From Verrucomicrobiales bacterium (lineage in GTDB: Bacteria; Verrucomicrobiota; Verrucomicrobiia; Limisphaerales; UBA9464): a stretch of 64,000 nt of DNA. The notes under the pieces are model-generated. The model worked only from the letters and a program-made list of their open reading frames with translations, was not told where the DNA came from and did not search any database. The position numbers were made by a program, and so were the translations under genes. Positions 1 to 64,000 of the stretch are shown piece by piece; within the stretch, counting starts at the first letter, position 1, and every line of letters begins with the position of its first letter. Location: NCBI GenBank assembly GCA_027490985.1, contig JAIXXC010000180.1:11174-75173 (forward strand). The letters run 5' to 3'.

Positions 1-129
1 GACCTGGGGCAACGGTGCTCGTTCGCGACCCCCTTGCTTGCGAGAAGGCCACCGCACCCGGAGGTGCGTTGGCCTGATCTTGGGGCCGACAGTCCCCATC
101 GGCCCGCGGACGGCCGCTATGGGGGAGTG

Positions 130-2874
130 TCAGACGCAGACGCCGTAGCGCTTCTCCGGATCGACCCCGAGCTTCTGGATGGCTTCGGCCACCACGCTCT
201 TGGGCAGGGATCCCTCGGAGGCCAGTTTGTACAGGCACGCGATGGCGGTGCACTCACCGTCGATCTCGAAGAAGCGCCGGAGCACCGGCCGGACTTCGCT
301 GCGGCCGAAGCCGTCGCAGCCGAGGGTCATCAGGCCGCCCGGAATCCACGGAGCGATCTGGTCGGCCACCAGCTTGAGATTGTCGGAAACCGCGATCCAC
401 GGGCCCTGCTGACCTTCGACCGTCTGCTCGAGGTAGCTCTTCCGGGGTGTCTCGGTGGGGTGCAGCATGTTCCACCGCTTGGCCTCTTGGGCTTCGGAGC
501 GGAGACGCTTGAAGCTGGTCACGCTCCAGACGTCGGCGCTCACGCCGTAGGCTTCGAGCAGTTCCTGAGCCTTGAGGGCCTGTTGGAGGATGGCTCCGGA
601 TCCGAGCAGTTGGACCTTGTGCTTCAGGCCCGCCTTGCCCGGCTTGAACTTGTACAGGCCGTTCAGGATGCCCTCGACCACGCCCGGATCGCTGGGCATC
701 GGCGGGTGGGCGTAGTCTTCATTGTGGACGGAGATGTAATAGAAGACGTCTTCGCCGTTGGCGTACATGCGCTTCAGACCATCGCAGACGATGACCGCCA
801 GCTCGTAGCCGAAGGCCGGCTCGTAGGCGTAGAGGTTCGGTACCGAGGCGGCGATGAGGTGGCTGTGGGCGTCTTGATGCTGGAGTCCTTCGCCATTGAG
901 GGTCGTCCGGCCCGAGGTCGCGCCGATCATGAACCCGCGGCAGCGCGAGTCGCCCGCCAGCCAGACCTGATCGCCCACGCGCTGGAACCCGAACATCGAG
1001 TAGTAGATGTAGAACGGGATGGTCGGCACGCCGTAGGTGACGTTGGCCGTACCGGCGGCGATGAAGTCGGCCATGGAGCCGGCTTCGTTGATGCCTTCCT
1101 CGAGGAGTTGACCGTCCTTCTTCTCGATGTAGGGCGTGTTGGCGTTGTCCTCGGTCTTGGTGCCCGGATTGTAGAGCTGGCCCCGAGAACTGTAGATGCC
1201 CACCTGACCGAAGAGACCTTCCATGCCGAAGGTGCGAGCCTCGTCGGGCACGATGGGCACGATGAACTTGCCGATGTTCTTGTCGCGGAGCAGCGAGCCC
1301 AGCAGCAACACATAAGCCTTGGTCGTGGACGCCGAGGAGAGGGCCGTGGCCTGGACCACGTTGCGCAGACCGTCGTCGGTGTGGAGCGGGGTGACCAGTT
1401 TCTGGGCGCGGTCGATGCGGACGGGGTTGAAGCCGTTCAGGGCCTTGCGCCGCTCCAGCAGGTACTGGACCTCGGCGCTGTCTTGCGGCGGGCGGTAGAA
1501 GGGCAGCTCGGCGATGACCTCGTCTTCCAGCGGGATGGAGAAACGCTCGCGGAAGTGGCGGATGTCGCGTTCGGCCAGTTTCTTGAGGCCGTGGGTGGGG
1601 TTCTTGCCCTCACCGGCCTCGCCGGTGCCGTAGCCCTTGACCGTCTTGGCCAGGATGACCGTCGGACGGCCATTGCGCTGGGTGGCCTTGCGGTAGGCCG
1701 CATACACCTTGAGCGGATCGTGGCCGCCGCGGGTGAGCTTCTTGAGCTGGGCGTCGCTGAGGTGGCTGACCAGATCGAGCAGGGCCGGATATTTGCCGAA
1801 GAAGTTCTTCCGGATGTAGGCACCGCTCTCGACCACGTACTGTTGGTATTCGCCATCGACGACCTCGTCCATGCGCTTGGCCAAGAGACCCGTGGTATCT
1901 CGGGCCAGCAGCTCATCCCAGTCGCTGCCCCAGACCACCTTGATGACGTTCCAACCCGCACCGCGGAACTGGCCTTCGAGGTCTTGGATGATCTTGCCAT
2001 TGCCGCGCACCGGTCCGTCGAGGCGTTGCAAGTTGCAGTTGATGACCCAGACGAGGTTGTCGAGGTGTTCGCGGCCGGCCATGCCGATGGCGCCGTGGGT
2101 TTCGGGTTCATCGGACTCGCCGTCGCCGATGAAGGCCCAGATCATGGGGTCGTGATCCTGCGGCACGAGCTTGCGGGCCTGCATGTAGCGGCTGAAGCGG
2201 GCCTGATAGATCGAGTGGATGGGGCCCAGGCCCATCGAGACCGTCGGGAAGATCCAGAAATCCGGCATCAGGAACGGATGCGGGTAGGAGCTCAGGCCCG
2301 GATGGTCCTGCAGCTCCTGACGGAAATTCTTCAGGTGCTGGTCGTTGAGGCGGTACTCCAGATAGGCGCGGGAGTAGTTGCCCGGTGAGGCATGCCCCTG
2401 GAAGTAGATCATGTCGGCGGTCTTGCCGTCGGCCCCGCCGCGGAAGAAGTGGTTGTAGCCCACTTCGTACAGCGTCGCCAGCGAGGCGAAGGTCGCGATG
2501 TGCCCGCCCACGTTGGTGGTCTTGTTGGCCTTGGCGACCATGGCCATGGCGTTCCAGCGCACATGGGCCCGGATCAACCGTTCCATCTCGAGGTCGCCGG
2601 GGTACTCCGGTTGTTCCTCGGGCGGGATGGTGTTGAGGTAGGGCGTCGTGGTGACGTCGGGCACCTCGTAGCCCTGGTTGCGCAGGCCCTGCATCACGCC
2701 AGCGACCAGCTTCCGGGCTTCCTGGGGGGACTTGCCCTCCAGCACCAGGCGCAGCAGGTCCTCCACCGTGGCGCGATGCCGGTCGGAGGCGGTCAGGGGT
2801 CGACCCGAGGAGGTACTTTCGGTGCGCCCGTTGACCGGGGTGGCCGAACCATGGTTGGAACCGGAGGTATTCAA
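130..2874 (-). CDS. aceE: Pyruvate dehydrogenase E1 component (homodimeric AceE type)
   Basis: Track ORF 130..3330(-). AceE motifs: 'YLNTIPPEEQPEYPGD', 'FIGDGESDEPE' (ThDP GDG), 'VINCNLQRLDGPVRGNGK', 'IYYSMFGFQR', 'GRTTLNGEGLQH'. The first ~150 codons of the track ORF are R/P/G-rich and run across the serS terminator, so the true start is internal. I chose TTG 2872-2874 (914 aa); GTG 2764-2766 and ATG 2692-2694 are alternatives. Confidence 0.9.
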   Translation of the reverse strand: MNTSGSNHGSATPVNGRTESTSSGRPLTASDRHRATVEDLLRLVLEGKSPQEARKLVAGVMQGLRNQGYEVPDVTTTPYLNTIPPEEQPEYPGDLEMERLIRAHVRWNAMAMVAKANKTTNVGGHIATFASLATLYEVGYNHFFRGGADGKTADMIYFQGHASPGNYSRAYLEYRLNDQHLKNFRQELQDHPGLSSYPHPFLMPDFWIFPTVSMGLGPIHSIYQARFSRYMQARKLVPQDHDPMIWAFIGDGESDEPETHGAIGMAGREHLDNLVWVINCNLQRLDGPVRGNGKIIQDLEGQFRGAGWNVIKVVWGSDWDELLARDTTGLLAKRMDEVVDGEYQQYVVESGAYIRKNFFGKYPALLDLVSHLSDAQLKKLTRGGHDPLKVYAAYRKATQRNGRPTVILAKTVKGYGTGEAGEGKNPTHGLKKLAERDIRHFRERFSIPLEDEVIAELPFYRPPQDSAEVQYLLERRKALNGFNPVRIDRAQKLVTPLHTDDGLRNVVQATALSSASTTKAYVLLLGSLLRDKNIGKFIVPIVPDEARTFGMEGLFGQVGIYSSRGQLYNPGTKTEDNANTPYIEKKDGQLLEEGINEAGSMADFIAAGTANVTYGVPTIPFYIYYSMFGFQRVGDQVWLAGDSRCRGFMIGATSGRTTLNGEGLQHQDAHSHLIAASVPNLYAYEPAFGYELAVIVCDGLKRMYANGEDVFYYISVHNEDYAHPPMPSDPGVVEGILNGLYKFKPGKAGLKHKVQLLGSGAILQQALKAQELLEAYGVSADVWSVTSFKRLRSEAQEAKRWNMLHPTETPRKSYLEQTVEGQQGPWIAVSDNLKLVADQIAPWIPGGLMTLGCDGFGRSEVRPVLRRFFEIDGECTAIACLYKLASEGSLPKSVVAEAIQKLGVDPEKRYGVCV

Positions 2875-2965
2875 GACTCGTTGACCGGAGCCGAAGCGCC
2901 GGAAGCCCAAAGGTATGCAATTGGCCCCCACTGCCAAGTGCAGGGTTGGCCGTTTCAAAGGAACG

Positions 2966-3014
2966 AATCCAAAGAAGAAGCCGGAAGGGTGGGGGGCGCC
3001 CGCCGCTTCCGGCT
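2966..3014 (-). terminator. Candidate rho-independent terminator downstream of serS
   Basis: On the - strand: 9-bp stem 'AGCCGGAAG'/'CTTCCGGCT' (+ coordinates 2979-2987 / 3006-3014), an 18-nt GC-rich loop, then T-rich 'CTTCTTCTTTGG'. It lies 43 nt after the serS stop. The long loop lowers confidence. Confidence 0.45.
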
Positions 3015-3056
3015 CCGTCTTTGGGGATCGGGGATGCTCGCGGGCGGACCCGGGGC

Positions 3057-4376
3057 TCAGGCCGCGGCCGTCGGGGCCGGGATCACTTCGGCCCGCAGGT
3101 ACGGACGGAGGGGTTCCGGAATGCGGATGCTGCCGTCGGCCTGCTGGTGGGTTTCCACCAAGGCCACGAAGAGCCGCGCGAGCGCGGTGCCCGAGCCGTT
3201 GAGCAGGTGCGGGAACAGGTTCTGGCCGTCGGACTCCCGCTTGAATCGCAGGTTCATGCGCCGCGACTGGTAGTCTTCGCAGTTCGAGCAGCTGGAGACC
3301 TCCAAGTAGGTTCCCTGACCCGGAGCCCACACTTCGATGTCGTAGGTCTTGGCCGAGGCGAAGCCCATGTCGCCGGTGCAGAGGTTGATCACCCGGTAGT
3401 GCAACCCGAGGCGCTGCAGGACCGTCTCGGCGTTCTGGACCATCTTCTCCAGTTCTTCGTAGCCCTGATCAGGATGGACCACCTTGATGAGCTCGACCTT
3501 GTCGAACTGGTGGACCCGGATCATGCCCCGGGTGCCCAGGCCCGCGGCACCGGCTTCGGCCCGGAAGCAGGGCGAATAGGCGCAGTAGCGCACCGGCAGC
3601 TGTTTCTCGGCGAGGATCTCCTCCCGGTGGATGTTCGCCACCGGGGCCTCGGCCGTCGGAAGCAGGTAGAGTTTGCCCATCGTCGAGGTGTCGAGGCCCT
3701 CTTGTACGGCATAGGCCTGATCCCGGAACTTCGGGAATTGTCCGACACCCACCATGCAGTGTTCGCCGATGATGTAGGGCGGGGCCACCTCGGTGTAGCC
3801 GTGCTCCTGAAGATGGAGGTCGAGCAGGAAATTGATGAGTGCCCGTTCGAGGCGGGCTCCCCAACCCGTGTACAGCAGAAAGCCCGAACCGCTGAGCTTG
3901 GCCCCGCGCGCGAAGTCGATCAGGCGGAGCTTCTCGCAGAGTTCCACGTGGTTGAGCGCCTTGAAGTCGAAGGTGGCCTTCTGGCCGTGGACACGGATCT
4001 CCGGATTGTCGGCGGCGTCTTTGCCCAGGGCGACGCTGGCATGGGGCAGGTTGGGGATCATCAGGAGCAGGGCGTCCCGGGCCGACTCGGCCTGCGCTGC
4101 CGTCTTGTCGAGCTCGGCGATGCGATCGCCCAGGGCGCGGACCTCGGCCTTCTTGGACTCGGCCTCCTCGAGGCGCTTCTGCCCTATGAGCCCGCCGATC
4201 TCCTTGGAGGCGCTGTTGCGGCGTGCCTTGAGCGTCTCGGCCTCGGCCAGGGCCGACCGGCGCGATTCATCCAGAGCCAGAACTTCGGTGACCTTGGTTT
4301 CATCGCCGGCGTTCCGGGTGGCCAGGCGCTCCCGGACGAACTCGGTCCGTTCGCGCAACAACTTCATGTCGAGCAT
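3057..4376 (-). CDS. serS: Seryl-tRNA synthetase
   Basis: 439 aa. Starts 'MLDMKLLRE', followed by an N-terminal coiled-coil arm. Class II core motifs include 'FRAEAGAAGLGTRGMIRVHQFDKVE' and 'LNGSGTALARL'. Confidence 0.95.
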   Translation of the reverse strand: MLDMKLLRERTEFVRERLATRNAGDETKVTEVLALDESRRSALAEAETLKARRNSASKEIGGLIGQKRLEEAESKKAEVRALGDRIAELDKTAAQAESARDALLLMIPNLPHASVALGKDAADNPEIRVHGQKATFDFKALNHVELCEKLRLIDFARGAKLSGSGFLLYTGWGARLERALINFLLDLHLQEHGYTEVAPPYIIGEHCMVGVGQFPKFRDQAYAVQEGLDTSTMGKLYLLPTAEAPVANIHREEILAEKQLPVRYCAYSPCFRAEAGAAGLGTRGMIRVHQFDKVELIKVVHPDQGYEELEKMVQNAETVLQRLGLHYRVINLCTGDMGFASAKTYDIEVWAPGQGTYLEVSSCSNCEDYQSRRMNLRFKRESDGQNLFPHLLNGSGTALARLFVALVETHQQADGSIRIPEPLRPYLRAEVIPAPTAAA

Positions 4377-4526
4377 GCCCGCAGGATACGAAAGGCGGGC
4401 CGGGAAGGAGAACGGAATTCCTCGGGCGATTCGGCAAGCCCCACGGCGAGAGCGGGGTCCGGGGCGGTGTCGGGGGGGGGCTCGGGATGGCCGGTCGGGC
4501 CGCTGTGGCCACCATGCCCCCTACTG

Positions 4527-4853
4527 TCAGGCCCGGTCGTAGCGTTCGAACACGGCCAGCGCGTGCCCGGTGTGGATCCGGAATTGGCTGCCCAGAAACC
4601 CGACCTCGGGGCTGCGTTGGCGCCAGTAGAGAACGCTGGTCTTGATGTCGCTGAAGCCTTGGCACCGGGAGAGGTCTTGAACCACCTCGCGGTAATGATC
4701 GCGGTAGGGCCCGCACCAGGGCGACAGCACCGTGCTCCAGAACCGTTGAGAGGGGCTTTGGAGTTCGCGGGCGAGGATTTCCAGGGCCTTTTCGGGGCTG
4801 CAAGCATGGGCCTCGGAGACCCGCTGGACGAAAGATCGGCTCGGTGCTGGCAT
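4527..4853 (-). CDS. Hypothetical protein (about 108 aa, family not recognised)
   Basis: Track ORF 4527..4886(-). Its amino-acid composition is balanced (K, I, F, Y, D, E, W present), unlike the two overlapping R/P/G-rich frames. ATG at 4851-4853 chosen; TTG at 4884-4886 is possible. It lies upstream of serS on the same strand. Confidence 0.5.
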   Translation of the reverse strand: MPAPSRSFVQRVSEAHACSPEKALEILARELQSPSQRFWSTVLSPWCGPYRDHYREVVQDLSRCQGFSDIKTSVLYWRQRSPEVGFLGSQFRIHTGHALAVFERYDRA

Positions 4854-5154
4854 AGTGGACAAATGGCCCCTGGGGCCTATCGGCAAAACTGCGTGAACAC
4901 TTGAGAGAGCTTTCTTTCTCCCGATGAGGAGGCTCCCGATGATCGGACCAATCGGTTCGGGTAATTCCCGATGATTTCTACTTACTCCCTATATCGGGGA
5001 ATGAGCCACGGAAAAAAGTGAGGCTTCAGACAAATAAATTGTAACACCAAAGGCCTCCAATCGCTGGGTTAGCAGCCTGATTCCGCAGAGGGCGCATGGC
5101 TTGAAATCCGGGCTTGCACTCGGCGGACAATTGACGGTGGCTTTCGGGGTTGCC

Positions 5155-5409
5155 ATGGATCAGGAAGCCCCTCCCACACCCCGTGTTCCTCCTCCGTTCG
5201 TCAATGCCACGTCACCGCGGCGACGGCGGTCCGGATGGGTCCACCGCTCCAAGCGCTGGTTCAACAAGATCCCCGACCGGTTGGCCGAGCGGAAGCTCAA
5301 CGGGTATCAGGTCGTGGTGATGGTGCTGGTCTGCTACGCGGTCTACCGCTTTGTCATCCCGATGTTCGACCGGGATTTCGGCGGGGGCGGTGGCGGCGGT
5401 GAAGGTTGA
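5155..5409 (+). CDS. Small hypothetical membrane protein with C-terminal poly-Gly
   Basis: ATG at 5155 inside track ORF 5101..5409. A basic stretch '[16 protein letters not shown]' is followed by one hydrophobic helix '[21 protein letters not shown]' and 'GGGGGGGEG'. No family recognised. Confidence 0.35.
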
Positions 5410-5494
5410 AACCGACCCGGTGGGGTGTTTCGGGGGCGTTTTGGTCTTCCCAGCCCGGGAAGCCTGTCGTTCACTCCCCCCCGTCTTTTCTGAA

Positions 5495-6736
5495 ATGAAA
5501 ATCGTACTCGCTTATTCCGGCGGCCTCGACACCTCGGTGCTGCTCTCCTGGATCAAGGAAACCTACGGCAATGCCGAAATGATCGCCTTCTGCGCCAACA
5601 TCGGCCAGGACGACGAGTTGAAGGGACTCGAGAAGAAGGCCAAGAAGACCGGTGCCTCGAAGATCTACATCGATGATCTCCAGGAGGAGTTCGCTCAGGA
5701 CTTCATCTATCCGATGCTGCGGGCCGGGGCGATCTACGAGGGACAGTACTTTTTGGGCACCAGCATCGCCCGTCCGCTCATCGCCAAGCGCATGGTCGAG
5801 ATCGCCCGGGCCGAGAAGGCCGATGCCATCGCCCATGGTGCGACCGGCAAAGGCAACGACCAGGTGCGCTTCGAGCTCACGGCCGCCGCGCTGGCGCCCG
5901 AGCTGGAGATCATCGCCCCGTGGCGTGATGCCCGCTACCGCAAGGACTTCCCGGGCCGCCAGGAGATGATCGACTACTGCGCTGCCAAGGGGATTCCGGT
6001 GCAGGCCAGCGCCAAGAAGCCCTACTCGATGGACCGGAACCTCCTGCACATTTCGTACGAGGCCGGTATTCTGGAGGATCCCTGGTACGACTCCTTCGAC
6101 CTCAAGAACCGCGACTACTTCACCACGCTGTCGGTGTTGCCGGAAGACGCCCCCGACAAGCCGGAGTACGTGACGCTCGATTTCGTGAAGGGCGATTGCG
6201 TGGCCGTCAACGGCAAGAAGCTCACCCCGCTGCAAGTCATGCGCACGCTGAACAAGATCGGCGGCAAGCACGGCGTCGGCCGCGTCGACATGGTGGAGAA
6301 CCGCTTCGTCGGCATGAAGAGCCGCGGCGTGTACGAGACCCCGGGTGGCAGCATCCTGCACTATGCCCATCGCCAGATGGAAAGCCTGACCATGGACCGC
6401 GAGGTCATGCATCAGCGCGATGCGCTCATCCCGAAGTATGCCGAGTTGGTGTACAATGGCTTCTGGTACGCGCCCGAGCGTCTGGCCCTGCAGGCCTACG
6501 TCGAGGAGAGTCAGAAGAACGTCACCGGCACCGTCCGCGTGAAGCTTTACAAGGGCGGACTCTACGTCGCCGGCCGCAAGAGCCAGTTCAGCATGTACAA
6601 CCCGCACATCGCCACCATGGAGGCCGACCCGACCAAGGCCTACAACCAGGACGATGCCACCGGGTTCATCCGGTTGAACGGACTTCGCCTGCGCGTCAAC
6701 TCGACGGTCAACGGGGCGAAGAACCTCCGGGGCTGA
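5495..6736 (+). CDS. argG: Argininosuccinate synthase
   Basis: Starts at ATG 5495 ('[15 protein letters not shown]', ATP-binding PP-loop). Also '[15 protein letters not shown]' and '[12 protein letters not shown]'. 413 aa. The track ORF start at 5351 is an upstream extension. Confidence 0.95.
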
Positions 6737-7406
6737 CCCGGTGGCCCGCCGCACCGACCGGCGCATCCTGCGGGGTGTTCCAGTTGGTCAGAGCGCGGGC
6801 TTCCCTGGGGTCGAGTTCCCAAGGGGTCATCCAGCCTGATTCCAGGCCTCGGCGGCAGAGTTCCTGCACCGAGGCCTTTTTCGTGGCCAGATGTTCCGCG
6901 GCGATGGGCCCGGCCCAATTGGGGTAGATGGCGGCCAGGGGTTCCAGTCGGCCCTGGTGGACCGGGACACACCCGGTGCGGGGGGCGATCCGTCCCATCA
7001 ACGACCGCAGCCACGCCACCGACAACTCGGGGAGATCGACGGCGACCACGAGAGTCCAGCCCTCGGGGTGGATGGCCTGCGCCCAAGCGATCCCGGCCTC
7101 GATTCCGGCCAGGGGCCCGAGATCGGGGAATCGATCCCTCAGGAGGGGGATGTTGTCGGGGGTGACCGGCAGTGCGGGGCGGTCTTCGGGCCCGGCGGCG
7201 ATGGCGATGCGGTGCAGGCCGGCCCGGCCGAGCAGGTCGAGTTGGCGCAGCAGCAGGGGTTGTCCGTCGACCTCCAGCCAGGCCTTGTCACGCCCCATGC
7301 GGCGGGAGCGGCCTCCGGCAAGAATCAGGCCGCAGAGGATTGGGGCGCCGGGGCTTGGACCGGCGGGCGGGGCCGGACGATCCGGTGGGGCTGGGGCGTC
7401 GATCAC
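6708..7406 (-). CDS. mobA: Molybdenum cofactor guanylyltransferase (MobA-like)
   Basis: '[27 protein letters not shown]' and '[10 protein letters not shown]' are typical of MobA. The start is uncertain. The track ATG 7548-7550 overlaps the divergent fabG ATG and adds a ~70-aa P-rich extension. GTG 7404-7406 chosen; GTG 7440-7442 is an alternative. The 3' end overlaps the argG 3' end by 29 nt (convergent). Confidence 0.7.
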
Positions 7407-7548
7407 GGAATCGAGGGTTTCCCGTCCGTCAACGCCTGTCACCTGCTCGATGAGGGAGGCCGGATCCGATCGGGGTTCGGGTGTGTCCGCGGGGTTGAAT
7501 GCCGAAGCTCCTTGCCCCGGGCCGGGGTCACGGGTTTTTCTTCCACCC

Positions 7549-8292
7549 ATGTCTCAATTGGAAACTCAAGTGGCGGTGGTGACCGGAGCAGGGCGCGGGA
7601 TCGGTCGGGCCATCGCCCTCCGCTTCGCCCAAGCCGGAGCCGATGTGGTGGTCGTCTCGCGCACGGTCGAAAACTCCGAGAAGACCGCGGCCGAGATCCG
7701 GGCCCTCGGGCGGAAGGCCTGGGCGCTGGCGGTGGATGTCTCGGATCCGGCGGCCATCGCGGCTGCGGCCGAAACGGTGCTCGAACAGGCCGGTCGGGTG
7801 GACATCCTGGTGAACAACGCCGGGGTCACCAAGGATGGCCTGTTGATGCGCATGAGCGAGTCCGACTGGGACACGGTGCTCAACACCAACCTCCGCGGAG
7901 CCTTCCTCTTCACCAAGGCCCTGACCCGCACCTTCCTCAAGCAGCGCTCGGGCCGCATCATCAACCTGGCCAGCGTGATCGGACTCATCGGCAATGCCGG
8001 TCAGGCCAACTATGCCGCCAGCAAGGCGGGGTTGATCGGATTCACCAAGTCGGTGGCCAAGGAGTTCGGTTCCCGCGGGGTCACCTGCAATGCCATCGCT
8101 CCCGGATTCATCGAGACCGACATGACGGCCGCCCTGAACGAGGCCCAGAAGGAGGCGATCCTCAAGCAGATCCCCCTGGGCTCCCTGGGTCAGGCTTCCG
8201 ACATCGCCGAGGCGGCCCTGTACCTCGCCGGTCCTGGGGGGCGCTACATCACCGGCCAGGTGCTGACCGTCGACGGCGGCATGGTGATGTGA
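7549..8292 (+). CDS. fabG: 3-oxoacyl-[ACP] reductase
   Basis: ATG 7549. 'VAVVTGAGRGIGRAIA' (Rossmann TGxxxGIG), 'NNAG', catalytic 'YAASKAG'. 247 aa. Sits beside acpP and fabF. Confidence 0.95.
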   Translation: MSQLETQVAVVTGAGRGIGRAIALRFAQAGADVVVVSRTVENSEKTAAEIRALGRKAWALAVDVSDPAAIAAAAETVLEQAGRVDILVNNAGVTKDGLLMRMSESDWDTVLNTNLRGAFLFTKALTRTFLKQRSGRIINLASVIGLIGNAGQANYAASKAGLIGFTKSVAKEFGSRGVTCNAIAPGFIETDMTAALNEAQKEAILKQIPLGSLGQASDIAEAALYLAGPGGRYITGQVLTVDGGMVM

Positions 8293-8786
8293 GGGCGCCT
8301 GTGCCAGCGCCCGGGCAGGGCCAATTGACGCTCCAGTGGGGTGCTGTCCACCCCGCGGAACCGGAGCCGCAACCCTCGGCCTGGGCGGCCGGCGGCCCGC
8401 CTCGCCCGGAATGGCTCCGGCGCCTGCACCCCGATGACCGGAGACGCGTCGCCAGCCTCGCCTGGGAACGGCGGCCACTGGTGTTTCTGGTGGATGCCAA
8501 GGCCCGATGGACCCTGGTCCGTCCGCGTCTCCCGCTGGCCGGCTTCGATGCGGTGGATTTCCGGGATCAGCCCGACGGGGATTTTCAGATCCTGGCCCCG
8601 TCGGACACCTCGGCCCGGGAGTTGCAGCACCTGTTGCGGTGCCTGCGCGAGACCCGTCCTCCCCGGGCCGCGGCCTGCGAGCGGATCGCCTGGACCGGGC
8701 GCGAGTTGGCCGCACTGGCCCGCTGCGAGGACCTTGCCGGTGCCGGAGTCCATCCGGAAGTGGCGTCCGTGCAGAAAAATTCCTGA
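8289..8786 (+). CDS. Hypothetical protein between fabG and acpP (about 165 aa)
   Basis: This is the 3' third of track ORF 6891..8786. GTG 8289-8291 overlaps the fabG stop (atGTGA). Third-codon positions are strongly G/C-biased in this frame, while the overlapping antisense frames are G/P/R-rich. Sequence includes 'LRRLHPDDRRRVASLAWERRPLVFLVDAKARWTLV...DGDFQILAPSDTSARELQHLLRCLRE'. No family recognised. GTG 8301 or TTG 8325 are possible starts. Confidence 0.45.
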   Translation: MRAPVPAPGQGQLTLQWGAVHPAEPEPQPSAWAAGGPPRPEWLRRLHPDDRRRVASLAWERRPLVFLVDAKARWTLVRPRLPLAGFDAVDFRDQPDGDFQILAPSDTSARELQHLLRCLRETRPPRAAACERIAWTGRELAALARCEDLAGAGVHPEVASVQKNS

Positions 8787-8846
8787 ACGGGCGCTTGACG
8801 GTCGGGTGTCGCAGGCCTAGACAGGCGCCCGAACGAGACATTTACC

Positions 8847-9092
8847 ATGGCTGACAAAACCATCGAGCAGCGGATCAAGGACATCATCATCGAGCAACTG
8901 GGCGTGACCGCCGACCAGGTGACTCCCGAAGCCAAGTTCATCGAGGACTTGGGCGCTGACTCCCTCGACACCGTCGAGTTGGTGATGGCCCTCGAGGAGG
9001 AATTCGGACTGGAAATCCCCGACGACGAGGCTGAGAAGCTCCAGAGCGTGGGCGACGTCATCAAGCACGTCGAAGATTCCCAGGCCAAGTAA
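8847..9092 (+). CDS. acpP: Acyl carrier protein
   Basis: 81 aa. '[20 protein letters not shown]' contains the phosphopantetheine-attachment Ser (DSLD). Confidence 0.97.
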
Positions 9093-9111
9093 CCCTGCAA
9101 CCCTTTCAATC

Positions 9112-9144
9112 AGGGCAGCCCGGCCTCCGGAGCTGCCCTTTTTC
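9112..9144 (+). terminator. Rho-independent terminator after acpP
   Basis: 8-bp stem 'AGGGCAGC'/'GCTGCCCT' (9112-9119 / 9132-9139), 12-nt loop, then TTTTT. Lies 20 nt after the acpP stop. Confidence 0.7.
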
Positions 9145-9231
9145 GTTCCGAACCTTCCGTAAACAGGATCCCACCTTCAGGTTGACGCGCGCTTGTCTGT
9201 GCGTGGCGGGCGGGTAACCTGACCCCGAATT

Positions 9232-10491
9232 ATGTCGAATGCTTGGTCTGAACGCCGCGTGGTCGTGACCGGTCTGGGTTGCGCGTCCCCGCTGGGCCTG
9301 GATGCCGATACCGTCTGGAAGAACATCCTCGCCGGACACTGCGGTGTGGGTCGGGTGGGCGCCTTCGACATCTCGGCCTACGACTGTCAGATCGCGGCCG
9401 AGGTCCGCGGCTTCGATCCGGTGCCGGCGTTTCCCAGTCCCAAAGAAGTGCGTCGCACCGACCGGTTCACCCACTTCGGCGTGTATGCCGGCTGGGGCGC
9501 CTTGAAGGATTCGGGCCTGGATCTGGAGGCCGAGAACCGCGACGACATCGGCGTGTACATCGGGTCGGGCATCGGCGGACTGCACACCACCGAGGAACAA
9601 CACAAGATCCTCCTGGCCAAGGGGCCGGGGCGGGTGAGCCCGTTCATGATCCCGATGCTGATCCTGAACATGTCGTCGGGACTGTTCGCCCTCTACAACA
9701 ACCTCCGCGGTCCCAATTTCGCCACCTGTTCGGCCTGCGCGACCAGCAATCACGCCATCGGCGAGGCCTGGTGGGCCATCAAGCGCGGCGACGCCTCGGT
9801 GATGTTCGCCGGCGGCACCGAGGCCACCATCGTGCCGCTGGGCATGAGCGGCTTCGCGGCCATGAAGGCGATGTCCACGCGCAACGACGACCCTCAGCAC
9901 GCCAGTCGGCCCTTCGACCGCGATCGCGACGGGTTCGTGATGGGCGAAGGCGCGGCGGTGCTGGTGCTCGAGGAGTTGGAGCATGCCAAGAAGCGGGGCG
10001 CGCGCATCTACTGCGAGATCATGGGTTACGGCAACACCTGCGACGCCAACCACATGACGTCTCCGGACCCCGAGGGCGCGGGTGCGGCGCGGGCCATCCA
10101 GATGGGGCTCAAGCATGCCGGCATGCGTCCCGAAGAGATCGACTACGTCAACGCCCACGCCACGAGCACGCCGGTGGGCGATGTCTGCGAGACCCAGGCC
10201 ATCAAGCGTGTCTTCGGCGATCATGCCCGGAAGTTGGCGATCAGTTCCACCAAGGGTGCGACCGGTCACATGCTGGGTGCGGCCGGCGGTATCGAATCGC
10301 TCTTGTGCTGCAAGGCGCTCGAGGCCCAGATCGCTCCCCCGACCATCAATCTGGAAAACCCGGATCCGGCCTGCGACCTGGACTACGTGCCGCACACCCC
10401 GCGTCCGATGAAGATCGACGCGTTCCTGAACAACTCGTTCGGATTCGGTGGGCACAACGCGATCGTCATCGGCAAGCGGTTCGTGGGCTGA
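9232..10491 (+). CDS. fabF: 3-oxoacyl-[ACP] synthase II
   Basis: 419 aa. 'RRVVVTGLG', active-site Cys in 'FATCSACATSNHAIG', 'NAHATSTPVGD', C-terminal 'NSFGFGGHNA'. Confidence 0.95.
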   Translation: MSNAWSERRVVVTGLGCASPLGLDADTVWKNILAGHCGVGRVGAFDISAYDCQIAAEVRGFDPVPAFPSPKEVRRTDRFTHFGVYAGWGALKDSGLDLEAENRDDIGVYIGSGIGGLHTTEEQHKILLAKGPGRVSPFMIPMLILNMSSGLFALYNNLRGPNFATCSACATSNHAIGEAWWAIKRGDASVMFAGGTEATIVPLGMSGFAAMKAMSTRNDDPQHASRPFDRDRDGFVMGEGAAVLVLEELEHAKKRGARIYCEIMGYGNTCDANHMTSPDPEGAGAARAIQMGLKHAGMRPEEIDYVNAHATSTPVGDVCETQAIKRVFGDHARKLAISSTKGATGHMLGAAGGIESLLCCKALEAQIAPPTINLENPDPACDLDYVPHTPRPMKIDAFLNNSFGFGGHNAIVIGKRFVG

Positions 10492-10704
10492 CCCGCGGCT
10501 GCTTCTCGGGTATTCCTCGATCGAGTGTCGCCCGCTCTGATCGCCCACCGGTCCAGGCCGATCGGTTGGGAGGGCCCGAGATGACTGACGCCCCTGTCCT
10601 GAGGCGGATTCCCTGACACGGGTCACGATCCTGATGCGGTGGGTCGGGAGGGCTTTCCCTCTCCGCGCTTTCACCGTGGATCCGATCGGGGCAGGATTGC
10701 CGGC

Positions 10705-13413
10705 ATGATTCCTCGATTGGGTTGGATGCTGGGCCTCTTGCTGGCCTTGAACGGGCTTCGCGCTGCCGAGGCGCCTCCCCTGAATGTGGTGTTGATGGTG
10801 GCCGACGATCTCGGGGCACACGATCTGGCTTCGAGTGGCAGCCGGTTCCACGAGACCCCGAATCTCGATCGCTTGGCCCTTGAGGGAGTGCGCTTCTCCC
10901 AAGCGTATTCGGCCTGCACGGTCTGTTCTCCGACCCGGGCCGCCTTGATGACCGGCAAGTATCCGGCCCGACTCAAGATCACCGATTGGATCGCCGGTCA
11001 CGACGCTCCCGAGGCGAAACTGCACCCCCCGGCCGACTGGGTGAAAGCGCTGCCCTTGTCGGAGCAGACCCTGGCCGAACGGGCCAAATCGTCGGGGCGG
11101 ATCACCGCCCACATCGGCAAATGGCACCTGGGGGGTGAGGGGTTCGGGCCGCTCCAGCAGGGGTTCGATCTGAATCTCGGCGGTGATCATCGCGGTCAAC
11201 CGCCCTCCTATTTCGCCCCCTATGGGTTGCCGCAGTTGCCCGACGGGCCCCGGGGTGAATACCTCACCGACCGGGAGGGAGCCGAGGCGGCCGCGTTCAT
11301 CCGTGGGCATCGCGATCGCCCCTTCTTCCTGCAGGTGGCCTTCCATGCGGTGCACACGCCCCTGCAGGCCCAGGCCGAGCTGTTGGAAAAATACCGCCGC
11401 AAGGCCGCGGCCGTCGGCGGGGTCCAGACCAACGCCGTCTACGCCGCGATGCTGGAGAGCCTCGATTCGGCCGTGGGCCAGGTGCTCCGGGCTCTCGATG
11501 ATGCCGGCCTCGCCGATCGCACCGTGGTGGTCTTCACCTCCGACAATGGCGGACTGGTGATGGGCAAGACCCCTCCGACCTCGAACGCGCCGCTGCGCTC
11601 GGGCAAGGGATCCCCCTACGAGGGCGGGATCCGCGTTCCGTTGCTGGTCCGGTGGCCCGGAGTCGCCGTGCCCCAGGGTCTTGTCGCGCACCCGGTGATC
11701 TCCATGGATGTCGCCGCCACGGTCGCGGCCGCGTTGTCGGGAACGGCCGCCGAGACGTTGGAGGACGGGTTCAATCTGGTGCCCCTCCTGAAGACCCCCT
11801 CCGCCCGATTGAGCCGCGAGGTGATCGGTTGGCATTATCCGCATTACCACCCGGGGGGAGCCACGCCCTATTCGGCGATCCGTGCCGGCGACTGGAAGCT
11901 CATCCAGTATTACGAGGACGGTCGGCACGAATTGTTCGACCTGGCGCAGGATCCAGGGGAGTCCCGCAACCTGGCCTCGGAACAACCGCTGCAGGTGATG
12001 GCGTTGGCCCGGCGTCTGGCCGACTGGCAGGGCCGGGTGGGGGCTCAATGGCCCATGGCCAACCCGGATCATCGGCCTCGTCCGTTGTCGGCTTCCACCA
12101 ACGGGGTCGTACTGCTGCATTCGCGCTCCGCGTCCGTGCACGGCACGGTGCTGCGGTACGAACCGATGCCGTTCAAGGACACCCTGGGCTGGTGGGCGCG
12201 CGCGGAGGATTGGGTCGACTGGACCTTCGAGATCTCCCAGGCGGGACCGTTCGAGGTGGAGCTCATGCAAGGGTGTGGCCGGGGCTCCGCAGGTAACCAG
12301 ATCGAGTTGCAGGTCGCCGATCAGGTCATTCCGTGGACGGTCGAGGAGACGGGCCATTTCCAGAATTTCGTGGTCCGGCATCTGGGGCGCGTCTCGTTGA
12401 AAGCGGGTCGGCACACGCTGGCGATCCGGCCCGTCCGCAAGATCGGGGGCGCTGTGATGGATCTGCGGCAGATCCGACTGGTGCCCGCCCGGGGTGAAAC
12501 CCTGCCCACCGAGGCGGCCCGGCTGGTTCGCGCCGCATCACGGATCGTGGTGCTGGGAGACAGCATCACCTACGCCGGTGAGTGGGTCGAATTCCTGGAG
12601 GCGGGGATCCGCCAACTGCAGCCCGACCACCGGCCGCAGATTTTGAACCTGGGGCTTCCGAGCGAGACGGCCTCCGGGTTGTCCGAGGAAGGGCATGCCG
12701 GTGGCGCCTTCCCGCGTCCGGAGGTGCAGGAGCGACTGGGGCGGGTGCTGGAGCGCCTGAAGCCCGATCTCATCTTCGCCTGCTACGGAATGAATGACGG
12801 GATCTACTTCCCGCTGGAGGAGTCGCGCTTTTCGAAGTTCCGCGACGGCATCCGCCGCCTGCACGAAACCGCCGCCCATGAAGGCATCCGGGTCATCCAC
12901 CTCACGCCGCCCGTGTTCGACCCGCAACCGCTGCAGGGGCGCACCCTTCCGGCGGGCCTGAAAGCCTATCCCCAACCGTTCGAAGGCTACGACGCGGTGT
13001 TGGATGCCTATTCCCAGTGGTTGGTCGAACAGCGCGCCCAAGGGTGGCTGGTGGGGGATGTGCACGGCCCCATGCGTCGGTTCCTGGATCAGGAGCGCCG
13101 CCGGGATCCCGCATTCACCCTTTCGGGCGACGGAGTCCATGCCAACCGCCAAGGACACTGGCTGATGGCCCGCGAGGCTTTGCGTCTGCTGGGCGCGTCG
13201 GAGTCGTGGATCGCATCGACTTCGCCGGAGGAACTGCTGCGAACTGCGGGATTGACCGGGGATCGGTGGGCTTCGATCCAGCGACGCCAGCGGTTGCTCA
13301 GGGATGCCGCCTTGAGCCACACCGGCCACCGAAGGCCGGGGATGGCCGCGGGCAAGCCGTGGGAACAGGCCGAATCCGAGGCCCGCATTCTCGCGCAACC
13401 GCTGGATCGATGA
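10705..13413 (+). CDS. Secreted tri-domain fusion: Cys-type sulfatase + CBM6/35-like beta-sandwich + SGNH/GDSL hydrolase
   Basis: ATG 10705 with signal peptide 'MIPRLGWMLGLLLALNGLRAAEA'. Sulfatase domain about 10777-12048, with the formylglycine motif 'CSPTRAALMTGKYP' (Cys codon 10924-10926). Middle domain about 12091-12486 ('WVDWTFEISQAGPFEVEL...LKAGRHTLAIRP'). SGNH domain about 12538-13220 ('IVVLGDSITYAG', 'YGMNDG', 'GDGVHAN'). Confidence 0.9.
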   Translation: MIPRLGWMLGLLLALNGLRAAEAPPLNVVLMVADDLGAHDLASSGSRFHETPNLDRLALEGVRFSQAYSACTVCSPTRAALMTGKYPARLKITDWIAGHDAPEAKLHPPADWVKALPLSEQTLAERAKSSGRITAHIGKWHLGGEGFGPLQQGFDLNLGGDHRGQPPSYFAPYGLPQLPDGPRGEYLTDREGAEAAAFIRGHRDRPFFLQVAFHAVHTPLQAQAELLEKYRRKAAAVGGVQTNAVYAAMLESLDSAVGQVLRALDDAGLADRTVVVFTSDNGGLVMGKTPPTSNAPLRSGKGSPYEGGIRVPLLVRWPGVAVPQGLVAHPVISMDVAATVAAALSGTAAETLEDGFNLVPLLKTPSARLSREVIGWHYPHYHPGGATPYSAIRAGDWKLIQYYEDGRHELFDLAQDPGESRNLASEQPLQVMALARRLADWQGRVGAQWPMANPDHRPRPLSASTNGVVLLHSRSASVHGTVLRYEPMPFKDTLGWWARAEDWVDWTFEISQAGPFEVELMQGCGRGSAGNQIELQVADQVIPWTVEETGHFQNFVVRHLGRVSLKAGRHTLAIRPVRKIGGAVMDLRQIRLVPARGETLPTEAARLVRAASRIVVLGDSITYAGEWVEFLEAGIRQLQPDHRPQILNLGLPSETASGLSEEGHAGGAFPRPEVQERLGRVLERLKPDLIFACYGMNDGIYFPLEESRFSKFRDGIRRLHETAAHEGIRVIHLTPPVFDPQPLQGRTLPAGLKAYPQPFEGYDAVLDAYSQWLVEQRAQGWLVGDVHGPMRRFLDQERRRDPAFTLSGDGVHANRQGHWLMAREALRLLGASESWIASTSPEELLRTAGLTGDRWASIQRRQRLLRDAALSHTGHRRPGMAAGKPWEQAESEARILAQPLDR

Positions 13414-13464
13414 GCGTTGGAAAATGCATCTGCGGGACCTGTTCAAAAAAGTTCAAGACCCTGC

Positions 13465-13493
13465 TTGACCCGATTCGAGACTTTGAGCATAAC
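13465..13493 (+). promoter_or_regulatory. Candidate sigma70-type promoter for the PEP-CTERM gene
   Basis: 'TTGACC' (13465-13470), a 17-nt spacer, then 'CATAAC' (13488-13493). It lies in a locally AT-richer 144-bp gap about 65 nt upstream of ATG 13558. The -10 match is weak. Confidence 0.25.
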
Positions 13494-13557
13494 ACTTTCA
13501 AAAGGACGGGTCACAAAGAGGGCTCTCCTCCGTCATAACATCAACCATTATTTGACC

Positions 13558-14265
13558 ATGATTCAGCGTTCGATTCTTGCTGCTGCTGCAGCTCTCGCCC
13601 TCGCAACGTCGTCGGCGTTCGCCGGAACCATCTTCTCCACCACCGGAGCCGGGACCGAGTTCTACGGCGTCGGCACCAGCATCTCCAACGGCCACCGCGG
13701 CTACGAGTACGGTGATCAGATCACCCTGCCGTCCGAAGGCTACTCCTTCACCGGGTTGACCTTCGACTACTACTCCGCCTCGCTGGGTGGCTCCATGAAC
13801 CTGAACATCTACGCCAACGACGGCGCGGTGATCAGCGGCGCGGCCTCCCCGGGCACCAAGCTCCTGTCGATCCCGAACATCGGCATCTCCTCGGGCGTCA
13901 ACACCGCCACTTTCGACTACAGCCAGTACGTCGCCCAGTACGGTCAGCTCAAGCTGCCGAAGAACTTCACGGTCACCGTGAGCTTCTCGGGCGCCACCTC
14001 GGCCGCCGACAAGGGTTTGCTCATCGGTGGAGCCGCTTCGACCTCGGGTCGGCCCCACCTCAATGTGGGTACCTCCAGTGACGACTTCTGGCAGAAGACG
14101 GGTCCTGGCGGCAGCGATTGGGCTCTCCGCAAGCTCGACAATGCTCAGGCTGACAATTTCAAGCTGACCGTGACCGCCAATGTTCCTGAGCCCACCACGG
14201 TGGCTCTGGGTGTGGTCGGTGCGGCGTTCGTGGGCGCTGCCGCCCTCCGCCGAAACCGCCGCTAA
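13558..14265 (+). CDS. PEP-CTERM-anchored secreted protein
   Basis: ATG 13558. Signal peptide 'MIQRSILAAAAALALATSSAFA'. C-terminal sorting signal 'VPEPTTVALGVVGAAFVGAAALRRNRR' (PEP motif + TM helix + basic tail). 235 aa. Confidence 0.9.
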   Translation: MIQRSILAAAAALALATSSAFAGTIFSTTGAGTEFYGVGTSISNGHRGYEYGDQITLPSEGYSFTGLTFDYYSASLGGSMNLNIYANDGAVISGAASPGTKLLSIPNIGISSGVNTATFDYSQYVAQYGQLKLPKNFTVTVSFSGATSAADKGLLIGGAASTSGRPHLNVGTSSDDFWQKTGPGGSDWALRKLDNAQADNFKLTVTANVPEPTTVALGVVGAAFVGAAALRRNRR

Positions 14266-14290
14266 TCGGTTGTTTCCAGTCACTCTTTTC

Positions 14291-14320
14291 AAGGCGCGAT
14301 GGTTTCCATCGCGCCTTTTT
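14291..14320 (+). terminator. Rho-independent terminator after the PEP-CTERM gene
   Basis: Perfect 12-bp stem 'AAGGCGCGATGG'/'CCATCGCGCCTT', 3-nt loop 'TTT', then a T-run. Confidence 0.85.
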
Positions 14321-14448
14321 CGTATTCCACGGGCCTCGTCGTACCGCGGATGCAGCTCCGGACACCGTGGCGGCGCGAGTGGCCGAGGGTTTGGTGAGCC
14401 CTGCCAGAAGGATTGGACAGGCGGCTTGCTGTGGACTTTGATCTGGGG

Positions 14449-16566
14449 ATGCGCTGGATCTGGTGGGTGTTGTCGTTGTGCTGGATGGCCGGGCTGACGG
14501 AGTTGCGGGCCGAATCCGCCACACAGGTCGAGTTGTGGACCGATCAATCGACGGTCCGTCCGGGCTCCACGGTGACGGCCGCCGTTCGCCTTCGGATGGC
14601 AGAGGGGTGGCACATCTATTGGCGTCACCCCGGAGACGAGGTCGGGCTCAAAACGCGAGTCGACTGGACCCTGCCTTCGGGCGTCACCGCGGGGGCGATC
14701 CAATGGCCGGCCCCGGAGAAGACCACCGAGAAGGAATTCGATACCCTGACCTACTCCGGCACGGTGGTCCTGTTGGTGCCGATCGCGATTCCCGCCAGCC
14801 ATCCCCCGGGGCCGCTCGCGCTCAAGGCCAAGGTCCGTTGGCTGGAATGCCATGAGGAATGTGTTCCCGGATCCGCCACGGTCGAAACCTTGGTGACGGT
14901 CGGAGATGCGACCCAGACTTCCCCCCAAGCCGCCGCCATCCAGGAGGCGCTTCAGCGGGTGCCACCCCGGGTGCAGGATCTGGCGCTGACGGCGGTCTGG
15001 GAGAGCCCCGAGGGGACTGCGCCTCGGAAGTTGGTGGTCTCCTGGAAACCCGTGCCCGGGGTGTCGGGGTTCGATGTGTATCCGTTCGAGGCGGTGGGCG
15101 GAGGGGCGCCGGTGTCCATCAAGACCGAAGCATTGGAGCCGCAGCAGGGTCTGCTGCGCCTCCGCAAGACGGTGGTCGCCGGAGAGTCGGGATGGCCCGA
15201 CCGACTGGAAGGACTTTGGGTTCCCAAAGGAGCCACCCCGGCGGCCAAGCCGGTGGAATTCAGCGTGCCCATCGGGTCTGCGGTGGCCGCGCCCGCAGCG
15301 GTGGCCTCCGAGCCGGTTTCTCTGGCCGAATTGCTCCTCAAGCTGCTGTCGGCGTTCGTGGGGGGGCTCATCCTCAACGTGATGCCCTGTGTGCTGCCGG
15401 TCTTGGCGCTCAAGGTGTTGGGGTTTGTCCAGCAGGCCAAGGAGGAGCCCCGGCGGGTCCGCACCTTGGGCCTGGTTTATGGAGCCGGGGTGCTGGCGTC
15501 GTTCCTGGTCTTGGCCGGGGTGGCCTTGGCCGTGCAGGCCGCCGGAGGCACCGCCAGTTGGAGTGCGCCGTTCCAGAACCCGGTGTTCCGAGTCCTGATC
15601 ACCGTGCTGATCACCCTGGTGGCCCTGAACCTGTTCGGCGTGTTCGAACTGACGTTGGGCGGTTCGGCCATGCAGAAGGCCTCGGACCTGTCGTCGAAAG
15701 ACGGGTGGAGCGGGGCCTTTTTCAATGGGGTGCTGGCGGCCGTTCTGGCGACGCCGTGCACGGCCCCGTTCCTGGCCTCGGCGCTGGCGTTCGCCTTCCT
15801 TCAACCGCCCCTGGTGATCCTGCTGTTCTTCGTCGCCATCGGAGCGGGTCTGGCGATGCCATTCGTGCTGCTGTGCTGGGAGCCGGCCTGGCTGAGGTTC
15901 CTGCCGAGGCCCGGTGTCTGGATGGTGCGCTTCAAGGTGGCCATGGGCTTCCCCATGCTGGCCACGGCCATGTGGTTGTTCTGGTTCACCGCAAGCCGCC
16001 TGGGAGAGGCGGGCAGCGGAGTGCTGTGGTTCGGGTTGTTCCTGGTGGTGCTGGCCACCGCGGCCTGGGTCTGGGGCGAGTTCGTGCAGCGATCGACCCG
16101 TGGACGGGGTTGGGCCATGGCCGTCGCGCTTCTGTTGGTGGTGGCCGGATACGCCGGATTCCTGGAGCGGCAACTCGATTGGCGAACGCCGGCGGGCCGT
16201 CGCGCCAAGGGGTTGGACTGGCAGAAATGGAGCCCGGCCGCCGTGGAGCAGGCGCGTCGTGAGGGACACCCGGTGCTGGTGGATTTCACCGCCGACAGTT
16301 GTCTGAACTGCAAGTGGAACAAGGCCACCGCGATCGAGATCGACGCCACGCGGGCGCGCCTCAAGGAGTTGGGAGTCCGGGTCTTCGAGGGTGATTTCAC
16401 CGATGGCGACCCGCTGATCGCCGACGAACTCAAGAAGCATGGCCGACGCGGGGTGCCGTTGGTGTTGGTGTATGCGCCCGATCCGGCCAAGGCTCCCGAG
16501 GTCCTGCCGGTGGTCCTCACGCCCCGCCTCGTCGATGAGGCGTTGCAGCGGGCTGCCCGGCGCTGA
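14449..16566 (+). CDS. dsbD: Thiol:disulfide interchange protein DsbD-like (N-terminal domain + CcdA-type membrane core + thioredoxin)
   Basis: ATG 14449 ('MRWIWWVLSL'). DsbD-N-like domain with 'WLECHEECVPG'. Membrane core with 'NVMPCVLPVLALK' and 'ATPCTAPFL'. C-terminal thioredoxin 'DFTADSCLNCKWN'. Confidence 0.88.
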   Translation: MRWIWWVLSLCWMAGLTELRAESATQVELWTDQSTVRPGSTVTAAVRLRMAEGWHIYWRHPGDEVGLKTRVDWTLPSGVTAGAIQWPAPEKTTEKEFDTLTYSGTVVLLVPIAIPASHPPGPLALKAKVRWLECHEECVPGSATVETLVTVGDATQTSPQAAAIQEALQRVPPRVQDLALTAVWESPEGTAPRKLVVSWKPVPGVSGFDVYPFEAVGGGAPVSIKTEALEPQQGLLRLRKTVVAGESGWPDRLEGLWVPKGATPAAKPVEFSVPIGSAVAAPAAVASEPVSLAELLLKLLSAFVGGLILNVMPCVLPVLALKVLGFVQQAKEEPRRVRTLGLVYGAGVLASFLVLAGVALAVQAAGGTASWSAPFQNPVFRVLITVLITLVALNLFGVFELTLGGSAMQKASDLSSKDGWSGAFFNGVLAAVLATPCTAPFLASALAFAFLQPPLVILLFFVAIGAGLAMPFVLLCWEPAWLRFLPRPGVWMVRFKVAMGFPMLATAMWLFWFTASRLGEAGSGVLWFGLFLVVLATAAWVWGEFVQRSTRGRGWAMAVALLLVVAGYAGFLERQLDWRTPAGRRAKGLDWQKWSPAAVEQARREGHPVLVDFTADSCLNCKWNKATAIEIDATRARLKELGVRVFEGDFTDGDPLIADELKKHGRRGVPLVLVYAPDPAKAPEVLPVVLTPRLVDEALQRAARR

Positions 16567-16643
16567 GGTGCCGAATTGCGGACTGGGTTTGTGGTCGCCG
16601 CACGGTCATCCTCGGGCGCGTGAACACTCCGGGACGGGATTCC

Positions 16644-19600
16644 ATGTGCTGGGCGTCGATCGCTCTGTTGGCCGTGTGGAGTTGCACTGCGGCCGAGCCC
16701 TCGGCTCCGCCCCGGACCCGGGTGACCTACTCGGAGGCCTATGGGAAGGCCGACAAGGCCACGGCGGTGGCGGCCGGTGAACTGGTGCGCGTTGCTCCGG
16801 TTCCTCCGGACCGCGCGGCGCAGACGTTTCAGATCCGCAAGGGTTTCCGGATCGAACTGGCGGCCAGCGAGCCGCAGGTGGTCAGCCCGGTCACGATGGC
16901 CTTCGATGAAGACGGCCGCGCCTTCGTCGCCGAGATGATCGACTACTCCGAGCGGCGGGACGAAACGCCGCATGCCGGACGGATTCGGATGCTGGAGGAC
17001 CTCGATGGCGACGGCCGCTTCGACCGCTCGACGGTGTTCGCCGACAATTTGCCATGGCCCACGGCGTTGATCTGTTCGCGGGGCGGGGTGTATGTCGGCG
17101 CCTCGCCGGACCTCCTTTGGCTCAAGGACACCAACGGCGATGGCCGGGCCGATGAGCGGCGGGTGGTCGTGAGCGGCTTCGGCAGCGGGGTGGCCCGGCT
17201 CAACGTCCAGGCCCTGTTGAATTCCTTCAACTGGGGGCTGGATCACCGCCTTTACGGTGCGACCGGCCCGAATGGTGGGCAGCGCGTGGTCGAGGCGGGT
17301 TCGGAGGGTCCGGGGTTGGGCGGTCCGGGGTTGGATTTGCGGGGGCTGGATTTCAGCCTCGACCCTCTGAGCGGGACCCTGCGGCCGGAGACCGGGGGCG
17401 GTCAGTATGGGCTCTCCTTCGACTCGGTGGGGCGCCGGTTCGTGTGCAGCAACAGCGATCATCTGCAATGGATGGCCTTCGACCGGGTGCACGCCACACG
17501 CAATCCCCGGATCGCCCTGCCTTCGGCCCGGGTGAGCATCGCCGCCGACGGACCCGCGGCCGAGGTGTTCCGGATCAGTCCCGACGAGCCGTGGCGGATC
17601 GTCCGGACCCGGTGGCGCATCAGCGGTGTGGTGCCGGGAATGGTGGAGGGCGGTGGGCGGGTTTCCGGGTATTTCACCGGAGCGACCGGGGCGACGGTGT
17701 ATCGGGGCGACGCCTACGGTCCGGACTTCGCCGACAACGTGTTCATCGGGGATGCCGGAGGCAATCTGGTCCATCGCAAGGTGCTCCATCCCGAGGGGGC
17801 GGGTTGGGTGGCCCGGCGGGCCGCCGATGAGCAGGGCGTGGAGTTCCTGGCCTCGCGCGACACCTGGTTCCGCCCGGTGCACTTCCAGAACGGCCCCGAT
17901 GGATGCCTTTACATCGTGGACATGTACCGGGAGGTCATCGAACACCCGTGGTCCATCCCGGAGGCCATCAAGGCCCACTTGGATCTGAACAGCGGCCATG
18001 ATCGCGGCCGCATCTGGCGTGTGGTGCCCGAGGGATTCCGCCGCCCCCCGCAGCGACGTTGGAGTCGGGCGTCGATCGGCGAGTGCGTGGCCGCTCTTGA
18101 GAGCCCGAATGGATGGGTGCGCGAGACGGTTTCCCGGCTCCTCCATGAACGTCAGGATCCCTCCGCCGTGCCGGAATTGGAGCGGTTGCTCCGGCAATCC
18201 ACGGTGCCGTTGGCCCGAATGCATGCCTTGTATTCGCTGGAGGGGTTGAAGGCCTTGGATACCGTGCGTCACTTGCAACCCGCGTTGGTCGATCCGGACG
18301 AACGGGTGCGGCTGCATGCCGTGAGGTTGTCGGAACCGCGTTGGGGTGGCTCGGATCCGGCGATCCGGGGCCTTCAGAAACTCCTTCTGGCCTTGGACGA
18401 GGATCCCTCACCGCGGGTCCGATTGCAGGGGGCCTTCGCCTTGGGGGCCGGATCGGGCCCGGAGCGGAACCAGACCCTGGTCCGCATGGTGTTGCGCGAC
18501 GGCGAAGATTCGCTCGTCCAAGCGGCCGTCTTGAGTGGTCTGAACAGCGGGGCGGGAGAGGTGTTCCAAGCGCTGACCCGGATTCCGGGGTTCGCCCAGC
18601 GGCCTCGGAGCGGTGAGTTCCTGGAGTCGTTGGCGAGGCTGATGGGTTCCCAGGGAATTCGAGCCGAGGGCGAAGTCTTCCTGGATCAGATGGCCCGAAC
18701 CGAATGGTCCGAGCAGGCCCCGCGGCTGGTCCGTGCCTTTCTGGAGGCCTCGGTCCGCTCGGGTGACCCGAGCGGGACCTGGGCCTCGGACGAGCGTCTG
18801 CAACGGGTGTTCCGGGCGGCTCTCGTCCGGGCCGAGGATGAAGCGGTTCCAGAAACGCAGCGGGTTCGTGCGGTGGAATTGCTCGCGGCGGGGCGGTATG
18901 CCGAGGTGGTCGAGCCCTTGAGCCGACGGTTGGAAGCCGAGTCGGCTCCCCGGGTGCGGGCCGCGGCGATCCAGTCTTTGGGGCGGTTCCACGATCCCGG
19001 CGTGGCCCAGAGACTCCTCAACCCGTGGAAGAGGTACCGGGCCGACGATCGGGTGGCCGTCTTGGCTTTGCTGACTCAACGCGCCGAATGGGCCCGGACG
19101 CTGATGGCCGCCGTCGAACGGGGCGACGTCGCTCCGTCGGAGATTCCGGCCGCCACGGCCCGGGCCCTTCAGGGACACGCCAGTACCGCCGTGGCCGAGG
19201 CGGCGTTGCGATGGCTCCCCAAGGAGTCGTCCAGTGCCGATCAGGTGGCGGCTTTGCAGCCGGCTCTCGCATTGCCGGGTTCGGCCGCCCGAGGGAGCGG
19301 GATCTTCCTGGAACGCTGCGTCTCGTGTCATCGGGCCGGTTCCGACGGGCATGCGGTGGGGCCCGATCTGGTGACCGTGCGCACCAGCGGCAAGGCCAAG
19401 CTGCTCACCAGTCTGGTGCAACCCCATGCCGAGGTGGCGCCGCAGTACATCGCCTTCACCGTGGAGACGGTGGATGGCGAGACCTACTCGGCATTGATCG
19501 CCCGGGAGACTCCCACGCAGGTGACGTTGCGTCTCGGCGGGGGGCGGGAACTGGACTTGGAGCGACGAGCGGTGCGGTCCATGCGCAGTTCGGGTCAATC

Positions 19601-19709
19601 GCTCATGCCCGAAGGGCTGCTTTCGGGTTTGCCTCCCCAGGCGGTGGCCGACCTGCTGGAGTTCGTGGCCCAGGCGCCGGCCCCGCTCGCGGTCCCTTCA
19701 AAACCATGA
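16644..19709 (+). CDS. PVC-type heme-binding protein (dehydrogenase-like beta-propeller + HEAT repeats + C-terminal CxxCH cytochrome c domain)
   Basis: ATG 16644 (GTG 16620 possible) with a signal peptide. N-terminal 'FRIELAASEPQVVSPVTMAFDEDGRAFVAEM...DGDGRFD...DTNGDGRAD' matches, from memory, the Pirellula/Verrucomicrobium membrane-bound-dehydrogenase domain. The middle is HEAT-like ('VRLHAVRL', 'RVRLQGAFALG', 'RVRAAAIQSLG'). C-terminal 'CVSCHRAGSDGHAVGPDL'. Confidence 0.85.
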   Translation: MCWASIALLAVWSCTAAEPSAPPRTRVTYSEAYGKADKATAVAAGELVRVAPVPPDRAAQTFQIRKGFRIELAASEPQVVSPVTMAFDEDGRAFVAEMIDYSERRDETPHAGRIRMLEDLDGDGRFDRSTVFADNLPWPTALICSRGGVYVGASPDLLWLKDTNGDGRADERRVVVSGFGSGVARLNVQALLNSFNWGLDHRLYGATGPNGGQRVVEAGSEGPGLGGPGLDLRGLDFSLDPLSGTLRPETGGGQYGLSFDSVGRRFVCSNSDHLQWMAFDRVHATRNPRIALPSARVSIAADGPAAEVFRISPDEPWRIVRTRWRISGVVPGMVEGGGRVSGYFTGATGATVYRGDAYGPDFADNVFIGDAGGNLVHRKVLHPEGAGWVARRAADEQGVEFLASRDTWFRPVHFQNGPDGCLYIVDMYREVIEHPWSIPEAIKAHLDLNSGHDRGRIWRVVPEGFRRPPQRRWSRASIGECVAALESPNGWVRETVSRLLHERQDPSAVPELERLLRQSTVPLARMHALYSLEGLKALDTVRHLQPALVDPDERVRLHAVRLSEPRWGGSDPAIRGLQKLLLALDEDPSPRVRLQGAFALGAGSGPERNQTLVRMVLRDGEDSLVQAAVLSGLNSGAGEVFQALTRIPGFAQRPRSGEFLESLARLMGSQGIRAEGEVFLDQMARTEWSEQAPRLVRAFLEASVRSGDPSGTWASDERLQRVFRAALVRAEDEAVPETQRVRAVELLAAGRYAEVVEPLSRRLEAESAPRVRAAAIQSLGRFHDPGVAQRLLNPWKRYRADDRVAVLALLTQRAEWARTLMAAVERGDVAPSEIPAATARALQGHASTAVAEAALRWLPKESSSADQVAALQPALALPGSAARGSGIFLERCVSCHRAGSDGHAVGPDLVTVRTSGKAKLLTSLVQPHAEVAPQYIAFTVETVDGETYSALIARETPTQVTLRLGGGRELDLERRAVRSMRSSGQSLMPEGLLSGLPPQAVADLLEFVAQAPAPLAVPSKP

Positions 19710-19746
19710 ATGTCCACCGATCCAGGGCGGTCCACCTCCTTTTCCC

Positions 19747-21915
19747 ATGCGCTTGAATTCCTCTCTCGGGGCGATCCTCGGATTGCTGCTTCCCATCGCG
19801 GCCATGGCCGGTGTCGCCGGTCCCGACTGGCTGGTCGACCCGTCACCCTATCGGGCCCGCGTCCACGTGCGCCCGGACCGACCGGAGGTGGTGCTCGAGA
19901 ACGGCCTGCTGCGTCGTGTCATCCGCATCGAACCCAACGCGGCCACGGTCTCCCTCGAGAACCAGATCAGCGGTGAGTCCTTGATCCGCGGGGTGAAACC
20001 CGAAGCGGTGGTGGAGTTGAACGGAAAGCGCTTCGAGGTCGGTGGACTCGAGGGCCAGCCCAATTACGCCTTCCTGCGGCCCGAATGGGAGGGACGGCTC
20101 AAGGCGCGGCCGGCCGCGTTCCGCTACGTGGGGCATCAGATCGGAGTCCCGCAGGAACGGATGGCGTGGAAGCGGGTCCGGCACCATGCGCCCGGGGTGC
20201 AGTGGCCGCCGCGTGGGGTGACCTTGAGGCTGGATTTCGAGGCGCCGACGGCCTCGGATCTCGAGCCTTCTCTGCGCGGGCTCCGCATCGCGGTGCACTA
20301 CGAGTGGTACGACGGACTGCCCTGCTACTCCAAATGGCTGACCCTCAGCAACGGGACGGCTTCGGCGGTGACGCTCAACCGGTTCTCCAGCGAGGTCCTC
20401 GCGGCGGTCGAGCGTGTCTCCGAGGTCGACGAGCTCACCGTCGGACTCACCCCGCCCAACTTCCATGTCGAGACCGACATGGCCTTTGGCGGCATGACGG
20501 CGGCGGGAGCCAATCGACGTTCGTACCGGTGGCTGCCCGATCCCGAGTTCCAGTCGCAGGTCAACTACGAGAAGAAGACCCCGTGTCTCCTCGAGGTGGG
20601 TCCGGATCTGGGGCCCGACCAGTCGGTGCCACCCGGAGCGACCTTCGAGACCAGCCGGGCCTGGATCCTGCCGCAGGACAGCACCGACCGCGAACGGTGC
20701 GGTCTGGCGGTGCGGCGCATGATGCGCACGGTGGCTCCGTGGGTGACCGAGAACCCGTTGATGATGCATGTGGTGTCGTCCCACGGGCCGACGGTCACCA
20801 ACGCCATCGATCAGTGCGCGGCGACCGGCTTCGAGATGATCATCCTGAGCTTCGGCAGCGGCTTCGACATGGAGAATGAGCGCCCCGAGACCCTGCAGAA
20901 AGCCCAGGCCTTCGCCGCCTACGCCCGGAGCCGGGGCATCGAGATCGGCAGCTATTCGCTGCTGGCTTCGCGCAGCGTCGGTGGGGGTCACGACGTGGTG
21001 ATGCCGCCGGGGCTCAAGCCGGCGTTCGGAAACTCGCCCTGTCTCCAGAGCCGCTGGGGCACGAACTACTTCCGACGCTTGTACGACTTCCACCGGCAGA
21101 GCGGATTCACCCTGCTGGAGCATGACGGCTCGTACCCCGGTGATCCCTGCGCGGCCACCGATCACCCGGGGCACCGTGGATGGGCGGACTCCCGCTGGAA
21201 TCAATGGGTGGAGATCCGTGATTTCTACCGCTGGTGCCGCGGTCAGGGGTTCTACCTGAACGTGCCCGACCACTACTTCATGGCCGGTTCCACCAAGACC
21301 GGCATGGGCTACCGCGAGGTCAACTGGTCGTTGCCGCGTGAGCAGCAGGTCATCCACACCCGCCAGAACATCTACGACGGCACCTGGGAGAAGACCCCCA
21401 GCATGGGGTGGATGTTCGTGCCGCTGACCGAGTATCAGGGCGGGGGAGCCGCGGCGACGATCGAGCCGTTGTCGGAGCACCTGGACCACTACCGCCGCAT
21501 GCTCGAGAGCAATCTCGCCCTGGGTGTGCAGGCCTGCTATCGCGGACCGCGTCTCTTTGACAGCGAAACCACCCGGGCCATGGTCAAGGCGCAGGTCGAC
21601 TGGTTCAAGGCGCACCGGGACATCCTGGAAAGCGATGTCATCCATGGGCGTCGGGCCGACGCCCGGGATCTGGACTGGATGCTTCACGTGAACCCCTCGC
21701 TGAAGGAAAAGGGGTTGCTGGTGGTGTTCAATCCGTTGGATGAACCCGTGCAGAGGATCCTGAAGCCCGACCTGCACTACACCGGGTTGACCCGGACGGC
21801 ACGGGTGCGGGAGCGTGGGGGGGCTGCCCGGCGCCTGACCGTGGGACGGGATGATCGGATCGAATTGAAGGTGAGCGTGCCGGCTCAGGGCATGAACTGG
21901 TGGGTGATCGAATGA
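19747..21915 (+). CDS. Secreted hypothetical protein, possible TIM-barrel glycoside-hydrolase-like enzyme (family not assigned)
   Basis: 722 aa with a signal peptide '[22 protein letters not shown]'. The C-terminal half ('[17 protein letters not shown]', '[10 protein letters not shown]', '[11 protein letters not shown]', '[11 protein letters not shown]') looks like an (alpha/beta)8 hydrolase. The functional call is weak. Its stop overlaps the next start (ATGA). Confidence 0.75.
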
Positions 21916-23603
21916 AGGACGCGATGATGAACAGGAGCGTGAATCGGGTCGGGTGCTGGCGATGGCTGGGGTTGCTGCTGTCGATGATGGTCTCGATGGG
22001 GACGTCGCTTCGGGCTGAGGGACCATCGGCTCCGGTCGGGGCCGAGGCGACCGCAACCCGGGGGCGCGAGCTCTATCTGAAGAACTGCTTCGCCTGCCAT
22101 CAGATGCGAGGTCAGGGGATTCCCGGCGTGTTTCCTCCCTTGGCCGGATCCGACTACCTCCTGGCCGACATCGACCGGGCCATCCGGATCGTCTGCGAGG
22201 GGTTGAACGGAGAGATCACCGTCAATGGCCGGCGGTATGCCGGAGTCATGCCGCCCGCGGTCTTGGACGACGACGAAACGGCCGCGGTCTTGAATCACGT
22301 GCTTCGCAGTTGGGGCAATGCCGGACCCGAGGTGAGCGCGGAGCAGGTCAAGAAGGTGCGGGCCACGACGGCCTACCCCACGGTGGAGGCCCTCAGACAG
22401 GCCAACCGCTATCCGCCGTTGCCCAAGGCTCCGGAGGGGTTCCGGTTGCGCGAGGTGGCCCGGTTGCCGTTCCGCCCGGTGCGCCTGACCAGCGACGGTC
22501 GCGGCCACGGTCTGTATGTGCTGACCGAGCAGGGCGATGTCTGGCGTTTGGATCCCGCCACCGCGGCCTTGAAGCAGATCCTGCCCGCCAGCCGTTATCT
22601 CGAAAAACGTCCGGATGACATCGGCGGGCCCCTGTTCGTCCTGGGCATGACCCTCGATCGCCAGAAGCGCCTCTACATCGCCTCCAATCAGCAGAACAAG
22701 GCGACGCGCCCGTATCAGAACATCGTCACCATCTATCGCAGCACCGCTGTCAGCGCGGGCGATCCGGCGGAGCTCAAGCCCTGGTTCCAGACCAACTACC
22801 CGGGGAGTCCGGCCTACATCCATGCGGTCGAGCACATCGCCTTCGGGCCCGACGGGCATTTGTATGCCGGCAATGGCGGTCGCACCGACGGAGGACTGAC
22901 CGGCCCCGATTCGGAGTGGTATGGCGGCGGCGAAACTCCGATCACGGGTTGCCTGTGGCGGATCAAGTCCGACGCGCAGCCGCCGGTGCTGGAGGTGTAC
23001 GCCCGCGGAATTCGCAACGCCTACGGGTTCTGCTGGAACGACGCCGGGGAGATGTTCGCCACGGAGAACGGTCCCGACGCCGACGCCCCGGAAGAACTCA
23101 ACCACATCGAGGAGGGGCGCCATTATGGCTTCCCGTATCGCTTCGCCGACTGGACGAAGAAGGCCTATCCGACCTCGCCGGAGGCCCCGCCGGGCACGGT
23201 TTTCACGTTGCCGGTGGCCAATCTGGGGCCCGATGGGGGATTCGCGGGCACGCCGATGTTCACCTTCGATCCGCATTCCGGGCCCGGGGGCATCGTGTTT
23301 CTCGGGAAGGACTTTCCGGAGGGCTACAAGGGCACCTTCCTGCTGACCCGCTTCGGGAATTTCATCCGGTCCCCCAAGGACAACGCCGGATTCGATGTGC
23401 TCCGGGCGACCCTGCGCCGCAATGCCGAAGGACGCTACGAGGGGCATTTCCACACCGTGCTGTCCGGTCTGGGACGCCCGATCGACATCCACCAGGGGGC
23501 TCCCGGCAAGCTCTACATCGCCGAGTACTCCCGGGCCACCAACAGCAGCGACTCGTATGGGCCCTCGGGCCGGATCCTCGAACTGTCGGTGGCGGGGCGT
23601 TAG
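21912..23603 (+). CDS. Cytochrome c fused to a PQQ-dependent sugar (glucose/sorbosone) dehydrogenase-like beta-propeller
   Basis: ATG 21912 overlaps the upstream stop (ATGA); ATG 21924 is an alternative. Signal peptide, then '[11 protein letters not shown]...GVMPP' (class I cytochrome c). Propeller motifs '[20 protein letters not shown]' and '[24 protein letters not shown]'. Confidence 0.85.
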
Positions 23604-23659
23604 CCGTCGGCGGGTGTCCGAAGTCGGCGGTCAATGGCCGGGGGGAACCAGCCGGTCGG

Positions 23660-24382
23660 TCAGGCCACCCGCGTGGTTTCGGTGTCGATGAGCGGCAGCC
23701 GACGGCGTTGGTACCAGGCCATGCCCACCAGGTCGAAGAGGCCTCGGCCCAGCCGGTTCCAGACGCCGTACTTGGACACGCCCGCCGTGCGTGGCCGGTG
23801 CTTCACGGGTACCTCCAGCACCGTGCTTCCGTTGCCGGCCACGAGGATGGGGAGGAATCGATGCAGGCCGTTGAAGGGGAAGACTCCGGCCAAGCTCGTC
23901 CGCTTGAAGGCCCTCAGGGCGCACCCGGTGTCGGCGAAGTCCCACCCCAGGCTCCAGGACCGCACGCTTCGGGCTACTCGCGAAGACACCTTGCGAACGA
24001 AGGAATCCTGACGGGCGACGCGATGGCCGCACACGAAATCGGCCCGGTCCAGCATCTGAAGCATCCGGGGGAGTTCAGAGGGGTCGTTCTGCAGGTCGCC
24101 ATCGAGGGTGCACAGGTAGGGGGCGTCGGTCCGGGAGATGCCCGTCCAGATGGCCGCGCTTTGGCCGGCATTCTTCCGGTGGCGCAGCCCGGTGACCCGC
24201 GGATCCCGAGTCTGTTGGGTGCGGATGGCCTCCCAGGTGCCGTCGGTGGAGGCGTCATCGACGAGCACCAGTTGCCACGGCCGGGTTTCGGCGCGGAAGA
24301 CCTGGGCGATCTCGGTGACCAACGGAACGATGTTGTCGACCTCGTTGAAGACGGGGACGACGATGACAATCTGCGGAACCAC
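23660..24382 (-). CDS. GT2 family polyprenol-phosphate glycosyltransferase (Dpm1/ArnC-like)
   Basis: GTG start 24380-24382. 'IVIVVPVFNEVDNI', 'VLVDDASTDGT', 'TLDGDLQNDP' (DxD). 240 aa. Confidence 0.88.
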   Translation of the reverse strand: MVPQIVIVVPVFNEVDNIVPLVTEIAQVFRAETRPWQLVLVDDASTDGTWEAIRTQQTRDPRVTGLRHRKNAGQSAAIWTGISRTDAPYLCTLDGDLQNDPSELPRMLQMLDRADFVCGHRVARQDSFVRKVSSRVARSVRSWSLGWDFADTGCALRAFKRTSLAGVFPFNGLHRFLPILVAGNGSTVLEVPVKHRPRTAGVSKYGVWNRLGRGLFDLVGMAWYQRRRLPLIDTETTRVA

Positions 24383-24475
24383 GGCCCGAGCGTAAGGGGT
24401 GTCCGAGTGGGGAACCAGTCGTGTTTGAAGCCGTGTTTGAACCGACTTTCGAACCCCCGTTGGCCGATTCCGTGG

Positions 24476-24505
24476 GTTCGGGTTTCACGAGTTCGGGTTT
24501 CACGA
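24476..24505. repeat. Perfect 15-bp tandem duplication 'GTTCGGGTTTCACGA' x2
   Basis: Copies at 24476-24490 and 24491-24505, in the 159-bp divergent intergenic region between the GT2 gene and mutM. A second direct repeat 'GTGTTTGAA' sits at 24421-24429 and 24433-24441. Confidence 0.9.
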
Positions 24506-24541
24506 GTGGTGCCACCCGCGGAGTGGGGTTAGGTTCGGTCC

Positions 24542-25372
24542 ATGCCGGAACTGCCCGAGGTGGAGGCGTTTGGTCGCTGGTTGTTGCCCCAGATCCGGGG
24601 GCGGCGTCTGGAGGCCGTCACGGTGCTCAAACCCCGGTTGGTGCGTCCCTGTTCGGCCCACGAATTCTCCCGAGCCTTGGAGGGCTCTCGGATCCGGGGA
24701 ATCCAACGTCGGGGCAAGAGTCTGCTCTGGGATCTGGTGTCTCCCGGGGGGGACGAGTCCCTGCTGGTCTCTCATCTCGGAATGACCGGGTCTTGGGAGG
24801 TGTTGTCGCGGGAGGCCCCCCTGCCGCGGCATGCGGCCGTGGTGTTCGCGGTGGGCGATCTCCGCGTGGTGCTCGACGATCCCCGTCAATTCGGCCATCT
24901 CCGTCTGGGCGCCGCTGCGGTGCCGGTGTTGGGGCCCGAACCTCTGGACGAGGCCTTCACCCCAGAGCGGCTGGGGCGGGTCTTGGCCGAGTGTCACCGG
25001 CCGGTGAAGGTCGCCCTGATGGATCCCTCGCGTCTGGCCGGAGTGGGAAACCTGTATGCCAGCGAGGCGTTGTTCCTGGCCGGTATCGATCCGACCACAC
25101 CGGCCGATCGACTGGAACCGGTGGCGGTGGCCCGGGTGCATGGGGCCCTTCAGGCGATCCTGAGTGCGGCGGTGGAACGCAATCTCAGGGCCCTCCATGC
25201 CCATCGGCCCATGCTCTACCAACAGGATGGGCTGCCGGATTCTCCGGCCGAAGGAGGGCTTTGGGTCTATGACCGTGAGGGGTTGCCCTGCCGGCGTTGC
25301 GGGAGCCCCATCCACCGCTTCGTGCAGTCGGGGCGTTCCACCTATCAATGCCCCCGCTGCCAGCAGCGCTGA
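24542..25372 (+). CDS. mutM: Formamidopyrimidine-DNA glycosylase
   Basis: 'MPELPEVE' N-terminus (catalytic Pro2/Glu3). H2TH region. C-terminal zinc finger 'CRRCGSPI...YQCPRCQ'. Confidence 0.95.
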   Translation: MPELPEVEAFGRWLLPQIRGRRLEAVTVLKPRLVRPCSAHEFSRALEGSRIRGIQRRGKSLLWDLVSPGGDESLLVSHLGMTGSWEVLSREAPLPRHAAVVFAVGDLRVVLDDPRQFGHLRLGAAAVPVLGPEPLDEAFTPERLGRVLAECHRPVKVALMDPSRLAGVGNLYASEALFLAGIDPTTPADRLEPVAVARVHGALQAILSAAVERNLRALHAHRPMLYQQDGLPDSPAEGGLWVYDREGLPCRRCGSPIHRFVQSGRSTYQCPRCQQR

Positions 25373-25411
25373 TGCGTGCGGGGTTGTCAGGGCGGCCTTC
25401 GGCGGTGCTCA

Positions 25412-25894
25412 ATGGCCGCCGTGAAATGGGTTCCTGAAACTGTTGGGCCGATCCGGCCACTTCGGCGGCTCCTCGTGGCGGTGCCACTGTTCGTGGTGCT
25501 GCCGGTATCGCTCTTCGTGCTTTCCGGGTGCGCCTCGTCTCCCGCGCTCGGAGGGGGCAAGAAACCCGTTCCCGGGGCTCCGAACACGGTCCCGCCCCAG
25601 TGGTTGCGGACCGAGTTGTACCTCGCAGCCGTGCCGACCCCGGACTGGGAGGCGTTTCTGGCCGAACGGGTCACTCCGCGGTTTCCCGGCGGCTTCACGG
25701 TGTTCGACGCCTATGGGCAGTGGCGCCCGCCCCAAGGGGAGATCCGGCGTCTGACGACCAAGGTGGTGGTCATCTTGCATCCGCCCACCCCGGAGGCCGA
25801 GACCGCCATCGAAGCCATCCGCAAGGAGTACTGCGAAGAGTTCCATCAGATCTCCGTTCTCCGGTCGACCACCCCGGCCCTGGTTTCATTCTAG
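25412..25894 (+). CDS. Lipoprotein, DUF3574-like
   Basis: ATG 25412. Lipobox 'FVLSGC'. 'TELYLAAV...WEAFLAERVTPRFPGGFTVFDAYGQW' resembles DUF3574, from memory. Confidence 0.65.
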   Translation: MAAVKWVPETVGPIRPLRRLLVAVPLFVVLPVSLFVLSGCASSPALGGGKKPVPGAPNTVPPQWLRTELYLAAVPTPDWEAFLAERVTPRFPGGFTVFDAYGQWRPPQGEIRRLTTKVVVILHPPTPEAETAIEAIRKEYCEEFHQISVLRSTTPALVSF

Positions 25895-25900
25895 GCCTCC

Positions 25901-26488
25901 ATGAACCCGATTCCCCTCATTCTGGCCTCGGCCTCGCCCCGGCGGGTCGAATTGCTCAGACGCCTCACCCCGGACTTCCAGGTGATCCCCAGCGACGCGG
26001 CCGAGGTGCACGATGCGGCCCTCGGAGTCCGGCCCCTGTGCGAGCTCAATGCCCGGCTCAAGGCCACGCCGGTGGCGCAACAGCATCCAGGTCATGTGGT
26101 GCTCGGGGCCGACACGCTCGTCTGGCTCGACGGGCGACCGTTGGGCAAGCCGGCCCATCCGGTGGAAGCACGGACGATGCTGAGGGACTTGTCGGGCAAC
26201 GCCCATGAGGTGGTCACCGGGGTTTGCCTGATGCAGGCGGGCTCGGGTCGGATGGAGGTCTTCTCGGAGGTCACCCGCGTGGTATTTCGCACGCTGGACG
26301 AAGAACTGATCGAGCGTTACCTGGCCGCTGTTCATACTCTCGACAAGGCCGGAGGGTACGCCCTGCAGGAACACGGCGACTGGCTGGTGGAGTCCGTGGC
26401 CGGGTCCCACAGCAATGTCGTCGGACTGCCGGTGGAGGCCGTCGGGCGGGCACTGGCCCGCTGGGGCCTTGCCGTCACCGGGCCTTGA
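25901..26488 (+). CDS. maf: Maf-like nucleoside triphosphate pyrophosphatase
   Basis: 'LILASASPRRVELL', 'VLGADTLV', 'DKAGGYALQE'. 195 aa. Confidence 0.9.
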   Translation: MNPIPLILASASPRRVELLRRLTPDFQVIPSDAAEVHDAALGVRPLCELNARLKATPVAQQHPGHVVLGADTLVWLDGRPLGKPAHPVEARTMLRDLSGNAHEVVTGVCLMQAGSGRMEVFSEVTRVVFRTLDEELIERYLAAVHTLDKAGGYALQEHGDWLVESVAGSHSNVVGLPVEAVGRALARWGLAVTGP

Positions 26489-27788
26489 GGCGGCGGAATC
26501 GGGCCGGGGCGCTCATGATCACCGCCCACAACAGCAAGGTGCCGTTGAAGGCGACGAGCAGCTGCACCACCCGCTGCAGCCCTTCGGCCGGCGAACCGCT
26601 CAGCAGCGCGGTTTGAAAGCCCCAGAGACCACCGCCATACAGCAACGCCAGCACCAGGGCTCCGGGCACGAAGCGGAAGTCGCCATGGGCCATGCGGTCG
26701 CTGAAGAGCACGTTGGCCAGCGTGAAGGCCAGCATGCCCCAGGCGAACCAGGGCACCAACGGGGCCGACAGCGCGGTGGGGATTCCCGGGAGCAGGATCC
26801 GGACGGGGAGCCAGGGCAGGACGGTGCAACCCAAGGCCGCCAGGCCGCCCAGGGTGGCGGTGGCGATCAAGGTCCAGCGGAAGGCCTGATGACCGTCACC
26901 CCCGGCGGCGCTGCGGGCCACCTTCGGGAACATGACCAGCGCCAGCGGCACGGTGAATTGGCTGAGCGCGAACCCGATCTGAGCGCCCGGTGAATAGCGC
27001 GATCCGACCTCTTTCTGCCACGATTCGGGCACGGCGGCCTGCAGGAACAGATTGTCCAGCTGGCTCAGGCATTGGAGAGCGGTGGCGCCGAGAAAGAGCG
27101 GCCAGAAGCCGCCCGTTGTTCCGGTGGCGGCCTGCGGGGGGGTGTCGGGTGTCGGGGCCGTGGGCATGGCCTCCATGGGCCCGGGTTTGAGCGCGCGGAA
27201 ACCCACCGCCATGGCGAACAGCGTCGCCGCCAAAGCTCCACCCACCGCGCCGGAAGCACCTCCGCCCACCCAGGTCAGAATGGCCACCACCGCGGCGAAG
27301 CGCCCCAATCCGTCGGCGATCGACATGGATCCCAGCCCGGCGAAATCCTGTCGTCCTTGAAGAACGCCCCGTTGAATGGCTGCCAGCAGCGACGCGAGGA
27401 TGAGCCCCCAGGTCATCCAAAGAGGCCAGACCGAGGGGAGTTTCAACCATCGGCTGAGCGCCGGCCCCCCGGGGATGAGTGCCACTCCGACCCCGGTCAT
27501 GATGATGAGGACCGTCCCGGCTGAACGCTTCAGGCGTCTTCGGGTGTCATCCATCGCCTCGCGGCTCAGCGCCATGGCGGTTTGTCGCGCGGCCATGGTC
27601 CAAAGCGCTCCCTGTGCGGCCCCGATGACGTAGAAGATCGCCATCAGGGATTTGAACTGGAAATAGACCTGGGCCCCCCCGAGTCGGGTCACCGATCCGT
27701 GCACCAGCGCCATGCCCGCGCCCCCACCCACGGTGGCTGCGACCATCCACAGGCTTTGCTTCAGGAAGCGCGATCGGGACTCGCTCAT
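26475..27788 (-). CDS. Multi-pass membrane protein, MOP/Wzx-like oligosaccharide flippase candidate
   Basis: ATG 27786-27788 ('MSESRSRFLKQSLWMVAATV'). About 12 predicted hydrophobic helices. 437 aa. Its start lies 2 nt after the rluD stop. The family call rests on topology and composition only. Confidence 0.6.
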   Translation of the reverse strand: MSESRSRFLKQSLWMVAATVGGGAGMALVHGSVTRLGGAQVYFQFKSLMAIFYVIGAAQGALWTMAARQTAMALSREAMDDTRRRLKRSAGTVLIIMTGVGVALIPGGPALSRWLKLPSVWPLWMTWGLILASLLAAIQRGVLQGRQDFAGLGSMSIADGLGRFAAVVAILTWVGGGASGAVGGALAATLFAMAVGFRALKPGPMEAMPTAPTPDTPPQAATGTTGGFWPLFLGATALQCLSQLDNLFLQAAVPESWQKEVGSRYSPGAQIGFALSQFTVPLALVMFPKVARSAAGGDGHQAFRWTLIATATLGGLAALGCTVLPWLPVRILLPGIPTALSAPLVPWFAWGMLAFTLANVLFSDRMAHGDFRFVPGALVLALLYGGGLWGFQTALLSGSPAEGLQRVVQLLVAFNGTLLLWAVIMSAPARFRRLKAR

Positions 27789-27790
27789 GG

Positions 27791-28786
27791 TCAACGTCGG
27801 GTTCGAGCGGTGGGCGGCGGCGGTGTCTGGGGCTCGGGCCCGGGTTGGCTCCGGGCCCGATCCAGGCATCGGGCCATATCGGGAGGGAGAGCCGCCTCGA
27901 AGCCGACCCGTTCACCCGATCGGGGATGGAGGAATGCCAACCGGGCGGCATGGAGCATCTGGCGCGGAGCCTTCCACCGGTGTTCCTGGAAGAAGCGGGT
28001 GTTGGCGCGTTCGCCGTACACCTCGTCGCCCAGCAGTGGAAAGCCCAGATGGGCCAGATGCACGCGGATCTGGTGGGTTCGGCCGGTGTGCAATCGGCAT
28101 TCGACCCAGGAGGTGCCCTCCAGAGCCTCGATGCACCGGTACTCGGTCCAGGCTTCCCGCCCTTCGCCCGGTGTCGTCACCGCCATCTTCTTGCGCTGGA
28201 TGGGGTGACGGGCGATCGGGGCGCGGATGTCGCCATTGAGCGGATGGACCGTGCCGATGGCCAATGCCAGATAGCTTTTTTCGACCGTGCGCTCGGCGAA
28301 CTGGGCCGAAAGGTGATGGTGGGCGGCATCGTTCTTGGCCACCACGATGCAGCCGCTGGTTCCGAGGTCGAGCCGGTGCACGATGCCCGGCCGCTCGACG
28401 CCGCCGATCCCGCTCAAGCGCCCTTGGCAATGATGGAGGAGGGCGTTGACCAGCGTTCCGGATGCATGCCCGGCCGCGGGATGCACCACCAGATCGGCCG
28501 GTTTGTCGACCACCAGCAGGTCGTCGTCTTCGTGGAGGATCGACAGGGGGATGTTCTCGGGCAGCACCTCGCTGGGGATGGCCTCGGGCCAGCGGACCTG
28601 GATCCGGTCACCCACCCGGGGGTGATCGGTGGCCTTCGGTGGGGTGCCATTCACGAGCACGGCCCCCTCGGTGATCAATTGCTGGAACCGACCCCGCGAG
28701 GTGTCGGGAAAGCGGTCGGCCAGATAGCGGTCCAGACGCAGGCCGGGTCGGCTCTCGGTGATCTCGATGTCGATGGGGTCGGGCAT
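27791..28786 (-). CDS. rluD: 23S rRNA pseudouridine synthase (RluD/RluA family)
   Basis: ATG 28784-28786 ('MPDPIDIEI'). S4 domain 'LRLDRYLADRF'. Catalytic 'HRLDLGTSGCIVVAK'. 'GRTHQIRVHLAHLGFPLLGD'. The track ORF start at 29092 is an upstream extension. Confidence 0.93.
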   Translation of the reverse strand: MPDPIDIEITESRPGLRLDRYLADRFPDTSRGRFQQLITEGAVLVNGTPPKATDHPRVGDRIQVRWPEAIPSEVLPENIPLSILHEDDDLLVVDKPADLVVHPAAGHASGTLVNALLHHCQGRLSGIGGVERPGIVHRLDLGTSGCIVVAKNDAAHHHLSAQFAERTVEKSYLALAIGTVHPLNGDIRAPIARHPIQRKKMAVTTPGEGREAWTEYRCIEALEGTSWVECRLHTGRTHQIRVHLAHLGFPLLGDEVYGERANTRFFQEHRWKAPRQMLHAARLAFLHPRSGERVGFEAALPPDMARCLDRARSQPGPEPQTPPPPTARTRR

Positions 28787-28925
28787 GGTTCGGACACCGT
28801 TCGTGTCCGGTGACCGGCACGGTAAGCGGCGGGACCTCCGAAGGCGACCGCCAATCCGGCACAATTCCCGGACCCTGCGGTTCCCCGCTTGCCGCCACCT
28901 CTGGCGGGTCCGTAGATTGGGAGGC

Positions 28926-31775
<2,850 letters not shown>

Positions 31776-31934
31776 GGTCCGAGTGACCGAGGCTCGGGTT
31801 CGGGCACGACGGACGCACCTCGGGTGGTTCTGCAGGGCAAAGACGGGGTAGTGCATCACCACGGCGGGGGTGCATCTCGCCTTGAGGATTCGCCGATTCG
31901 GGGCTAGAAACACAGAAACCTAGGTTTTCCAAGC

Positions 31935-33230
31935 ATGCCCCACCCACGACCCTCCTCCTTCAACGGCAGCACTCTGAGCATCATCATGGGGGGAGGGCAG
32001 GGAACCCGTCTGTTCCCGTTGACGCGGGATCGGGCCAAGCCGGCGGTGCCCTTGGCCGGCAAGTATCGGTTGGTCGACATCCCCATCTCCAACTGCATCA
32101 ACAGCGGGCTGCGCCGCATCTACCTGCTCACCCAGTTCAATTCGGCGTCGCTGCACCGGCACGTTTCGCAGAGCTACAAGTTCGACCACTTCAGCGGCGG
32201 CTTCGTGGAGTTGCTGGCGGCCGAGCAGAGTTTCTCGAGCACCAGCTGGTATCAGGGGACGGCCGACGCGGTTCGCAAGAACCTGCAGCATTTCAAGAAC
32301 AACGACTTCGAGTACGCGCTGATCCTCTCGGGTGACCAGTTGTACCAGATGGACTTCCAAGCCGTGCTCCAGGCTCACATCGAGCACTCGGCCGACCTGA
32401 CGGTGGCCACCATCCCCGTGGCGGCTCGGGAGGCGTCGGCCCTGGGCATCATGCAGGTGAATCCGGAGAACCGCATCACCCGGTTCGTGGAGAAGCCGAA
32501 GGATCCGGCCATCCTCGAGTCGATGAAGCTGGATCGGGAGACCTATCCGAAGTTCGGCATCCGGCGCGATGAGGACCTGTATCTGGCGTCGATGGGCATC
32601 TACGTGTTCAACCGCGAGGTCCTCTTCGAGTTGCTCAACAACAACCACACCGATTTCGGAAAGCACATCATCCCCGGCGCGATCGACAGCCGGCGGGTGT
32701 ATTCGTACGTGTTCCAGGGGTACTGGGAAGACATCGGAACGATCCGCAGCTTCTTCGAAGCCAGCCTCGACCAGACCAACGACCGCCCGCAGTTCGACTT
32801 CTTCAACCCGACGGTGTTCACGCGCCCGCGCTATCTGCCGGCCACCCGCATCGAGAGCGCGGCCATCGACCATGCGGTGATCGCCGACGGGTGCACCATC
32901 GACCACGCCCAGTTGCGTCATGCGGTGGTGGGCATCCGATCCATCCTCGACGCTGGGAGTTCCCTCAACCGGGTGGTGATGATGGGCGCCGATTACTACG
33001 ACAACGCCGAGAAGCGCAATCGCCCCGAGAATCAGGGCATTCCGATCGGGGTGGGTCGGGGCACCCGCATCGACAACGCGATCATCGACAAGAACGCACG
33101 GATCGGTCGCAACTGCATCCTGTCTCCGGAGGGCAAGCCGGCCGACGTGGATCACCCTCTCTACTACATCCGTGACGGTGTTCTGGTCATCCCCAAGGGG
33201 GCGGTCATTCCCGACAAGACCGTCATCTGA
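31935..33230 (+). CDS. glgC: Glucose-1-phosphate adenylyltransferase
   Basis: 'IIMGGGQGTRLFPLTRDRAKPAVPLAGKYRLVDIPISNC', 'YWEDIGT'. 431 aa. Confidence 0.95.
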   Translation: MPHPRPSSFNGSTLSIIMGGGQGTRLFPLTRDRAKPAVPLAGKYRLVDIPISNCINSGLRRIYLLTQFNSASLHRHVSQSYKFDHFSGGFVELLAAEQSFSSTSWYQGTADAVRKNLQHFKNNDFEYALILSGDQLYQMDFQAVLQAHIEHSADLTVATIPVAAREASALGIMQVNPENRITRFVEKPKDPAILESMKLDRETYPKFGIRRDEDLYLASMGIYVFNREVLFELLNNNHTDFGKHIIPGAIDSRRVYSYVFQGYWEDIGTIRSFFEASLDQTNDRPQFDFFNPTVFTRPRYLPATRIESAAIDHAVIADGCTIDHAQLRHAVVGIRSILDAGSSLNRVVMMGADYYDNAEKRNRPENQGIPIGVGRGTRIDNAIIDKNARIGRNCILSPEGKPADVDHPLYYIRDGVLVIPKGAVIPDKTVI

Positions 33231-33369
33231 ACCGGGGTTCGACGGGGTTGTGGCTGGATGGAAAGCAGGTTTACAAAATGTTCGCTTGCCTCATCGACGG
33301 GAAAGCCTCTAGGCTCCTCCTTCCTTTGAGGCAATTGGCCCGTGAAATCGGGCAGGAATACACATTTCT

Positions 33370-33624
33370 ATGGTTCGCATTCGTCTGAAGCGCGGCGGTA
33401 ACAAGAACAACCCGGTCTACCGGATCGTGGTGGCCGATGGTCGCAGTCCCCGGGACGGCAAGTTCATCGAAGAAATCGGCACCTACAATCCGAAGGTCAA
33501 GGGCAACAACTACACCTTGAATCTGGACCGTGCCCAGTACTGGGTCGGTGTGGGTGCCCAGCCCAGCGATACGGTGGCTTCGTTCATCAAGAAGTCCGCC
33601 AAGCTGGCTGCCGTGGCCGCCTGA
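33370..33624 (+). CDS. rpsP: 30S ribosomal protein S16
   Basis: '[41 protein letters not shown]'. Confidence 0.97.
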
Positions 33625-33668
33625 TCCACTCGTTTTGGATCCATCGGCTCAATCCGATCTCAGCAGCC

Positions 33669-33905
33669 ATGCAGGCCTTCCTTGAGTTTGTGGTGAAGGA
33701 GTTGGTGGACGAACCGGATGCGGTTTCCGTCACTCCGGTCGAACGGGGTGGCCTGACCATCTACGAGGTCCGGGTGGCCCGAGACGACGCCGGCAAGATC
33801 ATCGGACGCCGGGGTGGCACCATTCAGGCCATCCGGTCGGTCCTGCAGGTCGGCGCGGCCAAGGCCGGTCGCCGCTGCACGGTAGACCTGGTGGAAGACG
33901 AATAG
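33669..33905 (+). CDS. KH-domain RNA-binding protein (YlqC/UPF0109 type)
   Basis: 78 aa. 'DAGKIIGRRGGTIQAIRSVL' (GxxG KH motif). It holds the conserved position right after rpsP. Confidence 0.9.
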   Translation: MQAFLEFVVKELVDEPDAVSVTPVERGGLTIYEVRVARDDAGKIIGRRGGTIQAIRSVLQVGAAKAGRRCTVDLVEDE

Positions 33906-34524
33906 TCGGTCTCATTGGTCGATTGGTCGAACTTGGGCCAAGCGATGGAGCTTTGAGCCGGTGATTGAGCTGGGATCCAATGAGTGATCCAAACGACGCT
34001 CAAACGAACAAATCGGCTCAATCTGCCCGACTACCCGACCTGAGCGATCCGATCGATGCTATCGATCGGATTCTTTTCTATCTACCCGAGGCCTCCCCGT
34101 TGCTGCTCGGGGATTCGATGTCACGACCATGGCGGTGACAACTCCGATCGAGTAGGGCTTCAAACGAGGACCGCTTCAATCGGGCCCCGTTTCGCTCCTG
34201 CGCCCCGATCGGGGGCCGAATTTCGGGTCGATGCTGGACTCGGTTTGGGCTGACTCCGGGGCGAGTCGGGTTTGAGGGTGATTGTCCGGATCCTGGGCCC
34301 ACGGGGCTGCGGTCTGGTCTTTGACGCCGGGTGGGGTCCGAGGCAACGCCTTCTGCGCCCCGGTCCAGCCGGAGCCGTTTTCTTTCCAGTGGCGACCCTC
34401 CACCCGTGCCGACTTGAATCGATGGGGCGCCGGAGCACCCCGGGTGGTTTTCGTGTTGGAGCTTTCGGGCGGGAATTGCATTTCCGCATCCGGTGAACCG
34501 GATCAGACTCGCCGGGCCTGTCGC

Positions 34525-35220
34525 ATGAAGGTCGATATCTTAACGCTGTTTCCTGAGATGTTCTCGGGTCCACTGGACCAGAGCATCGTCGGGCGTGCCC
34601 GGAAGACGGGGATTCTGGATCTGACCATCCATGATCTCCGCACCTGGGCCCACGACCGGCACAAGACGGTCGATGATCGCCCCTTCGGCGGGGGGGCGGG
34701 TATGGTCCTGAAGCCCGAACCGATCTTTGAAGCGGTCGAGGCCCTTCGGGGAGCCGACACGCGGGTGATCCTCACCGCGCCCGGCGGTAGGCCTTTTTCC
34801 CAGGCCGTGGCCGGTGAACTGGCCTCCTTGGGCCATGTGATCCTCATCTGCGGCAGTTACGAGGGATTCGATGAACGGATCCGCGAGCATCTGGCCCACG
34901 ACGCTTTGAGCATCGGCGACTACGTGCTCACGAATGGAGCGTTGCCTGCGATGGTGATCGTGGATACGGTCACACGCCTGTTGCCCGGAGCCCTGGGAGA
35001 CGCGATGAGCGCCACCGAGGAATCTCATAGTGACGGATTGATCGAATACCCCCACTATACCCGGCCCGCGGAGTTCCGTGGGTGGACCGTTCCCGAGGTG
35101 TTGATGTCGGGCAATCACGCTGAGATTGCCCGGTGGCGGCAGCGGGAGTCGATGCGGCGTACGGCCGAGCGTCGCCCGGATCTGTGGGAGAAGTACCGCT
35201 GGCGAAAACCCGGCGGTTGA
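34525..35220 (+). CDS. trmD: tRNA (guanine37-N1)-methyltransferase
   Basis: ATG 34525 ('[13 protein letters not shown]'). '[17 protein letters not shown]', '[13 protein letters not shown]', '[10 protein letters not shown]'. The track ORF start at 34282 is an extension. Confidence 0.95.
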
Positions 35221-35458
35221 TTTCGCGGCGGGTTTGATCACCCAGCGGGTTGCGCTGTTGATTGAGCGCCCCTGGGATTCGCCGCCGACGGTTTTTGGGC
35301 TCGTTTTGACGGATCAGGTTGACGATGGGCCCATCTTTTGGAAGATCAGCGGTTCGGTCCATCGCCGGTCCACAGAATCGGAGCGTTGAGAGACGAATTG
35401 TTGAGAGTGACCGTTTTTGAAGTAACTGAAGTTTTGGAAAATTGAAGAGATCACAGCC

Positions 35459-35827
35459 ATGAACAAGGCCGCATTGTTTGACAAAATCGAGGGCGAGCAG
35501 TTCCGCAAGGAAGCCGCGAAATTCAACGTGGGCGACAGCGTCCGAGTGCACACCAAGGTCGTCGAGGGCGACAAGGAGCGCATCCAGATCTTCGCGGGAG
35601 TCGTGATCGGTGTCCGCGGCCGCGGATTGAACCAGACCTTCACCGTCCGCCGCATCAGCTACGGCGAGGGTGTCGAGCGCATCTTCCCGACCCACTCCCC
35701 GCGCGTGGAGAAGATCGAGGTCGAGCGTCAGGGCGCCGTGCGCCGCGCCAAGCTGACCTACCTGCGCGCCCGTATCGGCAAGGGTGCCATGGCGGTCAAG
35801 GAGAAGGACACGCTCCTCGCCGCTTGA
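35459..35827 (+). CDS. rplS: 50S ribosomal protein L19
   Basis: '[30 protein letters not shown]...[21 protein letters not shown]'. Confidence 0.97.
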
Positions 35828-35850
35828 TCGGCCGACGAGCAGTGACCTGA

Positions 35851-35950
35851 TCCCAAATCGGGTCCGAAATCCGGTCTTAGATTCGGTCCCAAATTCGGTC
35901 CGAAATCCAACGGAGATTTCGACGGAAAACTCGAAGGGAAAACTCGACGC
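35851..35950. repeat. Degenerate ~12-nt tandem repeat array (8 units) downstream of rplS
   Basis: Units: tcccaaatcggg / tccgaaatccgg / tcttagattcgg / tcccaaattcgg / tccgaaatccaacgg / agatttcgacgg / aaaactcgaaggg / aaaactcgacgc. Units 1-2 recur as units 4-5, giving a ~36-nt higher-order period. Non-coding and locally AT-richer. Confidence 0.8.
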
Positions 35951-36026
35951 AGGCTTCGTTCGCTCGAACCGACCGATCGACTTGTCCCCTCGAATTATCC
36001 GCTCAAAAACCCTTCGATCCTGTGCC

Positions 36027-36060
36027 AAGGCCCGACACCCGGTGTGTCGGGCCTTGTTGC
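36027..36060 (+). terminator. Candidate rho-independent terminator about 200 nt downstream of rplS
   Basis: 12-bp perfect stem 'AAGGCCCGACAC'/'GTGTCGGGCCTT', 5-nt loop 'CCGGT', then 'GTTGCG' (a poor U-tract). Confidence 0.5.
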
Positions 36061-36221
36061 GTACCAAGCCTCGGTGGGCATCCACGCCGGATCGGCGTGT
36101 CCGCTCCACGCTCGGGGGGCGATTTTCGGGTTGCCGTTCGGGTGCGAAAAAACCGGCCGTGGACGGTTGACGAGTGTTGGTTTTTGCAGTGCTGTAGGGA
36201 TCGAACTTCCCCATCACTGCC

Positions 36222-37583
36222 GTGCTCACTCTCTTGGGACCCAACTCCTCCACCAGCGGATTCTGCGACGGTGTTTCGCGCCGCAGTTTTCTGCGCATCG
36301 GGGCGCTGGGAATGGGCGGGTTGGCTCTGCCGGGATTGCTTCGCGCCGAGTCGGCCGCAGGACTCCGCTCGGCGGGCCGTTCCCACAAGGCGGTCATCCT
36401 GATTTTCCTGCCCGGTGGCCCCAGTCACCAGGACATGTTCGACCTCAAGGTCGATGCGCCGGCCGAGATCCGGGGTGAGTTCAACCCCATCGCCACCTCG
36501 GTTCCGGGTCTGCAGATCTGTGAACACCTGCCGCGCATGGCCCGGGTGATGGACCAGTGCACGGTGATCCGGTCCATGGTGGGCATGGAAGACCGGCACG
36601 AGTCGTTCCAAACCTATACGGGGCGCCTGAACCGCAACCAGCCCCCGGGAGGCTGGCCGGCCATGGGGGCGCTCTTGGCCAAGCTTCAGGGGTCGGCCGA
36701 TCCGGCCATTCCCGCGTCCATCGGGTTGGCTCCCAAGATGGGCCATGTTCCCTGGTCCGACAACGGCGTGGCCGGGTATCTCGGGGCGGCCTACGCCCCG
36801 TTCGAGATCAACAAGGGTGGGGGCAAAGACGACATGGTCCTCAACGGCATCACGCTCGATCGGTTGTCCGATCGCCGGGCGCTGCTGGGAGCTCTCGACG
36901 GGTTCCGCCGCGAGGTCGATGCCAGTGGTCAGGTGGCCGGTTCCGATGCGTACACCCAGCAGGCGTTCGGGATCCTGACCTCCAGCAAGCTGATGACGGC
37001 TCTGGATCTCAAGAACGAGGATCCCAAGGTGGTTGCGCGTTATGGTCGGGGAGACGCGAAGAACCGGGACGACGGAGCCCCGAAGCTCATGGAGCACTTT
37101 CTGGCGGCCCGACGCCTGGTGGAGGCCGGCGCCCGCTGTGTGACCCTGGCTTTCAGTCGCTGGGATCATCATGGCGACAATTTCGGGGCTCTGCGCCAAG
37201 ACCTGCCGCTGCTGGACCAGGGATTGAGCGCGCTCATCACCGACCTCAAGGAGCGGGGTCTCGATCGCGACGTCTCGGTGCTGGTGGCCGGTGAATTCGG
37301 TCGAACCCCCACCATCAACAAAGACGGAGGTCGCGACCACTGGCCGCGCGTGGGCTTCGCCCTCATGGCCGGCGGGGGCCTCCGTCATGGTCAGGTGATC
37401 GGTTCCACCGACCGTCTGGGGGGCGAAGCCGACTCCCGGCCCACCACCTTCGGCGAGGTCCACGCGACCCTGTATCACGCTCTGGGATTGGACGTGAACA
37501 AGGTGACCGTCCCCGACTTGACCGGGCGTCCCCAATTCCTGGTCGATCCCGGAGTCCAGCCCATGAAGGAACTGGTGGGATGA
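36222..37583 (+). CDS. DUF1501 protein (sulfatase/alkaline-phosphatase fold), TAT signal - paralog 1
   Basis: GTG 36222. 'FCDGVSRRSFLRIGALG' (twin-arginine motif), 'LPGGPSHQDMFDLK', 'GEFGRTPTINKDGGRDHWP'. 453 aa. Confidence 0.9.
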   Translation: MLTLLGPNSSTSGFCDGVSRRSFLRIGALGMGGLALPGLLRAESAAGLRSAGRSHKAVILIFLPGGPSHQDMFDLKVDAPAEIRGEFNPIATSVPGLQICEHLPRMARVMDQCTVIRSMVGMEDRHESFQTYTGRLNRNQPPGGWPAMGALLAKLQGSADPAIPASIGLAPKMGHVPWSDNGVAGYLGAAYAPFEINKGGGKDDMVLNGITLDRLSDRRALLGALDGFRREVDASGQVAGSDAYTQQAFGILTSSKLMTALDLKNEDPKVVARYGRGDAKNRDDGAPKLMEHFLAARRLVEAGARCVTLAFSRWDHHGDNFGALRQDLPLLDQGLSALITDLKERGLDRDVSVLVAGEFGRTPTINKDGGRDHWPRVGFALMAGGGLRHGQVIGSTDRLGGEADSRPTTFGEVHATLYHALGLDVNKVTVPDLTGRPQFLVDPGVQPMKELVG

Positions 37584-37656
37584 CCCAGTGCCTCCCCGAT
37601 GACGGCTCCGAGTTTTCCCGTGAACACGACGGTGATGCCCCGACGTCTGCCTAGCC

Positions 37657-39012
37657 ATGTTGACCCTATCCGGACCTTCCAGCCGTTTTTGTGACGGCCT
37701 TTCCCGCCGGAGTTTCCTCCGGATCGGCGGCTTGGGGCTGGGCGGCCTGGGCGGGTTTTCCGGCCTCGCTCTGCCGGAGTTGTTGCGCGCCGAGGCGGCC
37801 TCCGGGATGAAGTCCAACCACAAGGCCGTGATCATGGTGTACCTGCCGGGCGGCCCGCCCCATCAGGACACCTTCGACCTCAAGATGGACGCGCCGGCGG
37901 AGATTCGGGGCGAATTCCGACCGATCCCCACCACAGTGCCCGGGTTCCAGGTCTGTGAGCACCTGCCGCTCCTGGCCAAGCAGGCCCATCGCTATGCCGT
38001 GATCCGGTCCATCAGCGACGCCATCGACGATCATTCCGATTTCATGTGTCAGACCGGACGGCGCAAGGCGAGTCAGCCGCCCGGGGGCTGGCCCACGTTC
38101 GGAGCGACCGTTTCCCGCGTGATGGGGCCGGCGTCCGCGGCGGTTCCGGCGTTCGTCGGGCTCGAGCCGCGCATGCAGCACCGCCCCTACAACGCCGCCA
38201 CCGCGGGGTATGCGGGGGTCTCCCACGATGCCTTCCGCCCGGCGGCCGATGCCAAGTCCGACATGGTGCTCAATGGCATCACCACCGACCGCCTCTCCGA
38301 TCGTCGTGCGCTGCTGGCCTCCTTCGACCGCTTCCGGCGTGAAGTCGACGCCAGCGGACTCATGGCCGGTGTCGATGGTTTCAATCAGCAGGCCTTCGGA
38401 ATGCTCACCTCCAGCCGCCTGCTGGAGGCGCTCAACGTCGAGAAGGAGTCGGCCGCCCTCCGTGAGCGGTACGGCAAGGGTGATCCCAAGGTGCATGGCG
38501 ATGCGGCTCCCATGCTCAATGAGCAGTTCCTGATCGCCCGTCGACTGGTCGAGGCCGGTGCCCGGTTCGTGACCGTGGCCTACGGGTTCTGGGACTACCA
38601 CGGCAACAATTTCGGCAATGCCCGGAACGACCTGCCGCTGTTGGATCAGGCGCTCAGCGCGTTGATCGCCGACCTGCATGACCGGGGGCTCCAGAACGAC
38701 GTCAGCGTGATCGCCTGGGGAGAATTCGGCCGTTCACCGACGATCAACAAGGATGGCGGTCGTGACCATTGGCCTCGGGCCAACTGTGCGCTCCTGGCCG
38801 GCGGGGGCATGAAGGTGGGGCAGGTGATCGGCGCGACCGATCGCCTCGGAGGCGAGCCCAGCGAACGCCCCGTACAGTTCGGCGAGGTGTTCGCCACGCT
38901 CTACCAGAACCTGGGCATCGACGTGAACAAGACGACCCTGCCCGACCTCACCGGCCGGCCGCAGTTCCTGGTCCCCGATGGGTGCCAGCCCATGCGGGAG
39001 TTGGTCGGTTGA
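37657..39012 (+). CDS. DUF1501 protein, TAT signal - paralog 2
   Basis: ATG 37657. 'FCDGLSRRSFLRIGGLG', 'LPGGPPHQDTFDLK', 'GEFGRSPTINKDGGRDHWP'. It aligns end to end with the upstream paralog (both end '...DLTGRPQFLV..G.QPM.ELVG'). Confidence 0.9.
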   Translation: MLTLSGPSSRFCDGLSRRSFLRIGGLGLGGLGGFSGLALPELLRAEAASGMKSNHKAVIMVYLPGGPPHQDTFDLKMDAPAEIRGEFRPIPTTVPGFQVCEHLPLLAKQAHRYAVIRSISDAIDDHSDFMCQTGRRKASQPPGGWPTFGATVSRVMGPASAAVPAFVGLEPRMQHRPYNAATAGYAGVSHDAFRPAADAKSDMVLNGITTDRLSDRRALLASFDRFRREVDASGLMAGVDGFNQQAFGMLTSSRLLEALNVEKESAALRERYGKGDPKVHGDAAPMLNEQFLIARRLVEAGARFVTVAYGFWDYHGNNFGNARNDLPLLDQALSALIADLHDRGLQNDVSVIAWGEFGRSPTINKDGGRDHWPRANCALLAGGGMKVGQVIGATDRLGGEPSERPVQFGEVFATLYQNLGIDVNKTTLPDLTGRPQFLVPDGCQPMRELVG

Positions 39013-39025
39013 CGCAGACACCCCC

Positions 39026-41614
39026 ATGCACATCGCTCCGGAATCCATGAACCCCGAACGGATGAACCTCGGACCCCGCTCCCCCCGATCCGGGTGGCCC
39101 GGCATTCCCGGTAGGGTCGGCCTTCTCGGGATGTTCGGCCGTCTGTGCGCGATGATCCTCTGCACCGCGGTGGGCGGCATCGGATCAATCCGGGCCGGCT
39201 CGCTCGAACTGCACTACCGATCGGGGGCCCGCGAAGTGACTCTCGACTCTCAGGATGCCCGACAGCAGTTGCTGGCCACCCTGGATGGGTCGCGCGATGT
39301 GACCCGTGAGGTGACTTGGACCTCCGAGCCCGCGGGCATCGTTCGCCTCGATGCCTCGGGACGGGTGATCCCGGTGGCCGATGGCCAGGCGGTGATCACC
39401 GCCAAGGCCCGCGACGGATCCACCGCGCGCATTCCGGTGCGGGTCGTCCATGCCGGGCAACCGGCTCCGCTGCACTTCGCCAACCAGATCGTGCCCATCT
39501 TCACCAAGAACGGCTGCAACGGTGGTGGGTGCCATGGCAAGGCGGCCGGACAAAACGGGTTCCGCCTCTCGTTGCTCGGGTTCGAACCCGACGAGGATTA
39601 CGAGCATCTGGTCCGCGAGGCTCGCGGGCGGCGTCTCTTTCCGGCCGATCCGCCCCGATCGATGTTGGTGACCAAAGGAACGGCCGAGTTGCCGCATGGC
39701 GGGGGCAAGCGTCTGGAGATCGGTTCCGACGACTACCGGCGTTTGGTCCGTTGGATCGCTCAGGGAATGCCCGTGGGCAAGACCAACGCCCCCACGGTCG
39801 AGCGTGTGGAGGTGTTCCCGTCGGTCCGGACCCTGGCCCTCAACGGGGAACAGCAGTTGGTGGTGAGCGCCCATTATTCCGACGGATCCACCGAAGACGT
39901 CACGCGCAGCGCGCTCTTCGAGCCCAACGACAAGGACATGGCCGCATCCGATGCCAACGGCCTGCTCAAGGTCTTCAACCAGCCCGGCGAGTTCGCGGTC
40001 ATGGTCCGCTATCAGGGCAAGGTGGCGACCTTCCGGGCGACCATCCCGCTGGGAGCCCCGGTGGACCACTTGCCGCCGGTGCGGAACTTCGTCGACGAGT
40101 GGGTCTTCAAGCAACTCAAGCAGGTGGGGATGCCTCCGAGCGCGCTCACCGACAAGCCGACCTTCCTCCGGCGGGTGACGCTCGACATCGCGGGGCGCTT
40201 GCCCACTCCCGACGAGGTCCGGGCCTTCGAATCCGACACGGCCCCGGGTGATCGTGACCGTGTCATCGACCGCCTCGTGGCCTCCACCGACTACGCCGAC
40301 TACTTCGCCGGCAAGTGGTCGGCGCTCTTGCGCAACAAGCGGAGCGAACCGAAGCAGGCCCGGGGTACCCTGGCTTTCCATGCCTGGGTCCGCGACAGTC
40401 TGGCTGAAAACAAGCCGTATGACCGGTTTGTTCGCGAGGTGCTCACGGCCTCGGGCGATGTTTCCGAAAACCCTCCGGTGGCCTGGTATCGTCAGGTCCG
40501 GACCGTCCAGACCCAGTTGGAGGACGTGTCGCAATTGTTCCTCGGCCAGCGGATGCAGTGCGCCCAGTGCCACCACCATCCGTATGAAAAGTGGAGTCAG
40601 GCCGATTACTGGAGCTTCGGGGCGGCTTTTTCACAGGTGTCCTACAAGCCCGGAACCCAACCCGGCGAAGACGTCATCGTCCATCGACGCGGGGAGGCCA
40701 AAGCGACCAACAAGAAAAACGGTCAGGCCGTGAAGCCCGCGGCCCTCGGGCAGCCCGCCTTCGATCTGGCCGTCGATGACGACCCGCGGGTGTTCCTGGC
40801 CGATTGGATGACCTCGCCCAAGAACCCGTGGTTCGCCAAGGCGCTGGTCAACCGCTACTGGAAACACTTCTTCGGTCGGGGTCTGGTGGATCCCGAAGAC
40901 GACATGCGGGACACCAATCCCCCGAGCAATCCGGAGTTGCTCGAGGCGTTGGCCGCCCACTTCGTCGCCAGCGGCTTCGACCTGAAAGACCTGGTGCGCA
41001 CACTGACCCGCAGCACGACCTACCAGTTGAGTGCCGAGCCCAACGCCCACAACGCCAAGGATCGTCACCACTTCTCCCGCTTCTACCCGCGCCGACTTCC
41101 CGCCGAGGTGTTGTTGGATTCGGTGAACACCCTGACCGGCGGGCGCAGTCAGTTCGACGGCCTTCCGGTGGGCACCCGGGCCGTGTGTCTCCCGGACAAC
41201 AGCTTCAACGCCCAGAGCTATTTCCTGACGGTGTTCGGACGCCCCGAAGGCAGCAGTGCCTGCGAGTGCGAACGGAGCATGGAGGCCTCGCTCAGTCAGA
41301 GCCTGCACCTGCTCAACTCGAAGGACATCCAGACTCGGCTCAGTTCCGACGATTCCCGTCCGGCCCGGCTGAATGGCGACTCCCGCCCCGATGAGGCCAA
41401 GCTCGGCGAGTTGTATCATCTGGCCTACGCGCGTTCCCCCTCGTCCGATGAACTCCGACGGGCCACCGAGTATTTGTCGCGCAAGGTTTCGTCGGTGAAA
41501 CCGGGCAAGGATGCCGCCGAGACCAAGGCCTTGAAGGCCAAAGCCCGGCGGGAAGCCTGGGAGGACCTGACCTGGGCTCTCCTGAACACCAAGGAATTCC
41601 TCTTCAACCACTGA
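39026..41614 (+). CDS. Big_2 + PSCyt2 (DUF1549) + PSD1 (DUF1553) protein
   Basis: ATG 39026 (later ATGs at 39047 and 39062 possible). Big_2-like 'VTWTSEPAGIVRLDASGRVIPVADGQAVITAKA'. PSCyt2 'IVPIFTKNGCNGGGCHGKAAGQNGFRLSL' and 'CAQCHHHPYEKW'. PSD1 'FGRPEGSSACECERS'. Confidence 0.9.
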   Translation: MHIAPESMNPERMNLGPRSPRSGWPGIPGRVGLLGMFGRLCAMILCTAVGGIGSIRAGSLELHYRSGAREVTLDSQDARQQLLATLDGSRDVTREVTWTSEPAGIVRLDASGRVIPVADGQAVITAKARDGSTARIPVRVVHAGQPAPLHFANQIVPIFTKNGCNGGGCHGKAAGQNGFRLSLLGFEPDEDYEHLVREARGRRLFPADPPRSMLVTKGTAELPHGGGKRLEIGSDDYRRLVRWIAQGMPVGKTNAPTVERVEVFPSVRTLALNGEQQLVVSAHYSDGSTEDVTRSALFEPNDKDMAASDANGLLKVFNQPGEFAVMVRYQGKVATFRATIPLGAPVDHLPPVRNFVDEWVFKQLKQVGMPPSALTDKPTFLRRVTLDIAGRLPTPDEVRAFESDTAPGDRDRVIDRLVASTDYADYFAGKWSALLRNKRSEPKQARGTLAFHAWVRDSLAENKPYDRFVREVLTASGDVSENPPVAWYRQVRTVQTQLEDVSQLFLGQRMQCAQCHHHPYEKWSQADYWSFGAAFSQVSYKPGTQPGEDVIVHRRGEAKATNKKNGQAVKPAALGQPAFDLAVDDDPRVFLADWMTSPKNPWFAKALVNRYWKHFFGRGLVDPEDDMRDTNPPSNPELLEALAAHFVASGFDLKDLVRTLTRSTTYQLSAEPNAHNAKDRHHFSRFYPRRLPAEVLLDSVNTLTGGRSQFDGLPVGTRAVCLPDNSFNAQSYFLTVFGRPEGSSACECERSMEASLSQSLHLLNSKDIQTRLSSDDSRPARLNGDSRPDEAKLGELYHLAYARSPSSDELRRATEYLSRKVSSVKPGKDAAETKALKAKARREAWEDLTWALLNTKEFLFNH

Positions 41615-41617
41615 GGC

Positions 41618-43945
41618 ATGATCCGGATCGCGTCGGGATGCTGGATCACAGCGGGATGGCTGGGCGTGGCGACGCTCTGCGCGCAGTTGCCCGTGCCCCG
41701 GCTCCATGCGGTGTTTCCGCCGGGGGGTGCCGCCGGATCCACCGTCGAAGTCACCGTGACCGGGTCGGACCTGGACGAGGCCACCGGCCTCGTGTTCTCC
41801 GATCCCCGGATCGTCGGCACCCCGGTGCCCGGATCTTCCGACCGGTTCCGGGTTCCGTTGCCGGCCGGGATGTCCGGAGAGCAACTCGACCTCCGGGTCC
41901 AGGGGCGCCATGGGGTCTCGAATCCGAGGGCGTTTTCGGTCGGTCCGGCCGCACGGGAACTCCAATGGACCCAACCCCCGCTCACGCCGGCCCAAGCCTT
42001 CGATCTCCCCCTCGAGGCCGTGGTCAATGGCCGCATGGGCGCCCAGGAAGTGCTCTGGTTTCGCGTTGAGGGCGAGGCGGGGCAGGCTCTGGGAGCGCAC
42101 ATCGAAGCCCGCGAACTGGATTCGCGATTGGTGCCCGACTGGGCGCTGATCGATGCCTCGGGCGCCGAACTCACCCGCGTGCGGCGTCGGGAGTGGTTCG
42201 AGTTCAAGCTGCCGGCCAAGGGTGTCTACCTCCTGAAATTGAACGACTCCCTGTACCGGGGCGGTGACACGCATGGGTTTCGGCTGGTGCTCACCGCGCG
42301 TCCACGGGTCGCGTTCGCCGTGCCGCCGGTGTTGCAGGCCGGCCGTTCCCAACGGGTGACTCTCTATGGTCGACGATTGCCGGGCGGTCATCCGTCGTCG
42401 GTGCCCGGCGCCGACGGAGAACCGCTCGAGCAGCGCGATCTGGAGATCACGGCTCCGACCGAGCCGGGTCCGGTGTCGGCGACGGTGGGGTTGCTCGGCC
42501 AACCCTCGGCATTCCCGTTGGCCCAGGAGGCCTGGGCGTGGCGTGGTTCGGAGGGGGTGTCCCCCCTCACCCCGGTGCTGTTCGCCCTGACCCCCTTTTC
42601 CGTGATCACCGGCGCCCCCACGGGGTTGGTTTCAGTGACGCCGCCGTGCGATTTCTCGAGCCTGTTCCCGGCCCGGGGTCGGTGGAGTGGGGTCACTTTC
42701 GAGGCGAAGCAAGGCCAGGTGTTCTGGGTGGAACTCGTTTCCGAGCGTTGGGGACATCCGGTGGATCCCATGGCGATCGTGCAACGGGCCAAGACACCCG
42801 AGGCCGCCGCAGAGGGGGCGGGCTGGGTCGATGTCTTGGAATTGGGGGATACCGAACAGAATCTGGGGGATCGCGAGTTTCCGACGGCCCACCGCGATGC
42901 CGCCGCCCGGTTGGAGATTCCCGAGACGGGGCGATACCGGATCGTCGTTCGCGACGGGTTCCGCCGGGGTGAAGCCGTGGCGCGTTATCCCTATCGCCTG
43001 AGCCTGCGTCCGGAGACTCCCGAGTTCCACTTGGCCGTCTTCCCCATGCCCCCGGCCCGTGTGGGCGAGGATCGCGCGCTTCCGGTGCTGCCATCGGTGG
43101 TCCGCCGGGATCAGACGGTGGCTTTTCGTGTGGTGGCCTTCCGACGGGATGGTTTCCAGGGCGAGATCGAGTTGTCGGCCATCGATTTGCCTCCGGGAGT
43201 GCGGGCGTCCGCCACCCGGATCCCATCGGGGCAGAACACCGGGGTGCTGTTGCTGACCGCTTCGGCCGAGGCCTCGGGCACGGGCTCCTGGCACGTGGTG
43301 GGCAAGGCGGCCGTGGGCTCGGTGGTCCAGACCCGCAAGGCCTCGCCCGCGTCGTTGGTGTGGCCCGTCGCCGATTACAACACCGAGAGCCCGGTGGTCC
43401 GGCGTTCCCGCAGTGGCGCGGTCGCCGTGGTGACCCAGGAGTCGGCCCCGGTGACGATCCGAGTCGGAACCGCGACCTCCTCTGCCGACGGAGCCACTTG
43501 GAAACTGCCATTGACCATCGAACGGCGCGGGGAATTCCAGGGCGCTTTCACGGTGAAGGCGGCCGGACAGTCCGCCCTGGACAAGGCCAAGGAGATCAGT
43601 GTCCCGGAAAAGGCCACCCATCTCGTGGCGGAGTTGTCATTGGGCGATGCGCGTTTGCCCTCGGGGACCCACACTCTGTGGTTGCAGGGCAGTGTCACCG
43701 GCAAATACCGACAGTCTCCCGAGGCGTTGGTGGCCGCCGAGGCCGAGTTGAAGGAGGCCGAGAAGGCGTTGTCGTCGGCCAAGCCCGAGGGCAAGGCCGC
43801 GGCGGAGACCCGCAAGAAGGAAGCCGAAGCACGTCGCAAATCGGCCGAAGAAAAGGCCAAACCCCGTGACCTGACCTTGGCCCTCTGGTCCGAGCCGTTC
43901 ACCGTGACAGTGGGTGCCACCGCCAAGCCGGAGGCCAAGCCGTGA
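41618..43945 (+). CDS. Secreted hypothetical multi-beta-sandwich protein (TIG/PPC-like modules) with K/E-rich C-terminal segment
   Basis: ATG 41618, 3 nt after the upstream stop. Signal peptide 'MIRIASGCWITAGWLGVATLCAQ'. Two PPC-like modules ('VLWFRVEGEAGQALGAHIEA...GVYLLKLND', 'VFWVELVSE...GRYRIVVRD'). Charged helix 'AEAELKEAEKALSSAKPEGKAAAETRKKEAEARRKSAEEKAK' (about 43715-43870). Confidence 0.8.
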   Translation: MIRIASGCWITAGWLGVATLCAQLPVPRLHAVFPPGGAAGSTVEVTVTGSDLDEATGLVFSDPRIVGTPVPGSSDRFRVPLPAGMSGEQLDLRVQGRHGVSNPRAFSVGPAARELQWTQPPLTPAQAFDLPLEAVVNGRMGAQEVLWFRVEGEAGQALGAHIEARELDSRLVPDWALIDASGAELTRVRRREWFEFKLPAKGVYLLKLNDSLYRGGDTHGFRLVLTARPRVAFAVPPVLQAGRSQRVTLYGRRLPGGHPSSVPGADGEPLEQRDLEITAPTEPGPVSATVGLLGQPSAFPLAQEAWAWRGSEGVSPLTPVLFALTPFSVITGAPTGLVSVTPPCDFSSLFPARGRWSGVTFEAKQGQVFWVELVSERWGHPVDPMAIVQRAKTPEAAAEGAGWVDVLELGDTEQNLGDREFPTAHRDAAARLEIPETGRYRIVVRDGFRRGEAVARYPYRLSLRPETPEFHLAVFPMPPARVGEDRALPVLPSVVRRDQTVAFRVVAFRRDGFQGEIELSAIDLPPGVRASATRIPSGQNTGVLLLTASAEASGTGSWHVVGKAAVGSVVQTRKASPASLVWPVADYNTESPVVRRSRSGAVAVVTQESAPVTIRVGTATSSADGATWKLPLTIERRGEFQGAFTVKAAGQSALDKAKEISVPEKATHLVAELSLGDARLPSGTHTLWLQGSVTGKYRQSPEALVAAEAELKEAEKALSSAKPEGKAAAETRKKEAEARRKSAEEKAKPRDLTLALWSEPFTVTVGATAKPEAKP

Positions 43946-46941
43946 GCCGTTCCTCTGGATCGGGCATCGGATGGTGGGTCGCCTGGGTGTTCACCCTGGG
44001 GATCGTCTGGCCGGATTCCGGTCTGGCCGCCGTCCGACCGCTTTCCATCCAGAAAGAAGCCGGTGGCACCAATGCCGTCGTCGGTTTCCAGAAGGACATC
44101 CTGCCGATGTTCCAGGCCAACTGCCTGCCGTGCCACAACCAGACCCGGGCCAAGGCCGGCTTGAATCTGGAGACTCCCGCCGCGCTGCTGCGAGGGGGCG
44201 ATACCGGTCCCGGTGCGGTGCCCGGAAAACCCGCCGAGAGCCTGGTGCTCAAGTCGGCGGCCCATCAGGTGGAGGATCTGGTGATGCCGCCCGCGGGCAA
44301 CAAGTCCAATGCCCGTGATCTGACACCCGAGGAACTGGGGGTTCTGTGGCGCTGGATCGAGCAGGGGGCCAAGGCCGACCGGGCGGTGGTCGTCGAACCG
44401 GCTTGGAAACCGATTTCCCCCGAATGGAACGCCAGTTTCGCCGTGGCCCTCGATTCGGAGGGAGCGACCGTCGCGGTGGCACGGGCCAATCGGGTCAGCG
44501 TCATCGAACTGGCCACGGGCAAGACCATCGGCCGTCTGGAAGACCCCGCCCTGAACGGGGCCAGTCAGCGGGATGTGGTCGGCGCCATGGCCTTCAGCCC
44601 CGATGATCAGTGGTTGGCCACCGCGGGGTTCCGTGAGGTGCGTCTGTGGCAGCGTCGTCCGGTCACGGTCGAGCCCCGGGTTGCGAGTGCTCCCAAGGCT
44701 CCTTGGGTGGCGGCAGCGTTCTCGCCCGAGGGCACCGCGCTGGCGACCGTGAACGCCTCCGGAATCCTCGAGATCCGCTCCGATCCGCTGACAGGAGTGC
44801 TCGGGACGTGGTCCCTCAAGGGCAATGCCCCGGTCGCCTCGTCTTCAGCGGTCCGTCTGACGTGGTCTCCGGATGGCCGGTGGTTGTCGGTCGTGTCGGG
44901 GCGTGATGCGTGGAGCGTGTCCCGGATGAAACCCGGGCCGTCGCTTTCGAAGGTGCGGGTGCTGCCGGCCGAACCGACCGGAGTGGGATGGATGCCCGGA
45001 GGCGACTCGTGGGTGATCACCTATGGTTCCAGCCATGCGCCTCAGCGGTGGCGGCAAACAGCGGAGGGATCCGAGCCCGGGCCCGGGGCGTTGGAAGACA
45101 TTCCGGAGATTCCGGCCGATTCCCGAGTGCTGAAGACCGAGGCCGCGACGAAGGGTTCGCTGTGGTTGTCCGGGGCCTCCGGAGGGTTGGTGACCTGGCC
45201 CCAGGGTCCGCAGGGGCTCTTGCGCGGTGCGGGTCCGGTGCGTTCACTGCTTTGGGATCGTTCAGGGTCCAACGGGGTCGTGGTGTTGTCGACCGGGGGC
45301 GCGCAGACCCTTTCTCGGACTCTGTCCCAGACCCAGTCCCTCACTCTGGCCGGCGACCCGCGGTTGTCGTTGGAGGCGTTGCGAGAAGAGGCCGAGCTGG
45401 GTCGGAGTCGATTGGAATTGGCCCTGGCCGGCACGCGGATCGGCGAAGCCAGGTCGGCCGTGACCCAGGCCCAGACGGCGCTGACCAAGGCGCGCGAGAA
45501 GCGGGATCTGGCGGCCAAGACACTCACGGAACGCGAGAAAGAGTGGTCGGCCCAGAACGCGCTCGCGGTGACCGCCACCCGCGATCGGGATTCGGCCGCC
45601 AGCGAATTGACCCGCATCCAGTCCGAGGCCAAGGCGGCCGGCGAAGAGCTCCAAAAGGCCCTGACCGCGGCCAAGGCGACGCCGGAGGCCGCGTTGAAGT
45701 CCCTGGATGACGTGGCGGCCAAGGCCGAATCGGCGGGGCGGCGCAAAGCGGCCCTGGAGCGGGCCGAAGCCGAGATCCCCCCGCGGCGCAAGAAGGCGGA
45801 GGAGCAGTTGGCCGAGGCCCAGAAGAAGGCCGGAGAGCTCAAGGGGCCGCTCGACAAGGCCCGCATCGCGGCCGAGGGCGCTGACCAGGATGTGGTCCTG
45901 GCCGAGAAGACGGTCGCCGATGCCAACGCTTCGGTGGCGACCGCGCAGGCCGAGGAACAGGCGGCCCAGGGTCGGATCGCCCGCTCCGAAACCCGCCTCA
46001 AGACCGTTCAAGCCGAGCGGGATCGGTCGAAGACCCGCCCCTTCGAGGTGGCGGCGTTGTCGCCCTCGGGAGACTCGCTGATCACGGTCGGCGCCGACGG
46101 ATTGTGGACCCGGTGGCATCCGGGCACCGGTCGGGCCTCGGCTCCGTTCGCGGTCGGGCAGGGGATGCCACTGGCCCTCGTGGCCTTGAACGACGAGGAA
46201 TTTCTGGCCGCGTTCCCCGAGGGGGTGAGTCGCATCCAGACCGCCCGCCCGTGGTTCCTCCGGCAGACTCTGGCGGGAAGTGCGACCGCACCGGCCTTCG
46301 CCGATCGCATCAATGCCCTGGCCTTCAGTCCCGATGGTTCGTTGCTGGCCACGGGCGGGGGGGAACCCTCGCGCTCCGGAGAACTCAAGCTGTGGAAGCT
46401 GCCCGAAGGCACGCTGGCCCACGATCTGGGTGCCGTGCACAGCGATGCCGTCACGGCCGTGGCGTTTTCACCGCGGGGTGAGCGGATCGCCAGCGCCGGG
46501 GCCGATCGGTTCGCACGGATCACTCCGCTCCAGACTCCGGCCGCACGACTTCATCTCGAGGGGCATACCCATCATGTGATCGCCGTGGCCTGGGCGCCCG
46601 ACGGCAGTGTCCTGGCGACCGGGGGAGCGGAGGGGATGGTCAAGCTGTGGAATCCGCGCACCGGGGAACGTCGCAAGAACATCGAGGGATTCGGCAAGGA
46701 GGTGACCGGGCTGCAGCCGGCGGGAGGCCTGCTTCGATTCGTGGCCGTGAGCGGCTCGGGCAAGGGGCGCGTGTTCAAATCCGATGGCGAGACCGTTCGA
46801 GACCTGGCCACCGTGCCCGAGTATCTCCAGGCGCTGTCGGTCAGCCGGGACGGCCGCTGGGTCGTGGGAGCCGACGACCGCGGTATCGTGCGGCTTTGGG
46901 ATGCCGAATCCGGTCAATTGCGCCGCACTTGGGAGCCTTGA
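43942..46941 (+). CDS. PSCyt1 (CxxCH) - WD40 - long coiled coil - WD40 protein
   Basis: GTG 43942 overlaps the upstream stop (GTGA). 'ILPMFQANCLPCHNQTRAKAGLNLET...GGDTGPGAVPGKPAESLV' is PSCyt1. WD40-like blades on both sides ('AFSPDDQWLATAG', 'AFSPDGSLLATGGGE', 'AWAPDGSVLATGGAEGMVKLWN'). An A/E/K/R-rich heptad-like region of about 220 aa spans about 45364-46032. Confidence 0.85.
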   Translation: MSRSSGSGIGWWVAWVFTLGIVWPDSGLAAVRPLSIQKEAGGTNAVVGFQKDILPMFQANCLPCHNQTRAKAGLNLETPAALLRGGDTGPGAVPGKPAESLVLKSAAHQVEDLVMPPAGNKSNARDLTPEELGVLWRWIEQGAKADRAVVVEPAWKPISPEWNASFAVALDSEGATVAVARANRVSVIELATGKTIGRLEDPALNGASQRDVVGAMAFSPDDQWLATAGFREVRLWQRRPVTVEPRVASAPKAPWVAAAFSPEGTALATVNASGILEIRSDPLTGVLGTWSLKGNAPVASSSAVRLTWSPDGRWLSVVSGRDAWSVSRMKPGPSLSKVRVLPAEPTGVGWMPGGDSWVITYGSSHAPQRWRQTAEGSEPGPGALEDIPEIPADSRVLKTEAATKGSLWLSGASGGLVTWPQGPQGLLRGAGPVRSLLWDRSGSNGVVVLSTGGAQTLSRTLSQTQSLTLAGDPRLSLEALREEAELGRSRLELALAGTRIGEARSAVTQAQTALTKAREKRDLAAKTLTEREKEWSAQNALAVTATRDRDSAASELTRIQSEAKAAGEELQKALTAAKATPEAALKSLDDVAAKAESAGRRKAALERAEAEIPPRRKKAEEQLAEAQKKAGELKGPLDKARIAAEGADQDVVLAEKTVADANASVATAQAEEQAAQGRIARSETRLKTVQAERDRSKTRPFEVAALSPSGDSLITVGADGLWTRWHPGTGRASAPFAVGQGMPLALVALNDEEFLAAFPEGVSRIQTARPWFLRQTLAGSATAPAFADRINALAFSPDGSLLATGGGEPSRSGELKLWKLPEGTLAHDLGAVHSDAVTAVAFSPRGERIASAGADRFARITPLQTPAARLHLEGHTHHVIAVAWAPDGSVLATGGAEGMVKLWNPRTGERRKNIEGFGKEVTGLQPAGGLLRFVAVSGSGKGRVFKSDGETVRDLATVPEYLQALSVSRDGRWVVGADDRGIVRLWDAESGQLRRTWEP

Positions 46942-47060
46942 AGCCGGCGGGTCGGTCGCCGTGCCCCCTGACTCCAGGGGACTCCGCGGTGGGTGCGATC
47001 ATCCCGGCCGCCTTCCTTTGACCTGACGCATCGGATCTGCATCCTTGGGAACGATTCTCC

Positions 47061-47828
47061 ATGTACCTCGCCGAACTCACTTCGCCGCAGTTGGCCGCCT
47101 TGCCGCGCGAGACCCCCATCGTCTTTCCCATCGCCGCGCTCGAGCAGCACGGAGGTCATCTGCCGGTGCTCACCGACACCCGGTTGGTGGGCGAGGTGGT
47201 GCGTCGGACCGAGTCGGCCCTGGCCCGGGAGGCGGTGTTCGCACCGGTGCTCTGGCTCGGCAACTCCGATCATCACCTCGATTTCCCCGGCACCCTGTCG
47301 GCCCCGCCCCGGCCTTACCTCGACCTGCTCGTGGGGTTGGCCGAGAACGTCGTGCGGCACGGATTCAAGCGGGTGGTCTTCCTGAACGGTCATGGTGGCA
47401 ACGACGTTCCGGGGCGACAGGCCGTCTTCGAATTGAGACAGCGACACCGGGACGCCGACGGATTGCTGCTGCTCTTGGCCACCTATTGGAGCCTGGGTGG
47501 CAAACCCTTCGAACGGCCGGTGGCCGGCGGGTGGGTGCAACAGGAGATGGGCCATGCCTGCGAGTGGGAGACCTCGATGATGCTGCGACTCGATCCCGGT
47601 CAGGTGCAGCCCTTCGCCTCGCTGGATCCGGTGGATGCCACGCCGCCGTTTCATCCGGCCCATCGGGGCTGGGTCACCCGGGAACGCACCCCCACCGGTC
47701 ATATCGGTCATCCGGCGGCGGCCTCGGCCGAGAAGGGGGAGGTGCTCTTCGAGGTGTTCTCCCAGGATGCGATCCGGTTGCTGGAGCGGGTCCGCCGCTG
47801 GGATGGTGTCTCCTGGTCCGAACAATGA
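47061..47828 (+). CDS. Creatininase-family amidohydrolase
   Basis: 'FPIAALEQHGGHLPVLTD' and 'VVFLNGHGGN' are typical metal-binding motifs of the creatininase/MftE family. 255 aa. Confidence 0.85.
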   Translation: MYLAELTSPQLAALPRETPIVFPIAALEQHGGHLPVLTDTRLVGEVVRRTESALAREAVFAPVLWLGNSDHHLDFPGTLSAPPRPYLDLLVGLAENVVRHGFKRVVFLNGHGGNDVPGRQAVFELRQRHRDADGLLLLLATYWSLGGKPFERPVAGGWVQQEMGHACEWETSMMLRLDPGQVQPFASLDPVDATPPFHPAHRGWVTRERTPTGHIGHPAAASAEKGEVLFEVFSQDAIRLLERVRRWDGVSWSEQ

Positions 47829-47834
47829 GAGACC

Positions 47835-49100
47835 ATGATCGCCCCGACTCCATCCGGTTCGCGCGGTGCCGCCTGGAAATGGTCGGTGTGCGGGATGTTG
47901 TTGCTGGCTTCGGCCATCAACTACATGGATCGGCAGACCCTTTCCGGACTGTCGGTGCGGATCACCCAGGAGTTCGGCATGACCAAGACCCAATATGGTC
48001 AGGTCGAGGCGGTTTTCGGCTACGCCTTCGCTGCGGGATCGGTGCTCTTCGGTTGGATGGCCGACCGCTTCCCCGTGCATCGGGTCTATGCCGCGGTGCT
48101 GGCGTTGTGGTCGCTGGCCGGGATGGCGACGGGATGGGCCCAGGATCATCAGGGATTGCTGCTGTTCCGTGGGCTGCTGGGGTTTTTCGAGGCCGGGCAT
48201 TGGCCGTGTGCCGTCCGCATCACCCGATCGCTGCTCGATGAACGTCAGCGCTCGATGGGCAACGGGCTGCTCCAGAGTGGAGCCACGTTCGGGGCCATCA
48301 TCACCCCGCTGGTGTTGCCCCTGTTGCTGGGCGTCGGAACGGCCGGTGGGGCAGGGGCTTGGCGGCCTCCGTTCTATCTGCTGGGGGGAGTGGGGCTGTT
48401 GTGGCTCATCCCCTGGTTCCTGATGGTCCGTTCGGGCGACCTGCGCTCGGGAGCCGAATCGGTGGCGGCTGCAGGCCCTGCGGCGCCCCCCTTCCTGAAA
48501 GTGCTCTTCAGCGGTCGGATGCTGGCGGTCATCCTGGTGGTCGCCTGCATCAACACGACGTGGCAAGTCCTGCGGGCCTGGCTGCCGATGTTCCTGCAAA
48601 AAGGACGAGGTTACACCGAGATCGAGGCCCTCCGATTCAACTCGGCCTTCTTCGCCGCGGCCGATGTGGGATGTCTGGCCGCCGGGGCCTTGGCGGTGGC
48701 CCTGGCTCGCCGGGGGCGCACTCCGTCAGGGGCCCGGTTCCAGGTGTTCCTCGGCTGCGCCTTGCTCTGCTGTGGCACGGTGGCGATCCCGTCGCTCGGT
48801 CGTGGTCCGGGGCTCATGATCGTGCTCTTGGCCATCGCGGCCGGAGCCCTGGGGGTGTTCCCGCTCTATCACACCTTCACCCAGGATCTCTCCGAACATC
48901 ATCAGGGCAAGATCACCGGCGCAGCCGGAGTCGCGGCCTGGATTCTGCCGGCCCAGGCCCAGTGGCTCTTCGGCCTCTCCGCCGATCGGTTGGGGACCAT
49001 GGATCCCGGTCTGGTGGTGGCCGGGCTCCTACCGCTGCTGGCCTTGCCCCCCCTGTGGTACCTTCATCGCATCAAGATCCGGATCCCCATCACCCCATGA
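47835..49100 (+). CDS. MFS transporter (anion:cation symporter/hexuronate-like)
   Basis: About 12 TM helices. 'ASAINYMDRQTLS', 'GWMADRF', 'FRGLLGFFEAGHWP'. Starts 6 nt after the creatininase stop. Confidence 0.88.
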   Translation: MIAPTPSGSRGAAWKWSVCGMLLLASAINYMDRQTLSGLSVRITQEFGMTKTQYGQVEAVFGYAFAAGSVLFGWMADRFPVHRVYAAVLALWSLAGMATGWAQDHQGLLLFRGLLGFFEAGHWPCAVRITRSLLDERQRSMGNGLLQSGATFGAIITPLVLPLLLGVGTAGGAGAWRPPFYLLGGVGLLWLIPWFLMVRSGDLRSGAESVAAAGPAAPPFLKVLFSGRMLAVILVVACINTTWQVLRAWLPMFLQKGRGYTEIEALRFNSAFFAAADVGCLAAGALAVALARRGRTPSGARFQVFLGCALLCCGTVAIPSLGRGPGLMIVLLAIAAGALGVFPLYHTFTQDLSEHHQGKITGAAGVAAWILPAQAQWLFGLSADRLGTMDPGLVVAGLLPLLALPPLWYLHRIKIRIPITP

Positions 49101-50374
49101 ATGCCTCCGTTTCCCGCCGACAGTTCCTCGCCACCGCAGGGGCCACGGCCGCAGTGACCGGGCTTGCGCCCTCGATCTGGGCTTCCAAGATCGCCGGACC
49201 GGCCCGCAAGAAAATCGCCCTGATCGCGACGGAAGTCCGCCTGCATTCGCACGCCCAGCATTTCATCGATCGGTTCCTTCTGGGCTACGTGTGGGAAGGC
49301 GGGTGGCGTCGGCCCGAGGTGGATCTGGTCTCATTGTATGTCGATCAGTTTCCCGAGAACGATCTGGCCCGGGCCACCGCGGCCCGTCATGGCGTTCCGA
49401 TTCATACAAGCATCGCCGAGGCATTGACCTTGGGCACGGGTCGTTTGGCGGTCGATGGGGTGGTCATCATCGGTGAGCACGGCCGCTATCCGAAAAACGA
49501 CAAGGGGCAAACGCTCTATCCTCGTCACCGGTTCTTCAAGGAGGTGGTGCGCGTGTTCGAGAGCTCGGGGCGGAGTGTGCCCGTGTTCAACGACAAGCAT
49601 CTCTCCACCGACTGGCGCGAATGCGTGGAGATGGTGGAGGACGCCCGGCGCCTCGGGTTTCCGTTCCAGGCGGGCTCGTCGCTCCCGGTCACCAAACGCA
49701 TGCCGCCCACGGAAATGCCGCTGGGCACCCCGCTCTCGGAGAGCCTGTGTGCCGCCTACGGAGGGCTCGACAGCTACGACATCCACGGTCTGGAGACCGC
49801 ACAGTGCATGTCGGAGCGGCGCAAGGGGGGCGAGGTGGGGATCCGTCGGGTCCACGGACTCCGGGGTGCCGCCTTCTGGGAAGAACTCGGTCGGCGAGAC
49901 TCGACTCGGCGGTTGCTGGAGGCGGCGTTGTGCCGCAGTCACAATCTGCCGGTGCGGGAGGGCTATCCCACGGCCCCGGTGAGCCTGGCCTGGGCCCGGG
50001 AGGTGTTTCCGGACGCCTGGGGCTACTTCATCGACCACCGCGACGGGTTCCGCACGACCCTGGCCATGCTGGGCATCCGTGACTTCAACTACGCGGGGCT
50101 GGATTCCAAGACAGGTCGGATCATCTCCTGCCAGATGTACCTGCCGATGCCGACGCACGGATCGTCGACGGCCGACTTCTTCAATCCGCAGATCCGTCAT
50201 ATCGAACGCATGGTCGTGGAGCGTCGCCAGCCTTATCCGTTGGAGCGCACCTTGTTGACCTCCGGAATGACCCTGGCCGGGGTGGAATCCCTCCATCGCG
50301 GACAACCCGTCGAGACACCGGAGATGGCCGTCCGGTACTCGGTGGGTGAGGCCTCATTGTTCTGGAGAGACTGA
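49097..50374 (+). CDS. TAT-signal hypothetical protein (possible Gfo/Idh/MocA-like fold, unassigned)
   Basis: ATG 49097 overlaps the MFS stop (ATGA). 'MNASVSRRQFLATAGATAAVTG' is a twin-arginine signal. 'KKIALIATEVRLHSHAQHFIDRF'. 425 aa. The track ORF start at 48359 is an out-of-context extension. Confidence 0.8.
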   Translation: MNASVSRRQFLATAGATAAVTGLAPSIWASKIAGPARKKIALIATEVRLHSHAQHFIDRFLLGYVWEGGWRRPEVDLVSLYVDQFPENDLARATAARHGVPIHTSIAEALTLGTGRLAVDGVVIIGEHGRYPKNDKGQTLYPRHRFFKEVVRVFESSGRSVPVFNDKHLSTDWRECVEMVEDARRLGFPFQAGSSLPVTKRMPPTEMPLGTPLSESLCAAYGGLDSYDIHGLETAQCMSERRKGGEVGIRRVHGLRGAAFWEELGRRDSTRRLLEAALCRSHNLPVREGYPTAPVSLAWAREVFPDAWGYFIDHRDGFRTTLAMLGIRDFNYAGLDSKTGRIISCQMYLPMPTHGSSTADFFNPQIRHIERMVVERRQPYPLERTLLTSGMTLAGVESLHRGQPVETPEMAVRYSVGEASLFWRD

Positions 50375-50538
50375 GCGACGGTTCCGGGGCTGACTTCGGT
50401 CTCCGATCTGTCACTCTTTTGTCACCTCGACCTGGATTTTGCACGGAAGCTGCTAGGCGGCAGCGGTCCCCTGTCGAATCATCGCTGTGGGCGTTCTCCG
50501 TGGGGAGGATGCGGGGCAGCGGTCGGGGGTCTCCTATC

Positions 50539-53500
50539 ATGAACCGCAATTCCCGAACCGGAGCGGCCTGGGGCCGCTGGGCGCTGATCCTGATCCTGAT
50601 CCTGTCTTTCCTGCCTGTCAGGGCGGGCAGTTTGTTGCGGGAGGTCTACAGCAACATCCCGGGCGTGACGTTGGACGCATTGACCAACAACCCGGCCTTC
50701 CCGACTTCCCCCTCGTCCACAAACCTGATCACCGATCTCTTCGAGGCACCCACCGACGTGGCCGACAATTATGGCCAGCGGGTGCGGGGTATCCTGACGG
50801 CGCCGTTGACCGGCAAATACACCTTCTGGATCGCGGGTGATGATTACGCCTCGCTGTACCTGAGCACCGACACGAGCCCCGAGAAGCGGCAGTGGATCGC
50901 CGGGGTTCCCGGATGGACCGGATCCCGGGAGTGGGGCAAGTACCCCGAGCAACAGAGCGCCCCGGTGGCGTTGGTCGCCGGTTCCCGTTACTACATCGAA
51001 GCCCTGCAGAAAGAGGAGGGGGGCGGCGACAATCTGGCCGTCCGGTGGGTGCGTCCGGATGGGGTGGACGAGGGTCCGATCCCGCTTGACGCCTTCGTGG
51101 CCTGGGGATTGAAGCCGGAGCCACCGCGGATCTCCCTTCAGCCGGTTCCCGTGACGGTCGACGAGCGGGGTTCGGCGACCTTCACCGTGGGGTACGACAA
51201 TCCGGGTGGGGCCGAGGTGACTTGGAAGCGCGATGGGATCCCCATCCCCCAGGCCTCGGGAGGCTCTTACACCCTCGAACCGGTGCGTTGGGCCGACAAC
51301 GGCGCGTTGTTTCAGGTGTTTCTCACCAATGCCCTGGGTTCCACCCAGTCGGTGGCCGTGGCGTTGACGGTGATCCCGGACACGGTGGCGCCGGAGGTGC
51401 GCCGGGTGTTCAACCTCGGTTTGACCAATGTGGTCGTCGAGTTCAGTGAGGCCGTCGGTGTTCCCTCGGGGGCTGTGGGCGAGGCCTTCAAGATCGATGG
51501 GGGGGCGACGGTGCGGTCGGTCGTCGCGGGAACGATTCCGACCCAGCTGGTGCTCGACGTGGGTGGGCTGGTCGAATCCACCCGGTATCGGATCACGATC
51601 AACGGGGTCCGCGACCAGTCGGCTCGCGCCAACGGGGTGAGTCCGAATACCGAGCGTGAGTTCTTCACCACCGACCTCGCCCCGGTCAATCTCGGGGGCA
51701 ATGACGCCCGCGCCACCACCGTTCAGTGGGTGGCCCGGGGCGGGTTCGACGTCTCGGCCCGAGGCGGCGACATCGGCGGCACCGTGGACTCGGCCGGGTT
51801 TGCGGCCCAGACCCTGACCGGCAATTTCGATCTTCGGGTCCGCGTCGATGGCCTCACCGTCACCGATCCCTATATGACGGCCGGACTGGTCGTCCGCTCG
51901 AGCACCGACGCCAATGCCACCTTCGCCGGGGCCTTTGCCGGTTCACCCACCATCGGGTGTTTCTTCAGGAGTCGAACCTCGACCGGGGCCAATGCCCCCA
52001 TGGTCGCACCCCGCGGCGGCTACCCGGCCAATTATCCGCAGACGTGGCTGCGTCTGCGCCGCGACGGCAACTCGATCGCGGCCTTCGGATCGTTCGATGG
52101 AACCCGCTGGACTTCGCTCGGTTCGGGCTCCATTGCGATGCCGAATGCCGTGCAGGTCGGCTTGACCGTGGGGGGGCGTGACACCAATGCCGTGGCGGTG
52201 GTTCGGTTCCGCGAGTACGGCACGGTGACCGGAGCCAGTGAGGTGGCCTATCAGCCCCGGCGTGAAGGCCTGGGGTTGTCCAGTCGCCGGACGCGGATCG
52301 TGTTCAGCGAAATCCAGTATCATCCGCAGACCCGTCCGGGAGAAGGGGCTCTGGAGTTCGTGGAGCTGTACAATGCCGGGGAGGTGTTCGAAGACCTTTC
52401 CCGTTGGAAGATCGAGGGCACGGTCCGCTTTCAATTCCCGGAAGGGTTCCGCCTGGGCGCGGGGCAGTTCGTGGTCGTGGCCAAGGATCCGGCCGCGGTG
52501 ATGGCCCGACAGGGGATCCGCGATGTCCTGGGGCCCTATTCCGGCAGCTTCAATGGTTCCGGAGGTCCGCTCGAACTGCGGGATGAACTCGGGGCGCAGA
52601 AATTGTCGATGGAGTTCACGACCCGCGATCCCTGGCCGGTCGCCGCCGACGGATCCGGTCATTCGCTGGTGCTCTCCAATCCGAGCTACGGCGAGGCCGA
52701 TCCCCGCGCGTGGTCTCCGAGCGCCGTCCGGGGCGGCAATCCCGGCCAGATGGATCCGGTGTCTCCGGAAGATCCGGCCGCGGGTGTGGTTCTCAACGAG
52801 ATCCTGGCCCACACCGACCTGCCGCAGCTCGACACGGTCGAACTCTACAACGGCGGCACCCAACCGGCCGATCTGTCCGGGTGCACGCTGACGGACGACG
52901 TGCGGACCAACCGCTTCCGCATGCCGCCGGGCACCGTGGTGCCGCCCGGTGGCTTTCTCGTGCTCGATGAGTCGACCCTCGGTTTTCGCCTCAGCGCGGC
53001 CGGGGAGACCGTCTGGCTCATCAGTTCGAATGGAGTGCGCGTCCTCGATGCCGTTCGTTTCGGGGGGCAGGAAAACGGAGTGGCCCTGGGTCGGACACCC
53101 GATGGGGCCGCCGGTTGGCGCCGTTTGGAATCGTTCACTCCGGGCAAGGCCAATGCCTCGCGCCGCCTCGAGGACGTGGTGCTCAACGAGCTCATGTACC
53201 ATCCGATTTCGGAGAACGACGACGAGGAGTTCGTCGAGTTGCACAATCGGTCGTCCCAACCGGTGGATCTGACGGGATGGCGTCTGCAGGACGGGGTGTC
53301 CTTCACCTTCCCGGCGGGAGCCTCGATCCCGGGTGGGGGCTATGTGGTCGTCGGTCGCAATGTCCAGCGTCTGCGGACCCAGCATGCGCAATTGACGGCG
53401 GCCAATTCCTTCGGCGATTGGTCCGGCTCGCTCCGGAATTCGGGCGAACGGTTGGCCTTGTCCAAGCCCGATCAGGTGCTTTCGACCAATGCGGTCGGCA

Positions 53501-56500
53501 CGGTCTCCGCCGAGACCCTCCACATCGTGGTCTCCGAGGTCTCCTATCGCGACGCCGGCCGATGGGGCCAGTGGTCGGGGGGTGGGGGTTCGTCCATGGA
53601 GTTGATCGACCCCCGCGCCGATCCGCTCAGGGCCTCCAGTTGGGCCGACTCGGATGAGACGGCCAAGGCGCAGTGGCAGCAGTTCACGCTGACCGACACG
53701 CTCCGCTTCAGCACCCAGGCCGCCACCCGCCTTCAGTTGGGCATGCTGGGGGCCGGCGAATGCCTGCTCGATCAGGTGGAAGTCCTCAATGCCGCCGGCA
53801 CCGCGATCCTGACCAACGGAGGATTCGAAACGGGTTCGGGCACCTCGGCGACCGGTTGGTCGTTCTTGGGACATCACCGCCGCTCTCGCATCGAATCGTC
53901 TGGAGCCTTCGAGGGGAGTCGCGTCTTGCGCGTCATCGCGCCGGGTGATCTCGATGCCGGCCGCAACTGCATCCGGGCCCCGTTGTCGGGAAGCCTGAAC
54001 AACGGATCGCGGATGACCCTGAATGTCCGGGCCCGGTGGCAGGCCGGATGGCCCGAAGTGTTGTTCCGGACCCGCGGTGGTGGCTTTGAAATGACGGCCC
54101 GACTGCCGGTGCCCACCAATCTGGGGACGCCGGGTCTGCCCAACAGCCGCCGGGTCGCCAATGCCGGCCCGTCGATCGACCTGGTCCGTCACACCCCCGC
54201 CGTCCCCGCGGCGGGACAGCCGGTGGTGGTCACCGCGCGGGTATCCGATCCCGATGGTCTGAGCTCGGTGAGCCTGCGGTTCCGGACCGTCGAGACGGCC
54301 AGCTTCTCCTCGATCGCCATGCGCGACGACGGCACGGCGGGCGACGCGATCGCGGGTGACGGAATCTGGTCGGGAACCTTGGCGGCGCGCGGCTCCGGTG
54401 AGCTGGTCCAGTTCATCGTCGAGGCCTACGACAACGCCAGCTCGACGGCGTCGACGGTGTTCCCGAGCGGGTCGGTCGTCGCGGGTCTGGCTCCGGTGAG
54501 CGGGGCCAACATCCGGTGGGGGGATCCGGTCCCCGTGGGCAGTTTCAATCACGTCCACGCCTGGCTGACCTCGAACCAGAACAACCTGCTGAGCAACGGC
54601 CAGGACTCGCCCCTGGTGGGCGGACTCGACAACACCTTCCGCGATTGCACGCTCGTCCACGGAAACCTGCGCGTGATCTACAATGCCGGCATCCGCCGCA
54701 AGGGGAGTCCGTTCACCGGGCAGGCCGATTATGCGCTGACGGTGCCCGGCGATGACCTGCTGCTCGGGACCCGCGATCGGGTGTTCGGACTGACGGGCAA
54801 CGGGGGTGAAGAGGAGACCCGGATGCGCAACCAGATCGCCAACTGGGTCGCCCGCAAGATGGGGTTGCCCTACCTCAACACGGCCTACATGCGGTTCTAT
54901 CGCAATGGCTCCCCCTTCGGCAGCGTGGCCGAGGATCTGGAGCAACCGTCCAACGAGTATGCCGAATCCTGGTATCCGGACGGGGGATCGGGCGACTTGC
55001 GCAAGGTGGCTTTCGCCTTCGAGTTCGATGATTCGGGCGGGTTCGCGCCCACGGGCGCGGATCTGGGCGTCTACAAGAACCCCAACGGCCAATACAACCT
55101 CTCGAGGTACCGCTACAACTGGCAGGGGCGTCCCACCGGCACCACCGCCAATGACTTCACCCACTTCTTCGCGATGGTCACCGCGGCCAACGATCGCACC
55201 GCGAACTTCATCCCGAACCTGCTCAACATCGCCGACATCAACCAGTGGATGCGGACCTTCGCCCTCGATGGATGCCTGGGGAACTGGGACACCTGGGGCA
55301 CGGGCAACTCGCAGAACAAATTCATCTATTTCCAGCCGGGAGGCCGCTGGCGGATCCTGCCCTGGGACATGGACTGGGTGCTCGGGGTCGGTGATCCGAC
55401 CAATCGACGCCTCTTCGGCGGCAATGATCCGGCGGTCAATGTGATGTTCGATACCCCCCTCTTCCAGCGCATGGCTTGGAGGGCCTATCAGGACGCCGTG
55501 AGCGGTCCCCTCAGCACCAATCAGTTCCAACCGCAATTCACGGCCCGGAGTGCGGCGCTGGCGTTCAATGGCGTCACGGGAATCTCGTCTCCGTCGGTGA
55601 TCGCCTCGTACCTGAACGGTCGGCGCACCTACCTCAACAGCCAGATCCAGGCGTCCGACGCCAAGTCGTTCGCCATCACCAGCAACGGTGGCAACAATTT
55701 CACGTCGTCGACCCCCGTGGCTGTCATCGAAGGCACCGCCCCCTTTGCCACGGCGGCGATCGAGGTCAACGGAATCCCCATGCCCCTGGAGTGGACGACC
55801 CTTCAGAACTTCCGCATCCGGGTGCCACTGGTGGGGCTCACCAACGTGCTGAATCTGGTGGCCGTGCGGGCCGACGGCACCCCGGTGTCGGGAATGACCG
55901 ATTCGGTGACCGTCCGCTACACCGGGGTGGTCCAACAGGCCGCCGATTACGTGGGCATCCATGAGATCCATTACAACCCGCTGGAGCCGGGTGCCTCGTT
56001 CGTGGAGTTGTTCAACCGGTCTCTTTCGACGTCGTTCGACCTGTCCGGATGCCGTCTCAACGGGGTGGACTACACCTTCCCGGAGGGGGCGGTGATGCCC
56101 CCCTCGACCTATTGGGTGCTCGTGCGCGACCGGGCGGCATTCGTGATGGCCTTCGGGGCCGGTGTCCGGATCTTCGATGAATTCGCCGGATCTCTGGACA
56201 ACGGCGGTGAACGGCTTTCGTTGGTCCGGGGAACCGGCTCCAACGAGGTGGTGATCAGCGAGGTCCGCTACGACAACGCCCCCCCGTGGCCCTCCCAGGC
56301 CGAGGGGTTGGGGTCTTCGCTCCAGCGCATCGACGCTTCTCAAACCGCATGGCGGGTGGGCAACTGGATGGCCGCCGAGACCAACAGCGTCAACCGGGTG
56401 ACGCCCGGCAGGGCCAATGCGGGAGCCGGCGGTCTGGTCGCCTTTCCGTCCTTGTGGATCAACGAGGTGCTGCCATCGAACACGGCCGGCCCCAAAGACA

Positions 56501-59500
56501 ACGCCGGTGATCGGGACCCGTACCTCGAGATCTTCAATGCCGGCAGCAACGATCTGGATCTCGGGGGCTACTTCCTGACCGACACATGGACCAACCGGTT
56601 GGCCTGGTCGTTTCCGTTCGGGTCGGTGGTCCCCGCCGGAGGATTCCTCACCGTTTGGGCCGATGGGGAGCCCGGAGAGGCTGCCGCAGGCATTCCGCAC
56701 ACCTCCTTCCGCTTGTCGCCCACCAATGGGGTGGTGGCGCTGATCCGCGACGAAGGCGGAACCACCGGGACCACCGTGTTGGACTTCCTCTCGTGGCGGT
56801 CCCTTCCCCCGGATCGGGCCTTGGGATTGATTCCCGACGGCACGGCCCGCAATGCGCAGACGCTCTTCTATCCGACGCCGGGAGCGACCAATGACGCCTC
56901 GTTCCCCGATTTTCGGGTCACGATCAACGAGATCATGGCCCAGAACACGACGGCCGTGATGGATCCGTCGGATGGGCAATACGAGGATTGGTTCGAGTTG
57001 TACAACGGTGGCACCAACACGGTGGACCTGAGCGGGTTCTACCTGACCGATCGGCTGACCAATTCGGTGTCGGCGATGTTCCGCATTCCCGCGGGATATC
57101 CGATTCCGGCCGGGGGCTTCCTGCGCATCTGGGCCGACAATGAAACCGGCCAGAACAAACCCGGCTCCCCGGACCTGCATGTGAACTTCTCGCTGTCGCG
57201 GGAGGGGGAGCAGGTCGGGTTGTTCGATCCGCGCGGAGTCCTGGTCGATGGGATCTCGTTCGGCGCTCAAACCAACGACGTGTCCCTGGGGCGATTCCCG
57301 GATGGCGGGCCCGAACCGCTCTATTTCATGGCGGTCCCCACGCCGGGATCACCCAACGCGCTGGCGGGTGGTAATCGGCCGCCGGTCTTCGCGCCGGTGA
57401 TGCCCATGGTTGCTCCGGAGCAGGTGCTGATCGCGTTCACCGTGAGTGCGCTCGATCCGGACGCGGGACAGGTCGTTTCCTATTCCCTCGGAGCCGACGC
57501 CCCTCCGGGCACGGTGATCGATCCGAACACCGGGCGGTTCCAGTGGCTGCCGTCGGAAACCGACGGCCCCGGCGATTACAGTTTTCTGGTCCGAGCCTCC
57601 GACAACGGGTCGCCTGTCCGAACCAGCCTCCTGCGGGTTCAACTGACGGTCAGTGAGGTCAACCAGGCGCCGACCCTACCGGCCGAAGTGACTCTGGAGG
57701 CCAAAGAGGGGATCGAGTTCACGGCCCGTCTCGAGGCGTCCGATGCCGATCGACCCGCGCAGACGCTGACCTTCGAGTCCGAGGGAGTCCTGCCGCCCGG
57801 CCTGACGCTCTCGCCTCAGGGCCAGATTCTCTGGACTCCCGATGAGAGCCTCGGGGGAACCCTTCAGACCGTGGCCTATCGGGTTCGCGATACCGGAGTG
57901 CCCTCGCTCTCGGTTTCCGGAGTGCTCCGGATCCGGGTGTTGGAGATCAACAATGCGCCGGCCTTCGAGGCGCCTGGCGCCCAGAAGCTGATCGAGGGGA
58001 CGCCGTGGAATCTCAGCCTGAAAGCAACGGATCCGGAAGGGACTCCGGTCCGATTCCAGGTGGATGGACCAGCCCCGGAAGGGTTCGTTCTCAGTCCTCA
58101 GACCGGTGCCGCCAGTTGGACCCCGACCGAAGCCCAGGGGCCTGCCAGTGTGGTGGTGCTGGTCCGGGCCGTCGACGGTTCGGCCGAGGCGCTCTCGGTG
58201 GTGCGTGAACTCCTCTTGGAGGTCGCCGAGGCCAATCAACCGCCGACCTTGGCCCCGATCGCCCCGCAGACGGTCGAGGAGGGGCGAAGCCTGAGCATCA
58301 CGCTCGTGGCCGACGATCCGGACCTGCCGGCGCAGACCCTGCGGTTTTCGCTCGAGCCCGGAGCGCCCGCCGGGGCGGTTGTCGATCCGGTGAGCGGCCT
58401 GTTCCAGTGGACGCCCGACGAGGATGCGGGGGGCTCGATCCAAGCGGTCACGGTCCGTGTGACCGATGACGGGCCGGGAGCCTTGAGCGCGACGCGTCGC
58501 TTCGAGATCACCGTTCGGCCCCGCTTCACGGTGGTCTTCTCGGAGATCCTCCGGAAATCCACCCCGGCCGGCGGGGAGTTCATCGAACTCTTCAACCGCT
58601 CGGCCCGCACCGCCTGGGATTTGTCCGGACTGCGCCTGACGGGCAGCAACCTGAGTTTCACCTTCCCCGCCGGAACCACCGTGGCTCCGGGAGGGCGGGT
58701 GCTGGTGGTCGGCAGTCGGAGCGGGATGATCGCAGCCTTCGGTCTCTTCCCCGGTGTCGTCGGAGAATGGGCGGGCACCCTGGGGCCGGTGGCCGATTCG
58801 CTGCGCCTCCTGCGTCCGTCGGGCAACACGGCGCCGGAGGCCGTGCTGGATCGGGTGGACTACGACGGCATCGCCCCGTGGCCCTCCGGGACCGCGGGCC
58901 CCAATCGCTCGCTCCAACTCGTTGATGCCCGGCAGGATCGCAATCGTCCGAGCAACTGGGCCGAGGCCTCGGCCTTCCAGGGCAGTCGGACCGTCCTCGG
59001 GTTCACCGACTCGTGGAAGTACTTCCAGGACGGAGCCCCGGCCGGGGGTACCAACTGGGTCACCCCGGGCTTCAACGACACGGCCTGGCCCAGCGGCGGG
59101 GGGCTTCTGTACGTCGAGTCGGCCGCCCTGGCGACCAACAAGACCACCGCCCTCACCCTCGGACAACCGACCTACTACTTCCGCCGCAAGGTGACGATTC
59201 CGGCGTTGACCGCCGGAGTGACGGTTCGCTTCCGGGTGATGTTGGATGATGGCTATGTGCTCTGGATCAATGGCCGCCGCGCGCATTTCCTGGGCATGGA
59301 CGACGTCGTGGTGACCCACGACACCTTCGCCAACCGGACGGTCAGTGATGCGGCGATCGAGGGCCCCTTCACCTTGCCTTCGGAGTTCCTGGTCGCGGGC
59401 GAGAACACCTTCGCCGTCGAGGTGCATCAGGCCAATCTTGGGAGTTCCGATCTTGTGTTCGGATTCGAGATGACCTTGGAGGGCGGCGACGGGGCGACCC

Positions 59501-60231
59501 TCACTCCGGGGGCGGCCAACACCGTCTCGGCGGTTCTGCCGCCCTTCCCGACGTTGCGCATCAACGAGGCACTGGCTCGCAACGCCCTTGGGCTGAAGGA
59601 CGCCAGCGGCAAGGCCGAGCCGTGGATCGAGTTGGTCAACACCGGTGATGCCCCGGTGTCGTTCGATGGGCTGTTCCTCTCCGACTCGGTCACCGGAACC
59701 AATCGCTGGGCCTTGCCGCCCTCGGGGGTTGTGGCGCCGGGAGCTTTCCGTGTGGTCTTTGCCGACGGGGAGTCCCTGCAGACGACCCCCTCCGAATGGC
59801 ATGCCTCCTTCCGGTTGCCGACGGCGGCGGGTTCCCCGTTCCAGATCCTGCTGGGCCGGGAGGTGGGGGGCGTGTTCCAGGCGGTGGATGTGTTCCGGGG
59901 TTCTGTGGACGCGGCCGACGACCGTTCCTGGGCCCTCCAGACCGACGGGGATCCGTTGACGGCCGCCGCGGGCACACCGACCCCGGGTGCGGCCAATCGG
60001 GTTTCGCTGGCCCCGCGCCTCGAGGTCTTGGATTTCCTGGCCGACGGCACCCTCCGGTTGGTCCTGCGCGGCACGCCCGGGCGTCGCTATCGGTTGGAGC
60101 GGGGCGGCGTGTTGGGGGTGTGGAGCGCGATCCAGGAGGTGGGCGCCGGGGACGCGGCCACGGTGCTCCTCGATCCGGGTTCCGAAGGCAGCGCCAGCCG
60201 GTTCTACCGGGTGATCGACATCACCCCGTGA
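50539..60231 (+). CDS. Giant secreted multidomain protein (3230 aa): PA14 + Ig-like + 8 lamin-tail domains + CotH + 4 cadherin-like repeats
   Basis: ATG 50539 with signal peptide 'WALILILILSFLPVRAGS'. Approximate domain map: PA14 50632-51108; Ig-like 51124-51672; LamG/DUF1349-like 51706-52218; CBM-like 53656-54108; CotH 54166-55638 ('ILPWDMDWVLG', 'AYMRFYRNGSPFG'); cadherin-like 57373-58518; galactose-binding-like 58996-59478. LTDs are recognised by '(V/I)xx(N/S)E(I/L)...(F/W)(V/I/L)E(L/I)(Y/F/H/V)N' at about 52294, 52783, 53173, 55951, 56446, 56911, 58525 and 59548. The reading frame is uninterrupted over 9.7 kb. Confidence 0.9.
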   Translation: MNRNSRTGAAWGRWALILILILSFLPVRAGSLLREVYSNIPGVTLDALTNNPAFPTSPSSTNLITDLFEAPTDVADNYGQRVRGILTAPLTGKYTFWIAGDDYASLYLSTDTSPEKRQWIAGVPGWTGSREWGKYPEQQSAPVALVAGSRYYIEALQKEEGGGDNLAVRWVRPDGVDEGPIPLDAFVAWGLKPEPPRISLQPVPVTVDERGSATFTVGYDNPGGAEVTWKRDGIPIPQASGGSYTLEPVRWADNGALFQVFLTNALGSTQSVAVALTVIPDTVAPEVRRVFNLGLTNVVVEFSEAVGVPSGAVGEAFKIDGGATVRSVVAGTIPTQLVLDVGGLVESTRYRITINGVRDQSARANGVSPNTEREFFTTDLAPVNLGGNDARATTVQWVARGGFDVSARGGDIGGTVDSAGFAAQTLTGNFDLRVRVDGLTVTDPYMTAGLVVRSSTDANATFAGAFAGSPTIGCFFRSRTSTGANAPMVAPRGGYPANYPQTWLRLRRDGNSIAAFGSFDGTRWTSLGSGSIAMPNAVQVGLTVGGRDTNAVAVVRFREYGTVTGASEVAYQPRREGLGLSSRRTRIVFSEIQYHPQTRPGEGALEFVELYNAGEVFEDLSRWKIEGTVRFQFPEGFRLGAGQFVVVAKDPAAVMARQGIRDVLGPYSGSFNGSGGPLELRDELGAQKLSMEFTTRDPWPVAADGSGHSLVLSNPSYGEADPRAWSPSAVRGGNPGQMDPVSPEDPAAGVVLNEILAHTDLPQLDTVELYNGGTQPADLSGCTLTDDVRTNRFRMPPGTVVPPGGFLVLDESTLGFRLSAAGETVWLISSNGVRVLDAVRFGGQENGVALGRTPDGAAGWRRLESFTPGKANASRRLEDVVLNELMYHPISENDDEEFVELHNRSSQPVDLTGWRLQDGVSFTFPAGASIPGGGYVVVGRNVQRLRTQHAQLTAANSFGDWSGSLRNSGERLALSKPDQVLSTNAVGTVSAETLHIVVSEVSYRDAGRWGQWSGGGGSSMELIDPRADPLRASSWADSDETAKAQWQQFTLTDTLRFSTQAATRLQLGMLGAGECLLDQVEVLNAAGTAILTNGGFETGSGTSATGWSFLGHHRRSRIESSGAFEGSRVLRVIAPGDLDAGRNCIRAPLSGSLNNGSRMTLNVRARWQAGWPEVLFRTRGGGFEMTARLPVPTNLGTPGLPNSRRVANAGPSIDLVRHTPAVPAAGQPVVVTARVSDPDGLSSVSLRFRTVETASFSSIAMRDDGTAGDAIAGDGIWSGTLAARGSGELVQFIVEAYDNASSTASTVFPSGSVVAGLAPVSGANIRWGDPVPVGSFNHVHAWLTSNQNNLLSNGQDSPLVGGLDNTFRDCTLVHGNLRVIYNAGIRRKGSPFTGQADYALTVPGDDLLLGTRDRVFGLTGNGGEEETRMRNQIANWVARKMGLPYLNTAYMRFYRNGSPFGSVAEDLEQPSNEYAESWYPDGGSGDLRKVAFAFEFDDSGGFAPTGADLGVYKNPNGQYNLSRYRYNWQGRPTGTTANDFTHFFAMVTAANDRTANFIPNLLNIADINQWMRTFALDGCLGNWDTWGTGNSQNKFIYFQPGGRWRILPWDMDWVLGVGDPTNRRLFGGNDPAVNVMFDTPLFQRMAWRAYQDAVSGPLSTNQFQPQFTARSAALAFNGVTGISSPSVIASYLNGRRTYLNSQIQASDAKSFAITSNGGNNFTSSTPVAVIEGTAPFATAAIEVNGIPMPLEWTTLQNFRIRVPLVGLTNVLNLVAVRADGTPVSGMTDSVTVRYTGVVQQAADYVGIHEIHYNPLEPGASFVELFNRSLSTSFDLSGCRLNGVDYTFPEGAVMPPSTYWVLVRDRAAFVMAFGAGVRIFDEFAGSLDNGGERLSLVRGTGSNEVVISEVRYDNAPPWPSQAEGLGSSLQRIDASQTAWRVGNWMAAETNSVNRVTPGRANAGAGGLVAFPSLWINEVLPSNTAGPKDNAGDRDPYLEIFNAGSNDLDLGGYFLTDTWTNRLAWSFPFGSVVPAGGFLTVWADGEPGEAAAGIPHTSFRLSPTNGVVALIRDEGGTTGTTVLDFLSWRSLPPDRALGLIPDGTARNAQTLFYPTPGATNDASFPDFRVTINEIMAQNTTAVMDPSDGQYEDWFELYNGGTNTVDLSGFYLTDRLTNSVSAMFRIPAGYPIPAGGFLRIWADNETGQNKPGSPDLHVNFSLSREGEQVGLFDPRGVLVDGISFGAQTNDVSLGRFPDGGPEPLYFMAVPTPGSPNALAGGNRPPVFAPVMPMVAPEQVLIAFTVSALDPDAGQVVSYSLGADAPPGTVIDPNTGRFQWLPSETDGPGDYSFLVRASDNGSPVRTSLLRVQLTVSEVNQAPTLPAEVTLEAKEGIEFTARLEASDADRPAQTLTFESEGVLPPGLTLSPQGQILWTPDESLGGTLQTVAYRVRDTGVPSLSVSGVLRIRVLEINNAPAFEAPGAQKLIEGTPWNLSLKATDPEGTPVRFQVDGPAPEGFVLSPQTGAASWTPTEAQGPASVVVLVRAVDGSAEALSVVRELLLEVAEANQPPTLAPIAPQTVEEGRSLSITLVADDPDLPAQTLRFSLEPGAPAGAVVDPVSGLFQWTPDEDAGGSIQAVTVRVTDDGPGALSATRRFEITVRPRFTVVFSEILRKSTPAGGEFIELFNRSARTAWDLSGLRLTGSNLSFTFPAGTTVAPGGRVLVVGSRSGMIAAFGLFPGVVGEWAGTLGPVADSLRLLRPSGNTAPEAVLDRVDYDGIAPWPSGTAGPNRSLQLVDARQDRNRPSNWAEASAFQGSRTVLGFTDSWKYFQDGAPAGGTNWVTPGFNDTAWPSGGGLLYVESAALATNKTTALTLGQPTYYFRRKVTIPALTAGVTVRFRVMLDDGYVLWINGRRAHFLGMDDVVVTHDTFANRTVSDAAIEGPFTLPSEFLVAGENTFAVEVHQANLGSSDLVFGFEMTLEGGDGATLTPGAANTVSAVLPPFPTLRINEALARNALGLKDASGKAEPWIELVNTGDAPVSFDGLFLSDSVTGTNRWALPPSGVVAPGAFRVVFADGESLQTTPSEWHASFRLPTAAGSPFQILLGREVGGVFQAVDVFRGSVDAADDRSWALQTDGDPLTAAAGTPTPGAANRVSLAPRLEVLDFLADGTLRLVLRGTPGRRYRLERGGVLGVWSAIQEVGAGDAATVLLDPGSEGSASRFYRVIDITP
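57373..58518 (+). repeat. Four tandem ~96-aa cadherin-like/Ig domain repeats inside the giant CDS
   Basis: Repeat boundaries 'NRPPVF', 'NQAPTL', 'NNAPAF' and 'NQPPTL' at ORF residues 2319, 2415, 2511 and 2606 (spacing 96/96/95 aa). Each unit carries '...DPD/DAD...Q/TL.F/YSL...G..ID/LSP.TG.F.WTP...'. Confidence 0.7.
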
Positions 60232-60259
60232 CCGCGGGTCCACCGAACTCGGGCGGCTC

Positions 60260-60724
60260 ATGTCGGGCTTCACGGAATTGACGGGTTGGAGGCTCGCCGG
60301 ACTGGTTCTGGTGGGCATTCCACTGGTCTGGTGGATCTGGGAGTCGCGCTGGGATGCCCGGTTGTTCAACCCTCAACCCGGGTGTCGGTATGAGAACCGG
60401 AGCGCCCGGCAGGCGGCGGCGTTGCTGGTCGGATGCCCCGAACTTCAGGTCTTGGATGTCAGGACCGCTCGGGAAACGGCTCAGGGCACCTTGCCGGGGG
60501 CGCGTCGGATCACCTGGGGTGAACCCGGTTTTCGAGAACAGGTGGCCCGCATGGATCGCGATCGGCCCGTGCTGGTCTATTGCGCCGGTGGATACCGGAG
60601 CCGGAAGTCGGTCGAGGTGCTGCGTTCGTTGGGTTTCAAATCGGTGCATCATCTGCACCGGGGTATGCTGGCCTGGCGCCGGTCGGGGCAGGGAGTGGTG
60701 CCTCCCGCGGTCGACGCCGTGTGA
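60260..60724 (+). CDS. Membrane-anchored rhodanese-domain protein
   Basis: N-terminal TM helix 'LAGLVLVGIPLVWWIW'. Rhodanese core 'LQVLDVRTARE' and active-site loop 'VYCAGGYRS'. Starts 28 nt after the giant gene. Confidence 0.85.
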   Translation: MSGFTELTGWRLAGLVLVGIPLVWWIWESRWDARLFNPQPGCRYENRSARQAAALLVGCPELQVLDVRTARETAQGTLPGARRITWGEPGFREQVARMDRDRPVLVYCAGGYRSRKSVEVLRSLGFKSVHHLHRGMLAWRRSGQGVVPPAVDAV

Positions 60725-60750
60725 GCCCGGGGGCGACGACTGCGGGTGCG

Positions 60751-62034
60751 ATGGGGCATTTCCCCGACGACACCGTCGGCAAGCCGGCGCTAAGCTCGCT
60801 CATGCGTTTGTTCCAGTGCGTCCGCTGGGTGGCTGCGTTGGGCTGGCTTGTCGCCGCAGGATCCGTGTTCGGTGGTGGCGGCGGCGGGGTGCCGGCGCTG
60901 GTTTCCGAGGCGCTCTTTCCACCGGAGGCCCGCCACAACCACGCCTCGTGCATCGTGGAGGCGGCCGACGGGACGTTGTTCGTCGCCTGGTTCAACGGGT
61001 CGGGCGAGCGTCAGGCCGACGATGTGAAATTGCAGGCTTCGCGGCGCAGGTCGGGAGCGCGGGCTTGGGAACCTCGATTCACCCTCTGGGACACCCCCGG
61101 ATTCCCCGATTGCAACCCGTCGCTCCATGTCGATGGCCAGGGCCGATTGTGGCTCTTTCATGCGGTCGTTCTGGCCAATACCTGGGAGTCGACGCTGTTG
61201 CAGGCCCGCGTCAGTGGCCGTTGGCGGCTGCGGGGGGCGGTGCGTTGGGACGGCATGCAGTCGGTGTTGCTGGCTCCGGGTGAGGAGTTTCTCCAAATCC
61301 TGGAAGGCCACTTGCCCCGATTGCAGGCGGAAGCGGCCCGGCCGGACCTGAGTCTCAAAGAACGTCAGGAAGTCACCGAATTCATCGAGGGCATCCATCT
61401 GGGCGCCACCAACCGGTTGTACCGGCGTCTGGGCTGGATGCCCCGGGCCCATCTCACCACCGTGGGCGGGCGCTGGATGCTGCCGCTATACCACGATGGG
61501 TATTCGGTTTCGATGGTGGCCTTGTCGGACGATCAAGGGCGGACGTGGCGACCGTCGTCGCCCCTCGTGGGTCTGGGGAATGTGCAGCCCAGTCTGACGG
61601 TCCGGCGCGACGGCACCGTGGTGGCTTGGATGCGCGACAATGGTCCGCCGCCCCACCGGTTGTTGCGGGCCGAATCCTACGACCGGGGCGAAACTTGGAC
61701 ACCGGCCGTCGACTCCGGCATTCCCAATCCCGGTTCCGGAGCCGAAGTGCGGGTTCTCCGGTCCGGAGAATGGATCTTTATCGGAAACGATTGTGAATCC
61801 GGGCGTCACTCCTTGGCGGTCTGGATCAGCGAAGACGAGGGGGAAACTTGGCCGATCCGCCGACAACTGGCGGGCGCAGCCCCGGGTCAGGGGTCGTTCT
61901 CGTATCCTTCCCTCCTTGAATCACGGGACGGAGGCCTCCACGCCACTTGGAGCGAGGCGCTCGGGGGGCGCGAAACCATCCGCCATGCCCGTTTCAACCG
62001 CGCCTGGGTCCGCGCGTCGGTCCCGGCCCCCTGA
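60751..62034 (+). CDS. BNR/Asp-box beta-propeller protein (sialidase-like)
   Basis: Three Asp-boxes: 'SDDQGRTW', 'SYDRGETW', 'SEDEGETW'. A signal-like segment 'MRLFQCVRWVAALGWLVAAGSVFG' starts at ATG 60802, which is an alternative start to ATG 60751. Confidence 0.85.
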   Translation: MGHFPDDTVGKPALSSLMRLFQCVRWVAALGWLVAAGSVFGGGGGGVPALVSEALFPPEARHNHASCIVEAADGTLFVAWFNGSGERQADDVKLQASRRRSGARAWEPRFTLWDTPGFPDCNPSLHVDGQGRLWLFHAVVLANTWESTLLQARVSGRWRLRGAVRWDGMQSVLLAPGEEFLQILEGHLPRLQAEAARPDLSLKERQEVTEFIEGIHLGATNRLYRRLGWMPRAHLTTVGGRWMLPLYHDGYSVSMVALSDDQGRTWRPSSPLVGLGNVQPSLTVRRDGTVVAWMRDNGPPPHRLLRAESYDRGETWTPAVDSGIPNPGSGAEVRVLRSGEWIFIGNDCESGRHSLAVWISEDEGETWPIRRQLAGAAPGQGSFSYPSLLESRDGGLHATWSEALGGRETIRHARFNRAWVRASVPAP

Positions 62035-62156
62035 TCCCTCGGGTGGTTCCGGGTTTCGCTGTCGCCAGAGGCCGCGGGGGAGGGAACTTTCCGATACGGC
62101 TTCCGCGGGTTCGCTCTTGTCTTTACGGCTTCGATCTCAATGATCTGGGCCACCTT

Positions 62157-62882
62157 ATGAGCCTGCAGATTCAGCCCAAGCCCGAAGAACAACAGCCTTC
62201 GGCGGACCTGACCTTGTCCGTCCTGACCTGGTTGGAGGAGAACAAGAAGATGCTGGCCATCGGGGTGGCCGTGGTTTCCGCCGCGGCGGTCACGTTGATC
62301 GTGCAGAAGAACCTCCACGCCTCCGCCGAGGCCGAGGCCAATCAGGCCTTGCTGGCCACGCTCAGCGGGTCGGCCAAGACAGGCGGGCCCTCGGCGGCCG
62401 ATCTGGCGAAGGTCGCCTCGCAACATTCGGGCACGGCAGCGGCCGAGCGATCGGAGTTCCTGGCCGCCACCAAGTTGTTCGAAGACGGCAAGTATGCCGA
62501 GGCCCAGAAGGCTCTCGAGGCCTTCAATCAGGCCCATGCCGACAGCCTGTTGGGTGCCGCAGCGACCTACGGCGTGGCCAGTGCTCTCGACGCCCAGAAC
62601 AAGACGGCCGAGGCCATCGCCGCCTACGGTCGGTTCATCTCCGGTTTCGCCGCCGACCCGCTGGTGGCCCAGGCCCGCCTGTCCAAGGCGCTGATCCACG
62701 AATCCCAGAAGCAGTATTCCGAAGCCCTGGGTCTGTACGATGAGGTGTCGAAAGACCCCACCAGCATGGCCGCCCAAGAGGCCTCCGCGCGCAAGGCGGC
62801 CCTGATCCAGTCCCATCCGGAACTGACCCCGGCGACCACCAACGCGCCGGCCGCCAAAGCGGCGATCAAGCCGGTTCCGTGA
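62157..62882 (+). CDS. Membrane-anchored TPR-like protein (YfgM-like)
   Basis: ATG 62157. One TM helix 'MLAIGVAVVSAAAVTLIV', then A/E/K-rich helical repeats ('LFEDGKYAEAQKALEAF', 'QKQYSEALGLYDEV'). 241 aa. Confidence 0.6.
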   Translation: MSLQIQPKPEEQQPSADLTLSVLTWLEENKKMLAIGVAVVSAAAVTLIVQKNLHASAEAEANQALLATLSGSAKTGGPSAADLAKVASQHSGTAAAERSEFLAATKLFEDGKYAEAQKALEAFNQAHADSLLGAAATYGVASALDAQNKTAEAIAAYGRFISGFAADPLVAQARLSKALIHESQKQYSEALGLYDEVSKDPTSMAAQEASARKAALIQSHPELTPATTNAPAAKAAIKPVP

Positions 62883-62934
62883 GGTGTCACCGGATCGTTT
62901 CATCCATTTCTACCCCGAGTCCGGTCTCAACTGA

Positions 62935-64000
62935 ATGAATCTTTCGATCATCGGCACCGGCTATGTCGGACTGGTCACGGGTGCCTGTTTCGCCGACGTC
63001 GGTCACCGGGTCATCTGCGTCGATTCCGACCGGGAGAAGGTCCGCCGACTGCAGGGTGGTGAAATCCCCATCTTCGAACCGGGGCTCGAAGCCCTGGTCC
63101 ACCGCACGGTGGCGGCCGGCCGGCTGAGCTTCACGTCGTCCACGGCCGAAGGCGTGGCGGGGTCGGAAGCGGTGTTCATCGCCGTTCCCACGCCGCCCCA
63201 ACCCGATGGCTCGGTGGACTTGAGTTTCATCGAGGGCGTGGCCCGTGAGATCGCCGGCTGCCTCTCGGGCTACCGCGTGATCGTCGACAAGAGCACCGTT
63301 CCGGTGAAGACGGCCGAGAAGGTGGCCGAGACCATCAAGCGGTACCGCAAGACCGACGCCGACTTCGACGTGGTGAGCAACCCCGAGTTCCTGCGCGAGG
63401 GGTTCGCCATCGACGACCTGATGAAACCCGACCGCGTGGTCATCGGCACCTCGAGCGAACGGGCGGCGGCCAAGATGCGGGAGATCTACGAGCCGTTCCG
63501 GGCTCCCCTGATCGTCACCGACCCCAACTCGGCCGAATTGATCAAGCACGCGGCCAACTCGTTCCTCGCGCTGAAGATCAGCTACGCCAACGCCTTGTCG
63601 GTGATTTGCGAGGCCAGTGGCGCCAATGTGCAGGAGGTGACCCGGGGCATGGGGCTCGATGCCCGCATCGGCACCCGGTTCCTGCAGGCCGGCATCGGAT
63701 TCGGAGGCTCGTGCTTCCCGAAAGACCTCAGCGCCTTCATCAAGATCAGCGAGCAGTTGGGCTACGAGTTCCGCCTGCTCAAGGAAGTGCAGCGGATCAA
63801 TGCCACCCAGATGGACCGGTTCCATCAAAAGATCACGGACACGCTCTGGGTGCTCAAAGACAAGCATATCGGAGTGCTCGGGTTGACCTTCAAGCAGAAC
63901 ACCGACGACGTGCGCAACTCGCCGTCCATCGACCTCTGCCATCGGCTGCTGGCCGATGGGGCTCGGCTTCGGGTCCACGATCCCAAGGGCATGGAGAAGG
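62935..64000 (+). CDS. ugd: UDP-glucose 6-dehydrogenase (3'-truncated by the window end)
   Basis: Absent from the ORF track because no stop lies in the window. ATG 62935: 'MNLSIIGTGYVGLVTGACFADVGH', 'NPEFLREG', catalytic Cys in 'GIGFGGSCFPKD'. The track ORF 62887..63978(-) is its antisense shadow. Confidence 0.93.
   Translation, partial: MNLSIIGTGYVGLVTGACFADVGHRVICVDSDREKVRRLQGGEIPIFEPGLEALVHRTVAAGRLSFTSSTAEGVAGSEAVFIAVPTPPQPDGSVDLSFIEGVAREIAGCLSGYRVIVDKSTVPVKTAEKVAETIKRYRKTDADFDVVSNPEFLREGFAIDDLMKPDRVVIGTSSERAAAKMREIYEPFRAPLIVTDPNSAELIKHAANSFLALKISYANALSVICEASGANVQEVTRGMGLDARIGTRFLQAGIGFGGSCFPKDLSAFIKISEQLGYEFRLLKEVQRINATQMDRFHQKITDTLWVLKDKHIGVLGLTFKQNTDDVRNSPSIDLCHRLLADGARLRVHDPKGMEK

Follow-up and report, generated by a model that had tools for sequence, protein, structure and literature searches.

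Five adjacent genes for exported proteins, which form a well-conserved putative operon and may share a single transcript, occupy positions 36222-46941 of the forward strand in a 64,000-nt stretch of DNA from an uncultured Verrucomicrobiales bacterium (the window, from here on). The question that this locus raises is whether the five products work together outside the cytoplasm, and what they might do there. An initial annotation of the window had proposed a multi-subunit extracytoplasmic machine, and had implied that its architecture is new.

The novelty does not hold. From comparative genomics, Kamneva et al. 2012 (Genome Biol Evol, PMC3542564) described a "most complex four-gene cluster" in PVC bacteria that encodes a DUF1501 protein, a PPC protein, a PSCyt1/Big_2/PSCyt2/PSD1 protein and a PSCyt1/WD40 protein; and Hu et al. 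2017 reported that DUF1501 genes often neighbour WD40 genes. The window's locus matches the cluster of Kamneva et al. in all four kinds of protein, in Tat and signal-peptide features, and in how the genes cluster across species, and we are highly confident that it is a Verrucomicrobiota copy of this known 'complex DUF1501 module'. The architecture is not new, and its sole addition to the published module is a tandem DUF1501 duplicate, so that the window has two diverged paralogs. A difference in detail is that the PSCyt1-like domain of the third protein sits between two Ig-like domains and has C-x4-CH instead of CxxCH. In the literature that we searched, we found no experiment on any of these families.

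Layout of the locus

The five open reading frames, which we call g1 to g5, are co-directional and separated by 73, 13, 3 and -4 nt; the last junction, g4/g5, is a GTGA stop/start overlap, and 119 nt separate the g5 stop from the next ATG (47061). These spacings are as initially annotated. The GC3 of the five genes (0.80-0.84) resembles that of the rest of the window's genes, and a signal-like N-terminal segment can be read by eye on all five proteins. There are two candidate starts for g3: the ATG at 39026 is backed by N-terminal conservation in four relatives, and the ATG at 39047 is the choice of one protein-database gene call.

Upstream of g1, and 3′ of an rplS-like ORF (35459-35827), a GC-rich hairpin (36027-36060, forward strand) had been annotated as a terminator. 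The hairpin is genuine, with a 13-bp stem, a folding energy of -30.1 kcal/mol and a z-score of -3.9, and none of 200 shuffled sequences folds equally well. But it is not followed by a U-tract or T-run, and a terminator scan made no call there. It may close the upstream ribosomal-protein/trmD unit.

Elsewhere, the window encodes further cytochrome-c fusions (GSDH-cytochrome c and DUF7133-HEAT-cytochrome c) and a DsbD-type protein, which speaks in favour of haem binding at this locus.

What the five proteins contain

Profile searches recover all the domains initially assigned (DUF1501 twice, Big_2/PSCyt2/PSD1, and PSCyt1/WD40), and the quoted motifs are all in place. The first two genes, g1 (36222-37583, GTG start, 453 aa) and g2 (37657-39012, 451 aa), match Pfam DUF1501 with E-values of 1.1e-85 and 1.2e-81, and share 61% identity from end to end. 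Their twin-arginine motifs (SRRSFLRIG at 36276-36302 in g1, and at 37702-37728 in g2) have an RR-x-FL core that is invariant in 38 sequences, so both the export signals and the tandem paralogy stand. The other motifs of g1 are GGPSHQDMFD (36414-36443), IRS (from 36567), WDHHG (37161-37175) and GRDHWP (37329-37346); g2 has GGPPHQDTFD in place of the first, and keeps all the remaining conserved motifs. Lineage-specific motifs of the g1 type and the g2 type hold in the orthologs of about 40 loci, and the two are ancient paralogs, each with its own orthologs across the order. Invariant in both are D71, D74, S118, H126, D315, H317, D372 and H373, and distant DUF1501 proteins also keep H69, D74, H126, the W-D-x-H histidine, EFGR, and most GRDH positions.

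An AF2 model of g1 of modest quality (pLDDT 63, pTM 0.72) has Foldseek matches to LtaS, to choline, carrageenan and aryl sulfatases, and to PbgA (E-values 3e-5 to 4e-4, TM about 0.35). There is also a weak and partial Pfam match of g1 to Phosphodiest, over the D-x-x-H / beta-strand / D-H region. The predicted DUF1501 fold is thus that of the alkaline-phosphatase/sulfatase superfamily (type I sulfatases, LtaS/PbgA/EptA, NPP/ENPP), with which it also shares conserved acidic and histidine residues. The initial label of sulfatase-fold enzymes is right at the superfamily level only: a search of the DUF1501 proteins for the C/SxPxR (formylglycine) signature of sulfatases came back empty, as did one for Pfam Sulfatase matches, they lack a membrane domain, and a sequence search against solved structures gave no significant match. 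An alignment of ENPP6 to DUF1501 has an E-value of 0.7, so that the assignment of metal ligands it offers is without statistical support.

The third gene, g3 (39026-41614, 862 aa), has Pfam matches to Big_2 (4e-7), PSCyt2 (1.5e-47) and PSD1 (2e-46). Its order is a hydrophobic N-terminal segment, Big_2 (Ig-like), a PSCyt1-like domain, a second Ig-like domain, PSCyt2 (DUF1549), and PSD1 (DUF1553). The PSCyt1-like domain (C-x4-CH in GCNGGGCHG at 39512-39538; PHGGG at 39692-39706) is not recognized as PSCyt1 by Pfam and is seen by profile-profile comparison only, where hhalign aligns residues about 140-245 to the PSCyt1 of g5 with 88% probability and an E-value of 3e-6. It has a histidine where the distal methionine would be expected. 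PSCyt2 ends in CAQCHHHPYEKW (40559-40594), and PSD1 includes CECERS (41261-41278). Across 55 g3 orthologs, the C-x4-CH, CAQCHHH and CECE motifs are invariant, and it is only at the invariant Cys/His motifs that the confidence of the AF2 model (pLDDT 78, pTM 0.79) drops, which is what the lack of a cofactor would lead one to expect. With g3 as query, Foldseek and searches of PDB profiles give matches confined to the Ig domains. PSCyt2 has a weak likeness to di-haem cytochrome c peroxidase, at 25.0 bits, below the 25.6 cut-off.

The fourth protein, g4 (41618-43945, 775 aa), had been called a beta-sandwich protein. By itself g4 has no Pfam, NCBIfam or PDB sequence match. On the other hand, 12 of 24 aligned relatives match PPC (best E-value 1e-15). 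The PPC matches fall in two places, about 144-210 and about 376-454, and relatives also match Qn_am_d_aIII at about 487-569; from these matches of its homologs, rather than from a structure, g4 is predicted to consist of PPC-type and Ig-like beta-sandwich domains. Its C-terminus is a short Lys/Glu/Ala-rich stretch. The family is large, with 4,562 cluster representatives at 50% identity (profile search, E ≤ 1e-30), and no full-length Pfam model covers it.

The last protein, g5 (43942-46941, GTG start, 999 aa), matches PSCyt1 (2e-14) and WD40 (1.7e-32). After a hydrophobic N-terminus come PSCyt1, propeller-like repeats, a long coiled coil (about 490-700) and a WD40 propeller (about 710-999). Weaker matches are to an SMC coiled coil and to a class-I cytochrome c (Cytochrome_CBB3, E-value 0.025), and a profile search of the PSCyt domains found no significant match to standard cytochrome c families. 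The CxxCH (CLPCH, 44122-44136) and MPP (44284-44292) motifs are invariant in all 76 g5 orthologs; motifs so spaced and so strictly kept are usual for class-I cytochrome c. In joining a small CxxCH...M domain to a large exported propeller, g5 resembles class-I mono-haem cytochrome-propeller fusions such as the quinohaemoprotein dehydrogenases and the window's own cytochrome-c fusions; unlike them, its cytochrome domain is N-terminal with a putative haem, and its propeller is not a catalytic one of the PQQ or GSDH kind but a WD40 propeller with a long inserted coiled coil.

Gene order, fusions and conservation

We surveyed gene order in 51 species-level Verrucomicrobiota loci, each with at least 6 kb of upstream sequence, writing D for DUF1501, P for PSCyt2/PSD1, B for the PPC protein (g4) and W for PSCyt1/WD40 (g5). 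The order D-P-B-W with one to three copies of D is found in 38 loci: 20 have two copies, 12 have one, and six have three. Four more have P-B-W with no D ahead of it, and in the remaining nine the B-W pair stands alone among housekeeping genes, without D and P. A g5 homolog follows g4 in 69 of the 72 loci with downstream sequence. The B-W pair is the tightest core of the cluster.

The five-gene order does recur, but as one variant of several. Loci whose g4 is 73%, 51% and 43% identical to that of the window keep D-D-P-B-W, although the genes on either side are unrelated, and relatives also keep the -4 and 3 nt junctions. Since the order recurs with different flanks in many species, it is beyond chance. 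Moreover, two proteins from other loci fuse parts of the cluster. One (P0083) joins PSCyt1 and WD40 to a g4-like region, and sits downstream of DUF1501 and PSCyt2/PSD1 genes; the other (in L002) is a 1277-aa protein that joins PSCyt1 and WD40 to PSCyt2 and PSD1. Given the 38 loci and the two fusions, the two further large exported proteins are linked to the DUF1501 and PSCyt2/PSD1 pair, as initially claimed. Simple pairs of DUF1501 and PSCyt2/PSD1 genes number tens per genome in Planctomycetota and Verrucomicrobiota, and likewise have the two families adjacent and a Tat signal on DUF1501; the window's pair differs in being joined to PPC and WD40 genes and in being unusually conserved.

The closest relatives of the locus are in MAGs named Limisphaerales or Pedosphaera. 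The g1 and g2 proteins are 85-95% conserved, about equal to trmD and above the neighbouring creatininase and MFS genes. Across species, the g1-type and g2-type proteins keep 70-95% identity, and g1-g3 together 65-95%, which is housekeeping-like; g4 and g5 diverge fastest (42-82%). Either DUF1501 paralog may be the sole copy of its locus, which together with a copy number of 0-3 argues against an obligate g1-g2 heterodimer. Distant g4 relatives have different partner genes.

What the products may do together

We lean, by a small margin over even, towards a periplasmic assembly of Tat-exported metalloenzymes and Sec-exported putative haem-c scaffold proteins. The genes could instead be neighbours by descent, co-regulated or merely adjacent, whose products form no physical complex. 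That would fit the separate occurrence of B-W and D-P pairs, the varying copy number, and the genes occasionally inserted within the cluster (e.g., PDDEXK and PIN ORFs); but two independent domain fusions join the parts, the order survives deep divergence with different flanks, and the close junctions are kept, and we consider it very unlikely. A less remote alternative, although still rather doubtful, is that the Cys/His motifs are not haem sites at all. They would form disulfides or a Zn, Cu or Fe site, in structural or envelope partners of a DUF1501 transferase on the model of LtaS/PbgA/EptA. LtaS and PbgA are among the top Foldseek matches, housekeeping-like conservation suits an envelope role, CAQCHHH and CECE are equally able to form a metal site, g3 has C-x4-CH, with a histidine for the distal methionine, in a domain invisible to Pfam as PSCyt1, and standard cytochrome c families gave no significant match. 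Against this, the CxxCH...MPP of g5 looks like a class-I cytochrome c, C-x4-CH haem sites do occur in cytochromes c3, and DUF1501 is a soluble Tat substrate without the membrane domain of LtaS/PbgA/EptA.

Two further alternatives, both of which we hold to be improbable, are an electron-transfer module and a foraging apparatus. In an electron-transfer module, membrane-associated PSCyt cytochromes would exchange electrons with specific protein or sugar acceptors, and DUF1501 would be a Tat-exported, cofactor-bearing redox enzyme. The invariant CxxCH and MPP motifs speak for it, as do the faint peroxidase likeness of PSCyt2 and the Tat export, which is typical for cofactor-containing enzymes. However, the predicted DUF1501 fold belongs to the alkaline-phosphatase superfamily, which comprises hydrolases and transferases, not oxidoreductases; each large protein has at most one canonical haem site; and the cluster has no conserved partner that binds quinone or flavin or is integral to the membrane. 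This reading is the original proposal of Kamneva et al. 2012 (PMC3542564). In polysaccharide or organic-ester foraging, the cluster would play a part like that of a polysaccharide-utilisation locus: polymers would be bound by the Ig, PPC and WD40 proteins, and DUF1501 would take off their sulfate or phosphate esters. He et al. 2017 noted that some PSCyt proteins carry carbohydrate-binding modules and proposed for them a role connected with carbohydrates, DUF1501/PSCyt2-PSD1 pairs are strongly expanded in saccharolytic PVC bacteria, and the DUF1501 fold is sulfatase-like. But DUF1501 lacks the sulfatase signature; across lineages the cluster keeps no CAZyme, no carbohydrate-binding module, no TonB receptor and no transporter; and the conservation of g1-g3 is unlike that of substrate-specialised foraging genes.

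In the periplasmic assembly that we favour, g1 and g2 would be metalloenzymes of the alkaline-phosphatase/sulfatase superfamily, folded and probably loaded with metal in the cytoplasm and then exported by Tat. For g3, g4 and g5, the hydrophobic N-termini seen by eye suggest export through Sec in the unfolded state, which is the route that permits haem c to be attached in the periplasm. The PSCyt1 of g5 resembles a mono-haem, His/Met class-I-like cytochrome c, and g3, with its diverged PSCyt1-like domain and its further invariant Cys/His clusters, may bind haem as well. The weakest step is the chemistry: catalysis would most likely be hydrolysis or transfer of phospho- or sulfo-esters, on a conserved rather than a variable substrate, with the haem domains supplying redox control or electron transfer. 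No alkaline-phosphatase-superfamily enzyme is known to require cytochrome partners, which counts against the assembly as proposed, and we regard this chemistry as tentative and rather unlikely to be right as a whole. With regard to the architecture, gene linkage and the two fusions point to g4 and g5 as a scaffold pair, and to g3 as a dedicated partner through which one or more DUF1501 enzymes would dock onto this scaffold. That the five products act jointly as an extracytoplasmic assembly seems to us slightly favoured, and the B-W pairs that stand alone, together with the distant g4 relatives that have other partners, suggest that such an assembly may be modular rather than obligate.

Gene order and conservation of the cluster

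The five genes proposed as a tightly coupled operon are all found as forward-strand ORFs at 36222-46941, in a window with a G+C content of about 66% and a GC3 of about 0.8 in its genes. They are two tandem DUF1501 genes, g1 (36222-37583, with a GTG start) and g2 (37657-39012), the Big_2/PSCyt2/PSD1 gene g3 (39026-41614), the PPC-type gene g4 (41618-43945), and the PSCyt1/WD40 gene g5 (43942-46941, again with a GTG start). Successive gaps are 73, 13 and 3 nt, and the last junction is a 4-nt GTGA overlap. The soft point is the start of g3: the ATG at 39026 is backed by N-terminal conservation in four relatives, and one protein-database gene call uses the ATG at 39047.

Judged from the DNA, a single transcript over all four junctions would be compatible with the short gaps and with the lack of terminator-like sites above chance level; a terminator scan finds fewer of them than chance. 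A sigma-70 promoter scan gives no match. The hairpin at 36027-36060 is real (ΔG -30 kcal/mol, z -3.9); it has no U-tract, and the terminator scan does not call it. It sits 3′ of an rplS-like ORF, in an rpsP-KH-(trmD)-rplS context that is common to L001, the g4 locus of a close relative. A search of the window against Rfam reports no RNA family. ARAGORN makes a single call, a tRNA-Ile(GAT) at 25792-25879 on the reverse strand, which at 88 nt is long for this tRNA and may be a false positive, because no Rfam tRNA is found there at the gathering threshold.

The order DUF1501-DUF1501-PSCyt2/PSD1-g4-PSCyt1/WD40 is kept in relatives with 73%, 51% and 43% identity in g4, with unrelated flanking genes in the latter two. 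A scan using one genome per species produced 80 loci, most of them in metagenome-assembled genomes (MAGs) titled Verrucomicrobia/Verrucomicrobiota, Limisphaerales or Pedosphaera. Some loci (L012, L033, L034, L049, L058, L068, L071, L077, L062 and L022) come under the titles Akkermansia muciniphila, Bifidobacterium sp., Chitinophaga pinensis or Kapaibacterium; MAGs so titled that carry a Verrucomicrobiota-type cluster are probably mislabelled bins.

Gene order was counted by tblastn with the five window proteins in the 51 loci having at least 6 kb of upstream sequence. Two DUF1501 genes lie upstream of the g3, g4 and g5 types in 20 loci, one in 12, and three in 6; another 4 loci have g3-g4-g5 only, with no DUF1501, and 9 have g4-g5 alone, in one case with unrelated housekeeping genes as neighbors. 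That is, the arrangement with one to three DUF1501 genes is present in 38 of the 51 species-level loci, with flanks that vary by lineage; the further genes are thus linked to the pair in related genomes, contrary to the case that the initial annotation had named as refuting. Where sequence 3′ of g4 is available (72 loci), the next gene is a g5 homolog in 69. More distant relatives of g4, at 23-34% identity, occur after PSCyt2/PSD1 and before the g5 type, after a PSCyt2/PSD1-DUF1501 pair, or as g4-like proteins with other partners.

The five proteins evolve at markedly different rates. In close relatives, identity is 90-95% for g1 and g2 (comparable to trmD), 84-89% for g3, and 67-82% for g4 and g5. 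In more distant relatives it is 85-88% for g1 and g2 and 42-46% for g4 and g5, with 62-68% for the neighboring creatininase and MFS genes.

Two gene fusions are also observed. In P0083, a protein of 1246 aa, a g4-like region is fused to a PSCyt1+WD40 region whose counterparts are the N- and C-terminal parts of g5, and its gene lies on its contig downstream of DUF1501 and PSCyt2/PSD1 genes. The other is a 1277-aa PSCyt1-WD40-PSCyt2-PSD1 protein at L002, on the same contig as L023. The two independent fusions link the g5 type to the g4 type and to the g3 type. In the same stretch of L002 (14662-19975, reverse strand), a 491-aa "UCP032817-like" protein occupies the usual DUF1501 position after the fusion, and tblastn with g1 and g2 does not match it.

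Other neighbors differ between lineages. A creatininase-family gene and an MFS transporter gene (47061-47828 and 47835-49100, forward strand) begin at the next ATG, 119 nt 3′ of the g5 stop. Both genes recur at g4 loci in relatives, L024 and L031 (g4 identity about 45%) among them; their adjacency to g5 was looked at in L001, and neither L002 nor L003 has the pair. The two genes may extend the unit in a lineage-specific way, or may simply be syntenic. Also syntenic in L001 is a giant forward-strand ORF of about 3,290 aa (50350-60231) with eight Lamin-tail (LTD) domains, a CotH kinase-like domain, PA14, He_PIG/Big_9 and DUF1349. At L003, a 1169-aa HEAT/AAA+ gene (nSTAND1, ClpB_D2-small; 15209-18718, forward strand) has a 4-nt overlap with the stop of the g5 ortholog, which suggests a lineage-specific sixth gene of the unit. 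At L006 (7224-12512, forward strand), a distant PSCyt2/PSD1-DUF1501-g4-like trio (g4 identity 23%) precedes genes for a tyrosinase, a LodA-like protein (lysine-epsilon oxidase family) and an FAD-dependent oxidoreductase.

Domains and invariant residues of the five proteins

Pfam recovers the domains assigned by the initial annotation, that is, DUF1501 in g1 and g2, Big_2, PSCyt2 and PSD1 in g3, and PSCyt1 and WD40 in g5; NCBIfam has no family for g1-g4. The DUF1501 matches score 288.6 bits (1e-85) for g1 and 275.3 bits (1e-81) for g2, with a cut-off of 27. The two proteins are tandem paralogs as proposed, with 61% identity end to end, and both carry the twin-arginine motif SRRSFLRIG, in which RR-x-FL is invariant across 38 aligned sequences. 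By inspection, all five N-termini are signal-like: those of g1 and g2 are glycine-rich, weakly hydrophobic segments of Tat type, and those of g3, g4 and g5 are hydrophobic segments of Sec type.

The n-regions of signal peptides are variable as a rule. The stretch before the twin arginines (36222-36302 in g1, 37657-37728 in g2) is unusually conserved: the two paralogs have the pattern M-L-T-L..G-P...F-C-D-G-(V/L)-S-R-R in common, with C15, D16 and G17 unchanged throughout the 38 sequences.

The AF2 model of g1 is modest (pLDDT 63, pTM 0.72). Compared by Foldseek to the PDB, it has 78 matches at E ≤ 1e-3, and those listed all belong to the alkaline-phosphatase superfamily with probability about 1.0 and TM scores of about 0.3-0.37; they include LtaS, choline, carrageenan and aryl sulfatases, and PbgA (E-values 3e-5 to 4e-4). 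This modest model thus places DUF1501 in the alkaline-phosphatase/sulfatase superfamily at the level of fold, in agreement with a partial Pfam Phosphodiest match. Searches of solved structures in the PDB by sequence and profile find no relative of DUF1501. The candidate metal and nucleophile residues D71, D74, S118, H126, D315, H317, D372 and H373 are invariant, and their mapping to known ligands goes through non-significant alignments (Phosphodiest E about 1e-3; ENPP6 E 0.7).

The claim of a sulfatase fold is therefore sustained for the superfamily, but not for the sulfatase motif: there is no C/S-x-P-x-R in g1, and none at the homologous position in g2. Neither protein matches Pfam Sulfatase (PF00884), and when the DUF1501 alignment is compared by hhalign to the sulfatase encoded in the window, nothing is found. 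We reject DUF1501 as a formylglycine (type I) sulfatase. The window does include a genuine type I sulfatase (10603-13413, forward strand; motif CSPTR) fused to a GDSL lipase/acylhydrolase domain, with a PEP-CTERM protein encoded directly 3′ of it (13414-14265, forward strand).

The g1-type and g2-type proteins fall into two orthologous lineages, each with signature motifs that are consistent. One lineage alone, of either type, is retained in some genomes, and three-copy loci include a third. An obligate g1-g2 heterodimer is weakened as an explanation by the 12 loci with a single paralog of either type. We also reject the reading that GGPSH in g1 versus GGPPH in g2 marks the loss of a catalytic Ser in g2, because S, A and P all occur at that position among g1-type and distant DUF1501 proteins, and because all other invariant residues are kept in both paralogs.

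Very strong conservation is found for g3, with a mean column identity of 64% over 55 sequences. Big_2, PSCyt2 (1.5e-47) and PSD1 (2e-46) all exceed their Pfam cut-offs. In its AF2 model (pLDDT 78, pTM 0.79), a small helical domain lies between two Ig domains, a large helical PSCyt2/PSD1 region comes last, and confidence collapses solely at invariant Cys/His motifs (C-x4-CH, PHG, CAQCHHHPYEKW, CECERS); the variant C-x4-CH and CAQCH are invariant in the 55 sequences. By sequence comparison, the small helical domain is a diverged PSCyt1 domain: hhalign aligns it to the PSCyt1 domain of g5 with 88% probability (E 3e-6, 94 columns), and it has a CxxCH with a two-residue insertion and PHGGG in place of MPP. 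Pfam does not detect PSCyt1 in the C-x4-CH region even at E ≤ 10, so profile-profile comparison is needed to see it. Foldseek matches to the g3 model are restricted to the Ig domains, which leaves the helical PSCyt2/PSD1 core unplaced, and PDB sequence and profile searches likewise match the Ig domains alone.

The g4 protein has no Pfam match itself. PPC is matched, at two positions, by 12 of 24 relatives, and some relatives match an Ig-like domain; its N-terminal hydrophobic segment ends in LCA|Q. It belongs to a large family without a full-length Pfam model, as a profile of 24 members finds 4,562 representatives of 50%-identity clusters at E ≤ 1e-30, many full-length. No sequence relative of g4 is found in the PDB by sequence or profile.

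In g5, PSCyt1 scores 54.4 bits (2e-14, cut-off 22) and WD40 110.9 bits (2e-32, cut-off 27). CL(P/A)CH and MPP are both present in 76 of 76 orthologs examined, which we take to be the signature of a His/Met mono-haem class-I cytochrome c. Standard cytochrome c families match weakly (Cytochrome_CBB3 E 0.025 for g5; CCP_MauG 25.0 bits for PSCyt2 of g3). Elsewhere in the window, a run of exported redox-type genes (14398-23603, forward strand) encodes a DsbD-like protein (DsbD_N/DsbD_TM/thioredoxin), a DUF7133-HEAT-cytochrome c protein, a 796-aa protein without family, and a cytochrome c-GSDH (glucose/sorbosone dehydrogenase-like) protein. This run suggests that the organism makes exported c-type cytochrome fusion proteins.

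The module of 2012 and its possible function

Kamneva et al. 2012 (PMC3542564) analyzed DUF1501 gene neighborhoods across PVC genomes, and described as "the most complex gene clusters" a set of four genes. One encodes a DUF1501 protein that in some cases carries a Tat signal. The others encode a protein with a signal peptide and weak PPC domains, a PSCyt1/Big_2/PSCyt2/PSD1 protein, and a PSCyt1/WD40 protein. [quoted passage not shown] Every published feature (four protein types, clustering, cross-species conservation) is found at our locus, and the only differences are the tandem DUF1501 duplicate and details of the PSCyt1-like domain of g3. With its duplicated DUF1501 gene, the locus is a variant of a module that comparative genomics has recognized since 2012. 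The interpretation in the initial annotation was largely right, but it is not new. PSCyt2 genes adjoin DUF1501 genes in freshwater Verrucomicrobia, for which a carbohydrate role was suggested (He et al. 2017), and DUF1501 is a frequent neighbor of WD40 genes in Planctomycetes (Hu et al. 2017). Full-text literature searches find no experimental or functional study of any of these families.

In the mechanism that we infer, g3, g4 and g5, exported by Sec, would acquire haem c in the periplasm. The g4 and g5 proteins would form a scaffold, and g3 would dock the Tat-exported DUF1501 enzyme or enzymes, which may hydrolyze or transfer phospho- or sulfo-esters on a conserved substrate. The genes could be merely adjacent; the strongest evidence at hand that their products act jointly comes from the fusions, taken with the conserved gene order. 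The Cys/His motifs could be non-haem metal or disulfide sites rather than haem sites, a reading to be set beside both the weak matches to standard cytochrome c families and the CxxCH and MPP pattern of g5.

A pure electron-transfer module is another alternative; it is close to the 2012 proposal, and the fold-level placement of DUF1501 in a superfamily of hydrolases and transferases speaks against it. A polysaccharide or ester foraging apparatus would be in line with the carbohydrate role suggested in freshwater Verrucomicrobia. A housekeeping or envelope role is somewhat more attractive than substrate foraging, and weakly so, because g1, g2 and g3 are highly conserved and there is no conserved CAZyme or transporter partner. 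The most novel form of our proposed mechanism would be a new periplasmic enzyme type. In it, Tat-exported DUF1501 metalloenzymes of the alkaline-phosphatase superfamily would be obligatorily coupled to c-type haem domains, which a PPC/WD40 coiled-coil scaffold would hold, with a dedicated PSCyt2-PSD1 protein as the link. Such a system would hydrolyze or transfer esters under redox gating or coupling, in a conserved, housekeeping-like role in the envelope of PVC cells, and the paralogs would have distinct roles; taken whole, we consider it unlikely.

Significance for the DUF1501, PSCyt2 and PSD1 families

DUF1501, DUF1549 (PSCyt2) and DUF1553 (PSD1) are among the most expanded families of Planctomycetota and Verrucomicrobiota. 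To our knowledge, more than 20 years after their description they are still without a function. The window locus comes from an uncultured bacterium, and for experiments it has no advantage over the orthologous clusters of PVC strains that can be cultivated. To the 2012 description we add counts of the variation of the cluster from 80 species-level genomes, two fusion proteins that tie components together, a hidden PSCyt1-like domain in the central protein g3, and a placement of DUF1501 at the level of fold with the sulfatase mechanism explicitly excluded. These additions do not reveal the function, and they supply concrete constructs and mutants. The complex cluster is the most conserved form of the DUF1501/PSCyt2/PSD1 grouping.

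Follow-up and report, generated by a model that had tools for sequence, protein, structure and literature searches.

The window analysed here is a stretch of 64,000 nucleotides from a Verrucomicrobiales bacterium. It contains a reading frame of 9.7 kb that, in a sequence-only reading, appeared to encode a giant secreted protein in which PA14, lamin-tail domains (LTDs) and cadherin-like repeats are combined with a CotH kinase-like domain. This introduces two questions: does the frame encode a real and intact protein, and could its kinase-like domain act as an enzyme outside the cell?

Integrity of the reading frame

The claim of an uninterrupted 3230-residue frame proved correct, because the only stop in frame is the terminal one, and all motifs quoted in the sequence-only reading were found at the expected positions, from aa 588 to aa 3221. 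The ATG start is backed by orthologues at two loci (L004 and L006), the frames of which open one codon before the equivalent Met. Pfam matches span most of the plus-strand frame. Inside the gene are two long ORFs on the antisense strand (1775 and 897 aa); they gave zero Pfam matches and were therefore rejected as genes.

In metagenome assembly, giant genes rich in repeats are a recognised hazard, and the long ORF might be an artefact, that is, a repeat collapse, a chimera or a decaying pseudogene. We found no evidence supporting such an origin for the ORF at 50539-60231. Tandem repeats are absent from the gene and none of its dispersed DNA repeats exceeds 39 nt, and the LTD copies share just 19-43% identity with one another, which argues against a collapse of repeats during assembly. 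In addition, intact and collinear orthologues with 57-81% identity are found as complete frames in 14 Verrucomicrobiota MAGs that are independent of one another, among them a complete chromosome of 7.9 Mb and a Canu long-read contig, and the dN/dS against orthologues is ~0.09 over the whole length of the gene. Given these observations, we consider an artefact extremely improbable and conclude that the gene encodes a real, intact and exported protein of 3230 residues in a freshwater Verrucomicrobium. No identical copy of the protein turned up when public assemblies were searched for exact matches. In the window, Rfam gave no match, a promoter and terminator scan gave nothing above shuffled controls, and no LTD or CotH paralogue was found outside the gene.

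With regard to export, the N-terminus is signal-peptide-like as judged by eye and by conservation, in agreement with what had been claimed, and its layout is the same in all orthologues. Conservation starts at the hydrophobic stretch, which is followed by '(V/A)R(A/G)-G-S/T-LLREV' at the putative mature end. The N-terminus contains no Cys, and the protein is therefore not a lipoprotein. The ~340-kDa product would be exported by the Sec route and act outside the cytoplasm of the freshwater Verrucomicrobium.

Modular architecture

The modules and residues that could be assigned are collected in Table 1.

Table 1. Features of the giant gene, with positions in the window
Feature	Position	Strand	Basis
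Whole gene	50539..60231	+	ATG at 50539, stop 60229-60231; 3230 codons plus stop
Signal-peptide-like N-terminus, aa 1-29: MNRNSRTGAAWGRWALILILILSFLPVRA, then GSLLREV	50539..50625	+	Read from sequence
PA14, aa 69-181	50743..51081	+	Pfam PF07691, 38.8 bits (cut-off 24)
Two Ig-like spacers: Ig_3-like, aa 195-255; Big_5-like, aa 296-378	51121..51672	+	Pfam, below cut-off: 28.1 (cut-off 30) and 18 bits (cut-off 23.6); weak assignments
ConA-like lectin/glucanase-type module (DUF1349), aa 415-544	51781..52170	+	Pfam PF07081
LTD 1-3, aa 582-745, 746-875, 876-1040	52282..53658	+	PF00932, 49.6, 46.6, 67.9 bits
CBM4_9-like beta-sandwich, aa 1040-1215	53656..54183	+	Homologous modules match CBM_4_9; part of core
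Ig-like module with choice-of-anchor-X motif, aa 1215-1325	54181..54513	+	NCBIfam NF041940, 35.9 bits (cut-off 25), aa 1259-1288
CotH kinase-like domain, aa 1325-1700	54511..55638	+	Pfam PF08757, AF2 model, Foldseek
D1584 ('NWD'), catalytic-loop Asp, equivalent to B. subtilis D228	55288..55290	+	Aligned to Bacillus CotH 'NFD'
N1593, probable catalytic-loop Asn	55315..55317	+	Asn in 111/111; putative equivalent of Bacillus 'HN'
D1610 (first Asp of 'PWDMD'), metal-binding Asp, equivalent to B. subtilis D251	55366..55368	+	Aligned to 'PWDYD'
Post-CotH Ig-like module, aa 1700-1800	55636..55938	+	No Pfam match; in 85/88 long members
LTD 4-6, aa 1800-1965, 1966-2120, 2121-2285	55936..57393	+	PF00932, 42.0, 44.5, 59.5 bits
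Four He_PIG/cadherin-like Ig repeats, aa 2285-2660	57391..58518	+	Pfam He_PIG (PF05345)
LTD 7, aa 2660-2825	58516..59013	+	PF00932, 43.3 bits
Galactose-binding-domain-like jelly roll, aa 2825-3000	59011..59538	+	Profile and AF2/Foldseek; no Pfam match
LTD 8, aa 3000-3160	59536..60018	+	PF00932, 31.1 bits alone (<34.3); within the 8 stretches of the whole protein
C-terminal ~70-aa beta-sandwich (…GRRYRLE…W…RFYRVIDITP)	60016..60228	+	Family-specific HMM

The PA14 module and the eight LTDs named in the sequence-only reading were both recovered by profile searches. PF00932 gave eight separate matches, with 337 bits in 8 stretches for the whole protein; when the copies were tested singly, seven scored 42.0-67.9 bits and the eighth fell below the cut-off of 34.3. 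PA14 may bind sugar. Four cadherin-like repeats are likewise present, although the best model is He_PIG (109.4 bits in four stretches), which is overlapped by Big_9, Cadherin_5 (45.6 bits) and Cadherin_4 (39.9 bits); the Pfam matches of this region did not include the classical cadherin model PF00028. The DUF1349 module scored 33.6 bits when its region was searched alone (cut-off 32.4) and 27.2 bits within the whole protein, and JGI names one relative 'regulation of enolase protein 1 (concanavalin A-like superfamily)'.

The order LTDs - CBM-like - Ig - CotH - Ig - LTDs is fixed in the family: among 88 long members, the CBM-like module stands upstream of CotH in 86 and the first Ig-like module is present in 87. 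The CBM-like segment of the window protein itself (aa 1040-1215) has no Pfam match to CBM_4_9 (PF02018), and four homologous modules of the family are borderline, with 26.6, 25.7, 19.4 and 17.0 bits against a cut-off of 25.9. For the jelly roll between LTDs 7 and 8, the family profile matched the GH78 rhamnosidase 3w5m (E 2e-4). The AF2 model of this segment (pLDDT 90.2) gave 82 PDB matches at E<=1e-3 in Foldseek; the best 30 of the 82 are all GH2 glycosidases, and the top ones correspond to their N-terminal sugar-binding domains (E 4e-5, TMq ~0.45). On this model, we assign the segment to the GH2-type galactose-binding-like fold class. The protein has four modules of usually carbohydrate-binding types, namely PA14, the ConA-like DUF1349 module, the CBM4_9-like module and the GH2-type galactose-binding-like module. 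These carbohydrate-binding calls were made by family or fold type only, and two of them lie at or below curated cut-offs, which weighs against the docking model proposed below.

The protein had been described as ending in a small beta-sandwich without a recognisable sorting tag, and both points hold. Neither NCBIfam nor Pfam, PEP-CTERM models included, matched the last 76 aa or four homologous termini, and the beta-sandwich is strictly C-terminal throughout the family. Its HMM matches 71 of 155 family representatives and 21 open frames of the fetched loci (that of the window included), each match stopping 0-6 residues short of the protein end. The domain has no Pfam, NCBIfam or PDB assignment; the best profile match in the PDB, an Fn3 consensus, is not significant (E 0.11), and a search of a 5.8-billion-protein set with the profile retrieved just six short fragments. 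The second point needs a qualification, in that this strictly C-terminal beta-sandwich may itself serve as an anchor.

The CotH domain and its putative active site

The CotH assignment was supported by PF08757, with 43.0 bits in the whole protein and 49.3 bits in the isolated region (cut-off 23.8). A single-sequence phmmer search of the region against the PDB found nothing relevant, and a family profile was needed to match 5jd9/5jda (E 3e-11). Alignment with Bacillus CotH by hhalign gave a probability of 98.8% over 337 columns. The AF2 model (pLDDT 85.2, pTM 0.85) was then compared with known structures by Foldseek, and 5jd9 and 5jda, both B. cereus CotH, came first (E 1e-17, TM 0.72-0.81). 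As modelled, the region is a CotH kinase fold. A word-index homologue search with the same region returned 5 matches.

It had been suggested that the catalytic residues be checked by alignment to Bacillus CotH, and both aspartates are kept: D1584 and D1610 are the equivalents of D228 and D251, a numbering that rests on the 23-residue Asp-Asp spacing (228 to 251) in Bacillus-type sequences. In B. subtilis CotH, the D228Q and D251A variants are inactive (PMC7821199). D1584 is Asp in 110 of 111 family members and D1610 in all 111. N1593 lies nine residues past D1584 and the Asn of Bacillus 'DGFVHN' five past its Asp, so that the match between the two depends on gap placement; hhalign puts a 4-residue insertion in the catalytic loop relative to Bacillus CotH. 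The 'KKSY' lysines of the Bacillus N-lobe are absent, being aligned with 'QADY', and the family column is mainly Cys, Gly or Ala. We presume that they include the nucleotide-binding Lys of Bacillus CotH. Given that the 'KKSY' lysines are not conserved in the subfamily, nucleotide binding may be altered or lost, or another basic residue such as the invariant R1378 might have replaced them. Other invariant charged residues of the family are R1378, E1495, R1525 and R1644, and S1390, the Ser of 'GSP', is also invariant. CotH is the most conserved module (92%, against 81% gene-wide) and has the lowest dN/dS in the gene (0.04-0.06, against 0.09 for the whole gene).

Family and genomic neighbourhood

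The family comprises at least 336 clusters that have the core described above in common. The relatives that we looked up in public sources are named 'hypothetical', 'lamin tail domain-containing', 'PA14 domain-containing' or ConA-like, and never CotH; therefore, the kinase-like module has been overlooked in annotation. A literature search found no relevant paper on CotH in Verrucomicrobia or Planctomycetes. The family is large, conserved and unstudied, and it is not a new kind of system.

Upstream of the gene are a PSCyt1-WD40 protein, an MFS protein and a TAT-signal protein, and downstream is a BNR_2 protein. Rhodanese and BNR genes had been put forward as possible conserved neighbours. The BNR gene is a neighbour among close relatives only, and none of the ORFs tested that adjoin the gene encodes a rhodanese. 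Synteny of the neighbours is confined to the clade at >=75% identity, and no neighbour is shared with the 57-60% clade; a functional operon link was therefore rejected. No candidate substrate gene adjoining the gene is conserved across clades.

Possible function

How might such a protein work? We tentatively propose, with a confidence that falls somewhat short of an even chance, that it is an exported glycan-docking scaffold that carries a CotH phosphotransferase outside the cytoplasm. The beta-sandwich chain of this scaffold is made up of the eight LTDs, the four cadherin-like repeats and several Ig-like spacers. The lectin-type modules would dock the protein on a glycan-rich surface, which might be the envelope or matrix of the cell itself or the surface of an alga or particle, and the conserved C-terminal domain may tether it to the cell. 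The sole enzyme-type module is the CotH-family kinase domain, with its catalytic-loop and metal-binding Asp intact, and it would use a nucleotide as phosphate donor to phosphorylate a Ser/Thr-rich protein or a sugar of that matrix. Parallels for this would be the patterning of the spore coat by Bacillus CotH and the function suggested for cellulosome CotH proteins. Both the glycan or cell binding and the extracellular kinase activity are tentative; the latter is favoured by the essentially invariant catalytic residues and by CotH being the slowest-evolving module.

ATP is scarce outside bacterial cells, and no phosphate donor for an extracellular CotH is evident. This established scarcity would suit a purely adhesive or structural surface protein, in which CotH serves as a non-catalytic ligand or a pseudokinase and the rest forms a long adhesin stalk. 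The absence of the canonical 'KKSY' lysines from the N-lobe points in the same direction, as does the combination of PA14 with Ig-like, cadherin-like and LTD repeats, which is typical of giant adhesins. It is also consistent with such a stalk that the peripheral modules (PA14, He_PIG and galactose-binding-like) are shuffled among family members, that one segment of the gene is a recombination mosaic, as is frequent in surface proteins, and that Mucorales CotH proteins are described as invasins or virulence factors. However, most pseudokinases lack one or more residues of the triad formed by the catalytic-loop Asp, the Asn and the metal-binding Asp, and here this triad is essentially invariant across 111 members. 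Together with the slow evolution of CotH, this leads us to expect an active site more than a binding surface, and a mere adhesin seems possible but somewhat unlikely.

CotH might instead be an active enzyme with another chemistry or target, such as a glycan kinase, an enzyme using another donor or one catalysing another nucleotide transfer, to which the CBM-like module presents polysaccharide. Fam20B and POMK are glycan kinases within the kinase-like superfamily, and the Golgi casein kinase Fam20C (4kqa) is among the weaker kinase-fold matches in Foldseek. A CBM4_9-like module is fused immediately upstream of CotH in nearly every member, the catalytic loop carries the 4-residue insertion, and the N-lobe is unlike that of Bacillus CotH, yet its R1378 and 'GSP' S1390 are invariant. 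All of this would fit a different chemistry or target. However, the CBM assignment is borderline and every CotH enzyme characterised to date is a protein Ser kinase (PMC7821199), so that we regard this explanation as doubtful.

Rather improbable, too, is the wider notion that the family is the equivalent in bacteria of the secretory-pathway kinases of eukaryotes, that is, an active extracytoplasmic CotH-type phosphotransferase of diderm PVC bacteria. In that case, the nucleotide site could have been rebuilt (no 'KKSY' lysines, invariant R1378 and 'GSP', longer catalytic loop), the fused CBM-like module could aim the enzyme at glycans or matrix proteins, and the family-specific C-terminal domain could keep the protein at the cell surface. 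If this speculation is true, it would be a widespread trait of freshwater Verrucomicrobiota to phosphorylate polysaccharide or matrix material outside the cell.

Few parts of this very large protein, which freshwater Verrucomicrobiota export, are as well conserved as its CotH domain with the intact catalytic aspartates. CotH kinases have so far been characterised only in Bacillus spores and are known in Mucorales as invasins. If the domain is active, it becomes a concrete and testable question which extracellular molecule is phosphorylated and from which donor. If it is inactive, the family clearly exemplifies how a kinase fold can be put to new use in a surface module. In both cases, the domain map and the residues to mutate are of practical use.

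Comparison with known systems

Bacillus CotH (B. subtilis; B. cereus 5JD9/5JDA) shares with the window CotH the Pfam family, the fold, the catalytic-loop Asp ('NFD'/'NWD') and 'WDxD'. However, the structure-based identity is just ~13%, and the window CotH has the 4-residue loop insertion and lacks the 'KKSY' lysines. Bacillus CotH is a single-domain protein of ~360 aa without a signal peptide, and its targets in the mother cell are CotB and CotG (PMC7821199), whereas the window CotH is a single module within an exported protein of 3230 aa and has no CotB/CotG-like neighbour. The Mucorales invasins CotH2/3/7 likewise carry a CotH-family domain on the cell surface and are described as using it in contact with another cell. 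They are eukaryotic, single-domain surface proteins without LTD or lectin-type modules.

Fam20C and Fam20B resemble the window CotH in having a kinase-like fold outside the cytosol, although the match to 4kqa is weak (TMq 0.36) and the window CotH is not a member of either at the sequence level. Both act in the Golgi lumen, with imported ATP. CotH has been described as a distant relative of Fam20C (PMC7821199).

PA14/Ig-repeat giant adhesins, such as the ice-binding adhesin of Marinomonas primoryensis, likewise combine a long beta-sandwich chain with PA14, and the galactose-binding-like module has the M. primoryensis PA14 structure 6xac as one of its fold matches. Such adhesins use type I secretion via a C-terminal signal and have near-identical tandem repeats. 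Unlike the RTX-type adhesins, the window protein has an N-terminal Sec-type signal, old and diverged repeats and an enzyme-type module, and it has no Pfam match to RTX-type families. Another likeness is found in the Shewanella nuclease ExeM, in which an LTD is also fused to an exported enzyme. ExeM is envelope-associated, and its LTD has been suggested to target the membrane or envelope (PMC6085458). However, it has one LTD with nuclease domains, whereas the window protein has eight LTDs with a kinase-like domain.

Secreted proteins with LTD and CotH are already known from cellulosomes. Cthe_0239 of the Clostridium (Acetivibrio) thermocellum cellulosome has the order LTD, LTD, Fn3, CotH (PMC6083626), and thus joins LTDs with CotH as the window protein does. 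Both Cthe_0239 and CseP/Cthe_0044, which also has CotH, are secreted and extracellular like the window protein, in their case within a carbohydrate-targeted assembly. The role of cellulosomal CotH proteins is considered to be either structural or that of a kinase (PMC12484212). These proteins of 62-117 kDa are listed among the dockerin-bearing components of a Gram-positive host; in contrast, the window protein, from a diderm PVC bacterium, is three times larger and has no Pfam dockerin match, and it has a core (CBM-like - Ig - CotH - Ig) and a C-terminal domain of its own.

Reading frame, export signal and integrity of the gene

The giant gene (50539-60231, + strand) is a single open reading frame of 3230 residues that begins with the ATG at 50539, and its sole stop codon is the terminal one. 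All the peptide motifs quoted in the sequence-only reading were found at their expected places in the translation. We judge ATG 50539 to be the right start because in L004 and L006, two loci that carry orthologues in other assemblies, the frame has just one codon ahead of the equivalent Met. In all orthologues the N-terminus begins with a few charged residues, which are followed by a hydrophobic stretch, by '(V/A)R(A/G)' and lastly by 'G(S/T)LLREV', a motif that is strongly conserved among them. By inspection and conservation, the N-terminus of the window protein is read as a putative Sec-type signal peptide that would be cut after 'VRA'. Two long antisense ORFs within the gene, 51943-57270 (-, 1775 aa) and 57676-60369 (-, 897 aa), could mislead gene callers. 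Neither has a Pfam match, and we rejected both as genes; the high G+C content of the window (61-69%) is their most likely cause.

Tandem repeats are absent from the gene, dispersed DNA repeats in it do not exceed 39 nt, and its eight lamin-tail domains (LTDs) are 19-43% identical to one another, which leaves an assembler nothing to collapse. In a scan of one genome per species, the gene was found in 31 loci, almost all of them from freshwater Verrucomicrobiota MAGs, and the frame was complete in 14. Four of these complete frames, L002, L004, L006 and L027, showed 81% identity along the full 3230 residues and hardly any indels; one showed 75% and the other nine showed 57-60%. The last group includes a Canu long-read contig and the complete Limisphaerales chromosome OZ260084.1, of 7.9 Mb. 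The dN/dS against the 81% orthologues was approximately 0.09 gene-wide and lower in CotH, at 0.04-0.06, values that are rough because dS exceeds 1. The sequence-only reading had raised the possibility that the frame was an assembly collapse of repeats. This is ruled out by the lack of repeats and by the intact orthologues, and, with the divergence of the LTDs and the low dN/dS also taken into account, it is almost inconceivable that the frame is an artefact.

Two further observations concern individual loci. In the MAG D1_MAG_00042, the orthologue lies in two pieces on the contigs L028 and L030, which overlap within the CotH domain and cover query residues 1-313 and 277-401 of the CotH region; here the assembly has broken up the giant gene rather than collapsed it. 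In addition, L002 and L006 are otherwise close orthologues, with a dS of 0.16-0.37 in most parts of the gene and 0.58 in the galactose-binding-like module, but the adjacent equivalent of 57391-59013 (He_PIG repeats and LTD7) has a dS of approximately 1.3, which suggests a recombination mosaic in the cadherin-like/LTD7 part.

Domain architecture and conserved core

We searched Pfam with the full-length protein and with twenty overlapping segments of it. The proposed PA14 domain, eight LTDs, CotH domain and four cadherin-like repeats were all supported, the last LTD alone falling below the cut-off.

Features of the giant gene, its product and its neighbors
Feature	Nucleotides	Strand	Residues	Evidence or description
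PSCyt1-WD40 protein	43942-46941	+		Upstream; 999 aa, Planctomycete cytochrome c domain and WD40 repeats
MFS transporter	47835-49100	+		Upstream
TAT-signal protein	49109-50374	+		Directly upstream; 421 aa, no other Pfam domain
PA14			69-181	Pfam, 38.8 bits (cut-off 24)
Ig_3-like			195-255	Pfam, 28.1 bits (cut-off 30), weak
Big_5-like			296-378	Pfam, 18 bits (cut-off 23.6), weak
DUF1349 (ConA-like)			415-544	Pfam, 33.6 bits when run alone (cut-off 32.4)
LTD, eight copies				Pfam, seven at 42-68 bits, last at 31.1 (cut-off 34.3)
Choice-of-anchor-X motif			1259-1288	NCBIfam
CotH			1416-1669	Pfam, 49.3 bits (cut-off 23.8)
He_PIG, four copies			2285-2660	Pfam, 109 bits; overlapped by Big_9, Cadherin_4 and Cadherin_5
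C-terminal domain, ~70 aa	60016-60228	+	3160-3230	G.xYR[VL]E … W … RFYRV; also at the C-termini of L002-L029
BNR_2 protein (ORF)	60580-62034	+		Downstream

Four stretches had no Pfam match (aa 1040-1215, 1700-1800, 2825-3000 and the last ~70 residues), and we examined them through other members of the family. Family modules homologous to aa 1040-1215 match CBM_4_9 at 26.6 and 25.7 bits (cut-off 25.9). The stretch at aa 1700-1800 is an Ig-like module without a family name. The family profile of aa 2825-3000 matches GH78 rhamnosidase and other glycosidases in the PDB; this stretch models as a jelly roll (pLDDT 90), a structure matched best by the N-terminal sugar-binding domains of GH2 enzymes. 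The window protein looks exported and is built of many modules, four of which are of carbohydrate-binding types and one of which has a kinase fold.

An exhaustive search with aa 1325-1725 against 1.84 billion cluster representatives returned 1133 relatives at E<=1e-3, including 336 at E<=1e-30. They are mostly 1500-3800 residues long, and CotH lies well inside the protein in most. We then surveyed the modules of 155 proteins (150 representatives from this search and five word-index matches), counting them in the 88 that have at least 1800 residues. LTDs, most often six in total, flank CotH on both sides in all 88; the CBM-like module occurs in 86, an Ig module before CotH in 87 and one after it in 85. 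Therefore, the conserved unit is LTDs - CBM-like - Ig - CotH - Ig - LTDs. Outside this core, the composition changes from protein to protein (PA14 in 35, ConA-like in 51, He_PIG in 36 and galactose-binding-like in 24), and the lectin-type and cadherin-like modules are exchangeable accessories. Six loci of 58-60% identity (L016, L018, L020, L021, L022 and L024) have extra He_PIG-like repeats just before the C-terminal domain, and L020-L023 and L025 have approximately 400 extra residues after PA14, so that accessory modules are both gained and lost even among orthologues.

The relatives whose public names we looked up are called 'hypothetical protein', 'lamin tail domain-containing protein', 'PA14 domain-containing protein' or ConA-like, and CotH appears in none of these names. 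Lake MAG records titled 'Akkermansia muciniphila' or 'Akkermansia sp.' (L001, L005, L006, L012 and L025) hold the gene with 65-92% identity in the CotH region, as do contigs binned as Chromulinivoraceae, Acidimicrobiia and Cyanophyceae (L013, L015 and L018; 66-86%). This is a freshwater Verrucomicrobiota gene, and these records look mislabelled or mis-binned.

The CotH domain

A single-sequence PDB search with the CotH region found nothing relevant, and the domain is remote from the Bacillus CotH proteins. A profile of 23 family CotH domains (alignment A1) matched the B. cereus CotH structures 5jd9/5jda, the latter of which contains Mg/AMP, at E 3e-11, and hhalign against an alignment of Bacillus-type CotH proteins gave a probability of 98.8% over 337 columns. 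The AlphaFold model (pLDDT 85, pTM 0.85) ranked 5jd9/5jda first in Foldseek (E 1e-17, TM 0.72-0.81), with HipA, PI3K and Fam20C far behind. The agreement of these results ties the domain to CotH. It is also the most conserved module, with 90-92% identity where the whole protein shows 81%, and 66-70% where the whole shows 57-60%.

It has been reported that D228Q and D251A each inactivate B. subtilis CotH (PMC7821199). In Bacillus-type CotH, a distance of 23 residues separates the 'QNFDG' Asp from the first Asp in 'PWDYD'; because this equals the spacing between 228 and 251, we equate these two residues with D228 and D251. They align to D1584 ('NWD') and D1610 ('PWDMD') of the window protein, which are Asp in 110 and 111 of 111 family domains, respectively; these two catalytic residues, the survival of which the sequence-only reading had left to be checked, are therefore kept. 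N1593 is Asn in all 111 domains and probably corresponds to the catalytic-loop Asn, an equivalence that hinges on the placing of a 4-residue loop insertion. The lysines of Bacillus 'KKSY' align to 'QADY' (aa 1395-1398, 54694-54705) and are not conserved in the subfamily of the window protein. R1378 (54670-54672), one strand before 'QADY', and the 'GSP' Ser S1390 are invariant in this subfamily, and it is conceivable that the basic residue of the N-lobe has been relocated, as in WNK kinases.

The C-terminal domain and the gene neighborhood

The sequence-only reading recognized no sorting tag at the C-terminus, and curated models likewise match none there. An HMM of the last ~70 residues matched 71 of the 155 family proteins and 21 open frames in the fetched loci (that of the window included), and every match ends 0-6 residues before the end of the protein. 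Neither the remaining ORFs of the window nor those flanking the gene in the 31 loci gave a match, and we found no Pfam, NCBIfam or PDB assignment for the domain. A strictly terminal position is the pattern that a sorting or anchoring module would show. That no other protein of this limited sample carries the domain speaks for a family-specific role rather than a general secretion tag. The domain may be a family-specific anchoring or sorting module.

The genes adjoining the giant gene are all on the + strand, and no promoter or terminator signal stands out around it. In the survey of neighbors suggested by the sequence-only reading, BNR_2 and the other neighbors proved to be kept (65-92% identity) in the clade whose giant proteins reach 75% identity or more; the 57-60% clade shares none of them and has neighbors of its own. 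Therefore, neither a conserved partner gene nor a CotB/CotG-like substrate candidate is apparent. The combination of PSCyt1 with WD40 is typical of PVC bacteria, and the twin-arginine-signal protein is 86-91% conserved in the syntenic clade, above the giant protein itself.

Proposed function

We propose, with a little less than even confidence, that the lectin-type modules would dock the window protein on a glycan-rich surface and that the CotH domain would phosphorylate a protein or sugar there. The catalytic aspartates of the kinase-fold module are invariant, and this module is the most constrained part of the gene. The main doubts are that no phosphate donor is evident outside the cell and that the N-lobe differs from that of Bacillus CotH. 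The protein could instead be an adhesin with a non-catalytic CotH module, as its architecture and the missing 'KKSY' lysines would favor; given the invariant catalytic residues, we regard this as rather unlikely. We also considered that the enzyme is active but acts on a different substrate or by a different chemistry, for instance as a glycan kinase, a reading to which the fused CBM-like module points; we think it improbable, if worth keeping in mind.

Comparison with known systems

The finding of the sequence-only reading is correct and well described, the checks that it proposed speak for it, and the function is what we infer. We found no paper on giant CotH-LTD proteins of PVC bacteria. 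This large, conserved family has gone unnoticed as one of CotH proteins, and the architecture itself would not surprise a specialist. The subfamily of the window protein is set apart by its fixed core, by changes in the N-lobe and catalytic loop, and by the terminal domain. A role in envelope targeting has been suggested for bacterial LTDs (PMC6085458). In the cellulosome of C. thermocellum, CotH occurs in Cthe_0239 (LTD, LTD, Fn3, CotH) and in a second component, CseP (PMC6083626), and a recent review calls its role there unclear, either structural or as a kinase (PMC12484212). Cthe_0239 resembles the window protein in being secreted and in combining LTDs with CotH, whereas the window protein is much larger. 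Given that secreted proteins with LTDs and CotH are on record, we regard the window protein as a larger addition to a known, uncharacterized class.
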